From contig JAAWQM010000007.1 of assembly GCA_022800525.1 (NCBI GenBank), forward strand, positions 2,917 to 66,916: a stretch of DNA of 64,000 bases. The letters run 5' to 3'. The number at the start of each line of letters is the position of its first letter. Within the stretch, counting starts at the first letter, position 1. The notes under the pieces are model-generated. The model was not told the origin of the DNA, did not search any database, and saw nothing but the letters and a program-made list of their open reading frames with translations. Source of the stretch: Oscillospiraceae bacterium. Lineage in GTDB: Bacteria > Bacillota > Clostridia > Oscillospirales > Oscillospiraceae. The position numbers were made by a program, and so were the translations under genes. Below, piece by piece: positions 1-64,000 of the stretch.

Positions 1-11
1 ATAAAAATATA

Positions 12-40
12 TTGACAAACAGAAATACATCTGGTAAGAT
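12..40 (+). promoter_or_regulatory. sigma-70-type promoter of the DUF2975/HTH operon
   Basis: TTGACA 12-17, 17-nt spacer, TAAGAT 35-40. AAGGAGGA RBS at 56-63 precedes ATG 72. Confidence 0.6.
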
Positions 41-71
41 GTGGCCACAACCAACAAGGAGGACGTGAAAC

Positions 72-545
72 ATGAAACGAGTCGGGCTGGTGCGGACGCT
101 GAAGGGCACCATCATTTTTCTTGCGGTGATGGCGGCGGTCTATTACATTAAAATTTTTCCAAGCCGCATTGAGGAGATGGGGCGGCAAAACGCCCATCTG
201 TCCTGGCTGGTGGCGCCGGGGATCATCGCCCTCAGCGCCAGCGCCATTCCCATTGCCATCGCCCTGGCGCTGTTCTGGCAGATCTGCACGGAGATCGGAC
301 GGGACAACTCCTTCTGCCACAAGAACGCCGGACGGCTGACCGGCATCGGCTTCTGCGCCCTGGTGGACACCGGCTACTGCGCCGTGGGGACGGTGACGCT
401 GGAGATTCTGGCGGGCTCGCCGGTGTGGGTGCTGGGGCTGCTGGTGTGTACGGTGGGGCTTGCCGTCGCGCTGGCGGCGTTCCTGCTGAGCCACCTGGTG
501 CTGAAGGCCGCCGATCTCAAGGCCGACAGAGACCTGACCATTTAG
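72..545 (+). CDS. DUF2975-like polytopic membrane protein
   Basis: 157 aa with 4 predicted TM segments. It lies directly upstream of a YozG-type HTH gene, the classic DUF2975 pairing. Strong RBS. Confidence 0.6.
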   Translation: MKRVGLVRTLKGTIIFLAVMAAVYYIKIFPSRIEEMGRQNAHLSWLVAPGIIALSASAIPIAIALALFWQICTEIGRDNSFCHKNAGRLTGIGFCALVDTGYCAVGTVTLEILAGSPVWVLGLLVCTVGLAVALAAFLLSHLVLKAADLKADRDLTI

Positions 546-556
546 GAGGAAGCGGT

Positions 557-769
557 ATGCCGATCATTGTGAATCTGGATGTGATGCTGGCAAAGCGGAA
601 GATGACCCTCAGCCAGCTCTCCGAGCAGGTGGACGTGACCATCGCCAACCTGTCGGTGCTGAAAACCAACAAGGCCAGGGCCATCCGCTTCACCACCCTG
701 GAGGCCATCTGCAGGGCCCTGGACTGCCAGCCGGGAGACATCCTGGAGTACGCGGAGGAGGAGCCGTAA
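557..769 (+). CDS. XRE-family HTH transcriptional regulator (YozG-like)
   Basis: Internal ATG at 557 preceded by AGGAGGA. Sequence MPIIVNLDVMLAKRKMTLSQLSEQVDVTIANLSVLKTNKARAIRFTTLEAIC matches short YozG-type regulators. Confidence 0.8.
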   Translation: MPIIVNLDVMLAKRKMTLSQLSEQVDVTIANLSVLKTNKARAIRFTTLEAICRALDCQPGDILEYAEEEP

Positions 770-1137
770 TGGACGCGATGATGTATTGGGATTTCTGGTG
801 GCTGATGCTGGGGGGGACTGCGCTGCTGCTGGCGGTAATCAACCTGATCCGGGCGGTACGGAACAAGCATGGCGGGTGGCAGATGCTTCTGTTCCTCAGC
901 CTGTCCTGCGGCGCGCTGGCGATGCTGTTCGCCTATCTGGGCGTTTATGACGATGTGAAGGAGGGGGACTGGTCCTCGCTGATGGACGTGGTGCCTGTGG
1001 CGGCCAGGTTCAGCGGAGGGGCCATGTGCGTGGGGATTCTTCTGAATCTCGCCGCCCTCTGCGTCCACCGGGGGGCGGGAACCGCGCGGAAGGAGGCTGG
1101 CGGGGATGTCCCGGACACCGGCATAAAGGAGGAATGA
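769..1137 (+). CDS. hypothetical membrane protein
   Basis: 122 aa, hydrophobic. TAATG start/stop overlap with the HTH gene suggests translational coupling. Confidence 0.55.
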   Translation: MDAMMYWDFWWLMLGGTALLLAVINLIRAVRNKHGGWQMLLFLSLSCGALAMLFAYLGVYDDVKEGDWSSLMDVVPVAARFSGGAMCVGILLNLAALCVHRGAGTARKEAGGDVPDTGIKEE

Positions 1138-1141
1138 AGCG

Positions 1142-1687
1142 ATGCCGGTTTTTCTTGTGGTTTCCATCTGTTTGACCATGTTCTCACTGGCGCTGGCGGT
1201 CAGGGCCTCCAGCCGGAGGAGGATCATTGCGTGGGCTGTCTTCGGCTTTCTGGCGGCGCCTGTGCTGATTGCCGGTATCGGGGGGATGGTCCTGGCGTCC
1301 GGCGGCCTTGCGTGGCGGAGCTGTGTGAAGCTGCCCTGCGCCCTGGCCTATGTTGCCGGGATTCTGATACTGACGGCGCAGGCGGGGGCGTTCCTTTGGA
1401 AATTGATCGAGGGGTGGAAGCCCGCCGCCAGAGGGGCCGGACGCTTCGCCATACTGGCGGTGACCGCCATCCTTCTTCTGGCTGTGGGATGGTACGGGCT
1501 GCTGTTCGGCGCAATCTGGGCGGGCGGCGACCGGGAGGCCGTCGTGAAAGGGGAGCGCATGGTGATGGAATACGCCTGGATGGACCAGGATTATTACGCT
1601 TACCACAGCCCTCTGACGCGGGGCAGCGAGAGGTTGTACGGCAGCTGGGAGCTGAACAAAGAGGATTTTGGGGAGGCGGAGCCTTGA
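1142..1687 (+). CDS. hypothetical membrane protein (paralog A)
   Basis: 181 aa with multiple TM segments. The C-terminal soluble tail carries YYAYHSPLTRGSE, shared with the next gene. Confidence 0.55.
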   Translation: MPVFLVVSICLTMFSLALAVRASSRRRIIAWAVFGFLAAPVLIAGIGGMVLASGGLAWRSCVKLPCALAYVAGILILTAQAGAFLWKLIEGWKPAARGAGRFAILAVTAILLLAVGWYGLLFGAIWAGGDREAVVKGERMVMEYAWMDQDYYAYHSPLTRGSERLYGSWELNKEDFGEAEP

Positions 1688-1695
1688 GGGAAATC

Positions 1696-2220
1696 ATGGA
1701 GTATTTATGGCCCGCCCTGGCGGCGTTTCTGCCAGGCGTATGGTCCTGCGGGCACAAAAAACGGATGACCTGGACCGCGCTGATACTGCTGCTCCTGCCG
1801 GTGCTGGTCATCATCCTGGGCATGATGGCGCTGGGAGAATGGGGGATGACCTGGCGCAGCGTGGTCTGGCGGGCCTGCGGGATGTGCTTTTTGACCGGGT
1901 GCGACCTGCTGGCCGTCTGGGCGGCGGTATGGCTTTGGCGGGAGGCGGCTGCGGGACGCTGGCATCCCGTGGCCGTCTGGCTTTGCCGGGGGGTGGGGAT
2001 AGCCGGAATCGGCGTGGGATGCGCCTTTTTTACGCTGTTCGCGGCCCTTATTGTGCTTTTTGCGGCGGACACCGATTACACCACGGAGCTGGATGGTCAG
2101 ACGGTCGTCGCGCAATATGAGTATAAGCAAGGGGAAAACTACTACGCTTACTGCGGCCCTCTGGTCCGGGGAGCGGAGCTGCTGGAGGGCAGCGCAGGCC
2201 TGCTGCGCCGGAAGTCCTGA
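1696..2220 (+). CDS. hypothetical membrane protein (paralog B)
   Basis: Internal ATG at 1696 (MEYLWPALAAFL...). TM-rich, with tail motif YYAYCGPLVRGAE paralogous to 1142-1687. Confidence 0.55.
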   Translation: MEYLWPALAAFLPGVWSCGHKKRMTWTALILLLLPVLVIILGMMALGEWGMTWRSVVWRACGMCFLTGCDLLAVWAAVWLWREAAAGRWHPVAVWLCRGVGIAGIGVGCAFFTLFAALIVLFAADTDYTTELDGQTVVAQYEYKQGENYYAYCGPLVRGAELLEGSAGLLRRKS

Positions 2221-2355
2221 CGGGAGGCGGCTGCTGGGATTGACTGTCAGACTGCTCCGGCCCTGAATGGCACAGGCCATGCAGGACTGCACTGCGCAGG
2301 GGGGATGGTATCCGCCCCTGCAAAATGGATTTTCCTGGTACACAGACTTTCCCAC

Positions 2356-2383
2356 TTGACATATTTCTCCATAGGGATATAAT
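2356..2383 (+). promoter_or_regulatory. sigma-70-type promoter of azlCD
   Basis: TTGACA 2356-2361, 16-nt spacer, TATAAT 2378-2383. Confidence 0.55.
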
Positions 2384-2413
2384 AGCAGGGCAAAAACTGT
2401 ACTCCTGGAGGAA

Positions 2414-3133
2414 ATGTCCGTGAATACCAGACAAATCTGCTTCCGCCGGGGCGTCCGGGACGGACTGCCCATCGCTTTGGGCTACTTCGCCGTGGCGTTC
2501 ACCCTGGGCGTCGCCGCGAAAAACGCCGGGTTCTCCGCCGTCCAGGCCATGGTGGAAAGCCTCACCAACAACGCCTCCGCCGGAGAATACGCCGTCTTCT
2601 CTCTGGTCTCCGCCGGGGCGGGGTATCTGGAGGTGGCTGTCATGACCCTGGTGGCCAACGCCCGCTACCTCCTGATGAGCTGCGCCCTCAGCCAGAAGCT
2701 GGCCCCGGAGACCTCTCTGCTCCACCGGATGCTCCTGGCCTTCGACGTGACCGACGAGATTTTTGGCATTTCCATCGCCTATCCGGGCCGCCTGGAGCCC
2801 TGGTACACCTATGGCGCGGTGTCCGTGGCCCTTCCCGGCTGGGGCCTGGGGACCTGGTTCGGCGTCATTGTGGGCAGCGTCCTTCCCCTGCGGCTGGTCA
2901 GCGCCCTCAGCGTGGGACTGTACGGCATGTTCCTGGCCGTCATCATCCCGCCTGCCAAAAAGGACCGGGTGGTGTTGGCGCTGGTGTTGATCAGCTTCGC
3001 CGCCAGCTTCCTCGCCAGCCGCTGGAGCCTGCTGGCGGGCGTGCCCTCCGGGGTGAAGACCATCCTCCTCACAGTCGTGATCGCCCTGACTGCGGCGGTC
3101 CTGTTCCCGGTCAGGGAGGGGGAGGCGGCATGA
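2414..3133 (+). CDS. azlC: AzlC-family branched-chain amino acid exporter subunit
   Basis: 239 aa. N-terminal GVRDGLPIALGYFAVAFTLG and overall TM pattern are typical of AzlC. ATGA overlap with azlD. Confidence 0.85.
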   Translation: MSVNTRQICFRRGVRDGLPIALGYFAVAFTLGVAAKNAGFSAVQAMVESLTNNASAGEYAVFSLVSAGAGYLEVAVMTLVANARYLLMSCALSQKLAPETSLLHRMLLAFDVTDEIFGISIAYPGRLEPWYTYGAVSVALPGWGLGTWFGVIVGSVLPLRLVSALSVGLYGMFLAVIIPPAKKDRVVLALVLISFAASFLASRWSLLAGVPSGVKTILLTVVIALTAAVLFPVREGEAA

Positions 3134-3435
3134 GGAATATCTGGGTATACATCCTGGTCTCGGCGGGCGTGTCCTACCTCATCCGCGTCACGCCGCTGGC
3201 CCTGATCCGCAGGGAGATCACAAACCGCACTCTGCGCTCCTTCCTGTTCTATGTACCCTATGTCACCCTGGCGGTCATGACCTTTCCCGCCATCGTGGAG
3301 GCAACCCAGTCGCCGCTGGCAGGCGCGCTGGCCCTGGCCGCCGGCATTTTCCTGGCCTGGAGAGGCAAAAGCCTGTTTGCCGTGGCCGCCGTCTGCTGTC
3401 TGGCGGTGTTCGCGGCGGAGCTGCTGCTGGTCTGA
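3130..3435 (+). CDS. azlD: AzlD-family branched-chain amino acid transport protein
   Basis: 101 aa small hydrophobic protein directly coupled to azlC. Confidence 0.8.
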   Translation: MRNIWVYILVSAGVSYLIRVTPLALIRREITNRTLRSFLFYVPYVTLAVMTFPAIVEATQSPLAGALALAAGIFLAWRGKSLFAVAAVCCLAVFAAELLLV

Positions 3436-3459
3436 CGGCAGCAGCGCGCCAGGAAGCCC

Positions 3460-3517
3460 AAATAAGAAGCTGTATCCACAGGCGTTGAATACCGCCTGCG
3501 GGTACAGCTTCTTATTT
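3460..3517. terminator. bidirectional hairpin between azlD (+) and XRE gene (-)
   Basis: AAATAAGAAGCTGTA...TACAGCTTCTTATTT long inverted repeat with flanking A/T runs. It overlaps the stop of the minus-strand gene. Confidence 0.7.
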
Positions 3518-3757
3518 GATCTCCTGCTCCAGATCGTCGAAGGCCGGAACGTTGAAGAATTCCCGCAGGGAGATATCCAGCCCATCGCAGAGCTTCTTGA
3601 TGGTGGAGACGGTGACGCTGTTGTTTCTGCCGCTGACGATATTGTTGAGGGTGGACTGGGTCACGCCGCTGAGGGTCGCCAGACGGTTGACGGTGATCTT
3701 CCGCTGGGCGCACAGGTTCAGAATCCGGGCGCGTACCGCAGACTTGGTGTCCGCCAT
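3512..3757 (-). CDS. XRE-family HTH transcriptional regulator
   Basis: 81 aa from internal ATG (CAT at 3755-3757). MADTKSAVRARILNLCAQRKITVNRLATLSGVTQSTLNNIVSGR is a Cro/C1-type HTH. Divergent from the ABC operon. Confidence 0.85.
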   Translation of the reverse strand: MADTKSAVRARILNLCAQRKITVNRLATLSGVTQSTLNNIVSGRNNSVTVSTIKKLCDGLDISLREFFNVPAFDDLEQEIK

Positions 3758-3770
3758 ATGGTCACATCCT

Positions 3771-3832
3771 AACTCAAAAGAGATAACTCTAGTGTACCTG
3801 TTTTCATGGGAAAAAATTAACTCTTTTGAGTT
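3771..3832. promoter_or_regulatory. 12-bp perfect inverted repeat in the XRE/ABC divergent region
   Basis: AACTCAAAAGAG (3771-3782) and CTCTTTTGAGTT (3821-3832). Confidence 0.4.
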
Positions 3833-3900
3833 GACTTCCCGGGCGTGGTCTGCTATACTATGGACGGCAAGAGGGAAGCGCCTTTTTTTCCTCGCCCCTC

Positions 3901-3949
3901 TTGACAAACCTATCGCTTGGTGATATATTATATCTATCGCACAGCGATA
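3901..3949 (+). promoter_or_regulatory. promoter plus palindromic operator of the ABC-2 operon
   Basis: TTGACA 3901-3906, 17-nt spacer, TATATT 3924-3929. Perfect palindrome TATCGC-ACA-GCGATA at 3935-3949 lies just downstream of the -10. Confidence 0.55.
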
Positions 3950-4010
3950 TATCAAAATTCCGACAGATATGTACCGGGACGCAGAGGACACGTCCCCAAA
4001 AGGAGGAACT

Positions 4011-4787
4011 ATGGGAGATATTCTGGAGGTACAGGGTCTGACCAAGACCTTCCGGCTGTCCGCCAGGCAGCAGAAGCTGGAGAAAACCAGCGAAAAGGTC
4101 CGCACGGCGGTGAACCAGCTCAGCTTCACCGCGCGGCAGGGGGAAATTTTCGGGCTGCTGGGACCCAACGGCGCGGGAAAGACCACGACCCTGCGGCTGC
4201 TGGCGACGCTGATCCGTCCAGACAGCGGCGACGCCCTGGTGGACGGGGCCAGCGTTGTGCGGGAGCCGGACAAGGTGCGGGGACGCATCGGGTTTCTGAC
4301 CAGCGAGCTGAAGCTGGAGGACTGCTTCACGCCCAACTACCTGTTCAACTTCTTCGCGGCCCTCCACAAGGTGGCTCCGGAGGTCCGGGACCAGCGGAGA
4401 ACGGCGCTGTTCCAGCGCTTCGGCATCGACCGGTTCGCGGAGGTGAAGGTGGCGAACCTGTCCACCGGCATGAAGCAGAAGGTGTCGCTGGTGGTGTCCA
4501 TCGTCCACGACCCGGACATTATCATATTCGACGAGCCCACCAACGGGCTGGACGTGCTGACGGCCAGGGTGGTGACGGACTTCCTGGAGCAGCTTCGCGG
4601 GGAGGGGAAGACCATCATTGTCTCCACCCACATTTTCAGCCTGATTGAGAAGCTGTGCGACCGGGTGGGAATTATCATCAGCGGACGGATGACCGTCTGC
4701 GACACTCTGGAGCGGGTAAAGGACGGCATGGCCCTGGAGGACCGGTTCTTCGAGATTTATAAGGAAACGGCAGGTGACGCGGAATGA
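4011..4787 (+). CDS. ABC transporter ATP-binding protein (ABC-2/NatA-like)
   Basis: ATG 4011 after AGGAGGAAC. Walker A GPNGAGKTT, signature LSTGMKQK, Walker B IIIFDEP. Confidence 0.9.
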   Translation: MGDILEVQGLTKTFRLSARQQKLEKTSEKVRTAVNQLSFTARQGEIFGLLGPNGAGKTTTLRLLATLIRPDSGDALVDGASVVREPDKVRGRIGFLTSELKLEDCFTPNYLFNFFAALHKVAPEVRDQRRTALFQRFGIDRFAEVKVANLSTGMKQKVSLVVSIVHDPDIIIFDEPTNGLDVLTARVVTDFLEQLRGEGKTIIVSTHIFSLIEKLCDRVGIIISGRMTVCDTLERVKDGMALEDRFFEIYKETAGDAE

Positions 4788-5956
4788 AAAACAGTATTTT
4801 CACCATCATGCGGAAGGAGCTGGCCCGGTTTTTCGGAGACAGGCGGATGGTAGTCAGCATCCTGCTGCCGGGCGTGCTGGTCTATCTGATGTATTCCTTT
4901 ATGGGGAGCGCCATGGGGGACGCGTTCGGGGTGGACGAGGACTACATACCCGCCATTCAGGCGGTGCGCCTGCCGGAGTCCGTGGAGGCGCTGCTGGGGG
5001 AGGCGGACCTGCCTGCGGCGGAGGCGTCCGGGGCGGAGGCGGCCAAGGAGGCTGTCGCGGCCCAGGAGCTGGACCTGCTGCTGGTGTTTCCGGAGGGGTT
5101 CGACGGGGCCGTGGCGGAATATGACATCCGCTCCGGACAGTCCGCGCCCAATGTGGAGGTCTACTACAACTCCGCGTCGACAAATTCCACCTTCGTCTAC
5201 CGGACAGTGGCTGCGCTGCTGGACGCCTATGAGGCGCAGATGGTCAACAAGTTCGACGTGAACGCCGGGGATGCGGTGTACGACCTGGCTACGGCGGAGG
5301 ACACGACAGGGTCCTTTTTCGCCATGCTGATGCCCATGCTGCTGATGATGTTCCTGTACTCCGGGTGCGCCGCCGTGGCGCCGGAGTCCATCGCGGGCGA
5401 GAAGGAGCGGGGGACGATCGCCACCATGCTCATCACACCCATCCGGCGCAGCGATATTGCTCTGGGAAAAATTCTGGCGCTGGCGGTCATCTCCACAGTC
5501 TCAGCGGCATCCAGTACCATCGGGACCGTCCTGTCCCTGCCGAAGATGATGGGCGGCGTAACGGACGGACTGAAGACGGATATCTACAGCGTGCAGGACT
5601 ATCTGCTGCTGGCGGCGGTGATTTTATCCACCGTGCTGGTGCTGGTGACGCTGACCTCCATCCTGTCCGCCTTCGCCAAGACCATCAAGGAGGCCCAGAC
5701 CTATGCCATGCCGGTGATGCTGCTGTCGATGGGGCTTGGCATCACGGGGATGTTCGGCGGGGGAGCGTCCCAGGAGCTGACGGCGTACTGCATCCCGCTG
5801 TACAACTGCGTGCAGTGCATGACAGGCGTGTTCTCCTTCTCGACGCTGCCGGTGGGCGTGGGGATTACCGTCGGGGTCAATTTCCTGGTCACGCTGCTGG
5901 GCGTGTTCGTACTGGCTAAAATGTTCAACAGCGAGAAGATCATTTTCGCAAGATGA
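4784..5956 (+). CDS. ABC-2 family transporter permease (NatB-like)
   Basis: 390 aa: N-terminal TM, large loop, C-terminal TM bundle. ATGA overlap with the ATPase gene. Confidence 0.8.
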   Translation: MKNSIFTIMRKELARFFGDRRMVVSILLPGVLVYLMYSFMGSAMGDAFGVDEDYIPAIQAVRLPESVEALLGEADLPAAEASGAEAAKEAVAAQELDLLLVFPEGFDGAVAEYDIRSGQSAPNVEVYYNSASTNSTFVYRTVAALLDAYEAQMVNKFDVNAGDAVYDLATAEDTTGSFFAMLMPMLLMMFLYSGCAAVAPESIAGEKERGTIATMLITPIRRSDIALGKILALAVISTVSAASSTIGTVLSLPKMMGGVTDGLKTDIYSVQDYLLLAAVILSTVLVLVTLTSILSAFAKTIKEAQTYAMPVMLLSMGLGITGMFGGGASQELTAYCIPLYNCVQCMTGVFSFSTLPVGVGITVGVNFLVTLLGVFVLAKMFNSEKIIFAR

Positions 5957-5966
5957 AGCAGATGTG

Positions 5967-6008
5967 AAAGCAGCAGGCAGCGGAAGATTTCCCGCTGCCT
6001 GCTGCTTT
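5967..6008. terminator. hairpin terminator after the ABC permease
   Basis: AAAGCAGCAGGCAGCGG-loop-CCGCTGCCTGCTGCTTT. Confidence 0.7.
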
Positions 6009-6042
6009 CGGCCCGCAGGGCGGGCAAAAAGTGTTTCTTTTG

Positions 6043-6072
6043 GTTCTTTTCTTTATTCATAAAGAAAAGAAC
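6043..6072. terminator. hairpin terminator after the DUF4364 gene
   Basis: GTTCTTTTCTTT-ATTCAT-AAAGAAAAGAAC. Confidence 0.55.
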
Positions 6073-6082
6073 GCCCCCCATC

Positions 6083-6610
6083 CTACACAGTCCCCCCGTA
6101 CAGGTCCGCCAAAATCTTTGAATAAATTTCCTCCGCGTGCGCCCGGAAGCGGTTCTGAAGATCCAGAGCCATATCCTGGCGGGTAATCAGAAGGCGCAGG
6201 GTCATCAGCTCATCCAGCTCGTCGCTGAGGGAGAGGGTGACCTCATACCCCCCCTTCTCACGGGGCTGGATGGAGGCCCCTACCAGGGCGCGGCGCTTGA
6301 GCTGCTCGTTGCACTGGGCCAGCTTCCGCTCCGCCTGCATCCGCACGGAATAGGGCAGGCTGGTCTCGCAGATACCGCTGTTGCGGCGGCCCTTGTCCGT
6401 GATGGCGTACAGATCCTCCGACCGGGCCATGTGTTCCGTGCGGACCAGGTCCGCCAGACACTCCGAGAAGCCGAAGTAATCCACTCCGCTGTCGCACATG
6501 GCAAGGTCCTGCAGGACTTCAAAGGGGACTGGCTCCACCAGACGGGAGGCGATGTACAATATCAGGAACTTGATCTCCAGCTTGTCGCTGATAAACCCGA
6601 ACTCGCTCAT
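6083..6610 (-). CDS. DUF4364 family protein
   Basis: 175 aa. MSEFGFISDKLEIKFLILYI...VPFEVLQDLAMCDSGVDYFGFSECLADLV matches my memory of DUF4364 proteins of Clostridia. Confidence 0.7.
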   Translation of the reverse strand: MSEFGFISDKLEIKFLILYIASRLVEPVPFEVLQDLAMCDSGVDYFGFSECLADLVRTEHMARSEDLYAITDKGRRNSGICETSLPYSVRMQAERKLAQCNEQLKRRALVGASIQPREKGGYEVTLSLSDELDELMTLRLLITRQDMALDLQNRFRAHAEEIYSKILADLYGGTV

Positions 6611-6799
6611 AAGGCACCTCCTGAAATCGTACTGAGATCGTATTTATATCCGAAAGCCAATCACCTGGCTGTCCCTATTATACCTGTCCCGGACGAATTT
6701 GTATAGCCCAAATTTTCACACCCGGCGGCGAGGCGCATAGACTGAAGTGAAGGCCGACAGCCTTCCAACGACTCAAGATACTATTTAGGAGGTTCCATT

Positions 6800-6906
6800 A
6801 TGCCTGAACGCATCGTTCCCGGCCCCGTCTCCGGCAATCGGGATAACTGTGAGGCCGTTTGTATCCATACCAAGAAAATCTTTGACAGCTGCCGCGATAA
6901 AGATAC
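6800..6906 (+). pseudogene. 5' fragment of a small Cys-motif protein gene, apparently truncated at the recombinase junction
   Basis: Strong RBS (AGGAGG, 8 nt, ATG 6800). MPERIVPGPVSGNRDNCEAVCIHTKKIFDSCRDKD then runs into AT-rich junction DNA and the antisense of the recombinase gene. No 3' half is present in this window. Confidence 0.45.
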
Positions 6907-6936
6907 AGCGCTCTATAGATATTGCGCTAAAAAAAA

Positions 6937-8484
6937 TCAATGGGATATAAGGATGAAGTCCAGATCGAATTCGGCGGGCTTCGTTTTTTTCGCCTTGTGG
7001 TAGGTGATCTGTTGGACCACTGTGCGCAGCAGGGCGTTTTTGTGGGCGGCATCGCTGGTGCGGTACGCGTCCAGGACAGTCTGAATATTCACAGCCTGAG
7101 CGGCTGGATTGCGGGTTCGGGCCTGCTCCAGGCGGAGCCGCGCGTTTTCCTGGCGGCGTTCCAGGTCCTCCAGCTTCGCCTTGACAACGGCCATGCGCTC
7201 CCGGTAGGTAGGCGGATCATATTCGCCTGTTTCCAGCAGCTCATGGAGCCGGGCCTTTTGCCGGGCGGCGGCGGCGGCTTCTCTGGTAATTGCGTCCAGC
7301 GTTTCCAGAAGGGGGGAGAGGTCCTGTGTGCGGACGGGCTTCTCCGGAGTGATTCCCGTCAGGACATCCTCCAGGTGGGCGAGGATGCGGGCCTCCACCA
7401 GATCAAATTTTGCGGAAGCGCAGCAGCCCTTCCTTGTGCAGAGCAGATATGCCTGCCCCTTCATGACCAGCCGCTGCATATGCTTCCCGCAGTTGGCGCA
7501 CTTCACCAGCCCGGCAAGGGGACTCCTGACCGTGCCGTCATTTCTGGCAGGATGATACCGGCCAGCCATGATGCCCTGCACCTTGCCGTACAGCTCTTCC
7601 TCTATAATGGGAGGGTGGAGTCCATCGGCAACAGTCCATTTTTCCCGTGGATTGCAGATGGTGATATGCTTGGGAATGCCATTGGCGTTCCTCCTGATAT
7701 GCGTTTTCTGGTCCCAGACAATCTTACCGATATAGGCGGGATTGCGGAGAATCTGCGCGACGCTGTTCCGGGAGAAGGCGTCGGAGCGGTGCGGGCGGGC
7801 GCCCATGGCGTTGACTTGGCTGGCAATGGACTGGCAGCCGTATCCGTCCGCGTACATGCTGAACATGATGCGCACAAACTTCGCCTCCGGCTCGTATATC
7901 TCCAGTGTGGGCCTCCGGTCAACGGTGGTCTTCCTGTATCCATAGGGGGCGTTGGCTACATAGCAGCCGTCCTGAATGGACCGCCTGAGCCCCCGCCGCA
8001 GTCGCTTGTTGATGATCTTATACTCCCGGCGGGACATGAAGGTCTTGAATTCCGCCAGCTCGTCGTCGATCTCGTCAGACAGATCGTAGACCTTATCCGG
8101 AGTAACGATCAAAGTACCGCTGTCCTTGAAAGCGTCCAGTATGATTCCCTGGTCCGTCATCCGTCCGCGGGAGAGACGGTCCAGATCCATGCAGAGCACG
8201 GCGTCATACTTACCGGCCTCCACGTCCTCCAGCAGACGAAGCATCTGCGGGCGGGCGTACAGACTCTCTCCGCTGACGACCTCCGGATAGTACGCCACAA
8301 TATCCAGGCCGTGGCGCTGGGCGCACTCATTGAGCCCCTGGCGGTGGCGGCGCAGGACCTCTTCCGTGTCCATACCCTCCTCCATACGGGATTTGCGGAG
8401 GTAGGCAGCGGCGGTCTGACCCAGCAGATCGGGGGTTGTGGATATGGGAATCACCTCCTGAAAGGATGACCGGTTCTGAAACAA
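6937..8484 (-). mobile_element. large serine recombinase (resolvase N-domain + recombinase domain + zinc ribbon + coiled coil)
   Basis: 515 aa. AAAYLRKSRMEE carries the catalytic Ser. DAVLCMDLDRLSRG, YVANAPYGYRK and zinc ribbon CANCGKHMQRL...CTRKGC follow, then a C-terminal coiled coil. Confidence 0.9.
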
Positions 8485-8625
8485 TTCATTCTATGATCTC
8501 AATGATTCGTTTACGCTTTCTGTTTCCCGCTCCATGGGTCTGGCTTGAGCGCATTGTGATGAAAAATCCAGGCGCGATTCATAGGACAGGCCATAGGCCG
8601 CGTAAGGTGGCACGGGGTGAACAGA

Positions 8626-8892
8626 ATGGAAACCAGAGTCATACATACAACGGAGACAGTGAGCGGGAAAACGTATCCGCTGACCATCACCCGGCAGACC
8701 GGGCTTCAGGAAATCCAGGCAGGCGGAGAGCCGGTGCAGGTGGTGGAGCTTACCATCTTTGAAAGCCCTATGGGGACCTCCCGGTGCTTCACGCGGGCCA
8801 TGCCGGAGCCCCCGCCGGAGGTGAGGGCGGACAACCGGAAACGCATTGAGGAGGCGGCGTCCAAAGCCATGACCGGCATGGGTGTCTGGTGA
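8626..8892 (+). CDS. hypothetical small protein divergent from the recombinase
   Basis: 88 aa ORF (METRVIHTTETVSGKTY...). No recognisable domain. Coding status is inferred only from position and length. Confidence 0.35.
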   Translation: METRVIHTTETVSGKTYPLTITRQTGLQEIQAGGEPVQVVELTIFESPMGTSRCFTRAMPEPPPEVRADNRKRIEEAASKAMTGMGVW

Positions 8893-8930
8893 GGGGCCGG
8901 TACAAAGGACGGCCCGGACCGCGCCGCCGC

Positions 8931-10232
8931 CTACAGGTTCCTCTTGTCATCCGTGGCTGGATGATCAATCAGCGTCCCGTCCTCCTGGAAGCGGGAGCCG
9001 TGGCAGGGACAGTCCCAGCTGCGCTCGGCGGCGTTGTATTTCAATGCGCAGCCCATATGGGGACAGCGGGGCGCGGTGGGCGTCAGCAGCCCCAGAACGG
9101 ACGCCAGCCCATTGACTGCCAGCTGGGGGCGGAGGACCGTCCGGGAGGGGGAAAATACAGCCTCACAGGGGTTATCCCGCCCAAGCGCCAAATCCGTCAG
9201 GAGCTTTGCCGCCGCCATGGCGGAGGTCATGCCCCACTTGTTGAAGCCCGTGGCGACATAGAGGTTGGGGGTATTTCTGGCGTACCGCCCGATATAGGGC
9301 GCGCCGTCCAGGGTCATGCAGTCCTGGGTGGCCCAGCGGGCGGCTTCCCGGGCGTCGGGCCAGTATTTCCGCGCGAAGTTCTCCAGCTCCTGCCAGCCGC
9401 CGCCGCGCCTGCCCGTCCTGTGACCGCCGCCGCCTATGAGGAGCAGGCCGCCGTAATTCCGGAAGGACAGCCCCTTCCCGTCTTCGTCCACATACATCCC
9501 GTTTACAGCCGGGGCGTTTTTCAGCGCCAGCACATAGGAGCGGCGCTGGTACAGCTTCAGGAAATAGCCGCCGTGCTTGTTCAGGAGCGGGAAGTGGGTG
9601 GCGATGATGATCTTCTCCGCCGAGATGGTGCCGCCGCTGGTGACCGCCGTTCCGGGGCCCAGCTCCAGGACCTTTGTGCGCTCGAAAATCCGCAGGCCCT
9701 TTGCGATGGCGGCCATGAATTTCAGAGGATGGAACTGCGCCTGGCGCGGGAATTTTACCGCCCCCGCTATGGGGAAGGGCAGAGGTGTTTCCGTGGCCTC
9801 CTCCGCCGGAAAGCCCAGGCGGGACAGAGCCTCCAGCTCCCGGTGAATTTTCTGCGGGCTGCCGGTGGAGTAGACAAAGGCGTCCTTCTCCTCAAAGCCG
9901 CAGTCGATGTCCCGGCACAGCTCACGGTACGCCTCCAGCGCGGACTGATTGGCCTCCAGATAGAGGCGGGCCTTTTCCACGCCGAATTCCCGGATAAGCT
10001 TGTCGTAGATCAGGCCGTGCTGGGATGTGATTTTCGCGGTGGTGTTTCTGGTAATGCCGCCGCCGGTGCGGTCCGCTTCCACCAGGGCGCAGTCCACCCC
10101 CGCCCGGGCCAGCTCATAGGCGCACAGGAGTCCGGCCATGCCGCCGCCTATGACCAGCACGCCGGTTCTCAGGTCTGAGCGCAGGGGTTCCGATCGGGGA
10201 AGCTGCGCCGTTTGGGTCCATATGGAGTCCAT
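8931..10232 (-). CDS. FAD-dependent oxidoreductase with C-terminal Rieske 2Fe-2S domain
   Basis: 433 aa. Dinucleotide fold VLVIGGGMAGL. C-terminal Rieske motifs CPHMGC and CPCHGS. Confidence 0.85.
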   Translation of the reverse strand: MDSIWTQTAQLPRSEPLRSDLRTGVLVIGGGMAGLLCAYELARAGVDCALVEADRTGGGITRNTTAKITSQHGLIYDKLIREFGVEKARLYLEANQSALEAYRELCRDIDCGFEEKDAFVYSTGSPQKIHRELEALSRLGFPAEEATETPLPFPIAGAVKFPRQAQFHPLKFMAAIAKGLRIFERTKVLELGPGTAVTSGGTISAEKIIIATHFPLLNKHGGYFLKLYQRRSYVLALKNAPAVNGMYVDEDGKGLSFRNYGGLLLIGGGGHRTGRRGGGWQELENFARKYWPDAREAARWATQDCMTLDGAPYIGRYARNTPNLYVATGFNKWGMTSAMAAAKLLTDLALGRDNPCEAVFSPSRTVLRPQLAVNGLASVLGLLTPTAPRCPHMGCALKYNAAERSWDCPCHGSRFQEDGTLIDHPATDDKRNL

Positions 10233-10356
10233 ACCATCACCTCAATGGGGTTAGGATGGCCGTAATTGGACGGATTATGCTCTCCCTCCGGCTTGTCTGG
10301 CGGGCGGATTTCTGCTATACTGACGCTGTGAAAACCAGAAGGGAAGAGGTGCGCTG

Positions 10357-11340
10357 ATGAAAATTGCAATTGTTGGGACCGGAAAGATCGTGGAGGATGT
10401 TCTCCCCCATCTTGCGGGGTGGGGCTGGGAGACGGCGGCGGTCTGCGCCACGGCGCGCAGCGCTGAGAAGGGGCGGGCCCTGGCCGCGCAGTGCGGCCAG
10501 CCGCCGGTATATACGGATTACGCCGCCATGCTGGAGGGCGCGGAGGCAGATGCGGTCTACATCGCCGTGCCCAACTCCCTGCATACGGAGATGGCGCGGC
10601 AGGCGCTCCGGGCGGGATGGAACGTCATTGCTGAGAAGCCCATGTCCAGCAATCTCCGGGAAGCGGAGGAGCTGGCGGCCCTGGCGGAAGTCAGGCGGCT
10701 GTTCCTGTATGAGGCCGTCACCACTGTCTATCAGCCGGATTACGCCGCGCTGCGGGAGCAGCTGCCCCAGGTGGGGGAGGTCAGGCTGGTCAGCTGCAAT
10801 TTCAGCCAGTACAGCAGCCGCTATGACGCCTTCCGCAGGGGAGAGGTCCCGGCGGCCTTTGACCCGGCGCGGTCCGGCGGGGCGCTGATGGACCTGAACC
10901 TGTATAACTTCCACTGGCTTGCGGGCCTGTTCGGGGAGCCGGAGGAGCTGGCGTATTCCGCCAACGTGGAGCGGGGGATTGATACCAGCGGGGTGGTGAC
11001 GCTGCGGTATCCTGGCTTCCAGGCGGTCAGCATCGCGGCCAAAGACTGCTCCGCTCCCAGCCGGTACGTCATCCAGGGGGCCGAAGGCTGTCTGACGCAG
11101 GATACCCCCGCCAACCTGTGCGGCGCGGTGACGCTGCGCCGGAAGGATGGCGGTGTGGAGCGCTTCCACACGCCGGTGGAGCACCGGATGGAGATGGAGT
11201 TCCGTGCGTTCGCCCGGCAGATGCAGGCGGGGGACCTGGCCGCCTGCTATGAAATGCTCCGGCGCAGCCTGCTGGTCAGCGGGCTGCTGACCAGGGCCCG
11301 GCAGTCTGCGGGAATCCGCTTCCCGGCGGACCGGGCGTAA
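10357..11340 (+). CDS. Gfo/Idh/MocA family oxidoreductase
   Basis: MKIAIVGTGKIVEDV Rossmann start and the characteristic VIAEKP motif. Confidence 0.85.
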   Translation: MKIAIVGTGKIVEDVLPHLAGWGWETAAVCATARSAEKGRALAAQCGQPPVYTDYAAMLEGAEADAVYIAVPNSLHTEMARQALRAGWNVIAEKPMSSNLREAEELAALAEVRRLFLYEAVTTVYQPDYAALREQLPQVGEVRLVSCNFSQYSSRYDAFRRGEVPAAFDPARSGGALMDLNLYNFHWLAGLFGEPEELAYSANVERGIDTSGVVTLRYPGFQAVSIAAKDCSAPSRYVIQGAEGCLTQDTPANLCGAVTLRRKDGGVERFHTPVEHRMEMEFRAFARQMQAGDLAACYEMLRRSLLVSGLLTRARQSAGIRFPADRA

Positions 11341-11346
11341 AACAGA

Positions 11347-11383
11347 AGCGGCGGCGGTCCCGTGTTCCCACGGGGCCGCCGCT
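11347..11383. terminator. GC-rich hairpin between convergent genes
   Basis: AGCGGCGGCGGTCCCGTG-TTCC-CACGGGGCCGCCGCT. Confidence 0.6.
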
Positions 11384-11396
11384 GTTATGAAAGGCG

Positions 11397-12155
11397 TTAA
11401 GGCTCCTGTCCCGGCTCCTCCCCGCCGTTGACCATGGCCTCGTCCTCCTCGGCCCCGGTCATGAGGGAGAGGAAGCGCAGCCGCCGGTCCCGGATGCGCA
11501 GCATCAGCGCGAAGGCCAGCAGCAGCGGCAGGCAGCACAGCAGGATGGCCGCCTCGCCCCAGGACTGGGAGAGGACGCCTCCGGCGGCCGCGCCGGCGAG
11601 GAAAAAGACGATGACGATGAAGTACACCGCCGCCTTGTGACGGCGGGAGTCCTCGCCGGTCTTCCGCCAGTAGTACAGGTTCTCCATGGCGCTGCGCAGG
11701 TTGCCGATGCACATGGTGGTGGCGTAGGAGCTGCCCTCCAGCTCCCGGAATGCCTCCACCTGCATGGCGCATACGAAGCTCACCAGCATGTTCGCCGGAA
11801 GGTTCCAGCTCTGGGGCATCCAGCTCACGCCCATCAGCAGGATGATCTCCACCAGCAGCACCGCGTGCCGCCAGTGCATGGCGATGCCTCTGCTGTGGAA
11901 GCGGGTGTGGATGACCTCCGCCATATACACCCCTCCGGCGAAGGCAATCAGCGGCATCAGGTACCTCAGGGCGATTTCCCAGTTGCCCAGCATCAGGTTC
12001 TGGCCCAGCAGGACGATGTTGCCGGTCTGGGCGTTGGCAAAGACCTCGTCACGGACATTGTAGGTGTAGGCGTCCTGTAAGCCGCCGGAGACGCTGAGCA
12101 GCGCCCCCACCAGGAGGGAATCGGAAGCCTGCTTCGCCCGGTATTTCTTTTCCAT
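11397..12155 (-). CDS. YoaK/DUF1275 family membrane protein
   Basis: 252 aa. SVSGGLQDAYTYNVRDEVFANAQTGNIVLLG is the typical DUF1275 N-terminus. Confidence 0.8.
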   Translation of the reverse strand: MEKKYRAKQASDSLLVGALLSVSGGLQDAYTYNVRDEVFANAQTGNIVLLGQNLMLGNWEIALRYLMPLIAFAGGVYMAEVIHTRFHSRGIAMHWRHAVLLVEIILLMGVSWMPQSWNLPANMLVSFVCAMQVEAFRELEGSSYATTMCIGNLRSAMENLYYWRKTGEDSRRHKAAVYFIVIVFFLAGAAAGGVLSQSWGEAAILLCCLPLLLAFALMLRIRDRRLRFLSLMTGAEEDEAMVNGGEEPGQEP

Positions 12156-12201
12156 AGAGTCACCTCCTGGTGTGGTGGATGAAGGGCCCCGCAGGGCGGT
12201 A

Positions 12202-13809
12202 TCAGAAATCCTTCTTCAGGGAGTTGTATGTGGGCAGCAGCCTGGGGGAGACCTTTTCCGAAGCGATGCCCGCCGCCTCCAGGCCCTGCCGGAACTGCTC
12301 CGCGTGGGCCAGGGACAGCTTTCCAGGCTGGACGCTCCTGCATTTATCGGCGGCGTTCCGCCCGGCGCTGCGGCCAAAGACGATGATGTCCAGCAGGCTG
12401 TTGCCCATCAGACGGTTGCGGCCATGGATGCCGCCCACCACCTCGCCTGCGGCGAAGAGGTTTTCCACGTCCGTCTGGCCGCCTGCGGTGATGTGCAGGC
12501 CGCCGTTCTGGTAGTGCAGGGTGGGGTAGACCAGGATGGGCTCCACCCGGATGTCGATGCCGTACTTGCCGAACATGCGCATCATGGCGGGGATACGCTT
12601 CTCGATGGCGCCCTTGCCGTGCTTCATCTCGATCATGGGGGTGTCCAGCCACACGGCGTATCCGGCGGGGGTCTTGACCCCGTTGCCCCGGTCGGAGCAC
12701 TCCCGGATGATGGCGGCGGCGGAGACGTCGCGGGTCTCCAGGGGGTTCATGAACGCCTCGCCGTTGGCGTTGATGAGCATCGCGCCCACGCTGCGGACCT
12801 TTTCCGTCACCAGCGCGCCGAAAATCTGCGCCGGGAAGGCCGCCCCGGTGGGGTGGTATTGCAGGGTATCGGCGTACAGCAGCTTCGCGCCCGCGCGGTA
12901 GCCCAGGATCAGGCCGTCGGCGGTGGCGCCGTAGTGGTTGGAGGTGGGGAAGCCCTGGTAGTGCAGCCGCCCCGCGCCGCCGGTGGCCAGGATGACCGTC
13001 CTGGCCCGGGCCAGCTTCAGCTCCCGGGTCTCCATATTCATCAGGACCGCGCCTGCGCATCTGCCGTTCTCGTCCAGTACCAGCTCAATGGCGGCGGTGA
13101 AGTCCACTACGGGGATGTTCCGGTTGAGGACCTCGTCCCGCAGGGTGCGCATGATCTCCGCGCCGGAGTAGTCCTTGGCCGCGTGCATCCGCTTCCGGGA
13201 GGTGCCGCCGCCGTGGGTGGTGATCATGGCGCCGTCGGGGGCCTTGTCGAACTCCACCCCCAGCTCGCTCAGCCACCGGATGGCCTCCGGGGCCTCCGTC
13301 ACCAGCTTTGCCAGCAGGTCCTTCTGGGCGGCGAAGTGTCCGCCGCCGTAGGCGTCCAGGAAGTGCTGGGCGGGGGAGTCGTTGGGCTTGTCGGCGGCCT
13401 GGATGCCGCCCTCCGCCATCATGGTGTTGGCGTCGCCCATGCGCAGCTTGGTTACCACCATGACCTTCGCCCCGGCCTGGTGGGCTTCAATCGCGGCGGA
13501 GGTCCCCGCGCCGCCGCCGCCGATGACCAGCACGTCCACGTCGTAGTCCGGCGCGGTCAGGTCCACGTCCGCCGCCGTAATGCGGGGGTTGGCCTGGAGC
13601 AGGTCCGCCAGCTCGTGGGGTACCTTGTCCCCCTTGTTGGGACCGGCCTGCAGGATTTGGAACTGGTCCTCCCGGTAGTCGGGATGGTAGGTTTTCAGCA
13701 GCTGGTCCTTCTCTTCGGCGGTCATGCGCCGGGGGTCCAGCTTCACGTTTTCCGCACGGGCGGCGGCCACTTTTTCAGCCGACGCCTGGATCACAGGATC
13801 AAGATACAT
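12202..13809 (-). CDS. soluble fumarate reductase/succinate dehydrogenase-type flavoprotein (FrdA-like)
   Basis: 535 aa. VLVIGGGGAGTSAA FAD fold preceded by a ~90-aa N-terminal extension. Motifs seen: LQYHPTG, TEKVRS (catalytic Arg position), PTLHYQNGG, HGRNRLMGNSL. Confidence 0.8.
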   Translation of the reverse strand: MYLDPVIQASAEKVAAARAENVKLDPRRMTAEEKDQLLKTYHPDYREDQFQILQAGPNKGDKVPHELADLLQANPRITAADVDLTAPDYDVDVLVIGGGGAGTSAAIEAHQAGAKVMVVTKLRMGDANTMMAEGGIQAADKPNDSPAQHFLDAYGGGHFAAQKDLLAKLVTEAPEAIRWLSELGVEFDKAPDGAMITTHGGGTSRKRMHAAKDYSGAEIMRTLRDEVLNRNIPVVDFTAAIELVLDENGRCAGAVLMNMETRELKLARARTVILATGGAGRLHYQGFPTSNHYGATADGLILGYRAGAKLLYADTLQYHPTGAAFPAQIFGALVTEKVRSVGAMLINANGEAFMNPLETRDVSAAAIIRECSDRGNGVKTPAGYAVWLDTPMIEMKHGKGAIEKRIPAMMRMFGKYGIDIRVEPILVYPTLHYQNGGLHITAGGQTDVENLFAAGEVVGGIHGRNRLMGNSLLDIIVFGRSAGRNAADKCRSVQPGKLSLAHAEQFRQGLEAAGIASEKVSPRLLPTYNSLKKDF

Positions 13810-13823
13810 GTCCGCAGCCCTCC

Positions 13824-14498
13824 TTATTTCTCAATTTCACGGTTGTTGTACAGCTCCTGCATCTCCTCGATGGACTTGCCCATCAGGCTCTCAATGAGCG
13901 GGATGAACTTGCCGTCCCGGATTTCCGCAATCCGCTCGTCCAGGTGATCGCAGTGGGGTGCCAGATATTTTCCGTTGAGCCGCCGCGCCAGCATCGCCAC
14001 CTGGGGGTGGGAGATGCCCGCCGGGCACCGGGAGGAGCACACGCCGCACATCACGCAGTCGAAGGACTCCTCGGCGCACTTCTCGTACTCGCCCCGCTGG
14101 GCATAGGCGATGTACTGCATCACGTCCAGGCCCTGGGTACACGCCTTGGTGCAGGCGCTGCAGCCCACGCAGGCGTAGATTTCAGGGTACAGCTGCATCA
14201 TGATCTGCTCGGTGGGCTTGACCTTTTCGATGTCATAGATTTCCTTCACCAGCGGGAAGAAGGGAAGGGCAGCTACGTACATGTTGTCCTCTACCTTGGT
14301 GGAGCAGGCCAGACAGCCCTTCAGCTCCCGGTCCCCGGCGATGCGGTAGATGGTGGCGCAGGCCCCGCAGAACCCGTTGCGGCACCCGCAGCCCCGGACC
14401 AGCTGATAGCCCGCGTACTCCATGGCCTCCATGATGGTCAGACTCTCGGGAACCTGATACCGCTTCCCGAAGAGATAAACAGTTACCATTTGTTCCAT
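13824..14498 (-). CDS. FrdB/SdhB-like iron-sulfur protein (2Fe-2S + two 4Fe-4S-type motifs)
   Basis: 224 aa. CGCRNGFCGAC...C plant-type 2Fe-2S motif, then CVGCSACTKAC and CVMCGVCSSRCP. Confidence 0.75.
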   Translation of the reverse strand: MEQMVTVYLFGKRYQVPESLTIMEAMEYAGYQLVRGCGCRNGFCGACATIYRIAGDRELKGCLACSTKVEDNMYVAALPFFPLVKEIYDIEKVKPTEQIMMQLYPEIYACVGCSACTKACTQGLDVMQYIAYAQRGEYEKCAEESFDCVMCGVCSSRCPAGISHPQVAMLARRLNGKYLAPHCDHLDERIAEIRDGKFIPLIESLMGKSIEEMQELYNNREIEK

Positions 14499-14520
14499 AT
14501 ATACAACTCCTCAAAAATGA

Positions 14521-14628
14521 ACGGACGAGGGAGTGTTGGACTCCGTCCAAACCTGCCAGGGGCCTTGCCCCTGGACCCCACGGCCTTTGAAAAGGCCGGC
14601 GAAACTTTTCTTATCGCTTCGCGTCCGT
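14521..14628 (+). repeat. modular multi-hairpin intergenic repeat, copy A (core 14531-14609)
   Basis: GAGTGTTGG..CCAA / CCAGGGG..CCCCTGG / GGCCTTTGAAAAGGCC / GCGAAACTTTT, flanked by ACGGACG...CGTCCGT. Shares its ends and hairpin layout with copies at 21045, 44953 and 63267. Confidence 0.8.
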
Positions 14629-14632
14629 GATC

Positions 14633-15460
14633 TCAGTACTCATCAGGCAATTGGTCCAGCTGGTCCAGCCGGAACACGGGACCGTCCTTGCAGACGTACT
14701 TGTCGCCGATGTTGCACCGCCCGCAGCGGCCCAGGGCGCACTTCATGCGCAGCTCCAGGGTGGTATAAATCTGCTCTCTCGGGAAGCCCTGCTCCATCAG
14801 CCCCGCCAGGGTGAATTTGATCATGACGGGCGGGCCGCACATGATGACCGTTTTTCCTGTATCGAACCCCAGCTCCTTGACGTAGTTGGGCACAAAGCCT
14901 ACGTGGCCGTCCCAGTCCGGCTGGGGGTTGTCGATGGTCAGATGGACGGAGATGCCGTCCTCTTTGCACCATTCGTCCAGGATTTCCTGATAGTCCACCA
15001 GATCGGCCTTGCTTCGGGAGCCGTAGACGATGTCCACGCTGCCGTAGCGGTCCCGGTAGTGCCGGACGTAGTTGATGACGCTCCGCAGGGGAGCCAGCCC
15101 GATGCCGCCCGCCACGAATACCAGGTCCTTTCCGGCAAACGCGGTATCCACCGGGAAGCCGTTGCCGTAGGGACCCCGCAGCGTCACCTGCTGCCCCGGC
15201 TCGACGGCGTGGAGCCAGTCGGTGACACAGCCGCACTTCTTGATAGAAAACTCCAGGTGTTCCTCGTTGGTAGGGGAGGAGGTAATCGAGAACAGAGCTT
15301 CCCCGATGCCCGGCATGGACAGCATGGCGCACTGTCCGGGGATATGGAGGAAGGGCTTTCTGCCGTCCAGACCCACCACCTGGAAGGTTTTTACGTCCGG
15401 GGTGTCCTGGCGGATGGCGGTCACCTGGGCCACCATGGGAATCAAAGCGTCGGGTCTCAT
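14633..15460 (-). CDS. flxA: FlxA-like FAD/NAD(P)H-binding 2Fe-2S oxidoreductase (AsrB/PyrK/HydG family)
   Basis: 275 aa from ATG (CAT 15458-15460), ATGA overlap with the upstream gene. FVAGGIGLAPL NAD-binding region. C-terminal CALGRCGRCNIG...C 2Fe-2S motif. Confidence 0.8.
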   Translation of the reverse strand: MRPDALIPMVAQVTAIRQDTPDVKTFQVVGLDGRKPFLHIPGQCAMLSMPGIGEALFSITSSPTNEEHLEFSIKKCGCVTDWLHAVEPGQQVTLRGPYGNGFPVDTAFAGKDLVFVAGGIGLAPLRSVINYVRHYRDRYGSVDIVYGSRSKADLVDYQEILDEWCKEDGISVHLTIDNPQPDWDGHVGFVPNYVKELGFDTGKTVIMCGPPVMIKFTLAGLMEQGFPREQIYTTLELRMKCALGRCGRCNIGDKYVCKDGPVFRLDQLDQLPDEY

Positions 15461-16461
15461 GCCTTCGCCTCCTCTCCCAGGGTCCTGGCAACCTTGACGA
15501 TGTTCATGGAAATGGGGCACTTTTGCAGGCACCGCCCGCAGCCCACGCACCCGAACTCGCCCTCGTGGCTGGAGGGATAGTATACCAGCTTGTGCATGAA
15601 CCGCTGCCGGAACCGTTCCAGCTGGGTAGGCCGGGGCTGACCGGCGGACATGAGGGTAAAGTCGGAGTACATGCAGCTGTCCCAGCAGCGGAACCGCTTC
15701 ACGCCGCCGCTGGTTTTGAAGTCCTTTACGTCGTAGCATTGGCAGGTGGGACACACGAAGGTGCAGGTCCCGCACCCCAGGCAGCTCTCCGCCAGGGACG
15801 CCCATTCCGGAGAATGGAACCGCTCCATCATGTGCTCCCCGCCGAACGCGCTCCAGTCCAGCTCCTTCAGGGGCAGGCGGTCAAAGACCGATTTGTCCTG
15901 TTCCGGCTTCTCGCCGTCCTTCAGCATGGGAAGGGACGCCAGCAGGGCTTCGCCCTTCTCCGTGTTGGCCCGCAGGTACAGCCAGCCGTCCGCCATCCAG
16001 CCCGACACGTCCCCGGCGGGGTCCGTGGGGTCGATGCCCAGGGCGGTGCAGAAGCAGGTCTCCTCCGGCTCGGTACAGGCCAGGGTCACCACTGTGGCGT
16101 GTTTCCTGCGGGTTTCGTAATACGAATCCACAGGATCGCAAAGGAATACTTTGTCCAGGATATCGAAGCTCCGGCAGTCGCAGGCCCGCACGCCGAAAAT
16201 CACAAACGGTTCGGCAGGGTCCCGGCTCTCGATGACCTCAATTTGCTTGCCGGTGACCTTGAAGTCCACAAGATTTTCCACCTGGGGAAAGAACAGGTCC
16301 TTCCCGCTGCGGTTGGTGTTCAGGGCGGCGGTCAGCTCCAGACCCTCGCGCCAGAGGGTAAACGCCGCCGTTTTGGCCTCCCCGGCGGGGATGTAGAGCT
16401 TCCGGTCCGCCGCGATGGCGGCAAAGAGAGCTTGCAGCTGAGAAACAGGGAGTTTTTTCAC
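15457..16461 (-). CDS. flxB: FlxB-like 4Fe-4S protein (AsrA / sulfhydrogenase beta family)
   Basis: 334 aa. CLGCGTCTFVCPTC and CVGCGRCLQKCP cluster motifs. Confidence 0.75.
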   Translation of the reverse strand: MKKLPVSQLQALFAAIAADRKLYIPAGEAKTAAFTLWREGLELTAALNTNRSGKDLFFPQVENLVDFKVTGKQIEVIESRDPAEPFVIFGVRACDCRSFDILDKVFLCDPVDSYYETRRKHATVVTLACTEPEETCFCTALGIDPTDPAGDVSGWMADGWLYLRANTEKGEALLASLPMLKDGEKPEQDKSVFDRLPLKELDWSAFGGEHMMERFHSPEWASLAESCLGCGTCTFVCPTCQCYDVKDFKTSGGVKRFRCWDSCMYSDFTLMSAGQPRPTQLERFRQRFMHKLVYYPSSHEGEFGCVGCGRCLQKCPISMNIVKVARTLGEEAKA

Positions 16462-17432
16462 CGATTTGTCCCCCTTTCATGGACGATGGAGGGCTCCGGG
16501 TCGTCCGTCTGGAAGTTCACCAGCGGAGGACGGGTCTCCATGTCCGCCCCGGCCTGATAATCGCCGTAGAGCTCGTTGATGTCCTTGATGAATTTCCGGT
16601 TGAGCAGGTGCAGGGGAATGTGCTGGGGGCAGACCCTGGAGCACTCGCCGCAGTCGGTGCAGCGTCCCGCCACGTGGAACGCCCGGATGATATGGAACAG
16701 GTTTTCCTCAAAGCTGTTGGCCGCCGCCTTGTTCTCCGCGCCGGAATCGGGGTTGTCGAACACGCACTTCTCGCAGGAGCAGGCGGGACACACGTTCCGG
16801 CAGGCGTTGCAGCGGATGCAGCGGCTCAGCTCATTGCGCCAGAAGGCAAACCGCTCGTCCGGCGTCATGGCCTCCAGCCTCGCCACCTCATCAAAGCGGG
16901 CGGATGCCAGCTCTTCGCCCTGGTCCCCGATGATCTCATCGCAGCCCAGCAGCTTCCGGCTCTTGCAGACCTTGCAGCGTTCCGCCAGCGCGGCGGCGCG
17001 GTCCATGGTCCTGTCGCCGTACATGGTGCGGACCAGCAGGGCCTCCCCCTGGTCCTCCGCGCCCAGAATGCCCTTCATTCCGGCGGCCTTCACCGCCTCG
17101 ATATCGCACATCCCCGCGCACTGTACGCCAACCGCGTACACGTTCTCCCGCAGGATGCGGTGCTCCTTCTGGAGCTGCTGGAAGGAACAGGTGTCGCAGG
17201 GCTTGAGGAACGCCCCCACCCTGCCGCCCTTCCGGCTCTCGGCAATGAGGTACTTCGATTGATTGGCCCCGCAGAAGGGGCCGTAGACGAACTCATTTTC
17301 AATTTCTTCCCTGCTGGTGAAGACGGCGGGGGTCACGTCGTAGAAAAACTCCCCGGCTTTCCAGCCCAGGACCCGGTCGCACGCGCCGTTTTCCAGCAGC
17401 TCGATGGCTTTCGCCTTTACTCGCTCTTGCAT
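16458..17432 (-). CDS. flxC: FlxC-like iron-sulfur protein
   Basis: 324 aa. CIRCNACRNVCPAC and CTDCGECSRVCP. ATGA overlap with flxB. Confidence 0.7.
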   Translation of the reverse strand: MQERVKAKAIELLENGACDRVLGWKAGEFFYDVTPAVFTSREEIENEFVYGPFCGANQSKYLIAESRKGGRVGAFLKPCDTCSFQQLQKEHRILRENVYAVGVQCAGMCDIEAVKAAGMKGILGAEDQGEALLVRTMYGDRTMDRAAALAERCKVCKSRKLLGCDEIIGDQGEELASARFDEVARLEAMTPDERFAFWRNELSRCIRCNACRNVCPACSCEKCVFDNPDSGAENKAAANSFEENLFHIIRAFHVAGRCTDCGECSRVCPQHIPLHLLNRKFIKDINELYGDYQAGADMETRPPLVNFQTDDPEPSIVHERGTNR

Positions 17433-17857
17433 CGCAGGTCCTCCAATCTCTTATTCTCGCCCAGGCGGGTGACGGTCTCCACAAAATCGTTCATGGTGGC
17501 GGCGAACTTCGCGCCCTCGGCGGCGGAGACCCACTCCACCCTGGTCCGCTCCCGCTCGATGCCCAGATAGTCCAGCATGGAGAACAGCAGCGTCATGCGC
17601 CTGCGGGCGTAGTAGTTGCCGGTGGTGTAGTGGCAGTCGCCGGGGTGGCAGCCGCACAGGATCACGCCGTCCGCGCCCCGCTGGAAGGCCCGCAGGATGA
17701 ACAGCGGGTTCAGGCGGCAGGAGCAGGGGATACGGATGATCTTCACGTCGGCGGGGTATTGCAGCCGGTTGGTGCCCGCCAGGTCCGCGCCCGCGTAGGA
17801 GCACCAGTTGCAGCAGAAGGCCACGATGGTGGGCTTGAAGGTTTCGTTTACTTGCAT
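17417..17857 (-). CDS. flxD: MvhD/FlxD-type methyl-viologen-reducing hydrogenase delta subunit
   Basis: 146 aa from internal ATG (CAT 17855-17857). IVAFCCNWCSYAGADLAG...IRIPCSCRLNP...ILCGCHPGDCHY is the MvhD signature. Confidence 0.85.
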   Translation of the reverse strand: MQVNETFKPTIVAFCCNWCSYAGADLAGTNRLQYPADVKIIRIPCSCRLNPLFILRAFQRGADGVILCGCHPGDCHYTTGNYYARRRMTLLFSMLDYLGIERERTRVEWVSAAEGAKFAATMNDFVETVTRLGENKRLEDLRCKSE

Positions 17858-19839
17858 ATGGCGTCCACCTCCGACATGATCTGGGCGTTGGAGAATCCGG
17901 CCAGGTCCATGGCCCCGGACGGGCAGGCCACGGTACACGCGCCGCAGCCCTGGCACACCGCCGGGTTCACCTGGGCCACCCGGCGGACCAGCGTGGTCCG
18001 GTTGGGACCCCGGAACTCCTTGTCGATATAGCTGATGGCCCCGTAGGGACAGACCTTCTCACAGGCCGAACAGCCGTTGCACATCAGCTCGTTGCTGCTT
18101 GCCACGCAGGGGTTGCAGGTCAGATGGTCCTTCACCAGCAGGCCGATGACCTTGCTGGCGGCGGCTCCCGCCTGGGCCACGGTCTCCGGGATGTCCTTGG
18201 GACCCTGGCAGGCCCCGGAGAGGAACACGCCCGCCGTGGGGCTCTCCACAGGCCGCAGCTTGGGGTGGGCCTCAGTGAAGAAATCGTTGGTGTCCATGGA
18301 CGCGGTCAGCATGGTCGCCAGAGGCCGTGCGCTCTTGTCCGGCTCGATGGCGGCGGCGAGGACCACCATGTCCGCGTCGATATGCAGCTGCCGTCCGCCC
18401 AGCAGGTCGCTGGCCTGGACCTTCAGCTTGCCGTTCTCGGGGACCACCTTGCCCACCATGCCCTTGATGTAATGCACGCCGTAGTCCTCCACCGCGCGGC
18501 GGTAGAACTCGTCAAAGTTCTTGCCGGGGGTGCGGACGTCGATGTAAAACACATATACCTCCGTATCGGGGTATTTTTCCCGGGTCAGCATGGCGTGCTT
18601 GGCGGTATACATGCAGCAGATTTTGGAGCAGTAGGGCTTGCCCTTCTCCCCGCCGTCGCAGCGGGAGCCGACGCACTGGACAAACACCAGCGTGTGGGGA
18701 TGCGCGCCGTCGGAGGGCCGCAGCAGCGTCCCGCCGGTGGGACCGGCGGCGTTCATCAGCCGCTCGAACTCCAGGCTCGTCACCACGTCCGGGCTCTGGG
18801 CGTAGGCAAACTCGCCGAACTTCTCCATGGAGATGGGCTCGAAGCCGGTGGCGGCTACAATCGCGCCGTACTCCCGCTCCATGATCTCGTCCTGCTGCCG
18901 GTAGTCGATGGCCCCGGCGGTGCAGACCTTGGAGCACACGCCGCACTTGCCGGTTTTCAGCATGGTGCAGTAGTTGGGGTCGATGGTGGCCACCTTGGGC
19001 ACCGCCTGGGCGAAGGGGATGTAGATGGCCCTGCGGTTGTCCAGCCCCAGGTTGAACTCGTTGGGGACCTTCTTCTGGGGACACTTCTCGGTACACAGGC
19101 CGCAGCCGGTACACTTGGTCTCGTCCACAAACCGGGCCTTTTTACGGATTTTTACAGAGAAATTGCCCACAAAGCCCTTCACGGACTCCACCTCGGCGTA
19201 GGAAATGATGCTGATATTCTCATTCTGCGCCGCGTCCACCATCTTGGGGGTCAGGATGCAGGCCGCGCAGTCTAGGGTGGGGAAGGTCTTGTCGATCTGG
19301 GTCATCTTGCCGCCGATGGTGGGCTTCTTCTCCACGATGTCCACCGGGAACCCGGCGTCGGCGATGTCCAGGGCGGTCTGGATGCCCGCGATGCCGCCGC
19401 CGATGACCAGGGCGCGTTTGATGACGGGGCTGGTCCCGGCGGTGAGGGGGGCGTTGAGCTGGACCTTTGCGATGGCGGCGCGGCCCAGGATGATGGCCTT
19501 TTCCGTGCCGGTCTGCTTGTCCTTGTGAATCCAGGAGCACTGCTCCCGGATGTTGGCAATCTCCACCATGTAGGGGTTCAGCCCCGCCTTCTCGCAGGTC
19601 TTGCGGAAGGTGGCCTCGTGCATCCGGGGGGAGCAGGAGCAGACCACCACGCCGGTCAGAGCGAACTCCCTGATCTTCTCCTGGATCATATCCTGGCCCG
19701 CCTGGGAGCACATGTACTGGTAATTGGCGGAGAACACCACGCCCGGCTCATGGGCCAGCGCGTCGGAAACGGCCTGCACATCCACCGTTGCGGCGATGTT
19801 GCTGCCGCACCAGCATACGAATACGCCAATTTTCTGCAT
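17848..19839 (-). CDS. hdrA: HdrA-type heterodisulfide reductase subunit A (FAD + multiple 4Fe-4S)
   Basis: 663 aa. N-terminal VFVCWCGSNIA, FAD fold ALVIGGGIAGIQTALD, several CxxCxxCxxxCP ferredoxin motifs. Confidence 0.9.
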   Translation of the reverse strand: MQKIGVFVCWCGSNIAATVDVQAVSDALAHEPGVVFSANYQYMCSQAGQDMIQEKIREFALTGVVVCSCSPRMHEATFRKTCEKAGLNPYMVEIANIREQCSWIHKDKQTGTEKAIILGRAAIAKVQLNAPLTAGTSPVIKRALVIGGGIAGIQTALDIADAGFPVDIVEKKPTIGGKMTQIDKTFPTLDCAACILTPKMVDAAQNENISIISYAEVESVKGFVGNFSVKIRKKARFVDETKCTGCGLCTEKCPQKKVPNEFNLGLDNRRAIYIPFAQAVPKVATIDPNYCTMLKTGKCGVCSKVCTAGAIDYRQQDEIMEREYGAIVAATGFEPISMEKFGEFAYAQSPDVVTSLEFERLMNAAGPTGGTLLRPSDGAHPHTLVFVQCVGSRCDGGEKGKPYCSKICCMYTAKHAMLTREKYPDTEVYVFYIDVRTPGKNFDEFYRRAVEDYGVHYIKGMVGKVVPENGKLKVQASDLLGGRQLHIDADMVVLAAAIEPDKSARPLATMLTASMDTNDFFTEAHPKLRPVESPTAGVFLSGACQGPKDIPETVAQAGAAASKVIGLLVKDHLTCNPCVASSNELMCNGCSACEKVCPYGAISYIDKEFRGPNRTTLVRRVAQVNPAVCQGCGACTVACPSGAMDLAGFSNAQIMSEVDAICK

Positions 19840-19853
19840 TCTGTTCTCTCACC

Positions 19854-20234
19854 TCACTTTCTGTATTTTCGGAACGCGCTGGTGATGGCCTGCTGGGGCA
19901 GGTCCTCGTCCAGCAGGGCGGGGATTTGCTCCGGCTTCAGATGGTTCCTGTCCTGCTGGCGGATGACGGCCAGCCGCACCGCCTCAATGAGCCTGGCGGG
20001 CTCCACGCTGCGGGGGCACCGCTCCAGGCAGGCGAAGCAGCTCAGGCACATATAGATGCCCCTGGACGCCATCAGCTCCTCAACGCGCCCGGTCTCCACC
20101 ATGTCCACGAACTGGTGGGGATGGTACTCCATCTCGCCGTAGGCGGGACAGGCGGCGGTACACTTGCCGCACTTCATGCACTTGCGGGGGTTCACGCCGG
20201 AAATGCGCTTGACGGTTTCCGTCATATCCATCAT
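19854..20234 (-). CDS. hdrC: HdrC-type 4Fe-4S subunit
   Basis: 126 aa. CMKCGKCTAACP and CLSCFACLERCP. Confidence 0.85.
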   Translation of the reverse strand: MMDMTETVKRISGVNPRKCMKCGKCTAACPAYGEMEYHPHQFVDMVETGRVEELMASRGIYMCLSCFACLERCPRSVEPARLIEAVRLAVIRQQDRNHLKPEQIPALLDEDLPQQAITSAFRKYRK

Positions 20235-21022
20235 GCGCCCACCTCCTTTACGCCCAGAGCCTCCGCCAGAAGCTCCGTGAAGTACCGCACCGGCAGCTTC
20301 CCGCCGCCGTTGACCCGCAGATTATAGAGGCACAGCGGGCAGGCGGTGATGACCTCCTCCGCGCCCAGGGCGGCGGCGTTGTCCAGCACCTTCCCGGCCT
20401 GCCGGGAGGCGCAGTCCTTGTTCTCGATGGTGGTGTAGCCGCCGCAGCACTCGTTGCGCATGGCGTACACCACCGGCTCGGCCCCGATGGCCCGGATGAA
20501 GTCCTCCAGGATGGTGGGGTTCTCCGGGTCGTCGAAGCCCATTTCACTGCTGGGCCGCAGCAGCAGGCAGCCGTAATAGGCCCCGATCCTCCGGCCCGCC
20601 AGCGGGTTCGCCACCCGCTTTTTCAGCTCCTCGAAGCCCACCCGGTCCCGCAGGACCTCCAGGTAGTGGAGGACCCTGGTCTCTCCGGCGTAGGGCTTTT
20701 CCGGCTTTAAGTAGTTGTTGACGCGGGAACGGATGGTCTCGTCGGTCTGCATGTCACGGTTGACCCGCTTGATGACATGGTGGCAGGCGGAGCAGAGCGT
20801 CACCAGGTCCGTCTCCAGCTCCCCGGCGGACGCCAGGGCCCGCACGGCGGACAGCTTGGTGGCGATCTCATCCTTCGCCTGGGGGTACACCGCGCCGCAG
20901 CACTGCCATTGCGGCAGCTCCCGCAGCTCGATGCCCAGAGCCTCCATGGACCTCCGGCCCCAGATATCCAGGTCCTTCCCCTTTGTTTTCAGGGTGCAGC
21001 CTGGGAAATAGGAATATGTCAC
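20231..21022 (-). CDS. hdrB: HdrB-type subunit with two CCG domains
   Basis: GTG start (CAC 21020-21022) after AAAGGAGAA. TYSYFPGCTLK, WQCCGAV and NECCGGY CCG motifs. ATGA overlap with hdrC. Confidence 0.85.
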   Translation of the reverse strand: MTYSYFPGCTLKTKGKDLDIWGRRSMEALGIELRELPQWQCCGAVYPQAKDEIATKLSAVRALASAGELETDLVTLCSACHHVIKRVNRDMQTDETIRSRVNNYLKPEKPYAGETRVLHYLEVLRDRVGFEELKKRVANPLAGRRIGAYYGCLLLRPSSEMGFDDPENPTILEDFIRAIGAEPVVYAMRNECCGGYTTIENKDCASRQAGKVLDNAAALGAEEVITACPLCLYNLRVNGGGKLPVRYFTELLAEALGVKEVGA

Positions 21023-21044
21023 GGTTGATTCTCCTTTAACGAGA

Positions 21045-21231
21045 GAGTGTTGGGCGTTGCCCAGGCGGTCCTTTGGACCGCCGGACCGGTCGTTGGCCGG
21101 AGGCCAATGACGGTCCCTGGACCCTGCCGCCTTTGCGATTGTGCAATGACCGCATCGAGCGGTCATGCACAATCAGATTTTGCGCAGCCATTCGATATGG
21201 CTGTGCAAAATCGTAGGCGGGCGAAACTTTT
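21045..21231 (+). repeat. modular multi-hairpin repeat, expanded copy B (187 nt, nested hairpins)
   Basis: Same termini as copy A (GAGTGTTGG ... GCGAAACTTTT). Extra nested stems: GGCGGTCC-TTT-GGACCGCC, GATTGTGCAATGACCG/CGGTCATGCACAATC, ATTTTGCGCAGCCAT/ATGGCTGTGCAAAAT. Confidence 0.8.
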
Positions 21232-21247
21232 ATCCTTTGAGTCTGGC

Positions 21248-22195
21248 TCAGAACTCGATAGCCGCGATAGTCTCCTTGAGCTTGTCTGCGCTGCGGCGGA
21301 GCTTGGCCAGCTCGTCCTCGGTGAGGTCGTTGCTGATCTTGCCCCGCACGCCGGTGCTGTCCACCAGATTCAGCACGCTCAGGCATACGTCGCTGATGCC
21401 GTACTCGCCGTTCATCATGGTGGAGATGGTCAGAGCCGTGCCCGCGCCGTTGAAGATGCAGCGCACGATGTGGCATACGGCCATGGCGATGGCGTAGTTG
21501 GTGACGCCCTTGGCGTTGATGACCACCGCGCCGGAGGTGCGGACCGTCTCCTCCATCCTGCCGTACTCCCCGGCGAAATCGATCTCCTCACTGTGGGGGG
21601 CGTGGCCCTTGTACTTGCTGATGTGGTTGTTGGCGATGGTCGCCAGGGACCAGGGGACGAAGGAGGAGTCGCCATGCTCGCCGTAGACGTGGGCGTGGAC
21701 GTTCTTGGGGCTGATGTGGAACTCCTTGGCCAGCTCCGCCTGGAGCCGGGCGGTGTCCAGCACCGTGCCGGAGCCGATGATGCGCTCCGCCGGGATGCCG
21801 GAAATCTTGTGGAACACGTAGGTCATCACGTCCACGGGGTTGGAGACGATGATGTAGATGGCGCCGGGGGCGTGGGGCACCACCTTGGAGGCGATGTCCT
21901 TGAGGATGTTCACGTTGGTCTGGGCCAGCTCCAGCCGGGTCTGTCCGGGCTTGCGGGGCAGGCCGGAGGTGATGATGACAATAGCGGAGTCCGCCGCGTC
22001 CTCATACTGGCCGGAGCGCACGATGGCGGGCGCGCCGAAGGAGGTGCCCTGGTAGATGTCCATGGCCTCGCCGAACGCCTTGTTCTCGTCGATGTCGATG
22101 AGGACAATGTCGGTGGCGGTGCCGGTGACCACCATATCGTTGGCGATGCTGGCGCCCACGCTCCCGGCGCCGATGATGGTGATTTTGTTGCCCAT
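21248..22195 (-). CDS. LDH/MDH-family L-2-hydroxyacid dehydrogenase (LDH scaffold with Arg at the substrate-specificity position)
   Basis: 315 aa from ATG (CAT 22193-22195). KITIIGAGSVGAS NAD fold, GEHGDS catalytic His. The loop ITSGLPRKPGQTRLEL has Arg (codon 21953-21955) where LDHs have Gln. Confidence 0.85.
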   Translation of the reverse strand: MGNKITIIGAGSVGASIANDMVVTGTATDIVLIDIDENKAFGEAMDIYQGTSFGAPAIVRSGQYEDAADSAIVIITSGLPRKPGQTRLELAQTNVNILKDIASKVVPHAPGAIYIIVSNPVDVMTYVFHKISGIPAERIIGSGTVLDTARLQAELAKEFHISPKNVHAHVYGEHGDSSFVPWSLATIANNHISKYKGHAPHSEEIDFAGEYGRMEETVRTSGAVVINAKGVTNYAIAMAVCHIVRCIFNGAGTALTISTMMNGEYGISDVCLSVLNLVDSTGVRGKISNDLTEDELAKLRRSADKLKETIAAIEF

Positions 22196-22539
22196 AGCTG
22201 AATGATCTCCTTTACAGTGATAGTCCGTGAATGAAAGGTATGGAGGACCCCGTCCTGATTGTTTATATTTTAACAAACATGCGGGGAAAAGTAAAGGGGG
22301 CGGCAATGGGAAATTTGTAGATTATTTAACGAACAGCGGGCCTGCTTATGGCGGAATGCACAAAGAAGGAAATTTCCGGTTTCCGGCGGACCGTTTCCGC
22401 CGGAAACCGCCGCCCGTCGCGGGAGCCCGCCCCGGCAAAATGGATTTTCCCCTCCATGCCCCATATTCTCCTTGCCAGACCGCGCCGCTTCCCCTATAAT
22501 AGGGGAAGAAACCATTCATGTCAACAGGAGGCATCTGGT

Positions 22540-23808
22540 ATGAATCTGACCCGCGTGCCCACGCCAGCCCAGTCGGCCTTTCAGGACTGGGAGTTCGGCG
22601 TATTTTTCCACTTCGGCATCCGCACCTTCTATGAGGGCCATGAGGACTGGGACGGCCTGCCCATGCCTGCGCAGGCCTTTGACCCCAAGGAGCTGGACTG
22701 CCGCCAATGGCTCTCCGCCGCCCGCCGGGCCGGGGCGCGGTACGCCATCCTGGTGTGCAAGCACCACGACGGCTTTGCCAACTGGCCCACAAAATACAGC
22801 GATTACTCCGTCGCCAGCACGCCCTGGCGGGGCGGGAAGGGGGACGTCGTCGGGGAATTCACCGCCGCCTGCCGGGCGGAGGGGCTGAAGACGGGCCTGT
22901 ACTATTCTCCGGCGCAGGCGGGGTTCCGGGACTGGACCCCCGGGGCGTACGACGATTATTTTGTGAATCAGATCACCGAGCTGCTGTCCAATTACGGAAC
23001 CATCGACTACCTCTGGTTCGACGCCTGCGGCTCCGGGGACCACCGCTACGATACCGCCCGCATCGTGTCCGTCATCCGCTCGCTCCAGCCGGATATCCTG
23101 CTGTTCAACATGTGGGACCCGGACACCCGCTGGTGCGGCAACGAGTCCGGTCTGGCGGGGGTGGACAACCGCTCCTTCGTCCGGACGGTGGATATCGCCG
23201 TTGACGCGGCCATCCCGGAGACCGTGGAGGGGGGCTGCTATCTGCCTGTGGAGTGCGACTGCTGTATGCGGGGCCACACCTGGTTTTACAGCGGCAGCAA
23301 TGAGCATACCCTGAAAACCCCCGAGGAGCTGTTCGCCCTCTACTGCGCCAGCGTGGGCAACAGCGGCAACCTCCTGCTGAACATTGGCCCGGACCGCCGG
23401 GGGCTGCTGCCGGAGGCGGATGTCTCCCGTCTGCTGGCCCTGGGGGAGCTGGTCCGGCGGCGGCTGGAGGACGCCGCGCTTCCCTGTGCGTTCGCTGCGG
23501 AGGAGAACGGCTACACCGCCCGCTTCGCCCGGTCGGAGGAGGAGGAGCAGCTGGTATACGGCGTGATTCTGGAGGAGGACCTGACGGAGGGGGAGAGGAT
23601 CGACGCCTTTCACATTGAGCTCATGCCCTCCCGCTATGGGGCCCGGATGATTCCGGTCCACATCGGGCGGGCGGTGGGACACAAGCGCATCTGCCTCTTC
23701 CCGCCCATCCGGACCGGGACCGTCCGGGTGGCGGTGGACGCCGCCGCGCCCGGCGCGGGGCTGAAAAAAATCACCGTTCTCAGCCAAGCTCCGCGCCGCA
23801 CACCTTGA
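22540..23808 (+). CDS. alpha-L-fucosidase (GH29-like)
   Basis: ATG 22540 after CAGGAGG. FGVFFHFG and CKHHDGFANWPT motifs typical of GH29. No signal peptide seen. Confidence 0.8.
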   Translation: MNLTRVPTPAQSAFQDWEFGVFFHFGIRTFYEGHEDWDGLPMPAQAFDPKELDCRQWLSAARRAGARYAILVCKHHDGFANWPTKYSDYSVASTPWRGGKGDVVGEFTAACRAEGLKTGLYYSPAQAGFRDWTPGAYDDYFVNQITELLSNYGTIDYLWFDACGSGDHRYDTARIVSVIRSLQPDILLFNMWDPDTRWCGNESGLAGVDNRSFVRTVDIAVDAAIPETVEGGCYLPVECDCCMRGHTWFYSGSNEHTLKTPEELFALYCASVGNSGNLLLNIGPDRRGLLPEADVSRLLALGELVRRRLEDAALPCAFAAEENGYTARFARSEEEEQLVYGVILEEDLTEGERIDAFHIELMPSRYGARMIPVHIGRAVGHKRICLFPPIRTGTVRVAVDAAAPGAGLKKITVLSQAPRRTP

Positions 23809-26236
23809 GGATCATATCACTGCTGCCCACATTGTAGCCGCTGGAGGCGTAGACTGCGTTCAGCGGCTTTGTTGTCACAACGATCAGGGGCAGCTTCTCC
23901 GGATCCACATACATCCTGCGGGCGATGGTCTCCACATTGGGGACGAAGCTGTCATAGCATACCTGGATGTCCGGGAACGCTTCCAGGGTCTGCCGCAGTC
24001 TGGCGTTCTCCAGGGCGGCAGGGCCGCGCACCAGGAATATGATATTCGCCGGGAGCCGCAGAAAGTCCTCCCGCCGCTCCAGCAGCTCGTTGAGGATGTG
24101 CTCCGTCGGCTCCGCGCCCTCCTCCAGCCAGAGCAGGACGGCCCTGCTGGCCGTCAGCCCGCTGCCTGAAACGGCCTGTCCGTCCCCGCCGGTCACCGTG
24201 AATTCCTCCAGGGCGAAATTGTCCAGCATCCGGGACAGATCGGCCTGATATTTCCGCAGACGGACGGCCTTGGTCTCCCCGGCTTCCAGGCGGAAGTGGT
24301 ATTTACTGGCGAAGAGGTCCCCGTTGGGCAGGCGGTTGTCCGTGATGACCCGGTAATCTCCCGGACGGGCGGGGAAGGCAAGCCGCCCGCCGTCCCAGGC
24401 CAGATGGGACAGCTCCAGCGTCCGGTACGCGCCGTCCTCCAGCACACCGGCGGCGAAGTCCGTCCAGTACTGCCAGCTCTCCTCCGGACCCTTTTCGAAG
24501 ACTATGGCGCAGCTCTCCTCCGGCGCGTCCGCCCCGCGAAACCGCCCGGCGTCCCAGTACTCCGGCTGCTGGTCCACGGGATTCAGCCGCGCGGGGATGC
24601 CCAGCGCCCGGCAGATGGACACAAAGAGAAGCTTCTGGGACAGGGGACTGCCGCTGCCCGTGGACAGGGCCCCCACAGGCAGGGTGACGATCTGGCCGTA
24701 CTCTGCGGCGGGATCGTAGCGGACGTGCGCCCGGATGAAATCCAGGATTTCCCGGGGATGCTTCCGGAAAGCCTCCTTCTGCTCCCGGGAGAGGAAGTCC
24801 AGAATGAACCGCCGGTTCGTCCGCAGAGGCTCGTCCCACACCCTGGGGCACGCCACATAGGGATAGAACAGCCCGTCCCCGGCGTTATATTCCCCGGATA
24901 CCTCCAGCGCCTCCCGCAGTACCGCCGGGTCCACGTCCCGCTGGTCCTTCCGGGAGAGGGTCGCCAGCAGGGAGGCTTTCTCCTCCATGGAGAAGCTGCC
25001 GTCCGCCAGGAAGCGGTCCGCGCCGGAGATGTCCAGCTGCCGCCGCGCCCGCTTCCCGGCGGCAGCGGCGGCTTTTTCGCGCCCCAGGGCCTTCTGCTCC
25101 TCTGAGGGCTGGGCCGCGCGGATAATCCGGTCCCGGGGGGCGGCGGCGGCGAAGTCCTCCCAGGTATCCAGGGGCGGAGTCTCCTGCTCCAGCGTAATCT
25201 CCACCGTATCCGCCTCCGGCGTGAACACCATCCGCTCGCAGGCTACGCCGTCCTTCCGGACCCGGACGCAGACGCTGCCCAGGCCGCAGGTGAGCCGCGC
25301 CGTCCCGTCCCCCCCGGTGGTCATGACTGCGGCGGGGAAGAATTCGGACATATTCAGGACGCTGAACGTGACCTCCGCGCCCGCCGCCGCCGCGCCGGAA
25401 GGGTCCGTGACCCGGACCGTCAGCGTCCTGGTCTCCGCGTAACGGCTCAGGTGATTCAGGAACGCCGCCGCGCCCGCCTGGGAGATGACCTCCTCCCCGC
25501 CGCCGCAGGAGCCGAAACGGCGGCTGTGGATGACCATAGCCCGGCTGGCGGCGCTGGTGAACCAGCCCCGGTCCAGCGTCTCCTCCGGCTCGCAGGCCCC
25601 CAGGAAATGCCATCCGCCGTCCACCCAGACCTCCACCCAGGCGTGGTTGTCGTCGCAGTGGGCCCATCGGGGGGTGTAGATTTGCCGCGCGGGGATGCCC
25701 ACGGCCCGGAACGCGTTCACCGCAAAGGTGGATTCCTCCCCGCAGCGTCCGGAGGCGGACTGATATATGGCCAGGGCGGAGCGGGTCCGGCTGTCGGTGG
25801 ACTGATACGTTACCTGCTCCGCGTTCCAGTAGTTGACCTCGATGACCGCCTCCCTGGGGGCGCGGCCCTGGAGCCGGGGGGCCAGACAGTCGTGGAACAG
25901 CCGCCTGCAGTCGCACAGCTCCTCCTCGTTGACCCGGATGTGCAGCACATAGTTGAGGAAGATGTCCTCCGGAACCTCTCTGGCATAGGGGGACCGCTCC
26001 CGCAGGAACACGCCGTGGGCGGCGCAGGACAGGAACAGCTCAAAGCCGTAGTTGGCCCAGTCGCTGAGGGGACTGCTGGCGTAGAGCCACCGCGCCGCCG
26101 CCGCTGTGTCCGGGGACGAAGCCTCCAATGCGTCCAGCCGGGCCCGGATGTCCCGCCCTCCGGGTCCGCACCGGGCCAGCCGGGCCGCAAAGTCCGCCCG
26201 GGCCCCGTCCAGCATCTGCTGTGAAAAGAGCGCCAT
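23780..26236 (-). CDS. multidomain transglutaminase-like cysteine protease-fold protein
   Basis: 818 aa from ATG (CAT 26234-26236) after GGGAGGAA. Transglutaminase core: GRCGEES...GIPARQIYTP...DNHAWVEVW. A second, degenerate GIPAR-containing copy lacks the Cys. Confidence 0.75.
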   Translation of the reverse strand: MALFSQQMLDGARADFAARLARCGPGGRDIRARLDALEASSPDTAAAARWLYASSPLSDWANYGFELFLSCAAHGVFLRERSPYAREVPEDIFLNYVLHIRVNEEELCDCRRLFHDCLAPRLQGRAPREAVIEVNYWNAEQVTYQSTDSRTRSALAIYQSASGRCGEESTFAVNAFRAVGIPARQIYTPRWAHCDDNHAWVEVWVDGGWHFLGACEPEETLDRGWFTSAASRAMVIHSRRFGSCGGGEEVISQAGAAAFLNHLSRYAETRTLTVRVTDPSGAAAAGAEVTFSVLNMSEFFPAAVMTTGGDGTARLTCGLGSVCVRVRKDGVACERMVFTPEADTVEITLEQETPPLDTWEDFAAAAPRDRIIRAAQPSEEQKALGREKAAAAAGKRARRQLDISGADRFLADGSFSMEEKASLLATLSRKDQRDVDPAVLREALEVSGEYNAGDGLFYPYVACPRVWDEPLRTNRRFILDFLSREQKEAFRKHPREILDFIRAHVRYDPAAEYGQIVTLPVGALSTGSGSPLSQKLLFVSICRALGIPARLNPVDQQPEYWDAGRFRGADAPEESCAIVFEKGPEESWQYWTDFAAGVLEDGAYRTLELSHLAWDGGRLAFPARPGDYRVITDNRLPNGDLFASKYHFRLEAGETKAVRLRKYQADLSRMLDNFALEEFTVTGGDGQAVSGSGLTASRAVLLWLEEGAEPTEHILNELLERREDFLRLPANIIFLVRGPAALENARLRQTLEAFPDIQVCYDSFVPNVETIARRMYVDPEKLPLIVVTTKPLNAVYASSGYNVGSSDMILKVCGAELG

Positions 26237-26418
26237 ATGATATTCCTCCCGCATTGCGTCGTTGTGATTCATTGTATACGATACGGCGGAAAAAGGCAAG
26301 GGGGAATGCCGCGCCCTTTTCCGGCGGCCCCGCGTGGGAAAATTTTTCATGGACCGCTTGTGCGGAGGGAAAAGGGGTGGTACAATGGATTCCAATTCGA
26401 CAAAGGAGAGAAACCCAC

Positions 26419-27600
26419 ATGGACTACGATTTTACCTCATACATAGACCGCTCCGCCGACGGCTCGGACAAATGGCGGATGATGCAGGAGCTGGACCCCG
26501 GCGTGGGGAAGGACGTTCTGCCCATGTCCATCGCGGACATGGAGTTCCTGACCGCGCCGGAGATCAGGGAGGGGCTGAAGACCTTCATCGACACCACCAT
26601 CCAGGGGTACACCGGCCCCACCCAGCGGTACTTTGACGCGGTGCTGGGCTGGCAGGAGCGGCGTCACGGCTACCACGGGAAAAAGGAGTGGATCGTCACC
26701 ACCAGCGGCGTGATCTCAGCCTTCTTTCTCCTGGTGCGGGAGCTGACCGGACCCGGCGACGGGATCATCATCCAGCAGCCCGTGTACCCGCCCTTTGCGG
26801 CGGCGGCGTCGTCCGGCGGGCGGGTCCTGGTGAACAACGCCCTCATTGAGAAGGCGGACACCTATGAGATGGATTTCCGCGACCTGGAGGAGAAGGCCAG
26901 GGACCCCCGGAACAAGGTCCTGATCCTCTGCAATCCCCACAACCCCGTCGGCAAGGTGTGGAGCAGGGAAGACCTGGAGCGGGTGGTGGAAATCTGCGCC
27001 GCCAACGGCGTGTTCATCATTGACGACGAAATCCACAACGACCTGATTATGCCGGGGTATCGCCACACGCCCCTGCCCACGGTCTCCCCGGAAGCGTCCC
27101 GCATCTGCGCCTACTGCACCGCGCCCAGCAAGACCTTCAATCTGGCGGGGATGCAGCTGTCCAACATCTTCATTGAGGACGAGGCCGTGCGGGAGAAGCT
27201 GCTGGAGGCGAAGCGGGGCATCATGCCCATGAGCCAGACCTCGGTCAGCTATGAGGCGTGCCGGTTGGCCTACGACCGGGCGGAGGGCTGGCTGGAGGCG
27301 CTGCTGCAGGTGATTGCGGGCAACGCCCGCTATGTGAAGGAATTCCTGGCGGAGCGCATCCCCCAGGCGCGGTGCTATCCCCTGGAGGGGACCTATCTGC
27401 TGTGGGTGGACTTCCGGGGCCTGGGACTGAGCCGGGAGGAGCTGGAGGCGCTGATGCTGCGGGCGAAGCTGTTCCTGGACGACGGGTCCATTTTCGGCGA
27501 AGCGGGGACGGGCTTTCAGCGGATTGCCCTGGCTCTGCCCCGGCCCGCCCTGGAGGCGGCGATGGAGCGGCTGGCCCAGGCGTGGCGTCCGCAGGGTTAA
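26419..27600 (+). CDS. MalY/PatB-type PLP-dependent C-S lyase (class I/II aminotransferase fold)
   Basis: ATG 26419 after AAAGGAGAG. MDYDFTSYIDRSADGSDKW start, PLP-Lys motif SKTFNLAG. Confidence 0.85.
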   Translation: MDYDFTSYIDRSADGSDKWRMMQELDPGVGKDVLPMSIADMEFLTAPEIREGLKTFIDTTIQGYTGPTQRYFDAVLGWQERRHGYHGKKEWIVTTSGVISAFFLLVRELTGPGDGIIIQQPVYPPFAAAASSGGRVLVNNALIEKADTYEMDFRDLEEKARDPRNKVLILCNPHNPVGKVWSREDLERVVEICAANGVFIIDDEIHNDLIMPGYRHTPLPTVSPEASRICAYCTAPSKTFNLAGMQLSNIFIEDEAVREKLLEAKRGIMPMSQTSVSYEACRLAYDRAEGWLEALLQVIAGNARYVKEFLAERIPQARCYPLEGTYLLWVDFRGLGLSREELEALMLRAKLFLDDGSIFGEAGTGFQRIALALPRPALEAAMERLAQAWRPQG

Positions 27601-27824
27601 GAGACTGGCCCCAGCGCCAGCCTTTCATGCCGTTCCGACTGAAAGGTCAGCATAACGGGGGCTTTCGCGTGATTGAGCGCCAGCAGCTCCGGCACGGCGA
27701 AGCGGACCCGTTCCAGCAATGCGTCGAATGAGCCGGATTCCAGCGCCAGTCCGGGCACGTCCTCGCTCTCCGCAATCCAGACGCGGGCCTCCGGGTCCCA
27801 GGTCATTTTAATGGTCAGTTCCAT
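27597..27824 (-). CDS. DUF1902 / HicB-like small protein
   Basis: 75 aa from ATG after GGAGG. MELTIKMTWDPEARVWIAESEDVPGLALESGSFDALLERV matches DUF1902. No HicA-like partner found. Confidence 0.6.
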   Translation of the reverse strand: MELTIKMTWDPEARVWIAESEDVPGLALESGSFDALLERVRFAVPELLALNHAKAPVMLTFQSERHERLALGPVS

Positions 27825-28048
27825 AGTTACCTCCATTGGCCCCCGGAGCTCTCCGGGGGCGTTTTTTTGCTGCGCATGTTCCATGCTCAGAAGGGATAAA
27901 CGTGGCTAAAGCATACCACGGCACACGCGAAAAGGCAATAGGAAGGAACGAAACGGCGGACGCGCCGTCTCCCTCCATATCTGTCCGGAAATCCGCCCCT
28001 GTTGCACGCTCCCATGCAACTTTGCCCGGATTCCGGGGACAGGTATAG

Positions 28049-28828
28049 ATGGTCCAACAAAACAAGCGAAGGGGGGAAGCGCGTCTGACCTATATCGACT
28101 ATCTGAATGATTTCCACAGGTGGCTCAGTTCCAACCATCTTCCGGGCAGCGCAAGGCTGCTCTACTATTCCCTGCTGGCAGTTTTCAACGAGGCCGGATG
28201 GCCGGAATCCGTCCAGGTGGATAACTACCGTCTCATGTCCATGATTGATGTCAGGACGGAAAGGGTAGCGATCTCGGCGAGGGATAAACTGGTCAGCTTT
28301 GGGTTCATACGCTACAGCAGGGGGAAAAAGGGCTGTCCCAATACATACTTCCTCACACGATATACCGGCGGAAAAGTCAGTCCATCCGGCAGCAGATCGG
28401 GAAGTGGATCGGGAAGCGTACCGGTCAGTCCATCTGACCGTCCATCGGGCAGTCATATAAAGACTAAGACCAAGACGAAGAAAAAGACGAAAGAAATCTC
28501 CCCTGGCGGGGAGATGAAGAGAGCCGCCGCCGTCGTGGACGCCTATCTGGACAAGGTTGGAGCGTATCTGTCGGAGCGGGGACGGGAGGAGCTGGCCGGT
28601 TTCGCCGAGGTCATGGGCGAGGAGGTCTGCCTGCGGGCCATTGACACGGCCCTGGACGCGAAAAAGGCGCACTGGCCGTATATCAGGGCCATCCTGGAGA
28701 GCAAGCAGTCCCAGGGGGTACGCTGTCTGGCGGACTGGGACGCGCTGGAGGAGAAGCGGCGGGGAGCCGCCGGAAAAACGGACAGGCCCTGGTCCTATGA
28801 CCCGGGCAGCATGGAGGGGAGCTTATGA
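28049..28828 (+). CDS. DnaD-domain replication protein
   Basis: 259 aa: N-terminal winged-helix-like region, low-complexity SGSRSGSGSGS/KTKTKTKKKTK linker. C-terminal DnaD-like segment AVVDAYLDKVG...LRAIDTALDAKKAHWPYIRAIL. Confidence 0.7.
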   Translation: MVQQNKRRGEARLTYIDYLNDFHRWLSSNHLPGSARLLYYSLLAVFNEAGWPESVQVDNYRLMSMIDVRTERVAISARDKLVSFGFIRYSRGKKGCPNTYFLTRYTGGKVSPSGSRSGSGSGSVPVSPSDRPSGSHIKTKTKTKKKTKEISPGGEMKRAAAVVDAYLDKVGAYLSERGREELAGFAEVMGEEVCLRAIDTALDAKKAHWPYIRAILESKQSQGVRCLADWDALEEKRRGAAGKTDRPWSYDPGSMEGSL

Positions 28829-29640
28829 ACGGAATAGACGGGGTGCTGCTGGACCTGGTGAGGAAATCCGCCGTGGAGGAAGAGCAGGGCGATTTCCGGC
28901 GGGACGGGCTGCTGCACTGCGGGAGGTGCGGCACGGCCAGGGAATGCCGGATTGAATTTGACGGCGTTCCGGTGGTGGTGGGCTGCATGTGCCAGTGCAG
29001 GACGGAGGAATCTGACGCAAAGCAGCGGCAAAAGGAGCGTCTGGAGCAGTTCATGTCCTGCCAGCGGCTGCGGGCCCAGGGCATCCAGGACCCGGCGGTC
29101 CGCCAGTGTACCTTCTCCGCCGCGAAGGGGACGAAGCGCATCGCCCAGTGCCGGACTTACGCCAGCCGCTGGGAGCAGATGCGGGAACAGAACGCCGGGC
29201 TGGTCTTCTGGGGGCCTCCGGACGGCGGGAAGACCTACGCCGCCGCCTGCATCGCCAACGCCCTGATCGACAGGGGCGTACCGGCGCTGATGACCTCGTT
29301 CCCGATGATTCTGAATTCGGGGTGGGACAAGGCGGAAATTGTGCGGCAGATGAAGCGGTTCCCGCTTCTGGTGCTGGACGATCTGGGCATCGAGCGGGAG
29401 AGCGGCTACGCGATGGAGACGGTGTATTTCGTCATCGACGAGCGGTACAAATCGCGGATGCCGCTGATTATCACGACCAACCTGACGCTGGAGGAGCTGC
29501 GGCGGCCAAAGGATATCCGGTTCAAGCGGATTTACAGCCGGATTCTGGAGATGTGCGTCCCGGTACACTTTGAGGAGCAGCGTATGCGGGAGGAAAAGGC
29601 GGCGGACAAAATGCGCTTTGCAAGGGAGGTGTTCGGCTGA
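28825..29640 (+). CDS. DnaC/DnaI-like helicase-loader AAA+ ATPase
   Basis: 271 aa. N-terminal Cys cluster CGRCG...CMCQC. Walker A GPPDGGKTY, Walker B LLVLDDLG. ATGA overlap with the DnaD-like gene. Confidence 0.8.
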   Translation: MNGIDGVLLDLVRKSAVEEEQGDFRRDGLLHCGRCGTARECRIEFDGVPVVVGCMCQCRTEESDAKQRQKERLEQFMSCQRLRAQGIQDPAVRQCTFSAAKGTKRIAQCRTYASRWEQMREQNAGLVFWGPPDGGKTYAAACIANALIDRGVPALMTSFPMILNSGWDKAEIVRQMKRFPLLVLDDLGIERESGYAMETVYFVIDERYKSRMPLIITTNLTLEELRRPKDIRFKRIYSRILEMCVPVHFEEQRMREEKAADKMRFAREVFG

Positions 29641-29728
29641 TCCGCCGGGACGCCCCGCAAGGATGGTTCTTCCGCCCTGAAATCAGCGAAACCCGGCGTG
29701 GATTTCCGAAGATTTGGAAAATTCACCG

Positions 29729-29757
29729 TTGACCCAGCCGCGTTTCGATAGTAGAAT
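29729..29757 (+). promoter_or_regulatory. sigma-70-type promoter of pcrA
   Basis: TTGACC 29729-29734, 17-nt spacer, TAGAAT 29752-29757. Confidence 0.5.
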
Positions 29758-29797
29758 AGGAGCTGACAACTTTTCAGGAAGAGAGACGAGGAGAGCT

Positions 29798-32230
29798 ATG
29801 ATACCAGATTTTACCAACCGATACATCGCCGCCCGCCGCGCGGTGATCGCCCGCCGCTATCAGCACATGAACCCGCGCCAGCAGGAGGCTGTGCTGTCTA
29901 CCGAGGGGCCGCTGCTGCTGCTGGCCGGAGCCGGGAGCGGCAAGACCACGGTGCTGATCAACCGGGTGGACAACCTGCTGACCTTTGGCCGGGGCAGCGA
30001 TACGGATGAGACGCCGGACTGGGCGGGGGAGCGTGAGCTTGAATTTCTGGAGCATTTTCCGGAGGACCCCTCGCCGGAGGACTGGCAGGAGGCCCGCCGC
30101 CTGTGCGCGGTGGAACCGGCGGTCCCCTGGTCCGTCATCGCCATCACCTTCACCAACAAGGCCGCGGGGGAGCTGAAGGAGCGTCTGGAGCGGATGTGTG
30201 GACCTGCCTCCAAGGACATCTGGGCGGCCACGTTCCACTCCGCCTGCATCCGCATCCTGCGCCGGGATATCCAACGGCTGGGGGCGGGATACGACAGCAA
30301 TTTCACCATCTACGACACCGACGACAGCAAGCGGGTCATCCGGGACGTTCTGAAGTCCATGCGGCTGGACGAAAAGGAGTACCAGCCCCGGTCCGTGCTG
30401 TCCATCATCTCCAACGCGAAGGACAGGGACTGGTCACCGGAGCGCTTGTCCCAGGAGAGCGGAACCTCCCACGACTGGCGGATGCCCCGCATAGCGGAAA
30501 TCTACGAGGGATACCAGCGGCGGCTGCGGGAGGCCAACGCGCTGGATTTTGATGATATCATCGTACATACGGTCCACCTGCTGCAAAGGGAGGAGGAGGT
30601 CCGGGCTTACTACCAGCGGAAGTTCCGGTATGTGCTGATCGACGAGTATCAGGATACCAACCATTTGCAGTATCTGCTGGCGCGGCTGCTGGCGGGGGGG
30701 TATGAGAATATCTGCGTGGTGGGGGATGACGATCAGTCCATCTACCGCTTCCGGGGCGCGAATATTGAAAATATCCTCAGCTTTGAGAAGCAGTATGATA
30801 CCTGCCGCACAATCCGTCTGGAACAGAACTACCGGTCCACGCAGAACATTCTGGACGCCGCCAACGCGGTCATCCGGAACAATACGGGCAGAAAGGGCAA
30901 GACCCTCTGGACGGAATCCGGGGCGGGGGAGAAGGTGCTGGTCAAGACGGTCCTCAATGAATCGGACGAGGCAAACTTTGTCGCCTGGCAGATTATGGAG
31001 CGGTACGGACATGGCGGCGAGTGGAGGGACAACGCCATCCTCTACCGGATGAACGCCCAGTCCAACGCCCTGGAAATGGCGCTCAAGCGCAACGGGATAC
31101 CCTACAAGGTCTATGGCGGCATGAAGTTCTTCGACCGCGCGGAGGTCAAGGACATGCTGGCGTATCTGTGCGTGATCCATAACAGCGCGGACGATCTCCG
31201 CCTGCGGCGGATCGTCAACGTCCCGGCCCGGGGGATAGGGGGGACGACGCTGGACAAGGTAGCGCAGCTGGCCGTGGCGGAGGGAAAGAGCCTGTGGGAG
31301 ATCATGGAGCAGGCGGGCTCGTACCCTGGGATCAGGAGCGGGGCAGGCAAGCTGATAGCCTTTACAGAGCTTATCAAAGAAATCAGAGCCAGCGAAAGCG
31401 TCCTTGATCTGCCGGAGCTGTACGATCTGGTGTGTGAAAAGACCCAGTATCTCAGGATGCTGGAGGAGAAGGGGGATATGGAGAGCCGGGGGCGCATGGA
31501 AAATGTGCGGGAGCTCCGCTCCAGCATCATAAGTTTTCTGGAGGGCGAGCCGGAGGACCCGTCGCTGGCGGGATTTCTGGACAGTGTGGCTCTGTATACC
31601 GACCTGGACGATTCTGCTGACAGCGATAACTGTGTTTCTCTGATGACCATGCACAGCGCGAAGGGTCTGGAGTTCCCCAACGTGTATGTGGTAGGGATGG
31701 AAGAGGGGGTTTTTCCGGGGATGCGCGCGGCAGGGGAGGAAGAGGAGATGGAGGAGGAGCGGCGGCTGTGCTATGTGGCCATGACCCGTGCCCGTAAGCG
31801 TCTGACCATGACCACGGCCCGCCAGCGGATGCTGTATGGCCGCACCAGTAATAATCTGCCCTCCCGCTTTCTTGAGGAGCTGCCGGAGGAGCCGGTGGAC
31901 TGGCAGCGCAAGCAGGAGTCCCGCGCAGAGGAGACGCCAGCGGCGGACCCTGCGCTGGCCGGAGGAGGGCGCTATTATACGGGCGGCGGCTCGGCGCGTC
32001 CCTCCCGGCCTAAGCGTGACCCTGGATTCACCGCACCTGTCAAGGCGGCGTCCGGCGGGCTGCTCCAGCTGGAAAAGGGGGAAATGATTTCGCACAGGTC
32101 ATTCGGGAGGGGGATGGTGTTGTCCGTCCGTCCGATGGGGAATGACGCGCTGGTTGAGGTTGCCTTTGACGGCGTTGGGACAAAGAAGCTGATGCTGAAG
32201 GTAGCGGGGGCGCATATCACCAAGCTGTAA
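29798..32230 (+). CDS. pcrA: ATP-dependent DNA helicase PcrA/UvrD
   Basis: ATG 29798. LNPRQQEAV, AGAGSGKTTVL, VLIDEYQDTN, TMHSAKGLEFP helicase motifs. Confidence 0.92.
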   Translation: MIPDFTNRYIAARRAVIARRYQHMNPRQQEAVLSTEGPLLLLAGAGSGKTTVLINRVDNLLTFGRGSDTDETPDWAGERELEFLEHFPEDPSPEDWQEARRLCAVEPAVPWSVIAITFTNKAAGELKERLERMCGPASKDIWAATFHSACIRILRRDIQRLGAGYDSNFTIYDTDDSKRVIRDVLKSMRLDEKEYQPRSVLSIISNAKDRDWSPERLSQESGTSHDWRMPRIAEIYEGYQRRLREANALDFDDIIVHTVHLLQREEEVRAYYQRKFRYVLIDEYQDTNHLQYLLARLLAGGYENICVVGDDDQSIYRFRGANIENILSFEKQYDTCRTIRLEQNYRSTQNILDAANAVIRNNTGRKGKTLWTESGAGEKVLVKTVLNESDEANFVAWQIMERYGHGGEWRDNAILYRMNAQSNALEMALKRNGIPYKVYGGMKFFDRAEVKDMLAYLCVIHNSADDLRLRRIVNVPARGIGGTTLDKVAQLAVAEGKSLWEIMEQAGSYPGIRSGAGKLIAFTELIKEIRASESVLDLPELYDLVCEKTQYLRMLEEKGDMESRGRMENVRELRSSIISFLEGEPEDPSLAGFLDSVALYTDLDDSADSDNCVSLMTMHSAKGLEFPNVYVVGMEEGVFPGMRAAGEEEEMEEERRLCYVAMTRARKRLTMTTARQRMLYGRTSNNLPSRFLEELPEEPVDWQRKQESRAEETPAADPALAGGGRYYTGGGSARPSRPKRDPGFTAPVKAASGGLLQLEKGEMISHRSFGRGMVLSVRPMGNDALVEVAFDGVGTKKLMLKVAGAHITKL

Positions 32231-32520
32231 GCCTCCGTCAAACCGGAGTAATCCCGGAGACCGCCACAGCCCGCACAGTCTCCAAGGTATACAGGCAATC
32301 CCCTTTACAGAAACTGCAACCAAAGGAACCCAACGGACAATCCCCCATAAGGTGGGCGTCAGCCAGCCGCATGACAGGCGATGGATGAAAGCTGGTTGAA
32401 GAAGCGGCGCCGCAGCGACCAGCTTCCGAAAGAAACCGTGGGTAGACGCAAAATCCGGCGCACCAACGCAGGCGTTGAAGACAGGACCAAACGAGGTATC
32501 GCCGGAGGGAAAATAATCGA

Positions 32521-32660
32521 TATATCGGGGGATTCTCAAGGGGGCTGCGCCCCCCCTTGAGCAAGCTTTTGGTACTTTTCCCTTGGGGGAAAAGTACGCC
32601 CCCGTCCCCCCGCGGGGAACGGAAGCCCCCTGCGGGGAACAGAAGTCCCCGCCGTGAAAC
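32521..32660. repeat. cluster of G/C-tract hairpins upstream of polC
   Basis: CTCAAGGGGG-CTGCG-CCCCCCCTTGAG, GTACTTTTCCC-TTG-GGGGAAAAGTAC, CCCCGCGGGG, CCCCCTGCGGGG. Style is related to the CTTT..AAAG hairpin of the repeat family. Confidence 0.55.
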
Positions 32661-32679
32661 GGTAAAAAGGAAAAAAACA

Positions 32680-35600
32680 ATGATACCATTTTTTGAATTA
32701 TTTCCCAACCTGCCCCTGGACTGGGGCTTACGGTCCCTTCTGGACGGGGCCGGTCTTTCCACCGTTGAGGTGGAAAGGGAGACCCGAGTCATGCGTATGG
32801 CCATAACGGTTCACGCCGGCCTGGGCGAGGCTCTGGAGAATCTTTCCGCCGTGGTGGCGGAGGCCTACGATCTTGCGAAGGTCTCCATCCACCAGACGGT
32901 ATCCGCGCCTGCGTCCACCGCCGCAGGCGGCGGCAAGAGCGCAGGCGGCGATCTCATCATGGGGGGCCCCATCAAGGGCGCCGTCCAGCCTATGGAGGGG
33001 CTGAATCCGAAAATGGGGAGTGTGGTAGTGGCAGGAAAAGTCTTCTTCGCCGACCTCTACGAGACCCGCCGTCCGGGCGTATTCTGCCTGACGTTTGATA
33101 TAACGGATTACCGGACCTCCGTCCGGGTGACGAAGTATATGGAAAAGGAGGAGAAGGCCAGGCTGAAGAAGGATGTAAAGCCCGGCATGTGGGTGAAGGT
33201 CCAGGGCTATGTCAAGCTCAACCGGGATGGCAGCGATATCCTGGTTGATCCGAAAAACATCTCCACCTATCCCCATGAGATGCGGCAGGACAAGGCCGAG
33301 GTCAAGCGGGTGGAGCTCCACTGCCATACCACCTTCTCCAACATGGACGCGCTGTCCTCGCTCAGCCCGAAGGCGGGGCCGGACAGCAACATTGTCAAGC
33401 GGGCGGAGGCGTGGGGCCATCCCGCCATCGCCATTACGGACCACGGGGTGGTCCAGGGCTTTCCCGACGCGTGGCACTCCGCCAGGGACATCAAGATTCT
33501 CTATGGCATGGAGGGCTATTTCATCAACAACATGGACGACCGCATTCCGGTCCACGGGACGCAGGAGGCGGCCTTCACAGACGAATATGTGGCCTTTGAC
33601 ATCGAGACCACCGGCCTGAAGGTCAGCCAGGAGGCCATCACGGAGATCGGCGCGGTGGTGATCCGCAACGGAGAAATCATTGACCGCTTCCAGACCTTCG
33701 TGGACCCCGGCAGACACCTGTCCAATGAGATCATCGCCCTCACCGGCATCACAGACCAGATGCTCAGGGGCGCGCCGAAGCCCGCCCAGGCGCTGGGGGA
33801 CTTCCTGGCCTTTGTCAACGGGCGGGTTCTGGCGGCGCATAACGCGGAGTTCGATATCGGGTTCATCCGGGAGGGCTGCCGCAGAGAGGGGCTGGCGTTC
33901 GACCCGACCTATGTGGACACGCTCATTCTGGCGCAGAATCTGCTGCCGGAGCTGGGAAAGTACAAGCTGGACATCGTGGCGGAGCATCTGAAGCTGCCTG
34001 CCTTCCAGCACCACAGAGCCAGCGACGACGCGGCTGCCTGCGGCCTGTTCCTGCCCCACTTTTTCAGGAAAATGGAGGCGGAGCTGGACGTCCATTCCCT
34101 CCAGGCGATCAACGCCGCCATGCCCCCGCTGCGGAAAAAGGGCCACGCCAGCCGGAAGCCCAAGCATATTATCCTCATCGCGAAGAACAAGGCGGGGCTG
34201 AAAAACCTCTACCGGCTGGTCTCCAAGTCCAACCTGCAATACCTCAAGCGCTTCCCGCTGGTCCCCAAGGATGAGCTGGCGGCTCACCGGGAGGGCCTGA
34301 TCGTGGGGTCCGCCTGCGAGGCAGGGGAGCTGTTCCAGGCGGTGGCGGACCGCCGGGACTGGGCGGAGCTGAAGCGCATCGCGGATTTTTACGACTTCCT
34401 GGAAATCCAGCCAGTCTGCAACAACGCCTTCATGCTCCGGGACGGCAAGGCGAAGGACGAGGAGGAGCTGCGGGATTTCAACCGCGCCATCGTCAGGCTG
34501 GGCGAGGAGCTAGGCAAGCCTGTCTGCGCCACCGGCGACGTCCACTTCCTGGACCCGGAGGACGAAATCTACCGGCATATCCTGCTGGACACCAAGAAAT
34601 TTGCCGACTGCGACTCGCCGCTGCCGATCTACTTCAAGACGACGGATGAGATGCTGGAGGAATTTTCCTATCTGGGCGTGGAGAAGGCCATGGAGGTGGT
34701 GGTCACCAACACCCGCGCCATCGCGGAGCAGGTGGAGACCTTCGACCTGCTGCCCAAGGGCAAGCTGTTCCCGCCGAGGCTGGAGAACTCCGAGGAGGAC
34801 CTGAACCGTTTGGTGTGGGACAAGGTCCGCGAGCTCTACGGCGAGGACCCGCCCCAGCTGATTGTGGACCGGCTGAACGTGGAGCTGGGCGGTATCCTGG
34901 GGAAGTACGACGTGGTCTATATGTCCGCCCAGAAGCTGGTCCAGCGCTCCCTGGAGAACGGCTATCTGGTGGGGTCCCGCGGCTCGGTGGGGTCCTCGCT
35001 GGTGGCCTACATGTCCGGCATCACGGAGGTCAACGCCCTGCCGCCCCACTACCGCTGCCCCAGGTGCAGGCGCAATGAGTTCATCCTGGACGGCTCCTAC
35101 GGCTGCGGCGCGGACATGCCGGACAAGGTGTGCCCGGCGTGCGGGACCAAGTACGTGAAGGACGGCTTTGACATTCCCTTTGAGACCTTCCTGGGCTATG
35201 GCGGCGGCAAGGTTCCGGATATCGATCTGAACTTCTCCGGCGAGTACCAGGCCAAGGCCCACCGCCACGCCATTGAGATGTTCGGCGAGACGCAGGTGTT
35301 CCGGGCGGGCACCATCGGCACCGTGGCGGAAAAGACCGCTTACGGCTATGTGAAAAAATATCTGGAGGCCAGGGGCCTCAACCCCGGCCACGCGGAAGAG
35401 AACCGTCTGGCGCTGGGGTGCGTGGGAGTGAAGCGCACCACCGGCCAGCACCCCGGCGGGCTGGTGGTGGTGCCAGACGACCTGGACGTGGAGGATTTCT
35501 GCCCCGTCCAGCATCCGGCGGACGCGGAGGACAGCGAGATCATCACCACCCACTTTGAATACCACTGCATGGAGGACAATCTCCTCAAGCTGGATATGCT

Positions 35601-36651
35601 GGGTCACGACGATCCGTCCATGGTCCGGATGATGGAGGACCTGACCGGGGTCAACGCCCGGGAGATTCCGCTGGACGATCCGGACACCATGAGCCTGTTC
35701 ACCACCAGCAAGGCGCTGGGCTTTGAAAACGATCCGCTTCTGGGTCCCACCGGGGCGGTGGCCATCCCGGAGTTCAACACGAAATTCACCCGTCAGATGC
35801 TGATGGATACGCAGCCCAAGGATTTCAACACGCTGGTCCGTCTGTCCGGCTTCTCCCACGGGACCGACGTGTGGATCGGCAACGCGCGGGACCTGATTGT
35901 CAGCGGCACGGCCTCCGTTACGGAGACGGTGGGGTGCCGCGACGACATCATGCTGTACCTCATCTCCAAGGGGCTGGATCCCAAGATGAGCTTCAAGATC
36001 ATGGAATCCGTCCGCAAGGGCAAGGTAAAGAAGGGCGGCTTCGAGGAGGGCTGGGTGGAGGCCATGAAGGAGCACGACGTACCCCAGTGGTACATCGACT
36101 CCCTGGCGAAGATCGGCTATCTGTTCCCCAAGGCCCACGCGGTGGCTTACGTCATGATGGCCTTCCGTATCGCGTGGTTCAAGGTCCACAAGCCCCTGGC
36201 GTTCTATGCGACCTTTTTCTCCATCCGGGCCAAGGCCTTCGACGCGGAATACTGCTGCGCCGGATTTGACGCGGTGAAGCGGAAGCTCCAGGAGATATGG
36301 AACAACAAGGACGCCGCCGCCGTGGAGCAGGACCTTGCCGTCACGCTGGAGGTCTGCTATGAGTTTTACCTGCGGGGCTTCCGGTTTGAGACCATCAGCA
36401 TTTATGAATCCGACGCGATCCGGTTCGTCCTCAAGGGGGATGATGCCCTGATCCCGCCCTTTACGGCGGTGCGTGGACTGGGGGAGACGGCGGCGCTGGA
36501 CACGGTGGAGAAGCGGAAGGGGAAGGAGTTCATCTCTGTGGAGGAGTTTTCCACCTGCTGCAGCAAGCTGTCCAAGACCCACATTGACCAGCTCAAGGCC
36601 CTGGGCGCTTTCGCGGGCATGGCGGATACCAGTCAGATCACGCTGTTCTGA
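32680..36651 (+). CDS. polC: DNA polymerase III alpha subunit, PolC type
   Basis: 1323 aa from ATG 32680. PHP domain VELHCHTTFSNMD, inserted 3'-5' exonuclease YVAFDIETTGL, polymerase core. Confidence 0.95.
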   Translation: MIPFFELFPNLPLDWGLRSLLDGAGLSTVEVERETRVMRMAITVHAGLGEALENLSAVVAEAYDLAKVSIHQTVSAPASTAAGGGKSAGGDLIMGGPIKGAVQPMEGLNPKMGSVVVAGKVFFADLYETRRPGVFCLTFDITDYRTSVRVTKYMEKEEKARLKKDVKPGMWVKVQGYVKLNRDGSDILVDPKNISTYPHEMRQDKAEVKRVELHCHTTFSNMDALSSLSPKAGPDSNIVKRAEAWGHPAIAITDHGVVQGFPDAWHSARDIKILYGMEGYFINNMDDRIPVHGTQEAAFTDEYVAFDIETTGLKVSQEAITEIGAVVIRNGEIIDRFQTFVDPGRHLSNEIIALTGITDQMLRGAPKPAQALGDFLAFVNGRVLAAHNAEFDIGFIREGCRREGLAFDPTYVDTLILAQNLLPELGKYKLDIVAEHLKLPAFQHHRASDDAAACGLFLPHFFRKMEAELDVHSLQAINAAMPPLRKKGHASRKPKHIILIAKNKAGLKNLYRLVSKSNLQYLKRFPLVPKDELAAHREGLIVGSACEAGELFQAVADRRDWAELKRIADFYDFLEIQPVCNNAFMLRDGKAKDEEELRDFNRAIVRLGEELGKPVCATGDVHFLDPEDEIYRHILLDTKKFADCDSPLPIYFKTTDEMLEEFSYLGVEKAMEVVVTNTRAIAEQVETFDLLPKGKLFPPRLENSEEDLNRLVWDKVRELYGEDPPQLIVDRLNVELGGILGKYDVVYMSAQKLVQRSLENGYLVGSRGSVGSSLVAYMSGITEVNALPPHYRCPRCRRNEFILDGSYGCGADMPDKVCPACGTKYVKDGFDIPFETFLGYGGGKVPDIDLNFSGEYQAKAHRHAIEMFGETQVFRAGTIGTVAEKTAYGYVKKYLEARGLNPGHAEENRLALGCVGVKRTTGQHPGGLVVVPDDLDVEDFCPVQHPADAEDSEIITTHFEYHCMEDNLLKLDMLGHDDPSMVRMMEDLTGVNAREIPLDDPDTMSLFTTSKALGFENDPLLGPTGAVAIPEFNTKFTRQMLMDTQPKDFNTLVRLSGFSHGTDVWIGNARDLIVSGTASVTETVGCRDDIMLYLISKGLDPKMSFKIMESVRKGKVKKGGFEEGWVEAMKEHDVPQWYIDSLAKIGYLFPKAHAVAYVMMAFRIAWFKVHKPLAFYATFFSIRAKAFDAEYCCAGFDAVKRKLQEIWNNKDAAAVEQDLAVTLEVCYEFYLRGFRFETISIYESDAIRFVLKGDDALIPPFTAVRGLGETAALDTVEKRKGKEFISVEEFSTCCSKLSKTHIDQLKALGAFAGMADTSQITLF

Positions 36652-36970
36652 TCCCGGGGGACAGGATATGGAACAGAATTTCCGGCTGTTCCGGGAAATA
36701 TCCCTTGAGAAGTATGGAGGCCGGGAACGGTACGGCAGAGAAATGCCGCCTATCAGAGAGCTGCTGGCGGAAGACGTTCCCGGCGGCTGAAAAAACGATG
36801 TCCGCTCAGGATATCTTTGGAAAAACAGGCCCGGCGGCAAGGGCGGGGCGTGGAACAAGAGCCGCCTGTACAGCGGAAGCTCCGTATACAGGCGGCTTTC
36901 ATTTGGTTTTGCTGCGGCTTCAGAGATCGATATGGAACGCGGGAACGGGCAAGTACAGACGGGCCATGGA

Positions 36971-38023
36971 TCACATATCCGGGCAGGGGAAATCCGCCGC
37001 GTTGCCGGGCAGCTCCTTCACAGATGCCAGCAGCGCATCGACTTCTTCCTGCGTGGTGTGCCAGGCCGTAACAAAGCGGATGCAGGTATGGGACTCGTCC
37101 ATTCTCCGTTCCACCTCAAATTCAGCGATCCGCCGCAGGCGCTCCACAGCCGTATCGGGCAGAACCGGGAAAACCTGGTTGCTCTCCGCCGGAGCCAGCA
37201 GCGGGACGCCCAGCGCTTCCAGCCCGGACGCAAGCCGCTTTGCCAGTTGGTTTGCGTGGGCGGCCAGCTTCCGATAGAGCCCGTCCTGCATGACCGCCTC
37301 ATACTGGATGCCCAGCAGCCGCCCTTTCGCCAGCATCGCGCCCTGCTGCTTCATGCAGTTGCGGAACCCCGGCTGGAGGGCGGGGTTGACAATCACCAGC
37401 GCCTCGCCGAACAGCAGGCCGTTTTTCGTCCCGCCGATGGTGAAGGCGTCGCAGGCCGCGGCATAGTCCGGAAAATCCGTGCCGCCCGCGTCCATGGCGC
37501 TGCCCAGCCTCGCGCCGTCGCAGTACAGCAGCAGGCCCAGGGCATTGCAGGCCTCCCGCAGGCCGCGAAGCTCCGCTCCATGATAAACCGTACCCAGCTC
37601 TGTGGTGTTGGAGATATACGCCAGCCGCGGGATGGTGGTATGCTCGTTAACCGGGGCGCTCAAAGCGGAACGCAGCAGCTCCGGCGTCAGCTTGCCGTCG
37701 GGGGCGGAAAGGCGGAGGACCTGGTGGCCGTCCTGCTCGATGGCCCCCGACTCATGGACGCAGATGTGGCCGGTACCGGCGGCAACCGCCGCCTCATAGG
37801 GCCGGAGGAACGCGCCGATGGCGGTTTTGTTCACCTGCGTACCACCGGTCAGGAAATGGACGGCGGCCTCCGGACAGCGGCACAGGGTGCGGATGGTATC
37901 CGCCGCCTTTTGGCAATAGAGGTCTGCGCCATAGCCTGGGGTCAGCTCCAGATTGGTCCGGCACAGCGCGTCCAGCACCGCCGGATGAGCGCCGGCGCCA
38001 TAATCGTTGCGGAAGTACAGCAT
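36971..38023 (-). CDS. ltaE: low-specificity L-threonine aldolase / beta-eliminating lyase family PLP enzyme
   Basis: 350 aa from ATG (CAT 38021-38023). MLYFRNDYGAGAHPAVLDAL and TGGTQVN are typical. Confidence 0.8.
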   Translation of the reverse strand: MLYFRNDYGAGAHPAVLDALCRTNLELTPGYGADLYCQKAADTIRTLCRCPEAAVHFLTGGTQVNKTAIGAFLRPYEAAVAAGTGHICVHESGAIEQDGHQVLRLSAPDGKLTPELLRSALSAPVNEHTTIPRLAYISNTTELGTVYHGAELRGLREACNALGLLLYCDGARLGSAMDAGGTDFPDYAAACDAFTIGGTKNGLLFGEALVIVNPALQPGFRNCMKQQGAMLAKGRLLGIQYEAVMQDGLYRKLAAHANQLAKRLASGLEALGVPLLAPAESNQVFPVLPDTAVERLRRIAEFEVERRMDESHTCIRFVTAWHTTQEEVDALLASVKELPGNAADFPCPDM

Positions 38024-38175
38024 AAAATGGATTCTCCTTCTGTTTTTAAGGAAAGTATACCAAAACAATGCCTGAAATGCAAGCATACGCGGGCATTTTG
38101 AGAGGGAAAAGGCGTTGTATAATCCGCTGGTTTTCCGACAAAATAAAAATATGGCTAGAATTATTTACAAAATAC

Positions 38176-38204
38176 TTGCAATTATGGCCGGAATACGGTA
38201 AAAT
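38176..38204 (+). promoter_or_regulatory. sigma-70-type promoter of efp
   Basis: TTGCAA 38176-38181, 17-nt spacer, TAAAAT 38199-38204, in an AT-rich divergent region. Confidence 0.55.
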
Positions 38205-38257
38205 GGCCGGTAGGTAATAAATCCCGAGAAAAACATTCCAACAGGAGGATATGAAAT

Positions 38258-38827
38258 ATGGCAACCATTACGGCCGGCGATTTCCGCAACGGCAAAACTT
38301 TCGAGATGGACGGAAAGGTGATGCAGGTCATCGAATTCCAGCACGTCAAGCCCGGCAAGGGCGCGGCCTTCGTCCGAACCAAGATGAAGAACGTGGTCAC
38401 CGGCGCTGTCACCGAGACCAGCTTCAACCCCACCGCAAAGTTTGAGGAGGCGTTTGTGGAGCGCAAGGATATGGAGTACAGCTACAACGACGGCGATCTG
38501 TATTACTTCATGGACCAGGAGACCTATGACATGGTGCCTCTGGCGCGGGACCTGCTGGGCGACGCCTTCCGCTTCGTAAAGGAAAACACCATGTGCAAGG
38601 TGCTCAGCTACAAGGGCAACGTGTTCGGCCTTGAGTGCCCCAACTTTATGGACCTGGTGGTCACCGACACCGAGCCCGGCTTCGCCGGCAACACCGCCAC
38701 CAACGTCACCAAGCCCGCCACGCTGGAGACCGGCGCGGAGATCAAGGTGCCTCTGTTCATCGACGTGGGCGACAAGATCACCATTGACACCCGCACCGGC
38801 GAGTATCTGTCCCGCTGCAAGGAGTAA
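38258..38827 (+). CDS. efp: translation elongation factor P
   Basis: 189 aa. [40 protein letters not shown] is canonical EF-P. Confidence 0.95.
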
Positions 38828-38906
38828 GGTTGTGTTCCATCGGCCGGGGGCCGTGTGTTATGAGAGGAGACACCTGACAACATGACTTTTTGAAAGGAGA
38901 ACAGTT

Positions 38907-39362
38907 ATGGAAATTCTGGAAAAGGTCGCGTATATGAAAGGCTTGGCCGAGGGCCTGGGGCTGGATACCAAGTCCAAAGAGGGGAAGCTCCTCAAGGTGA
39001 TGATGGACATTCTGGACGACGTCGCCCTGGAGCTTCAGGACATCCGCGACGAGCAGAGCGATCTGGAGGAGGGCCTTGACGCCATCAGCGACGATCTGGC
39101 GGATGTGGAGGCCTGCCTGTACGAGGAGGATGACGGGGAAGAGGATGCTGAGGACGACGAGGTCTATCAGACCACCTGTCCCAACTGCGAGGAGGACATC
39201 TTCTTTGACGAGACCATTCTGGCCGACGGCAGCGTGGAGTGTCCGAACTGCGGCGAGAAGCTGGAGTTCGATCTGGAGGAACCCGGCTGTGAGGGCTGCT
39301 GCTGCGGCGCCTGCGAAGATGCGGACGACGACGGCGAAGAGGATGAAGACGACGAGGAGTAA
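38907..39362 (+). CDS. acidic zinc-ribbon protein (conserved clostridial efp neighbour)
   Basis: 151 aa. CPNCEEDIFF...CPNCGEKLEF zinc ribbon, very acidic tail. Confidence 0.65.
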   Translation: MEILEKVAYMKGLAEGLGLDTKSKEGKLLKVMMDILDDVALELQDIRDEQSDLEEGLDAISDDLADVEACLYEEDDGEEDAEDDEVYQTTCPNCEEDIFFDETILADGSVECPNCGEKLEFDLEEPGCEGCCCGACEDADDDGEEDEDDEE

Positions 39363-39647
39363 GTCCCGCCGTCCACAGGAAAGCGAATGGAGGGCGTCCC
39401 TGCGTATTGCGGGGGCGCTCTCTTAAAAGAGCGGTCCCCCGTATAAATTTTTTGTAAATATCTCTGGGAAATGTTGAATGAGTACCGGCTTGTTGGCCGG
39501 CTTTCTGTTTATTTGCGGGATAAAAGTGCTTTTTTTATATCAGGCTCTGTTTTCCAGAAAAAATCTGGCGCGGAATTGTTGATTTTTTCCCAGATTAAGA
39601 GTAAAATGTAAACTACTTGTGGGATTCTTTTTCAATGGAGGGACGCT

Positions 39648-40550
39648 ATGGATGTCATGGAAGTGTTGATGAATCTGGGCATCAGGTTCAGCAGCCTCGC
39701 TTTCTCGCTGCGGCCATGGGACGTGCTGGATATCCTGATTATCGCGTATCTGGTGTACCGTCTGCTGCTGTTGGTGCGCAGGACCAACTCCTCCCGGCTT
39801 ATCAAGGGAGTCGGGGTGCTTGTGGTCGCCCTGTGGCTTTCCTCCGGGCGTCTGCTGGCGTTGAATTTTCTGCTGAACCGTGTGGTGGACCTGGGCATTC
39901 TCGCCCTGCTGATCCTCTTCCAGCCGGAAATCCGGCGGGGGCTGGAGCAGGTGGGCAGCAGCAAGCTCCCCATCCTTCAGTGGTTCTCCAAGCCCCAGGT
40001 GGACAGGCAGACCCTTGAGGAGGCGATCTCTGAGACGGTCAGCGCCTGCGGCGACATGAGCAAGTCCCGCACCGGCGCGCTGATTGTCTTCGAGCGGCAC
40101 AACCAGCTGGACGAGCAGCTTCGCAGCGGCACCAAGCTGGATGCGGAGGTGTCCTCGGAGCTGCTGAAGAACATATTTTTTGTGAAAGCGCCCATGCATG
40201 ACGGCGCGGCCCTGATCCGGGACGGACGGGTGCTGGGCGCGGGCTGTATGCTCCCTCTGAGCCGCAACGTGAACCTGAGCCGGGACCTGGGAATGCGCCA
40301 CCGGGCGGGCATCGGTATGAGCGAGCACTCCGACGCCGTGGTGGTTCTGGTCAGCGAGGAGACCGGCTCCATCTCTGTGGCGGTGGGCGGGATGCTCAAG
40401 CGCCATCTGATGACGGAGACCCTGGAGCAGCTTTTGCGCAATGAGCTGCTGCCCCAGCAGGAGGAGGACGACGAGAGCGGCAAGAAGCGCAAGGGCCTGA
40501 AGGGCCTGCTGTCCAAGGAAAAGAAGGATGGTGAAAGCACGGATGAATGA
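39648..40550 (+). CDS. cdaA: diadenylate cyclase CdaA
   Basis: 300 aa: 3 N-terminal TM segments plus DAC domain. GALIVFE, APMHDGAALI, GMRHRAGIGMSE, SEETGSISVA. Confidence 0.92.
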   Translation: MDVMEVLMNLGIRFSSLAFSLRPWDVLDILIIAYLVYRLLLLVRRTNSSRLIKGVGVLVVALWLSSGRLLALNFLLNRVVDLGILALLILFQPEIRRGLEQVGSSKLPILQWFSKPQVDRQTLEEAISETVSACGDMSKSRTGALIVFERHNQLDEQLRSGTKLDAEVSSELLKNIFFVKAPMHDGAALIRDGRVLGAGCMLPLSRNVNLSRDLGMRHRAGIGMSEHSDAVVVLVSEETGSISVAVGGMLKRHLMTETLEQLLRNELLPQQEEDDESGKKRKGLKGLLSKEKKDGESTDE

Positions 40551-41784
40551 GAAGTTTCATAAAGTTCTTTACATCATTTTAAGCCTGCTGGTGGCCGTTG
40601 TTTTTTGGCTCTACGTGGATGAACAGCAGGGCAACAAGACCACTCAGCTTTTCACGGATATTCCCATAGAGTTTATCGGCGAGGAGGACACGCTGCCCAA
40701 CCGGGGGCTGATGCTCTCCGGAGGGCAGGACGCCACGCTGGACGTGACCATCAGCGGCCCGCGCTCCGTGATTTCCGGACTGCGCCGGGGCGACGTGCGG
40801 GCGCAGGTCAATCTGAGCAATATCAACGCCGTCGGCAGCTATCCCCAGGAATATAATCTGGTTTACCCGGACAATGTGAACCGCAGCGATATCACGCTTG
40901 AGTCGGCGTCCCGGACCTATATCACCGTCCAGGTGTCCACGCTGTACTCCAGGGCGATCCCTGTCTCCGTCAATGTGGCGGCTGCCCCCGCAGATGAGAA
41001 TTATATGTATATGGGCGGGGAGAGCCTGACCTATGAGCCGTCGGTTATCACGCTCAGCGGTCTGGTAGAGGACGTGGACAAGGTGGAGAGCTGCCGTGTG
41101 ACGGTGGATTTGACGGATGCTACGAGTACCGTCAGCCAGGAATTTGCCTATGAGCTGCTGGATGCCGATGGGAATGTGGTGGACAGCGACAAGCTCCGTG
41201 TGTCTGACCGGCGGATCATGGTGACGGTTCCCGTCTTTATGACGAAGGAAATCCCGCTGACAGTCCAGTTCAAGGAGTCCGCTGGCTCCCGGCTGAAAAA
41301 TGTCACATGGAACTTGGAGCATGAGTCCATCACGGTGGCTGGCGATCCCATCAGCCTGGAATCCATCAATGAGATTCCGCTGGGTGAGGTGGATTTGAGC
41401 AGCTATATCGCTGATACGGAGCTCGACCTGCAGATCAAGCTCCCTGCGGGCTGCATCAACCTGACCGGCGATATCGACCATACCACCCTGCATCTCTCCT
41501 ACCACGGCCTGACCACAAGGAGCTTCGCGGTTACCAATATATCCGCCACCGGCCGGAGCCAGGGGCAGAACTTTGATAAGATCACGGCCACTGTCAATGT
41601 ACAGCTGCGTGGTCCGGCGGAGGATTTGTCGCAGGTGACGGCGGATGACATCCGGATTGTTGTGGACGTCAGTGAAATTACAGCCAATGGCACTTACTAC
41701 GAGCCGGGCAAGGTTCTGGTAGATGGCTATAGCGAGGTGGGCGCAGTGGGCGGATGCACCGTCGCTTTCAAGATCACTTCATGA
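40528..41784 (+). CDS. cdaR: CdaR (YbbR-domain) regulator of CdaA
   Basis: 418 aa: N-terminal TM and repeated YbbR-like beta-rich modules. Overlaps the cdaA 3' end. Confidence 0.8.
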   Translation: MVKARMNEKFHKVLYIILSLLVAVVFWLYVDEQQGNKTTQLFTDIPIEFIGEEDTLPNRGLMLSGGQDATLDVTISGPRSVISGLRRGDVRAQVNLSNINAVGSYPQEYNLVYPDNVNRSDITLESASRTYITVQVSTLYSRAIPVSVNVAAAPADENYMYMGGESLTYEPSVITLSGLVEDVDKVESCRVTVDLTDATSTVSQEFAYELLDADGNVVDSDKLRVSDRRIMVTVPVFMTKEIPLTVQFKESAGSRLKNVTWNLEHESITVAGDPISLESINEIPLGEVDLSSYIADTELDLQIKLPAGCINLTGDIDHTTLHLSYHGLTTRSFAVTNISATGRSQGQNFDKITATVNVQLRGPAEDLSQVTADDIRIVVDVSEITANGTYYEPGKVLVDGYSEVGAVGGCTVAFKITS

Positions 41785-41794
41785 GGAGGCCGCG

Positions 41795-42202
41795 ATGACA
41801 CAGATCGCTACTGTTACCGCTCTGCCCGCCGCGTCCGGCGGACAGGTGGAGGTTACCGTCGCCCGGCAGAGCGCGTGCAGCCACAACTGTGAGAGCTGCG
41901 GCGGCTGCGGCGGGCGGACAATGGAGCTGGTTGTCCATGCGGTCAGCGATATCCCGCTGGCTCTGGGCGACCGGGTGGAAATCTACAGCGGAAACAAGGT
42001 GCTGGGCGCTGCGGCGCTGGTGTATCTGGGACCGGTGGTCCTGTTCCTGCTGGGGTATCTGCTGACGCCTTCCCTGGCAGAGGGGACGCGGTATCTCTGC
42101 GCCGGGCTCGGATTCCTGCTGGGGCTGGCCGGAGCGGTGGGCTGCGACCGCTGGACAAGGCAGCGGAGCGGCGTCGCCTATCGCGTGACCAGAAAGCTGT
42201 AG
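41795..42202 (+). CDS. RseC/MucC-family (SoxR-reducing system) membrane protein
   Basis: 135 aa from ATG 41795 after GAGGAGG. N-terminal Cys cluster CSHNCESCGGCGG plus 2 TM segments. Confidence 0.7.
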   Translation: MTQIATVTALPAASGGQVEVTVARQSACSHNCESCGGCGGRTMELVVHAVSDIPLALGDRVEIYSGNKVLGAAALVYLGPVVLFLLGYLLTPSLAEGTRYLCAGLGFLLGLAGAVGCDRWTRQRSGVAYRVTRKL

Positions 42203-42210
42203 GGCTGCGG

Positions 42211-43110
42211 GTGTTCGGTTATGTGCGGCCATCGCTGGCCCGTTTAACGGAAGCGGACAAGACGCGCTTCGGCGCGGCCTACTGCGGACTGTGCCGGGTC
42301 CTGGGAGAACGGTATGGACAGGCGGCCCGGTTTATTCTCAATTATGATTTTACGTTTTTGGCGATGCTGCTGTGGCCCGGTCAGGCGGAGGACGAGGTCC
42401 TGCGCCGGGGGTGCATCGCCCACCCGCTGAGGAAGCGGGCCTGTTATCCGGACAACGCGGCCCTGGAGCTGGCGGCGGACGAGAGCGTGATTCTGGCGTG
42501 GTGGCAGATGCGGGACGCCCTTTCAGACCCGGGAAGGGGGAAGGGGAAGTACCGCGCCGCTTCCCTGGCGCTGGGGAGCGCGTACCGCCGGGCTCAGGAG
42601 CGGCGTCCGGATTTTGACCGGACGACCCGGGAAAAGCTGGCGGAGCTGCGGGAGCTGGAGGAGGCGGGGTGTCCCTCGCTGGACCGTCCCGCGGATGTGT
42701 TCGCAAGGCTTCTGGCCGCCGCGCCGGCGGAGGTGGAGGACCCGGTAAAGCGGCGGGTGCTGGAACAGCTTCTGTATCACCTGGGCCGGTGGGTCTATCT
42801 GGTGGACGCCGCCGATGATCTGGCGAAGGATGCCGCAAGCGGCAGCTATAACCCCATCCGCTGCCGTTTTGGCCTGCCGGACGGGACGATGACGGAGGAG
42901 GCGAGAGAGGCGCTGATCGTCTCCCTGGACCACTCCATCCGCCTGATGGCGGCGGCCTATGAACTCTGGGACTTCGGACCCTGGAGCTCCATCATTCAAG
43001 CGACTGTTTATGAGGGGCTTTTCTGTGTGGGGAAAGCCGTGCTGGAGGGAACATTCCAAGTCAGTGATATGCGCTTTCGTATTGCTGGCAGAAACAAGGA
43101 GCAGCTATGA
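42211..43110 (+). CDS. DUF5685 family protein
   Basis: GTG start. [36 protein letters not shown] is the DUF5685 N-terminus as I recall it. Confidence 0.65.
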
Positions 43111-43751
43111 CCGACCCCTATGAAGTCTTGAACGTCCCCAATACCGCCACCGATGACGAGATCAAAAAGGCGTATCGGGAGCTGGCCCGGAAGTACCACC
43201 CGGACAACTACCATGATAACCCGCTGGCGGACCTGGCGCAGGAGAAAATGAAAGAGATCAACGCCGCGTATGACGCCATCCAGCGGGAGCGGAACGGGCG
43301 GGGCCACGCCGCCGGTCCTGCCGCCGGAGGCTATCAGTATCAGAATCAGGCCTATGGCGGCTATCAGCAGCGGCAGGCGGGCAGCGCCGCCTTTTATCAA
43401 GTGCGCATGGCGATCAACCGCAATGACCTGGGCATGGCGGAGCAGCTGCTGGGCCGGATTGACGACCACAATGGCGAGTGGAACTACCTGATGGGAACCA
43501 TCTGCTACCGCCGGGGCTGGGTGGATGAGGCGCGGCGGTACTACCAGACCGCCTGCCAGATGGACCCCGGTAATCAGGAGTACCGGCAGACCCTTCATTT
43601 CGTGGAGAACAACCAGGAGGGGTATCGTCCGGAGGGGTACGATGTGTTCTCCACAGGCTGCGGCGGCGGGAACATCTGCGGGCAGCTGGCGTGTCTGTAT
43701 CTCTTCTGCATGGGCGGAAGCACCTGCGGGATGCGGTTCTTCTGCTGCTGA
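43107..43751 (+). CDS. J-domain protein with TPR-like middle and Cys-rich hydrophobic tail
   Basis: DPYEVLNV...[15 protein letters not shown]-domain. C-terminal [35 protein letters not shown] overlap with the DUF5685 gene. Confidence 0.8.
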
Positions 43752-43789
43752 CATCAGACGAATAAAATGGATAGAGAGGGGACTTGACT

Positions 43790-44680
43790 TTGATAAAAAG
43801 TATGACCGGCTATGGGCGCTCACGGCGGACGCTCAACGGGCGGGATATCACGGTGGAGGCGCGCAGCGTCAACAACCGTTACCTGGACTGCTCGGTGAAG
43901 ATGCCCCGGTCCTACATCTTTGCTGAGGATGCGCTCAAGGCGTTGGTGCAGAAGCGTGTCAGCCGGGGCAAGGTGGATATGTTCATCACGGTGGAGACCA
44001 AGGGAGCGGAGGAAACGGTGGTGACCGTCAATGAGCCTCTGGCAAGGGGCTACATGGCGGCGCTGAATCAGCTGATGGAGATGCCGGAGGGCGGCGGACG
44101 GGTGAAGGACAGCTATTATGCCACTGACCTGGCCCGGATGCCCGACGTGCTGACCGTGAGCAAGGCTGAAGAGGACATGGAGAGTCTGTCCGCAGACCTG
44201 TGCGCAGTGGCGGAGGAGGCGCTGGCCGCTCATGCCGCTATGCGGGAGATTGAGGGGCGGAAGCTGGCGGAGGATATTCTGGGCCGCCTGGATACGATTG
44301 AGGCGATCACAGCCCGGGTGGAGGAGCGCTCCCCGCAGACGGTTGCGGAATACCGGGAGAAGCTGCTGGTCCGGATGAAGGAGGTTCTGCAAAGCGCGGC
44401 CATTGATGAGAGCCGTATCCTCACGGAGGCGGCCATCTTTGCCGACAAGGTGGCAGTGGACGAGGAGACTGTGCGGCTGCGCAGTCATCTGAGCCAGCTG
44501 CGGGAGATGCTGCAGGGCGGCGAGCCTGTCGGACGGAAGCTGGACTTTTTGATCCAGGAGGTCAACCGGGAGTCCAACACCATCGGCTCCAAGTGCAGCG
44601 ATATTCAGATTGCCAGAGACGTGGTGGAGCTGAAGGCGGAGATTGAGAAAATCCGTGAGCAGGTGCAGAACATTGAGTAG
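43790..44680 (+). CDS. yicC: YicC-family stress-induced protein
   Basis: Probable TTG start giving MIKSMTGYGRS (canonical YicC N-terminus). C-terminal EVNRESNTIGSK motif. Confidence 0.88.
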   Translation: MIKSMTGYGRSRRTLNGRDITVEARSVNNRYLDCSVKMPRSYIFAEDALKALVQKRVSRGKVDMFITVETKGAEETVVTVNEPLARGYMAALNQLMEMPEGGGRVKDSYYATDLARMPDVLTVSKAEEDMESLSADLCAVAEEALAAHAAMREIEGRKLAEDILGRLDTIEAITARVEERSPQTVAEYREKLLVRMKEVLQSAAIDESRILTEAAIFADKVAVDEETVRLRSHLSQLREMLQGGEPVGRKLDFLIQEVNRESNTIGSKCSDIQIARDVVELKAEIEKIREQVQNIE

Positions 44681-44690
44681 TGAGAAGGCT

Positions 44691-44951
44691 GTGGAGCTGG
44701 TGAGCATTGGCTACGGCGGGTTTATTTCCGCCGGAAGGCTGATTGCCGTGGTGGGGCCGGATTCCGCTCCGGTAAAGCGGCTGATCAGCGAGGCCAGGGA
44801 GCGGAGTATGCTGATTGACGCGACCTTTGGCAGGAAGACGGCGGCGGTGCTCATTATGGACAGCGACCATGTTGTGCTGTCCGGGCTGCCGCTGGAGAAG
44901 CTGGCTCCCAGATTTGGGATCGATCCGACTGTGCTGGAGGAAGAGACGTAA
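44691..44951 (+). CDS. remA: RemA/DUF370 family regulator
   Basis: SIGYGGFISAGRLIAVVGPDSAPVKRLISEARERSMLIDATFGRKTAAV closely follows the RemA consensus. Start codon is uncertain (GTG 44691 or 44699). Confidence 0.85.
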   Translation: MELVSIGYGGFISAGRLIAVVGPDSAPVKRLISEARERSMLIDATFGRKTAAVLIMDSDHVVLSGLPLEKLAPRFGIDPTVLEEET

Positions 44952-44952
44952 T

Positions 44953-45031
44953 AAAAGTTTCGTCCACCTTTTCAAAGGTGGCGGAGTCCAGAGGCGGAGC
45001 CTCTGGTGGGTTTGGGCAAAGCCCAACACTC
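44953..45031 (-). repeat. modular multi-hairpin intergenic repeat, copy C (canonical 79-nt form, inverted orientation)
   Basis: Reverse complement reads GAGTGTTGGGCTTTGCCCAAACCCACCAGAGGCTCCGCCTCTGGACTCCGCCACCTTTGAAAAGGTGGACGAAACTTTT. Confidence 0.85.
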
Positions 45032-45058
45032 TTTCGTAATAAAAAGGGGGGGATTTCT

Positions 45059-45652
45059 GTGAAACGAGGTAAGACCTTTATCATCTGCGGCCCGTCCGGG
45101 GTGGGGAAGGGCACTGTGGTGGCCCGGCTGCTGGCCAGCGACCCCACGCTGTATTTCTCCGTATCCGCCACGACCCGCGCCCCGCGGCACGGGGAGGTGG
45201 ACGGGGTCCACTACCACTTTCTGTCCATGGAGCAGTTTGAGAAGTGGATTGAAGAGGACCAGTTTTTGGAGCACGCCCAATTTGTGGGCAACCGCTATGG
45301 CACCCCCCGGCTCTATGTGGACAAAGCCATGGAGCAGGGGAGGGATGTGCTGCTGGATATTGAAATTCAGGGCGCGGAGCAGGTGAAGGGGAAGCGGCCG
45401 GAAACGGTCCGGATTTATGTGGCTCCTCCCAGCTGGGCGGAGCTGGAGCGGCGGCTGGTTGGGAGAGGCACCGAGGATATGGAGAAGGTGCGCTCCCGTC
45501 TTGCCAGGGGCAGGGAGGAGTTTGCCGCCGCAAAGGATTTTGACTATTTTGTTATCAACGATACCGTGGACCACGCTGTGGACGAGATTCGGGCCATCAT
45601 GCTGGCGGAGCACTGCCGGCCGGATGAACGGATTGCGCTGATTGACCAGTAA
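45059..45652 (+). CDS. gmk: guanylate kinase
   Basis: GTG 45059. IICGPSGVGKGT P-loop, YHFLS, NRYGTP motifs. Confidence 0.93.
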   Translation: MKRGKTFIICGPSGVGKGTVVARLLASDPTLYFSVSATTRAPRHGEVDGVHYHFLSMEQFEKWIEEDQFLEHAQFVGNRYGTPRLYVDKAMEQGRDVLLDIEIQGAEQVKGKRPETVRIYVAPPSWAELERRLVGRGTEDMEKVRSRLARGREEFAAAKDFDYFVINDTVDHAVDEIRAIMLAEHCRPDERIALIDQ

Positions 45653-45776
45653 GAGGATATCATGAGAATCGGAGAAGTCAGCATGAGTTTTTTTGATCCG
45701 GATGGCAACGTAGTTTATTTCAGGAGCTTCCAAAAGTAATCTTTATGAAATTATGTGAAAAAGGAATGATCTTATT

Positions 45777-45995
45777 ATGATGCTCTATCCCGCAATGAAT
45801 AAGCTGACCGCCAATGTCCCCAACCGCTACCTGCTGGTGAACGTGGTAGCCCGCAGGGCCCGCCAGATTGCCCAGGAGGCGGAGGATAACGGTGAAAAGA
45901 TGAATGTGAAGCCGGTGACTCTGGCAATCAACGAGGTGGCCGACGGTCAGATTTCTGTCGCCGCCTCCGATGTGGTGATCGAAAACGTGGAGTAA
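45777..45995 (+). CDS. rpoZ: DNA-directed RNA polymerase subunit omega
   Basis: 72 aa. NRYLLVNVVARRARQI is the omega signature. Conserved gmk-rpoZ order. Confidence 0.9.
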   Translation: MMLYPAMNKLTANVPNRYLLVNVVARRARQIAQEAEDNGEKMNVKPVTLAINEVADGQISVAASDVVIENVE

Positions 45996-46045
45996 TCCAA
46001 GCCGCTTATTCCGGGCGGCAACAAAACGCGCTGAGGTGATCTCCT

Positions 46046-48499
46046 ATGGAGCAGGCCCGTGTGGCCAGAGTGGCGGTCAGCGCCGCCACCTATACCATTG
46101 ACAAGCCATATGACTACCTGATTCCGGAGCCTCTGGCGGAGAAGATCAAGCCAGGGGTGCGGGTTGCCGTACCCTTCGGCAGGGGCAACCGGTTCAGCGA
46201 GGGGATGGTACTTGCCGTCACCCAGGACAGCAAGCGGGAGGACCTGAAGGCTGTGGCGGAAGCGCTGGACGACGAAAGCGTTCTGGACAGCAGTCAGATC
46301 AAGCTGGCGCTGTGGCTGCGGGAGCGGTATTTCTGTACGCTCTATGACGCAGTCAAAACGCTGTTGCCTGCCGGGCTGTGGTACCGGGTGCGGGAAATCT
46401 GCACCCTGGCCGTGGATCGGGAGGCCGCTCTGGAGGCCGGGGCCAACGAGAAGGAGAGCCGCGTCCTGGAGGCCCTCGCCGCTCACGGCGGGACCGCTGC
46501 GCTGGAGACGCTGCGCCTCGCCTGCGGCGAGACGGCTGCGGCAGTGGCTCGCGAGCTCCAGCGGCGGGGTGTTGTGACCATTGACGCCACCGCCGCGAAG
46601 AAGATCGCTGACAAGCAGGCCAGACAGGTGACGCTGGCTGTCACGGCTGAAGAGGCTATGGCGGCGGTGGAGCCCAAGCGTCGTTCCGCGCCTATGCGCT
46701 ATGAAGTCATCAGGCTGCTGTGCGCGGGCGGCAGCGCGTTGTCCAGCGACATCTGCTATTTTACCGGATGTGCGCCTCAGACGCTGAAAAGTCTGGAGAA
46801 GAGCGGTCTGGTGACCTTCTCCCAGGTGGAAGTCCTCCGCGTGCCAAAGCTGGACCCGGCGGATGGCGGCCCGATTCTGCTCAGTGAGGAGCAGCAGGCC
46901 GCTTACGACGTGATTCTTGCTCAGACGGACACGGGGGCGGCTTCCTGCGCCCTTCTGTACGGCGTCACCGGGAGCGGGAAGACCGCTGTCTATATCCGGC
47001 TGCTGCAGGAAATCGTCCGGCGCGGGAAGCGGGGGATGATCCTTGTGCCGGAGATTGCGCTGACGCCCCAGATGATGGCGAAATTCAGCGCGTATTTTGG
47101 CGGCCGGGTGGTGATGCTTCACAGCGGCCTGCGCATGAGCGAGCGATATGACCAGTGGAAGCGCATCCGCCGGGGGGAGGTGGACGTGGTCCTGGGTACC
47201 CGCAGCGCGGTGTTCGCACCGCTGGCGAACCTGGGAATGATTATTCTGGACGAGGAGCATGAGAGCAGCTACAGCTCTGAGAATCCGCCCCGCTACCATG
47301 CCAGAGACGTGGCGAAGTACCTCTGCTCCCAGCAGGGAGCGACGCTGGTGCTGGGCTCGGCTACGCCCTCGGTGGAGAGCACCTTCCAGGCTCAGCGGGG
47401 CGTGTATCAGAAGCTGATTTTGCGTTCTCGGTTCAACCGCCAGCCGCTGCCCCGCGTGGTGATTGCCGACATGAGGGAGGAGGTCCGCGCCGGAAACGCC
47501 GGGATGGTCAGCATGCCGCTGCGCCAGGAGCTGGAGGCCAATCTCTCCCGGGGGGAACAGAGCATCCTCTTCCTCAACCGCCGGGGCAGCAGCCGGATGC
47601 TGCTGTGCGGCGAGTGCGGCGAAGCGCCGCAATGTCCCCGGTGCAGCGTGCCGCTGACCTATCACAGCGCCAACGGGCGGCTCATGTGCCATTACTGCGG
47701 GCACTCGGAGCGGGCGGACAACAGCTGCCCGGAGTGCGGCGGTCTGATGAAGCAGGTGGGCGCCGGGACCCAGAAGGTGGAGGAGGAGCTGAAGGAGCTG
47801 TTTCCCTCCGCCGGGGTGCTGCGCATGGACGCGGACACGGTTTCCGGCAATCATGAGGCTCTGCTGGACCGTTTTGAGAGAGAACGCGTTCCAATCCTTC
47901 TTGGCACCCAGATGGTGGCCAAGGGGTTGGATTTTGAAAATGTAACCCTGGTGGGCGTTCTGGCGGCGGATCTGGGATTGTATATGGACAACTACCACGC
48001 CGCGGAGCGGACATTCAGCCTGCTGACGCAGGTGGTAGGCCGGGCGGGACGTGGGAGCAAGGATGGCCGGGCCGTGATCCAGACCTTCACGCCGGACAAC
48101 GAGGTTATCACCAGCGCAGCCGCTCAGGACTATAACAGCTTTTACGCGGCGGAGATCCGCATCCGGCGGGCCCGCCAGTATCCGCCCTTTGCGGATATTT
48201 TTACACTGACCATCTCTGGTCCCGGGGAGGGGAATGTGCTCCGCGCCGCCGCTCAGCTGCGGGAGGCCATGCGGGCCGGGCTGCGGTATCCCACAGCCGC
48301 CAACATGAGCGTGGAGATTCTGGGACCTGCCCCCGCGCCAATCGTGAAGGTGAACAACCGCTACCGCTACCGTGTGTACTGGGTGGGGCGCAACGACCAT
48401 ACTACCCGGGAAATGCTGGGCTACTACATCAGGGCGTTCCATCAGAAGAAGGAAAATCGTGGGATGAATCTGTTCGTAGACTGCAATGCGGAGGACTGA
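46046..48499 (+). CDS. priA: primosomal protein N' (PriA helicase)
   Basis: 817 aa. GVTGSGKT Walker A, ILDEEHE, Cys-rich zinc insert CGECG...CPRC...CHYCG...CPECG. Confidence 0.95.
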   Translation: MEQARVARVAVSAATYTIDKPYDYLIPEPLAEKIKPGVRVAVPFGRGNRFSEGMVLAVTQDSKREDLKAVAEALDDESVLDSSQIKLALWLRERYFCTLYDAVKTLLPAGLWYRVREICTLAVDREAALEAGANEKESRVLEALAAHGGTAALETLRLACGETAAAVARELQRRGVVTIDATAAKKIADKQARQVTLAVTAEEAMAAVEPKRRSAPMRYEVIRLLCAGGSALSSDICYFTGCAPQTLKSLEKSGLVTFSQVEVLRVPKLDPADGGPILLSEEQQAAYDVILAQTDTGAASCALLYGVTGSGKTAVYIRLLQEIVRRGKRGMILVPEIALTPQMMAKFSAYFGGRVVMLHSGLRMSERYDQWKRIRRGEVDVVLGTRSAVFAPLANLGMIILDEEHESSYSSENPPRYHARDVAKYLCSQQGATLVLGSATPSVESTFQAQRGVYQKLILRSRFNRQPLPRVVIADMREEVRAGNAGMVSMPLRQELEANLSRGEQSILFLNRRGSSRMLLCGECGEAPQCPRCSVPLTYHSANGRLMCHYCGHSERADNSCPECGGLMKQVGAGTQKVEEELKELFPSAGVLRMDADTVSGNHEALLDRFERERVPILLGTQMVAKGLDFENVTLVGVLAADLGLYMDNYHAAERTFSLLTQVVGRAGRGSKDGRAVIQTFTPDNEVITSAAAQDYNSFYAAEIRIRRARQYPPFADIFTLTISGPGEGNVLRAAAQLREAMRAGLRYPTAANMSVEILGPAPAPIVKVNNRYRYRVYWVGRNDHTTREMLGYYIRAFHQKKENRGMNLFVDCNAED

Positions 48500-48557
48500 G
48501 CAAAACGGAAGATCAGAAACGAGTGTTTGAACCCGCAAAGAGGAGGATATAATAGCT

Positions 48558-49049
48558 ATGGCTATTCGCAAGATCGTTACCCAAGGTGACCCGCTCCTGA
48601 ATAAGAAGTGCCGTCCGGTGACGGATTTCAACCGGCGCCTCCACGTCCTGCTGGATGACATGAGGGATACTCTGACAGAGGCTCAGGGGGCCGGTCTGGC
48701 CGCGCCTCAAGTGGGCATCCTCCGCCGGGCCGTTGTCATTGACGGCGGTGAGGACGATATCCTGGAGCTGGTGAATCCGGAAATTCTGGAGCAGTCCGGC
48801 GAGCAGACCGGGCCGGAGGGCTGTCTCAGCGTGCCGGGGAAGTGGGGGCTGGTAAGCCGCCCTAACTTCGTGCGTGTCCGCGCCCAGGACCGGTATGGGG
48901 AGTGGTTCGAGGTGGAGGGAGACGAGCTGATGGCCCGGTGCTTCTGCCATGAGATCGAGCACCTGGATGGGCACCTTTATGTGGAGCATATCGACCACTT
49001 CCTCTCGGATGAGGAGCTGGAAGCCTACTTGGCCGGGGAGGAGAACTGA
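48558..49049 (+). CDS. def: peptide deformylase
   Basis: GAGLAAPQVG, EGCLSVPG, CHEIEHLDG motifs. Confidence 0.95.
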   Translation: MAIRKIVTQGDPLLNKKCRPVTDFNRRLHVLLDDMRDTLTEAQGAGLAAPQVGILRRAVVIDGGEDDILELVNPEILEQSGEQTGPEGCLSVPGKWGLVSRPNFVRVRAQDRYGEWFEVEGDELMARCFCHEIEHLDGHLYVEHIDHFLSDEELEAYLAGEEN

Positions 49050-49051
49050 GT

Positions 49052-49969
49052 ATGCGTGTCGTATTTATGGGAACGCCGGCCTTTGCGGCGGCGGTGCTCC
49101 GCCGTCTGGTGGACGACAAGTGGGATATAGCGGCGGCCTACACGCAGCCTGATAAACCTAAAAACCGCGGAATGAAGCTGGCGCCAACGCCTGTAAAGGA
49201 GTTTGCCCTTGCGCATGATATCCCCGTTTATCAGCCGGCCTCCTGCCGGGATGAGGCGGTTTTGGAGGAGCTGCGGGATCTGGAGCCGGATATCATCATG
49301 GTGGCGGCCTACGGCAAGCTGCTGCCCAAGGCGCTGCTGGAAATTCCCAGGACTGCCACGCTCAATGTCCATTCCTCTGTCCTGCCCCAGTATCGTGGGG
49401 CCGCGCCCATCAACTGGGCGGTGCTCAACGGGGACCAGGAGACGGGGGTTACAATTCAATACATGGCTGAGGAACTGGACACAGGCGACATCCTGCTGGT
49501 CAGGAAGACAGCCATCCCGCCGGATGAGGATGCCGCCTCCCTGTATGACCGTCTGGCGGAGCTGGGCGGCGAGGCGGCCAGTGAAGCGCTGCGCCTGCTG
49601 GAGCAGGGAAGCGCTCCCCGCACGCCCCAGATTTACGGTCCGCAGTACCAGTACGCCTCCATGCTTTCCCGGGAAATGTCTCCCATGGACTGGACGAGAC
49701 CGGCGGCGGCGCTGGTCAATCAGGTTCGCGGGCTGCTCCCCTGGCCCTGCGCCGCCACGGATGTGGCCGGGGTGCGCTGGAAGGTGTTCCGGGCACATGT
49801 GGGCGGAGAGACGGAAAAGGCCCCCGGTACGATCCTTTCCGCCGGAAAGGACGGCGTCGCCGTGGCCTGCGGCGACGGCAGGAGCCTTGTCATCACGCAG
49901 CTCCAGGCCGATGGAGGAAAACGGATGGCTGCCGCCGACTACCTGCGGGGTCACCCCATTTATTGTTAA
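49052..49969 (+). CDS. fmt: methionyl-tRNA formyltransferase
   Basis: MRVVFMGTPAFA, NVHSSVLPQYRGAAPI motifs. Confidence 0.95.
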   Translation: MRVVFMGTPAFAAAVLRRLVDDKWDIAAAYTQPDKPKNRGMKLAPTPVKEFALAHDIPVYQPASCRDEAVLEELRDLEPDIIMVAAYGKLLPKALLEIPRTATLNVHSSVLPQYRGAAPINWAVLNGDQETGVTIQYMAEELDTGDILLVRKTAIPPDEDAASLYDRLAELGGEAASEALRLLEQGSAPRTPQIYGPQYQYASMLSREMSPMDWTRPAAALVNQVRGLLPWPCAATDVAGVRWKVFRAHVGGETEKAPGTILSAGKDGVAVACGDGRSLVITQLQADGGKRMAAADYLRGHPIYC

Positions 49970-49985
49970 AGAGGGAAGCGAGCAT

Positions 49986-50693
49986 ATGCCTTCACATTTT
50001 TATTACAACACGATCTACTGGATTGTTTTGATCCCAGTGCTGGTTTTGTCTGTTTATGCCCAGTTCAAGGTCAGCTCCAGCTTCAACCGCTACAGCCAGG
50101 TGCGCAGCCGCCGGGGCATTACCGGCGCGCAGGCCGCCTATGAGGTGCTGCGGGCTCACGGGGTCTGCGACGTGGTTATCAAGCCCTGCCGGGGAAGCCT
50201 TACCGACCACTATGATCCACGGGATAATACAATCTACCTTTCCGAGCCGGTCTACAATGCCGCCACTGTAGCGGCGGTGGGGGTGGCTGCCCATGAGGCG
50301 GGGCACGCGGTGCAGTACGCCCTGGGCTACGGGCCGGTGCGTGTGCGCTCCGCAATCATTCCTGTCACACAATTTGGCTCCAAATTCGCCTTTATTGCCC
50401 TTTTCTTGGGGCTTTTGCTGTATTCTCAGCCGATGTTTGCCGTGGGGATTGTTCTCTTTGGCCTCACCACGGTGTTCCAGCTTGTGACGCTTCCGGTGGA
50501 GTTTGACGCCTCTGCCCGCGCGTTGGCAACCATTGATGGAACCCAGCTTCTGGATCAGGACGAGCGGGCGGGCGCGAAAAAGGTTCTGACCGCCGCCGCG
50601 CTGACCTATGTGGCGGCGCTGCTGATGAGCCTGCTGCAACTGCTGCGGTATCTGCTGATCTTCGCAGGGCGTGACGACCGGGGGCGGCGCTGA
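49986..50693 (+). CDS. membrane zinc metallopeptidase (Zn_peptidase_2 family)
   Basis: 235 aa from ATG 49986. AHEAGHAVQ HExxH motif with flanking TM segments. Confidence 0.8.
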   Translation: MPSHFYYNTIYWIVLIPVLVLSVYAQFKVSSSFNRYSQVRSRRGITGAQAAYEVLRAHGVCDVVIKPCRGSLTDHYDPRDNTIYLSEPVYNAATVAAVGVAAHEAGHAVQYALGYGPVRVRSAIIPVTQFGSKFAFIALFLGLLLYSQPMFAVGIVLFGLTTVFQLVTLPVEFDASARALATIDGTQLLDQDERAGAKKVLTAAALTYVAALLMSLLQLLRYLLIFAGRDDRGRR

Positions 50694-52009
50694 TGGCTAC
50701 CGGAAGGGAAGCGGCGGTGGATGCTCTCACTGCCTGCCGCAGATTGGAGGCATGGTCGGACGGCAGCCTGAAGGCCGCCTGCCGGGGTCTGGACCGCCGG
50801 GAGGCGGCGCTGGCCGCGCGGCTGACCTACGGCGTACTGCAAAACCGGGCGCTGCTGGATTTCTACCTGGGAAAGTATTGCAGCCAAAGCCCTGACAAGT
50901 TGGAGCCCTTTATCCGTGATGTGCTGCGTCTGGGCGCGTATCAGATTTTGTATATGGACCGGATACCGGACAGCGCTGCCGTTGACGAGAGCGTGGAGCT
51001 GGTCAAGCGGCGCAGACGCCAGCGGGCGGCGGGGATGGTCAATGCCGTCCTGCGGAGAGTGAGCCGGGAAAAGGCGTCCCTTCCGGCGATTCCGGAGGAT
51101 GATCCCGCCGCATATCTGTCCCTGCGCTACAGCCATCCGAAGTGGTTGGCGGAGCGGCTTCTGGAGCTGCTGGGCAGGGCGGAGGCGGAGGAATATCTCC
51201 GCTTGGACAACGAAAGCGTTCCGACCACAATCCAGCGCAACTCCCTGCGGTGTACCGCCGCGCAGTTGACGGAAGGCTTGGAGGCCTCCGGCGCGAAGCT
51301 GACGCCTCACCCATGGATGCCGGAGTGCTGGCAGCTGTCCGGCGGCGGAGACCTGGAGGCCATGCCCGCCTTTCAGGACGGCTGGTTTCAGGTTCAGGAC
51401 GCCGCCGCGAAGGCGGCTGCGCTGGCTGCCGGAGCAAAGAGCGGCGACCGGGTTCTGGACGTATGCGCCGCGCCGGGGGGGAAGTCCTTCGCCGCCGCGA
51501 TGGAGATGGGGGATGTGGGAGAAGTTGTTGCCTGCGATATCCACCCCCATAAGCTGGCCCTGATTGAAAAGGGCGCCCGGCGGCTGGGGCTGGCCTGCGT
51601 CATCCCGGAGCTGGCTGACGGGCGGCAGAAGCGTGAGGCGTGGCTTGAGCGGTTTGACGTGGTAATCTGCGACGTTCCGTGTTCGGGACTTGGCATCATC
51701 CGGAAGAAGCCGGACATCCGCTATAAGGCGCCCGATGTCCTGGCGGGCCTGCCCGGCGTGCAGAGAGCGATCCTGGACAACGCCTGCCGGTATGTCCGGC
51801 CCGGAGGCGCGCTGCTGTACGCCACCTGTACGGTCCTGCCGGAGGAAAACGCGGAAATCACGGACGGCTTTCTGGCCAGTCACAGGGATTTCCGCAAGGA
51901 GCCTTTCGCGCTGCCCGGCATGACGGAGGAAAACGACGGGAGCCTGAGCCTGTGGCCCCAGCGCCACGGGACGGACGGCTTTTACATCTGCAAAATGAGG
52001 AAACTATGA
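50693..52009 (+). CDS. rsmB: 16S rRNA (cytosine967-C5)-methyltransferase RsmB
   Basis: 438 aa: N-terminal NusB-like domain, DVCAAPGGKS SAM motif, DVPCSGLG, ATCT catalytic Cys. Confidence 0.9.
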   Translation: MATGREAAVDALTACRRLEAWSDGSLKAACRGLDRREAALAARLTYGVLQNRALLDFYLGKYCSQSPDKLEPFIRDVLRLGAYQILYMDRIPDSAAVDESVELVKRRRRQRAAGMVNAVLRRVSREKASLPAIPEDDPAAYLSLRYSHPKWLAERLLELLGRAEAEEYLRLDNESVPTTIQRNSLRCTAAQLTEGLEASGAKLTPHPWMPECWQLSGGGDLEAMPAFQDGWFQVQDAAAKAAALAAGAKSGDRVLDVCAAPGGKSFAAAMEMGDVGEVVACDIHPHKLALIEKGARRLGLACVIPELADGRQKREAWLERFDVVICDVPCSGLGIIRKKPDIRYKAPDVLAGLPGVQRAILDNACRYVRPGGALLYATCTVLPEENAEITDGFLASHRDFRKEPFALPGMTEENDGSLSLWPQRHGTDGFYICKMRKL

Positions 52010-53043
52010 GCGAAGAAATGCGGTCCATGGACCTGGAGGAGCTGACAACGGCTCTGACGGAAATGGGGGAATCTGCCTTCCGGGGCAGGCAGGTCTTTAC
52101 CTGGCTCCACCGGGGCGTCCGTTCCTTTGACGAAATGAGCGATGTCTCCAAGGCCCTGCGGGAAAAATTGGCGGCGCGATACCGCCTGGGCGGGCCAACG
52201 GCGGTCCGGAAACAGGTTTCCAGAGAGGATGGGACCATCAAGTACCTCTGGGAGCTGTACGATGGCAACTGCATTGAGACGGTGCTGATGCGCTACCGCC
52301 ATGGCAACACGGTGTGCGTCTCCACCCAGGCGGGGTGCCGCATGGGGTGCGCCTTCTGCGCGTCCACCCTGGGCGGGAAGGTCCGGGACCTCACTCCGGG
52401 CGAGATTCTGGAGCAGGTGATTTTTACCCGGCTGGACAGCGGCGTCCCGGTTTCCAACATTGTTCTGATGGGGATTGGGGAACCGATGGACAACTTGGAC
52501 AACGTGCTGAAATTTCTGGAGCTGGTGAACCATCCGCTGGGGCTGAACATCGGGATGCGGCATATCAGCCTGTCCACCTGCGGCGTCCTGCCGGGCATCC
52601 GGCGGCTGGGGGAGCTGGGACTGCAATTGACGCTCTCGGTGTCCCTCCACGCGCCGGACAGCGAGACCAGGAGCCGGATCATGCCGGTGAACCGGGCCTA
52701 TGACGTGGACGAGCTGTTCAAAGCCTGCCACGACTATTTCAAAAAGACAGGACGCCGGATCAGCTTTGAGTACGCCATGATTGACGGCGTCAACGACGCG
52801 GACTGGCAGGCGGACCTGATTGTCAAAAAGCTGCGGGGGATGCCGGGACATGTGAACCTGATTCCGCTCAACGACGTGGCGGAGTCTCCGCTGAAGCCCA
52901 GCCGCCGCACCCGGAAGTTTCAGCAGCGGCTGGAGAGTCAGGGCGTCACCGCCACCGTGCGGCGGAGCCTGGGCGGGGATATCGACGCCAGCTGCGGCCA
53001 GCTGCGCCGGAAGGCAATGGAAAGAAAGGAATGCGAAGTATGA
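52006..53043 (+). CDS. rlmN: 23S rRNA/tRNA A2503 methyltransferase RlmN (radical SAM)
   Basis: FRGRQVFTWLH N-terminus and CRMGCAFC radical-SAM motif. ATGA overlap with rsmB. Confidence 0.93.
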   Translation: MSEEMRSMDLEELTTALTEMGESAFRGRQVFTWLHRGVRSFDEMSDVSKALREKLAARYRLGGPTAVRKQVSREDGTIKYLWELYDGNCIETVLMRYRHGNTVCVSTQAGCRMGCAFCASTLGGKVRDLTPGEILEQVIFTRLDSGVPVSNIVLMGIGEPMDNLDNVLKFLELVNHPLGLNIGMRHISLSTCGVLPGIRRLGELGLQLTLSVSLHAPDSETRSRIMPVNRAYDVDELFKACHDYFKKTGRRISFEYAMIDGVNDADWQADLIVKKLRGMPGHVNLIPLNDVAESPLKPSRRTRKFQQRLESQGVTATVRRSLGGDIDASCGQLRRKAMERKECEV

Positions 53044-53780
53044 TGAACATATGGGGCATGACCGACATCGGACTTGTGCGGCGGGAAAATCAGGACGCCT
53101 ACGCCGTCCGGGTCAGCGAGGACAGCGGACACACCATCTGCGTGGTCTGCGACGGTATGGGCGGGCCGGGCGGCGGAAAGCTGGCCAGCAGTCTGGCGGT
53201 GAATGCCTTTATGGACTCCTGCCTTGCCAACCTCCGGCAGGATATGAGCTGGGAGCAGGTGAAGGAGACAGCCGCCTTCGCTGTAGCCGCGGCAAATACC
53301 GCGGTCTATGAGCGGGCCTGCGCTGATCCGGGGCTGAACGGCATGGGGACTACGCTGGTGTCCGCCATCATCCGGGACGGGCGGGCTGTGTTCAACAATG
53401 TGGGCGACAGCCGCGCTTACCTGATTCACGAAGGCGCGATTATCCGGCTCACCAAGGACCACTCTCTGGTGGAGCATCTGGTGGACCAGGGGGACATCAC
53501 GGAGGAGGAGGCGCGCTGCCATCCTCACCGCAACCTGATTACGCGGGCGCTGGGTCCCGACCCGGAAGCCCTCAGCGACAGCTATGAGGCGGACCTGGAG
53601 CCGGGGGACTGGCTGCTGCTTTGTACCGACGGCCTGATTGGTACGGTGACAGACCAGGAAATGGCGCAGGAGCTGACGGCGGACGCTGACGACAACGAGC
53701 GCCTGGGACGGCTGCTGGAGCTGGCGAAGCGGCAGGGCGCGCCGGACAATGTGACCGCCGTGCTGCTGCGGCAGGAGTAA
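53031..53780 (+). CDS. stp: PP2C-family Ser/Thr phosphatase (Stp/PrpC)
   Basis: TDIGLVRRENQDAY, VCDGMGG, GDSRAYL, LCTDGL motifs. The start could be 53031, 53040 or 53043. Confidence 0.9.
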   Translation: MRSMMNIWGMTDIGLVRRENQDAYAVRVSEDSGHTICVVCDGMGGPGGGKLASSLAVNAFMDSCLANLRQDMSWEQVKETAAFAVAAANTAVYERACADPGLNGMGTTLVSAIIRDGRAVFNNVGDSRAYLIHEGAIIRLTKDHSLVEHLVDQGDITEEEARCHPHRNLITRALGPDPEALSDSYEADLEPGDWLLLCTDGLIGTVTDQEMAQELTADADDNERLGRLLELAKRQGAPDNVTAVLLRQE

Positions 53781-53807
53781 ACCGGGAAGAGAAAGGAACA
53801 CTTGACT

Positions 53808-55790
53808 ATGGAACGATACATAGGAAAGATGCTGGATAACCGTTATGAGGTCCTGGAGGTTATTGGCACCGGCGGGATGGCGGTGGTATTCAAGGCGAAG
53901 TGCCACCGGCTCAACCGGCTGGTCGCCATTAAGATGCTGAAAAAGGATCTCAGCGAAGACGCGGAGTTCCGCCGCCGGTTTCACGACGAATCCCAGGCCG
54001 TCGCCATGCTCTCCCACCCCAACATCATGGCTGTGTACGACGTGAGCCGGGGAGGCGATATGGACTATATCGTCATGGAGCTGATCGACGGCATCACCCT
54101 GAAGCAGTATGTGGAGCGGCGCGGGAAGCTGAACTGGCCGGAGGCCCTGCACTTCATCACCCAGATCATGAAGGGCCTCAGCCATGCCCACAGCCGGGGC
54201 ATCATCCACCGGGACATCAAGCCGCAGAATATCATGATCCTGCGGGACGGGACGGTGAAGGTGACCGACTTCGGCATCGCCTGCCTCTCCAACGGGTCCA
54301 ATCCCTCCAACGAGGCCATTGGCTCCGTCCACTATATCTCACCGGAGCAGGCCAAGGGGGATTATACCGACAACCGCAGCGATATCTACTCCGCCGGTGT
54401 TGTCCTGTATGAGATGCTGACCAGCCGGCTGCCTTTTGAGGGGGCGGACCCGGTGTCGGTGGCCATCCAGCATTTCAGCGCGGTGCCCCTCAGTCCCCGG
54501 GAATTGAATCCTGACATCCCGGAGGCTCTGGAGCAGATCTGCATCAAAGCCATGGCCCCGGACCGGAACAAGCGGTACTCCACCGCCGACGAAATGCTTC
54601 AGGACCTGGACGCCTTCCGGAAGGACCCCAGCGTCAACTTCGACTACTCGCTGGAGGACCTGCGGCCGGAGCAGAAGAGCGGGGAAGACGAGCCCACACA
54701 ACACATTCCCAACATGGGGGTGACCAGAACGAAACAGACGCACTATAATCCGCCGCCTCGCAGCGACGAGGACGATTTTGAATATGAGAAGCCAAAGAGC
54801 AACTGGTGGAAGATTTTGATTATGATCGTCATTGTTGCCGCTGCGGGTTACTTTGGCGTGACCAGATTGTACCAGGGGATTATGGACAGCTTTACTCCGG
54901 TGGAAATACCGGAGTACACGGTGCCCAGCGTCATCGGCAAAACCGTGGAGGAAGCGCAGGCCATGCAGGCGGTGTCCGGGAGCTTTGAGATCATCGTGGA
55001 TGAGCAGAACGGGGATTTCAGCACAGAGTATGCGGAGGGTCAGATCATCCACCAGACGCCGGAGGCGGAGAAAAAGGGGAAAAACGCCAACGGCGACCTC
55101 ATCCCAATCACTGTGACGCTGAGTCTTGGCGCACGGTCCGGCGAAATGCTCAACCTGATTGGTGATGACGCCCGGGACGCCAAGCTGAGGCTGGAGCAGA
55201 CCAAGGGGCTCAGCGAGCTGCATCTGAACGTGGTCATCTCCGAGGAGGAGGAGTACCACGAGAAGATTGAAGCGGGCCATGTGATCCGTACCGATCCCGC
55301 CGCCGGGACGGCCCTCAGCGACGGGGATGACATCACCATCACCGTCAGCAAAGGACCTGAGCCCAAGTATTCCACGATGAGCTATTTTGTGGGACAAACG
55401 GTGGAGGAGGTCCAGGCGGCAATGGACAAGCTGAATCTGATTGCCGAGTTTCAGAAGGTAGAGAGCTCCAAGCCGGAGGGAACGGTTCTCTCCCAGAGCG
55501 TCAATACCGCTGAAGAGGTGCTCCAGGGCAGCACGGTCAAGTTCACCTACAGCGACGGGGAGCAGCTGCTCTCTCTGCCTGTGATGTTCACCACGCCTGT
55601 CAGCGAGGAGGGCGTGGATGTTCACGTACAAATCTTCCTGGACAACGAAATTGTCTTTGACGCCATGCTCCCTGGCGAATATACCCTGGAAGAGACGATC
55701 AAGGCCAAGGCCGGAAGCTATCAGCTGCGTATCTTTGCCAACGACCAGAAATGGCGTGACGAGATCGTCACCTTCAGCGCCGGTGAGTAG
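53808..55790 (+). CDS. prkC: Ser/Thr protein kinase PrkC with PASTA repeats
   Basis: GTGGMAVVFKA, HRDIKPQN, DFGIA kinase motifs, one TM, then three PASTA-like repeats. A TTG at 53802 is an alternative start. Confidence 0.93.
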   Translation: MERYIGKMLDNRYEVLEVIGTGGMAVVFKAKCHRLNRLVAIKMLKKDLSEDAEFRRRFHDESQAVAMLSHPNIMAVYDVSRGGDMDYIVMELIDGITLKQYVERRGKLNWPEALHFITQIMKGLSHAHSRGIIHRDIKPQNIMILRDGTVKVTDFGIACLSNGSNPSNEAIGSVHYISPEQAKGDYTDNRSDIYSAGVVLYEMLTSRLPFEGADPVSVAIQHFSAVPLSPRELNPDIPEALEQICIKAMAPDRNKRYSTADEMLQDLDAFRKDPSVNFDYSLEDLRPEQKSGEDEPTQHIPNMGVTRTKQTHYNPPPRSDEDDFEYEKPKSNWWKILIMIVIVAAAGYFGVTRLYQGIMDSFTPVEIPEYTVPSVIGKTVEEAQAMQAVSGSFEIIVDEQNGDFSTEYAEGQIIHQTPEAEKKGKNANGDLIPITVTLSLGARSGEMLNLIGDDARDAKLRLEQTKGLSELHLNVVISEEEEYHEKIEAGHVIRTDPAAGTALSDGDDITITVSKGPEPKYSTMSYFVGQTVEEVQAAMDKLNLIAEFQKVESSKPEGTVLSQSVNTAEEVLQGSTVKFTYSDGEQLLSLPVMFTTPVSEEGVDVHVQIFLDNEIVFDAMLPGEYTLEETIKAKAGSYQLRIFANDQKWRDEIVTFSAGE

Positions 55791-56673
55791 GGGCAGGATC
55801 AGAAAAGCCCTCAGCGGCTTCTACTATGTGGACGTGGACGGTGAGACCGTCACCTGCCGCGCCCGGGGGAAGTTCCGTCAGGAGGGCCGCAGTCCCTTGG
55901 TAGGGGACTGGGTGGAGGTCAGGGAGACCGGACCGGGAGAAGGCATGGTCTGGGAGATTGAGCCCCGGCGTACCGTTTTTGACCGTCCGGCGGTGGCCAA
56001 TATCGATCAGCTGGTGGTGGCAGCGTCCCAGGCCATCCCGGTGACGGACCCGCTTCTGATCGACCGCGTGTCCGCCATTGCCGCTTTGAAAAACTGCGGC
56101 GTGTTGGTATGCGTCAACAAGTGCGACCTGAAACCGGGGGATGGGCTGGCGGAAATTTACCGTGCCGCTGGGTTCCCTACGGTCTGCACCAGCGCGGAGA
56201 CCGGCGAGGGGATTGCGGAGCTGACCGAACTGCTGCGGGGCAAACTGTCCGCTTTTACTGGGAATTCCGGCGTGGGGAAGTCCAGCCTGCTGAATGCCAT
56301 TGAGCCGGGGTTTTCTCTCCGCATAGCGGAGGTCAGCGAGAAGCTGGGGAGGGGGAAGCATACCACCCGGCATGTGGAGCTGTACCGCCTCAGCTGTGGA
56401 GGCGAGGTCATTGATACGCCGGGATTCAGCTCCTTTGACGCGCAGGAGCTGGACCTGGAATTGAAGGAGCATCTGGCGGAATCCTTTATTGAGTTCCGTC
56501 CCTATCTTGAGGACTGCCGGTTTGTGGGGTGTTCCCACACAAAAGAGAAGGGCTGCGCGGTGCTGAAGGCAGTGAAGGAGGGGGCTATCCCCAAGAGCCG
56601 CCACCAGAGCTACGTCAGACTTTATCAGGAGTTGAAGGACCTGCGGACATGGAACAGCCGTGGAAGCCGGTAG
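55783..56673 (+). CDS. rsgA: ribosome small-subunit-dependent GTPase RsgA
   Basis: GTG 55783 overlapping the prkC stop. GRIRKALSGFYYV start, NKCDL, GNSGVGKSSL, C-terminal zinc motif CRFVGCSHTKEKGC. Confidence 0.92.
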   Translation: MSRGRIRKALSGFYYVDVDGETVTCRARGKFRQEGRSPLVGDWVEVRETGPGEGMVWEIEPRRTVFDRPAVANIDQLVVAASQAIPVTDPLLIDRVSAIAALKNCGVLVCVNKCDLKPGDGLAEIYRAAGFPTVCTSAETGEGIAELTELLRGKLSAFTGNSGVGKSSLLNAIEPGFSLRIAEVSEKLGRGKHTTRHVELYRLSCGGEVIDTPGFSSFDAQELDLELKEHLAESFIEFRPYLEDCRFVGCSHTKEKGCAVLKAVKEGAIPKSRHQSYVRLYQELKDLRTWNSRGSR

Positions 56674-56674
56674 G

Positions 56675-56702
56675 AGGCCGGGACTGAGTTCCCGGCCTTT
56701 TT
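56675..56702 (+). terminator. rho-independent terminator of rsgA
   Basis: AGGCCGGGA-CTGAGT-TCCCGGCCT followed by TTTTT. Confidence 0.8.
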
Positions 56703-56775
56703 GCGTTCGCAGGCGGCCCAGAGCGCTGCGCAGGATCATCAATCTTTCAGATCGCAGCGCGAATAAAAACATAAC

Positions 56776-56935
56776 ATGAAGTATCGCCCAAAGGGCGATG
56801 CTTCAGGAGGTCCCGGCGGATTTTGGTCCCTTTTGCCGCGGAGCAAAGGGGTCCGGGGCGCGGAGCCCTGGGCTGGCGAATCGAAGCGGCTCCCTCTTGC
56901 CGCCGGAGGCGGGAGACCTCCGCACCCTCCAGTCA
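56776..56935. repeat. cluster of GC-rich hairpins (related in style to 32521-32660)
   Basis: ATCGCCC-AAA-GGGCGAT, GGTCCCTTTTGC-CGCGGA-GCAAAGGGGTCC, GGAGCC..GGCTCC, GGAGG-CGGGAGA-CCTCC. Confidence 0.5.
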
Positions 56936-56983
56936 CCCCCGTGTATATAATGAAGTAGACCAGGAAACAAGGAGGCGATACCA

Positions 56984-57127
56984 ATGAGACGCTGCCGCTG
57001 GATGGGGATCTTTGCTGTTGCTCTGGGTTCCGGCATTCTGATTGCGGTCATTTTTCCTACCGGATTTCTCCTGTTTCTTGTGGCGTTTCTGCTGATCGGC
57101 TGCGGCTGCGGCTGTATGCGCAGGTAG
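56984..57127 (+). CDS. 47-aa hydrophobic micro-protein with C-terminal GCGCGC motif
   Basis: AAGGAGG RBS 7 nt upstream of ATG 56984. Sequence MRRCRWMGIFAVALGSGILIAVIFPTGFLLFLVAFLLIGCGCGCMRR. Below the ORF-track length cutoff. Confidence 0.45.
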   Translation: MRRCRWMGIFAVALGSGILIAVIFPTGFLLFLVAFLLIGCGCGCMRR

Positions 57128-57142
57128 AGAAAGGAGGAACAT

Positions 57143-57217
57143 ATGAAGATCGTCGTCATCAAATCCCCCAAGTTTCTGGGCGGCATTTTGAAAAAAATCT
57201 TTAAGATGAAGGAATAA
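57143..57217 (+). CDS. 24-aa amphipathic micro-ORF
   Basis: AAAGGAGGAAC RBS 5 nt upstream of ATG 57143. Sequence MKIVVIKSPKFLGGILKKIFKMKE. Confidence 0.4.
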   Translation: MKIVVIKSPKFLGGILKKIFKMKE

Positions 57218-57283
57218 TCCCAGGCGTCCTCCTCATACACTGAAGCAAGTAAGGCCGCCATACGCCAAAGGAGGACGCCGAAT

Positions 57284-58819
57284 ATGGAATTGAACTTACA
57301 AAAAGCCACCCACGAATACTATGAGACCCTCCGCTTTGCTCCCTTTCCCTGTGAGACCATGCGGGAGAATATTGTGCCGGACAGCTGCGGCGACATCGCC
57401 CGGATCGTGGACACCACGGGAACGGTGTGCCTCACCGGCCGGGAGCTGACCGGGGACGGCCGCTTCTGCGCCAGCGGCAGCGTGGAGGCGTCAGTGCTCT
57501 ACATACCGGAAAAGGAGGAGGGTCCCCGGGCCCTGCATTTCCAGATCCCTTTCCAGTGCTACGGGGAGGGGCAGGGGGACGCCTCCTGCGAGAACCTGGA
57601 CATCCGGGGTGAGCTCCACAGCATCGACACCCGGGTTCTGAACCCGCGAAAGGTTCTGACAAGAGCCAATCTGACTCTGTATCCCACCGGCTGCCGCCAT
57701 GTGTCCCTCTCCGTCTGCACGGGCGTAGAGGATGAATCCAACGACGGTATCCAGTTGCTGCGGGAGCAGAAACAGACCCGTGTGGCGGCAGGAGTGAAAG
57801 AAAAGGAATTTACCTTTACAGAGGAACTGCCCCTGTCCCCGGGACGGGGTGGGGCGGAGGAAATTCTGTCCACACGGGTGGACGTGCGGGGGACGGACAG
57901 CAAGCTCATTGGCAGCAAGCTGGTGGTAAAGGGGCTGATTGCCGCGACAGTGCTGTACCGTGAGGGCGGCGGACGGCTGTCCTTGCTCCAGCAGGAGCTG
58001 CCCTTCTCCCAGATTCTGGAGGGGGGCGGTTTCGAGGAGGAGTGCGAGAGCGAGGCGGCCTACCGCCTGCTCAGCGCGGAATGCCGCGCAGGCACGGAGA
58101 GCGCACCGGATGACGCCTGCACACTGACGCTGTCGGTATCCCTGCGCACCCGCGTCACCGTGTGGCGGAAGCTGGAGGTTGCGTTTATCTCAGACCTCTA
58201 CAGTACTGCCGCGCCGGTGAACTGTCAGATGGAGGAGTTGTCTCTCAGCGAGGACAGCCAGCAGAGCATCCGCCGGCAGAACGTCCGGGAGCTGCTGGAA
58301 ACCGGCGTGGCTGTGAAGTCGGTGGTGGATACGGATATATCCTGCGGCGCGGCTTCACTCTCCGGCGGAGAGTGGAGGATCCCTGTGTGTGCCAGATGTC
58401 TATATATAGACGAGAACAACCTGCTGGGCAGCGTACACCGGGAGTTTTCCGTCAGCATCCCGGCTGAGCTGGAGGGCGACGGGATGGAATGCACTGCTGA
58501 GGCCGTCTGTCACGGAGATGTGATTGCCAACATCATGCCGGAGGGAATTGAGCTGCGTTTCCCTGTCGAGTGTACGGTTTCTGCGTCCAGCCGCCGCCGG
58601 TATCTCTGCGTCAGCGGCGGCGAGAGATCGGAGGAGCCGCAGGAGAAGGAGCCCGCTCCATCGCTGATTCTGCGGAAGATGGGACCGGGGGAGACGTTGT
58701 GGTCCATTGCGAAGCAGTACCGCGCGACCAGAGAGGGGATCCTTTCTGTGAATGAACTGACAGAGGAGAGTCAGATCACCCCTGACAAGCTGCTGCTGAT
58801 TCCACGAGCCAGAGGATGA
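57284..58819 (+). CDS. DUF3794 (SPOCS)-domain protein with C-terminal LysM
   Basis: 511 aa with repeated DUF3794-like modules. C-terminal LysM: ILRKMGPGETLWSIAKQYRATREGILSVNEL. Confidence 0.75.
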   Translation: MELNLQKATHEYYETLRFAPFPCETMRENIVPDSCGDIARIVDTTGTVCLTGRELTGDGRFCASGSVEASVLYIPEKEEGPRALHFQIPFQCYGEGQGDASCENLDIRGELHSIDTRVLNPRKVLTRANLTLYPTGCRHVSLSVCTGVEDESNDGIQLLREQKQTRVAAGVKEKEFTFTEELPLSPGRGGAEEILSTRVDVRGTDSKLIGSKLVVKGLIAATVLYREGGGRLSLLQQELPFSQILEGGGFEEECESEAAYRLLSAECRAGTESAPDDACTLTLSVSLRTRVTVWRKLEVAFISDLYSTAAPVNCQMEELSLSEDSQQSIRRQNVRELLETGVAVKSVVDTDISCGAASLSGGEWRIPVCARCLYIDENNLLGSVHREFSVSIPAELEGDGMECTAEAVCHGDVIANIMPEGIELRFPVECTVSASSRRRYLCVSGGERSEEPQEKEPAPSLILRKMGPGETLWSIAKQYRATREGILSVNELTEESQITPDKLLLIPRARG

Positions 58820-58824
58820 ATATT

Positions 58825-58864
58825 GGGAGGTCTGGCCGGGTGGCCGGACCTCCCGATATTTTTT
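58825..58864 (+). terminator. rho-independent terminator
   Basis: GGGAGGTCTGGCC-GGGT-GGCCGGACCTCCC followed by a T-run. Confidence 0.75.
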
Positions 58865-58946
58865 GACGGGCCGACAAAATAAGCGCGATTCTGTCGCCTG
58901 GACATGATAAAGTGTGTAGGAATGTGTGCAAAGAGGAGGAATGAAT

Positions 58947-59915
58947 ATGGAATGGGCAATGCTGGGGATGATCTTCCTGGCGGGAATCATCCTGATTGTG
59001 AAGGGTGGAGACTGGTTTGTAGACGCGGCCTCCTGGATTGCGGAGGTCAGCGGCATCCCGAAGCTGATTGTCGGCGCAACCATCGTCAGTCTGGCGACCA
59101 CGCTGCCGGAGCTGCTGGTATCCGCCATGGCAGCCAGCCAGGGGAAGGTGGACATGGCGGTGGGCAACGCCGTGGGCAGCGTCACCGCAAACCTGGGCCT
59201 CATCATGGCGGTCTCCATCATCTGTATGCCGGTGGCGATACGGCGGGGGGATTACCTGGTGAAATCGCTGCTGATGCTGGCTGCGGCGGGCGTTCTGGCC
59301 TGGGGCGGCTGGAAAGGGGAGGTGGGGCTGTCCCTGTCTCTGCCGCTGATGGGGATATTCGCGCTGTTTACATACGAAAACCTGCACTCCGCACGGCGGG
59401 CCATGCGGTTCATCGGACCGGGGGATGTTGGGCCGTTGTGTACGGCGGCGCCCCGGAGGAGAGCCGTCCTCTTCCAGTGCGTCAAGTTCTCCGCCGGCGC
59501 GATTGCGGTGGTGATCGGCGCGGACCTGCTGGTGGACAGCAGCAGCGCCATGGCAAGGCTGGCAGGCGTCTCAGAGCGGATCATCGGCGTGACCATCGTA
59601 GCCGTCGGGACGTCCCTGCCGGAGCTGGTCACAACCATTACCGCCATTGCCAAGCGGCAGTCCGCGCTGTCTGTAGGGAATATCCTGGGAGCAAACATCC
59701 TGGATCTGACGCTGATTCTGCCGCTCAGCGCATTGATCTCCCGGCAGCCGCTGCCTGTCCCGGCAGCTTCAGCGGCGATTGACCTGCCCGCCTGCCTGCT
59801 GGTGGGAATCATCGCGGCCGTCCCAGCGATGGTCACTGCAAGGTTTCAAAGGTGGCAGGGGATCGCTTTGTTAGCAGTCTACGCCGGGTATCTCTGGATA
59901 ACCTGCGGGATATAA
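58947..59915 (+). CDS. Ca2+/Na+ antiporter (CaCA/YrbG family)
   Basis: Two alpha-repeats: GATIVSLATTLPEL and GVTIVAVGTSLPEL. ATG 58947 lies 6 nt after AGGAGGA. Confidence 0.88.
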   Translation: MEWAMLGMIFLAGIILIVKGGDWFVDAASWIAEVSGIPKLIVGATIVSLATTLPELLVSAMAASQGKVDMAVGNAVGSVTANLGLIMAVSIICMPVAIRRGDYLVKSLLMLAAAGVLAWGGWKGEVGLSLSLPLMGIFALFTYENLHSARRAMRFIGPGDVGPLCTAAPRRRAVLFQCVKFSAGAIAVVIGADLLVDSSSAMARLAGVSERIIGVTIVAVGTSLPELVTTITAIAKRQSALSVGNILGANILDLTLILPLSALISRQPLPVPAASAAIDLPACLLVGIIAAVPAMVTARFQRWQGIALLAVYAGYLWITCGI

Positions 59916-59928
59916 ACAGATACATCAG

Positions 59929-59960
59929 AAAGACGCAGTTTGGCCCTGCGTCTTTTTTTT
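59929..59960 (+). terminator. rho-independent terminator
   Basis: AAAGACGCAG-loop-CTGCGTCTTTTTTTT. Confidence 0.8.
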
Positions 59961-59970
59961 GCAAATCAGG

Positions 59971-60008
59971 TTGACAATGTAGACCAAATGTGATATGATA
60001 GGTCTACA
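59971..60008 (+). promoter_or_regulatory. promoter with overlapping BlaI-type TGTA/TACA operator
   Basis: TTGACA 59971-59976, 17-nt spacer, TATGAT 59994-59999. Inverted repeat TGTAGACC (59978-59985) / GGTCTACA (60001-60008) brackets the -10. Confidence 0.65.
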
Positions 60009-60040
60009 ATTTAAACCAACAAAAATTGAGGTGGGTTAAC

Positions 60041-60226
60041 ATGAAACATATTGCACTGATGATTGCTGGATTGGTTGTTGGGGGTATTCTTCTCATATTT
60101 GCCGCAATATGCCCGCTAATGCCAGCAATTCCTGGAGTAATGTGGAGAACATTCATTGGTCTGCCTGGCTGCTTATCGCTTGCTTTATGCATCAGCAATA
60201 TAAGAACTCAAAGGAGGTTGAAGTAA
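60041..60226 (+). CDS. 61-aa two-TM membrane protein, first gene of the blaI/blaR operon
   Basis: GAGGTGG RBS. MKHIALMIAGLVVGGILLIFAAICPLMPAIPGV.... TAATG overlap with blaI. Local GC is visibly lower than the surroundings. Confidence 0.5.
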   Translation: MKHIALMIAGLVVGGILLIFAAICPLMPAIPGVMWRTFIGLPGCLSLALCISNIRTQRRLK

Positions 60227-60615
60227 TGATGACACCTGTGAAACTGACTGCCAGTGAATGGAACGTCTTGGAGTGCTTATGGGAAAAAAGCCCTCAGACA
60301 GTCATGCAGCTGGTGGCCCGCCTGGGGGAGAAGGTAGGCTGGGCCAAGAGCACCACCATCACGACCCTGCGCCGCATGGAGGAAAAGGGGCTGGTGGACT
60401 GCCGGATTATTGGCAAGGGGAAATCCTATACAGCGGCTGTGGAACAGGAGGAGGCGACGATTCAGGAGACGAGGGGCTTTCTGGACCGGGTCTACCGGGG
60501 AAGTATCGGACTGATGATGAGCGCGATGGCTCAACGTCAGGAGCTGAGCAGGGAGGATATCGCAGAGCTGCGTGAGATTCTGCGGAAGGCGGAAGAGGGG
60601 AGGGAGCAGTCATGA
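60226..60615 (+). CDS. blaI: BlaI/MecI/CopY-family penicillinase-type repressor
   Basis: 129 aa. LTASEWNVLECLWEKSPQTVMQLV...WAKSTTITTLRRMEEKGLV winged helix. Confidence 0.88.
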   Translation: MMTPVKLTASEWNVLECLWEKSPQTVMQLVARLGEKVGWAKSTTITTLRRMEEKGLVDCRIIGKGKSYTAAVEQEEATIQETRGFLDRVYRGSIGLMMSAMAQRQELSREDIAELREILRKAEEGREQS

Positions 60616-63174
60616 TAGAATGGATCATTTCGTCCAGCCTGTTGATCCTGGTGGTGCTGGTCCTGCGTGCCGCGATGGGGAAGCGGATCAGCGCGGGGCT
60701 GCGGTATGGCCTGTGGGCGGTGGTGCTGGTGAGACTGCTGGTGCCGGTGTCGTTTTTGGCGGTAACAGTGCCGCAGCTGCCGGTATGGGAGCCGCCGGAG
60801 GCGATGCTGGAGAAGTCCATCTATATCCTACCCGTCGATTCCGCCCCAGCAGGGGAGGCCGGCATAGCAACTTGGGCGGACGGCTCAATCGTGGAGACTG
60901 ACTCCTTCGGCCACTCCCGCCTGGATGACAGCGGAAAGAAGGTCGTACGTTATGCGGACAGAATCAGCCCGCTGGAATTGCTGGGCTGGGTGTGGATTGC
61001 CGGGGCGGCGTCGCTGGGAACGGTACTTGCCGCATCCAACCTTCGGTTCATCATCCGTCTGCGGCGGGTGCGCAGACCTCTGGAGGGAACATCCGCGCCA
61101 ATCCCCGTATATGTTGCGGCAGGATTGCCGTCTCCATGCTTGATTGGCCTGCTGCATCCTGCTATATATGTGACGGAGGAAGCGGCGAATACTCCGGCCA
61201 TGCTGCGGCATGTGCTGGCCCACGAGCTGACCCACTACAACCACCTTGACCACCTGTGGAGCGTTTTGCGGGGGGCGGCGCTGGCGGTTCATTGGTGGAA
61301 TCCGCTGGTGTGGCTTGCGGTGGTATGCAGCCGCAGGGATGGGGAACTGGCCTGTGACGAGGGCGCGCTGGAACGGTTGGGCGACGGTGAGCGCAGCCTA
61401 CGGCGAGACCCTGCTTGCCTTGGTGACGGCAAAAGGCAGGCCGGGAGACCTGCTCAGCTTTGCTACCACCATGACCGGAGGGAAGCGCAGCCTGAAGGAG
61501 CGCATCCAGCGCATCGCCTGCCGGCCAAAGCGGCTGGTCAGCGCGATGATCGTCGTGGTCGCCGTGCTCGTGCTGTCGTCTGTCGTCGCCTTCGGACAGG
61601 CGACGGAGACGCCCGATCCTGAGACGGTGACTGACCCGGCGGAAAAAACGCCGCAGGGCATCCAGGCCGACTTGGACCACGACGGCCAGCCGGATACGCT
61701 GGAGATCCTGGAATTCCGGGAGGGAGAGCACACAAGCCGCTGGGAGCTGAGGTTTACAGCCTCTGATATGTCAGTCCCTGCCTGGACGGGGGAGGCGCTT
61801 ACGCCACATGTAGGCTGGACAGCCTTTTTCCTGTGCCGGATGGACGGGGAGGACTACCTGCTCCAATATACGCCATGGATGGGCGGCGGAAGCTGTGATT
61901 ACAGCTACAAGCTGTTCTATCTGACGGCCAGCGGCGAGGAAGTGGTTGTGCAGGAAAACTCCGTGGAATTTGACCTCATTTTTGATCCCGATTATGTGGC
62001 CCGGCACCAATATAATCCCCGGGCGATTAACACGTTTATGGAAGAGATCAACGCACTGCTGGAGAGCAGCGAACAGCTCTTGAATACGGACGAGAACCTG
62101 CTGGGGACCTTCGAGAAGGAGGGGCGGCTGTACGACAGCGTGTGGTGGATGGATGATGTACGGGACGAGAACAGGACTCTGCTGGAAAATCTGATACTCT
62201 ACCAGGACAAGGCGCTGGAGGAGTCCGGCGGTCAGGCGGCGGACCTGCCAGTTACCGTCGATCTGGATCATGACGGCAGACCGGATAAGATGGTCCTTCG
62301 CACCAGTCAGGATCCCCTGGGCTTCTCATATGACGGCACGATGTGGACGCTGGAATGCGATCTCAGCGGCGGTGGCGCCTGGGAAACCGAAGGCCAGCCC
62401 TCGCTTCCGGGCTGTAATGCGGTATTCCTCTATCAGATGGATGGGGAAGATTATCTGCTGCTGTATGTTCCCGAGTTCTGGCACGGAATGGGAACTTATG
62501 AATACCGGCTGTTCTATCTGGATGGCGGCAGGGAAGTGGTTGTTCAGGAGAATGCCGTGACGTTTGATGTCAAGTTTCATGAAGACTCCGTATTTGACCC
62601 CGAGGAAATCGCGGCCTTTATGGAAGAGATAAATGCTCTGCTGGCCGGCAGTACCCAGTTGGTGAACACGAACCTGTATTTGCAGGGGACCTTCGATAGC
62701 CATGGCCGTCTGTACGACGATCTGTACTGGCTGGATGATTGGAGGGAAGACGGTCTGTCCCTGTTGGAGGTCCTGCAAAATTACGGTACGTATTGCGGGG
62801 ACCACCCGGACGATGCCTGGTCGCCGCTGGCGGACCTGCTGCAAGATCTGACGGAGGCGGACATCCTGGCATTTAACGGAGATCAGTCCGCGCTTGTGGA
62901 CTTGCTGAAGGGAGCGGAGCGGGGGAGCCGGTTCTATACCTGGGAGAGCTATTCCGCTGCCTGTGATGGCCATGGTGTGGATGACTATAACGCCGGGCAA
63001 TGGGAACTCTCTATGGCGGACGGCTCCACGCTGTACCTGATTGCCAGCAGTCAAAGCGACAATGTACTCATAATCCTGGAGGCATCCCGCGAGACTGTCT
63101 CGGCTTTCTACAGTGTGCCAGAGCTGAACGAATGGATACGGAGCGAAGTGGAATCCCCTATGGTGGAAGATTGA
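60612..63174 (+). pseudogene. BlaR1/M56-family sensor-protease gene with an apparent +1 frameshift near 61390-61397
   Basis: Frame 1 (60612-) gives TM segments, HELTH zinc motif and ACDEGALERLGDGER. The conserved continuation AYGETLLALV... and a 590-aa ectodomain follow in the +1 frame (ORF 61246-63174). Confidence 0.7.
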
Positions 63175-63210
63175 ACAAAGCTAAAGTTTTGTTTAATTCT
63201 GTGATGGTAA

Positions 63211-63250
63211 AGAGACAGCCTGTCCCCCGGGAAGGGGACAGGCTGTCTCT
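63211..63250. terminator. hairpin between the convergent blaR1-like and pfp genes
   Basis: AGAGACAGCCTGTCCCC-CGGGAA-GGGGACAGGCTGTCTCT. Confidence 0.65.
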
Positions 63251-63266
63251 TCTGGACGGTGACAGG

Positions 63267-63337
63267 CTGGGCTTCGCCCAAACCCACCAGAGGCTTTGCC
63301 TCTGGACTCCACCAGGGGACCGTGTCCCCTGGACCCG
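63267..63337 (+). repeat. modular multi-hairpin repeat, partial copy D
   Basis: CTGGGCTTCGCCCAAACCCACCAGAGGCTTTGCCTCTGGACTCCACCAGGGGACCGTGTCCCCTGGACCCGAC. It combines the CCAGAGG and CCAGGGG hairpin variants and lacks the GAAACTTTT end. Confidence 0.7.
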
Positions 63338-63339
63338 AC

Positions 63340-64000
63340 TTACTTTGCGATAACCTTCTTCAGCTTGGCGAAGCGGGGAAGACCGTTCTCCTTCTTCATC
63401 TTGGTCTCACCCTGGATGAGGGGAAGGGCATAGTCCACGAACGCCTGTGTGACGCCGTTGTGCTCAGCGTTGATCCACTCGATGGGGACTTTCTTCTCGG
63501 TATTGGCCACATCGGTCAGGTTGAACAGCTTGGTCTTACAGACATACTTGCCGTCCTCATACAACCGCTCAAAACCTACCATCCTGTCCGTCAATCCGGC
63601 GATGGCGTTCTCTACGGCGGCTTTACCGGCCATGAAGGACTCGTCGATATCCGTCTGGGAGGCCAGATGCGCACCGCAGCGCTGGAGCAGGCTCAACTCG
63701 ATGCCGCGCACCTTCGCGCCGGTCTCCTTCTTCACAATCTCCGCCAGCATCGCGGCCAGACCGCCCAGCTGTGCGTGGCCGAAGCCGTCAGTCGCGGAGG
63801 TCTTGGCCTCAGAGACGAAGGAACCGTCGGCGTAGTGGATGCCCTCGGACACAGCCACCATGCAGTTGCCCTTCTCAGCGTAGACCTGCTTCACCTCGGA
63901 AATGAACTTGTCCATGCTGAAATCGGTCTCGGGCAGATAGATCAGATCGGGTCCCGCGCCCATAGCGGAAGCCAGACCTGCGGCGGCGGTCAGCCAGCCG
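63340..64000 (-). CDS. pfp: pyrophosphate-dependent (or ATP) 6-phosphofructokinase, C-terminal part (gene continues beyond the window)
   Basis: The reading frame runs to the window edge. C-terminal sequence ...GHAQLGGLAAMLAEIVKKETGAKVRGIELSLLQRCGAHLASQTD is typical of PFK group III/PPi-PFK. Confidence 0.8.
   Translation of the reverse strand, partial: GWLTAAAGLASAMGAGPDLIYLPETDFSMDKFISEVKQVYAEKGNCMVAVSEGIHYADGSFVSEAKTSATDGFGHAQLGGLAAMLAEIVKKETGAKVRGIELSLLQRCGAHLASQTDIDESFMAGKAAVENAIAGLTDRMVGFERLYEDGKYVCKTKLFNLTDVANTEKKVPIEWINAEHNGVTQAFVDYALPLIQGETKMKKENGLPRFAKLKKVIAK

Follow-up and report, generated by a model that had tools for sequence, protein, structure and literature searches.

Judging from its sequence, a minus-strand gene cluster in the 64-kb window (the whole stretch of Oscillospiraceae DNA analysed here) fairly probably specifies an NADH:fumarate oxidoreductase that is cytoplasmic, independent of quinones, and organised around a Flx-Hdr core for flavin-based electron bifurcation. 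The locus is another case of a known architecture whose function is hypothetical: The concept of an Hdr/Flx-fumarate reductase is not new, because it has already been published for the "succinate operon" of Pseudoclostridium thermosuccinogenes, which comprises fumC, Flx-Hdr, and a novel fumarate reductase and was proposed to be bifurcating in 2019-2020 (Koendjbiharie & van Kranenburg, 2019 preprint; PMC7282089). That operon is highly expressed and co-regulated (PMC7282089). Biochemical proof of a bifurcating Hdr-Flx-Frd fumarate reductase was not found in the searchable literature.

Ten minus-strand open reading frames are found intact in the order mdh, hdrBCA, mvhD/flxD, flxCBA, frdB-like, and frdA-like, and their Pfam and NCBIfam domains agree with the labels of the initial annotation, which had described them as a ten-gene operon. 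The same boundaries emerge when genes are called independently on six metagenome or MAG contigs with this locus, and a base-by-base check reveals no internal stop in any gene and a Shine-Dalgarno sequence upstream of all of them. The same check confirms the 16-nt overlap at 17417-17432, the 10-nt overlap at 17848-17857, and the 14-nt gap at 13810-13823 reported before; a further 14-nt gap is situated at 19840-19853. Concerning the three ATGA overlaps described initially, those at 15457-15460 and 20231-20234 exist as such (4 nt each), whereas the 4-nt overlap at 16458-16461 reads GTGA, because the start codon of flxB, like that of hdrB, is GTG. Downstream of frdA, after 46 nt and on the same strand, the gene for a DUF1275 membrane protein follows (252 aa, 11397..12155; Pfam DUF1275, 192 bits), which possesses its own ribosome-binding site (AGGAGG) and is probably the eleventh gene of the operon.

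Both the mdh-hdrB gap (21023..21247, minus strand) and the flxA-frdB gap (14499..14632, minus strand) had been called repeat-filled, and each indeed holds one copy of a dispersed three-hairpin repeat of around 85 nt, the copies having 5' and 3' motifs in common. In alignment to the other copies, that of the mdh-hdrB gap (21039-21230) carries nested hairpin insertions, and the fold energy of this gap amounts to -111 kcal/mol (z = -9.0); the second copy is situated at 14525-14608 (fold z = -3.3 for the flxA-frdB gap). A terminator-like site with a T-run is present in neither gap. The flxA-frdB gap has a median length of 16 nt in 76 relatives; the median of the frdB-frdA gap is 12 nt.

The FrdA-like flavoprotein (535 aa, 12202..13809, minus strand) consists of a family-specific N-terminal extension of around 90 aa and a FAD_binding_2 domain (Pfam, residues 92-472). 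Its invariant columns include the equivalents of H232, E245, R248, R287, H355, and R390 of E. coli FrdA, all residues for dicarboxylate binding and catalysis thereby being retained, whereas His44, which binds FAD covalently in the E. coli enzyme, is replaced by Asn; it is predicted to be the catalytic subunit of a soluble fumarate reductase with non-covalent FAD. Lack of the FAD-binding histidine is typical of fumarate-reducing enzymes that are unable to oxidise succinate. Of the two directions left side by side in the initial annotation, bifurcation with reduction of fumarate is more in keeping with non-covalent FAD than confurcation is. The FrdB-like Fe-S subunit (224 aa, 13824..14498, minus strand; Pfam Fer2_4, Fer4_7/Fer4_9) has a ferredoxin-like [2Fe-2S] domain at its N terminus and two CxxCxxCxxxC motifs after it. 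It matches TfrB and SdhB weakly, in their N-terminal parts, and its AlphaFold model is poor (pLDDT 55). In related loci, frdB-like always adjoins frdA, and a natural FrdB-FrdA fusion protein (P0123) exists.

In all 56 evaluable genomes (species-level, with enough flank around the locus), the nine genes of the hdr-flx-frd core are colinear, and partial loci breaking this colinearity do not occur among the relatives compared, such that the synteny of the Frd-like pair with hdr/flx is conserved throughout. At least 80 species from gut and rumen share the architecture. A class II fumarase gene (fumC; Lyase_1 and FumaraseC_C) is situated directly before hdrB in 52 of 54 related loci, i.e., at the position of the gap 21023-21247, mdh precedes fumC in 45 of the 54, and the position after frdA, occupied by the DUF1275 gene here, holds an Asp-Al_Ex (AAE-family) transporter gene in 46 of 68 loci. 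Because fumC, mdh, and the AAE transporter flank the core in most relatives, this context identifies fumarate as the predicted acceptor. The initial annotation had suggested a C4-dicarboxylate link while leaving the acceptor open, and the link gains support from the fumC association and from the fumarate-binding residues kept in the FrdA-like protein. The species studied here has lost both fumC and the AAE transporter from the operon. As noted initially, a fumarase gene is missing from the window, none being detected by tblastn anywhere in the 64 kb; as far as the available evidence goes, the pathway encoded locally is thus not complete.

The first gene (21248..22195, minus strand; 315 aa, Pfam Ldh_1_N and Ldh_1_C) codes for a malate dehydrogenase that is NAD-dependent and belongs to the LDH-like clade. 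Its NCBIfam score indicates an L-LDH, yet the sequence contains GLPRKPGQTR, in which Arg81 is the equivalent of LDH position 102. According to the Gln102Arg rule for malate specificity, to which the Arg81 malate dehydrogenase Ccel_0137 conforms (PMC3268733), the enzyme is predicted to be specific for malate, as proposed before, and the malate-specifying Arg is kept in all 37 operon-linked homologues.

Could the FrdAB-like pair have a substrate other than fumarate, be it L-aspartate, the substrate of NadB, or a different enoate, or could the complex run in reverse as a confurcating succinate oxidiser? The L-aspartate oxidase scores of the FrdA-like protein nearly equal its Frd/Sdh scores (all under the curated NCBIfam cut-offs), the AAE family is named for an aspartate:alanine exchanger (Pfam name), and the window lacks a fumarase. 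However, NadB is a single-subunit enzyme, whereas the FrdA-like protein has an Fe-S partner subunit, and most species carry fumC and mdh in the operon. The missing covalent-FAD histidine speaks against succinate oxidation, and P. thermosuccinogenes forms succinate while expressing its operon strongly; we regard this reading as highly unlikely.

The remaining seven genes, all on the minus strand, encode the Hdr and Flx subunits. HdrA (663 aa, 17848..19839; Pfam Fer4 and an FAD-binding Rossmann fold) is a flavoprotein with several [4Fe-4S] clusters that matches NCBIfam HdrA2 with 785 bits over model positions 1-641, and it is presumed to be the site of bifurcation. HdrC (126 aa, 19854..20234; Pfam Fer4_8, Fer4_17) possesses two [4Fe-4S] motifs and reaches 63.7 bits against an NCBIfam cut-off of 160. 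MvhD/FlxD (146 aa, 17417..17857; Pfam FlpD, E = 2.4e-55) is a [2Fe-2S] connector, FlxC (324 aa, 16458..17432; Pfam Fer4_8) an Fe-S protein whose gene is syntenic in all evaluable relatives, and FlxB (334 aa, 15457..16461; Pfam Fer4_22) an AsrA/ShyB-like Fe-S protein (NCBIfam ShyB 172 bits, below cut-off). FlxA (275 aa, 14633..15460; Pfam FAD_binding_6, NAD_binding_1, DHODB_Fe-S_bind) is the input subunit, an FAD/[2Fe-2S] protein that binds NAD(P)H, and is AsrB/HydG-like according to NCBIfam. HdrB (263 aa, 20231..21022) contains two copies of the CCG domain (Pfam), both with complete motifs (Cys 9, 41, 42, 77, 80 and 152, 192, 193, 228, 231).

These CCG motifs constitute the disulfide-reducing site, and because HdrB keeps this active site in full, a thiol/disulfide intermediate is conceivable: In a two-step thiol shuttle, modelled on Desulfovibrio Flx-Hdr/DsrC and methanogen TfrAB, Flx-Hdr would bifurcate NADH-derived electrons, reducing ferredoxin together with a low-molecular-weight or protein disulfide at HdrB, and the thiol would be re-oxidised by a reaction of the thiol:fumarate reductase type. 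TfrA and TfrB are also the best NCBIfam matches of the FrdA-like and FrdB-like proteins, but at 343 bits against a cut-off of 718 and at 40 bits against 385 they remain far under the thresholds, and the FrdB-like protein lacks a CCG domain of its own for thiol oxidation. HdrB itself scores highest against SdhE of methylmenaquinol:fumarate reductase (149 bits, HdrB model 138 bits; both below the cut-offs), and in type E enzymes the HdrB-like SdhE is a plain electron-transfer partner of SdhB. Furthermore, neither a DsrC-like gene nor one for another carrier is conserved in the operon, and, consistent with the initial annotation, DsrC, CoM/CoB, and sulfate-reduction genes are absent among the annotated genes of the window. 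Such a shuttle therefore appears unlikely.

Relatives show that the system is modular. A more distant, 55%-identical one exhibits the order OFOR-hdrA-mvhD-hdrC-hdrB-frdB-frdA without Flx, and this proximity of Hdr to FrdBA supports the bifurcation reading. A 49%-identical one shows frdB-frdA-NuoF-like; FrdBA can therefore work with plain NADH input, and the complex might be a non-bifurcating soluble NADH:fumarate reductase in which Flx and Hdr serve as an Fe-S wire to FrdAB and ferredoxin is not reduced. Nor does the window contain Rnf, Ech, or a hydrogenase as a partner that would use the ferredoxin. Such a wire is, however, hard to reconcile with the fact that seven additional subunits, among them a HdrA of full length that has ferredoxin-type domains, are strictly conserved in 56 of 56 loci. 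It would also waste the drop of 350 mV from NADH to fumarate (NAD+/NADH -320 mV, fumarate/succinate +33 mV; PMC5861303), and the characterised HdrA-containing complexes of this type are all known to bifurcate (PMC5861303), so that we consider this possibility quite unlikely.

In gene order and sizes, to which the comparison is confined, the locus closely resembles the P. thermosuccinogenes operon: Both share hdrB, hdrC, the five-gene hdrA-to-flxA block (5.35 kb there, 5.21 kb here), frdB, and frdA, and HdrB, HdrC, FrdB, and FrdA measure around 261, 108, 225, and 534 aa there and 263, 126, 224, and 535 aa here. The function proposed there is likewise a reduction of fumarate that is driven by NADH and coupled to that of ferredoxin. 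Differences are the lack of fumC in the operon, mdh in front, the two inserted hairpin repeats, the downstream gene (DUF1275 instead of an 83-aa hypothetical protein), and the host, a mesophilic gut Oscillospiraceae as opposed to a thermophile.

The NADH dehydrogenase/heterodisulfide reductase FlxABCD-HdrABC of Desulfovibrio vulgaris (Ramos et al. 2015) has the same seven-subunit domain set (FlxA with NAD, FAD, and 2Fe-2S, the Fe-S proteins FlxB and FlxC, FlxD (MvhD), HdrA, HdrB with CCG, HdrC), but the gene order is inverted here (hdrBCA-flxDCBA), DsrC and a sulfate-reduction context are missing, and a fumarate reductase pair and C4-dicarboxylate enzymes take the place of the alcohol dehydrogenase as operon partners. 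Methanogen TfrAB is equally soluble and quinone-independent and combines a Frd-type flavoprotein, an SdhB-like Fe-S module, and CCG domains; in TfrB, however, the latter two form one polypeptide, whereas the CCG domains here reside on a separate HdrB within HdrABC/Flx, and the donor is CoM-SH plus CoB-SH instead of the proposed NADH. Type E SQR and MFR (SdhABE/MfrABE) likewise join a two-CCG HdrB-like subunit (SdhE) to an SdhA/SdhB pair, but are quinone-linked and membrane-associated with covalent FAD, whereas the present locus exhibits no anchor, FAD that is predicted to be bound non-covalently, and HdrA/Flx modules. MvhAGD-HdrABC and other HdrA-based bifurcating complexes have the HdrA-MvhD-HdrC-HdrB core in common with it and, analogous to Bcd-EtfAB, split a mid-potential two-electron donor between ferredoxin and a high-potential acceptor (PMC5861303). 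In MvhAGD-HdrABC the donor is H2 via Mvh and the acceptor the CoM-S-S-CoB heterodisulfide at HdrB; here they would be NADH via Flx and fumarate via the added flavoprotein.

A consensus scan places a promoter-like site (22267..22295, minus strand; TTTACT, 17 nt, TAAAAT, extended TG), a consensus match only, around 70 nt ahead of the start codon of mdh, and a second candidate at 22524..22496. The -10 box of this putative operon promoter is overlapped by a Rex-operator-like palindrome, TTGTTAAAATATAAACAA in minus-strand reading (22259..22276, unstranded), with one mismatch to TTGTTAANNNNTTAACAA, which we take to be the Rex operator consensus. It is the sole match in the 64 kb (0.01 expected). In 10 of 55 related loci, a similar box is situated no more than 300 nt ahead of the gene with which the operon begins, and several further ones occur between mdh and fumC (25 matches in 1.29 Mb overall). 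In four loci a Rex gene follows the operon. Rex probably represses the operon when the NADH/NAD+ ratio is low.

The soluble flavin-based complex linking NADH (FlxA), ferredoxin (HdrA), and FrdAB, as postulated initially, is supported in silico by the synteny in 56 of 56 loci, the fumC linkage, and the conserved residues. From the gene content, conserved residues, and synteny observed, we infer a physical complex, its electron path, its ferredoxin coupling, and its stoichiometry as follows. Oxaloacetate would be converted to malate by the malate dehydrogenase and malate to fumarate by a fumarase. Most relatives encode the latter in the operon (fumC); the species studied here has its gene at another place or lacks it. 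NADH would be oxidised at FlxA, and the electrons would pass via FlxB, FlxC, and FlxD (MvhD) to the FAD of HdrA, where the pair would be split: The high-potential electron would travel via HdrC, HdrB, and the clusters of the FrdB-like subunit to the non-covalent FAD of the FrdA-like subunit, which would reduce fumarate (+33 mV) to succinate, whereas the low-potential electron would reduce ferredoxin. The overall reaction would read 2 NADH + fumarate + oxidised ferredoxin -> 2 NAD+ + succinate + reduced ferredoxin. In most relatives, succinate might leave the cell via the AAE-type exporter, and reduced ferredoxin could serve Rnf or a hydrogenase. If this proposal is correct, a menaquinone-free Clostridium could conserve energy from fumarate reduction through such use of ferredoxin.

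The ten open reading frames of the operon (12202-22195, all on the minus strand) are found exactly where the initial annotation had placed them, and the same locus exists on six metagenome or MAG contigs, where independent gene calls yield identical boundaries at 98-100% protein identity. All ten gene labels are upheld by Pfam and NCBIfam: in transcriptional order, a dehydrogenase of the LDH/MDH family, HdrB with two CCG domains, HdrC, a full-length HdrA (785 bits with the HdrA2 model of NCBIfam), MvhD/FlxD with an FlpD domain (Pfam), the two Fe-S proteins FlxC and FlxB, the NAD/FAD/[2Fe-2S] protein FlxA, a FrdB-like protein of 224 aa, in which a 2Fe-2S domain is followed by a 4Fe-4S dicluster domain, and a FrdA-like protein of 535 aa, a FAD_binding_2 flavoprotein. 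The overlaps and short gaps at the junctions are as described, except that the tetranucleotide at 16458-16461, given as ATGA, reads GTGA because the start codon of flxB is GTG. Every gene is preceded by a Shine-Dalgarno sequence, and 46 nt past frdA begins an eleventh gene, which encodes a DUF1275 membrane protein (11397-12155). Close homologues, by the names of their sources, and the housekeeping genes of the window point to a host that is a high-GC (~62%), spore-forming gut member of the Oscillospiraceae.

Further downstream lies a gene for a 433-aa FAD-dependent oxidoreductase (8931-10232, minus strand), in which a DAO domain is combined with a C-terminal Rieske [2Fe-2S] domain, an unusual fusion; it adjoins a GFO/IDH/MocA oxidoreductase gene (10357-11340, plus strand). 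A large serine recombinase with Resolvase and Recombinase domains (6937-8484, minus strand) and an IstB-like ATPase (28825-29640, plus strand) suggest remnants of mobile elements near the operon.

Synteny between the Frd-like pair and the hdr/flx genes proved to be conserved in relatives, a point on which the initial annotation had made its proposal depend. GTDB species-representative genomes were scanned once with the family alignment, and among the best 80 loci, all from gut and rumen Oscillospirales and with FrdA-like proteins 71-84% identical, neighbours were typed by tblastn with the proteins of the window. The order hdrB-hdrC-hdrA-mvhD-flxC-flxB-flxA-frdB-frdA is colinear in 56/56 of those loci with enough flanking sequence, and none of the partial loci among the 80 lacks an expected gene; strict conservation of the locus extends to at least 80 species of the gut and rumen. 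Between flxA and frdB the median distance is 16 nt, and between frdB and frdA it is 12 nt. The full mdh-fumC-hdr-flx-frd operon is also present in cultured strains, e.g., Yeguia hominis NSJ-40 (locus L064).

Concerning the acceptor, the relatives carry what the window lacks. In 52 of the 54 loci that could be evaluated, a class II fumarase gene (fumC; 458 aa, Lyase_1 and FumaraseC_C domains) occupies the place immediately between mdh and hdrB, mdh precedes fumC in 45 of 54, and an Asp-Al_Ex transporter of the AAE family, which includes a succinate exporter, follows 3' of frdA in 46 of 68. From these frequencies the consensus operon is mdh-fumC-hdrBCA-flxDCBA-frdBA-transporter, a gene set for the whole reductive route that leads from oxaloacetate to succinate and its export. 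In the species of the window and in one other (L009), mdh stands directly before hdrB; in the former a repeat-filled gap of 225 nt (21023-21247) occupies the position of fumC, and DUF1275 takes the place of the transporter. The earlier statement that the window contains no fumarase is borne out by tblastn over the 64 kb, and no remnant of fumC was detected by tblastn in the mdh-hdrB gap, of which a dispersed repeat covers 21039-21230.

The dehydrogenase encoded at 21248-22195 would be named L-LDH by NCBIfam. It possesses Arg81 (GLPRKPGQTR) at the position equivalent to Gln102 of LDH, as do 37/37 operon-linked homologues. Malate-specific enzymes are defined by this change from Gln to Arg, and Ccel_0137, an experimentally assigned clostridial malate dehydrogenase, likewise has Arg81 (PMC3268733), the arginine being shared with the LDH-like malate dehydrogenases of Clostridia of the Ccel_0137/Cthe_0345 type. 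The suggestion of a malate-specific enzyme thus receives support from this residue, and the protein is predicted to form malate. The best match among solved structures, PDB 1y6j, was deposited as "L-lactate dehydrogenase" of Clostridium thermocellum; it also has Arg at the specificity position (ANRKPGETR) and may in fact be that organism's malate dehydrogenase.

In E. coli FrdA, two carboxylates are bound and a proton is delivered by residues H232, T244/E245, R248, R287, H355, and R390. The FrdA-like protein (12202-13809) aligns with E. coli FrdA over residues 89-499 (structures 1kf6/3p4p) and keeps equivalents of all of these, i.e., it retains the dicarboxylate-binding and catalytic residues of FrdABCD/SdhABCD. 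When family representatives were aligned, down to 40% identity, columns H319, E336, R339, R360, H432, and R466 (the equivalents of H232, E245, R248, R287, H355, and R390) were invariant; the equivalent of Thr244 is absent from the columns listed as invariant. Asn (GDANT) stands in place of the covalent FAD ligand, the equivalent of His44, Pfam finds no match to the C-terminal Sdh/Frd domain (Succ_DH_flav_C, PF02910), some 90 residues at the N terminus form an extension peculiar to the family, and the scores with the curated NCBIfam models of TfrA, Sdh/Frd, and NadB are well under every cut-off; these features set the protein apart as a separate family of soluble enzymes that resemble fumarate reductase. 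The FrdB-like protein (13824-14498) is laid out like SdhB, a 2Fe-2S domain at the N terminus preceding two complete CxxCxxCxxxC motifs, and its sequence matches SdhB and TfrB weakly; its AlphaFold2 model, built on a 28-sequence alignment, is poor (pLDDT 55, pTM 0.40).

Three known enzymes were considered for this pair and rejected. With the L-aspartate oxidase (NadB) model TIGR00551, the FrdA-like protein reaches 278 bits against a cut-off of 453, and NadB is a single subunit without an Fe-S partner, whereas frdA-like genes are always paired with an Fe-S subunit, to which one of them is naturally fused (P0123). Concerning TfrAB, the scores are 343 bits against a cut-off of 718 for TfrA and 40 against 385 for TfrB, the latter match being limited to the N-terminal 2Fe-2S part; in TfrB, SdhB-like and CCG domains are fused, whereas the FrdB-like protein has no CCG domain. 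A classical FrdABCD/SdhABCD is contradicted by the missing covalent-FAD histidine and PF02910 domain, by the lack of a [3Fe-4S] motif and of a membrane-anchor gene, and by Sdh/Frd scores in NCBIfam that are all below the cut-offs for this locus.

The best-supported reading is that the operon would encode a NADH-dependent, ferredoxin-reducing (bifurcating) fumarate reductase, and the soluble bifurcating Hdr/Flx-Frd complex proposed in the initial annotation thereby gains in silico support. NADH would enter at FlxA, and electrons would pass via FlxB, FlxC, and FlxD to the FAD of HdrA; from there, one branch would lead through HdrC, HdrB, and the FrdB-like protein to the non-covalent FAD of the FrdA-like protein and to fumarate, and the other to ferredoxin. 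Ferredoxin has a potential near -420 mV. With this value and those of +33 mV for fumarate/succinate and -320 mV for NAD+/NADH (PMC5861303), the four-electron reaction is calculated to be exergonic by ~50 kJ/mol. The non-covalent binding of FAD argues for fumarate reduction as the probable direction. Instead of a direct wire, a thiol/disulfide intermediate may operate at HdrB, where both CCG motifs are indeed retained; yet the FrdB-like partner is devoid of such a domain, no carrier gene is conserved within the operon, HdrB scores best with the SdhE subunit of methylmenaquinol:fumarate reductase, and methanogen TfrB in effect unites the same three modules in one fusion, for which reasons direct transfer from HdrB to FrdB seems more likely.

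More distant relatives of the pair occur with other partners. In L087 (contig SRR24270839_51196, 811-9771), a FrdA-like protein 55% identical is encoded in a cluster of a four-subunit 2-oxoacid:ferredoxin oxidoreductase, hdrA, mvhD, hdrC, hdrB, frdB, and frdA, from which Flx genes are absent and whose products may form an Hdr-Frd variant linked to ferredoxin or to 2-oxoacids. In L089/L090 (GCA_018697835.1 and an ENA contig, 9366-12891), whose context looks proteobacterial, a FrdB-like/FrdA-like pair of 49% identity is followed by a NuoF-like protein (Complex1_51K, NADH_4Fe-4S) with overlapping stop and start codons, a candidate for a three-subunit soluble NADH:fumarate reductase. Still more distant relatives stand alone or with FrdB only. 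Around the relatives at 50% identity or less (P0130, P0132, P0133, and P0147) Hdr linkage is absent, and Hdr coupling is therefore confined to the clade of at least about 55% identity. FrdBA thus behaves as a terminal module plugged into varying electron-input modules, with the Hdr core as its partner in the closest clades.

Upstream of the operon, the putative promoter has a -10 box overlapped by a near-perfect Rex-type palindrome (22259-22276), the sole match in 64 kb (0.01 expected); in relatives, too, boxes of this kind are enriched in front of the operon. In four species (L028, L032, L049, and L052), a Rex gene (Put_DNA-bind_N and CoA_binding) is situated about 360-435 nt downstream of frdA, which fits the putative operator. 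The box at the promoter and the adjoining Rex genes suggest that the operon may be induced as NADH accumulates.

The two gaps said to be filled with repeats, flxA-frdB (134 nt, 14499-14632) and mdh-hdrB (225 nt), do each hold one copy of an element with three hairpins, about 85 nt long and with conserved ends, 5'-ATAAAAGTTTCGCC to CCAACACTCYCTCGT-3'. The copies at 14525-14608 and 21039-21230 are on the minus strand, the second with nested hairpin insertions, and a third lies elsewhere in the window on the plus strand (44954-45037). Each follows just past a stop codon in the orientation of the flanking genes, and the sequences and their alignment reveal compensatory changes in all three stems. 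Termination at these repeats, raised earlier as an argument against a single transcript, finds no counterpart: the terminator scan gave no T-run terminator in either gap, for which reason a function as intrinsic terminators is rejected, though the repeats may cause partial attenuation of transcription. The element was not found at the operon loci of other species, and an Rfam scan of 11-23.5 kb (E <= 1) gave no credible match in the gaps; the gaps are species-specific insertions and not conserved regulatory features. Repetition of another kind is seen in a 642-aa ORF without Pfam match (61246-63174, plus strand), which probably encodes a repeat-domain protein because of an internal direct repeat (61931-62168 and 62525-62750, period ~590 nt, 70-75% identity). 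Two further ORFs without Pfam match lie at 36932-38101 (plus strand) and at 45947-48661 (minus strand); the latter, of low GC3, may not be a real gene.

The organization is most similar to the "succinate operon" of Pseudoclostridium thermosuccinogenes, in which the same arrangement has already been published: fumC, Flx-Hdr (CDQ83_RS03330-60), the fumarate reductase RS03320-25, and a small gene for a hypothetical protein (PMC7282089). That operon is up-regulated about fourfold at low CO2 (PMC7282089) and was proposed by the authors, with reference to a 2019 preprint, to couple fumarate reduction with ferredoxin reduction. The two share the order hdrB-hdrC-hdrA-flxD-flxC-flxB-flxA-frdB-frdA, the likeness resting on order and gene sizes: ~261, 108, 225, and 534 aa there (PMC7282089 supplement 1) against 263, 126, 224, and 535 aa in the window, and a middle block of 5.35 kb (PMC7282089 supplement) against 5.21 kb. 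They differ in fumC, which heads the operon of P. thermosuccinogenes, whereas the present locus is a derived, fumC-less operon of the kind already proposed in the literature. Concerning FlxABCD-HdrABC (Ramos et al. 2015), the seven-gene domain set is present (Pfam, NCBIfam), but its DsrC acceptor and sulfate-reducer context are not matched: in agreement with the initial annotation, neither DsrC nor dsr/apr/qmo genes are among the annotated genes of the window, nor among those in the 10-kb flanks of the relatives.

Concerning the Oscillospiraceae and Ruminococcus, the literature search gave, besides PMC7282089, only a brief STRING comment in a bioRxiv preprint of 2024, which calls the HdrA-Sdh/Frd link of Ruminococcus champanellensis "very unusual"; in the CRISPRi paper on P. 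thermosuccinogenes, the reductase is not among the targets. The literature searched contained no description of a wide distribution of the operon in gut and rumen Oscillospirales, no biochemically proven bifurcating fumarate reductase, and no assay report of NADH- and fumarate-dependent ferredoxin reduction by such a complex. The concept as such would not surprise specialists in electron bifurcation.

Tentatively, and at a little short of an even chance for the whole, the operon may be read as follows: the non-cubane clusters of HdrB reduce no disulfide and pass electrons straight to the FrdB-like protein; Hdr-Flx-FrdAB forms a new class of flavin-based electron-bifurcating enzymes with fumarate as high-potential acceptor; and a large group of menaquinone-free Oscillospirales of gut and rumen, among them succinate producers of the Ruminococcus flavefaciens type, use it as main route to succinate and as a hidden means of conserving energy via ferredoxin with either Rnf or a hydrogenase. 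As the enzyme class is hypothetical and apparently widespread ecologically, it is a good target for biochemistry. Since public annotations name the Frd-like pair merely "FAD-binding protein" and "(2Fe-2S)-binding protein" despite its conservation, the operon is probably missing from metabolic models that describe how succinate and hydrogen flow in gut and rumen. If the reading is true, fumarate would be a further high-potential bifurcation acceptor beside crotonyl-CoA, caffeyl-CoA, and the CoM-S-S-CoB heterodisulfide, and the complex would explain succinate formation with energy gain in strictly fermentative Clostridia without quinones or cytochromes.
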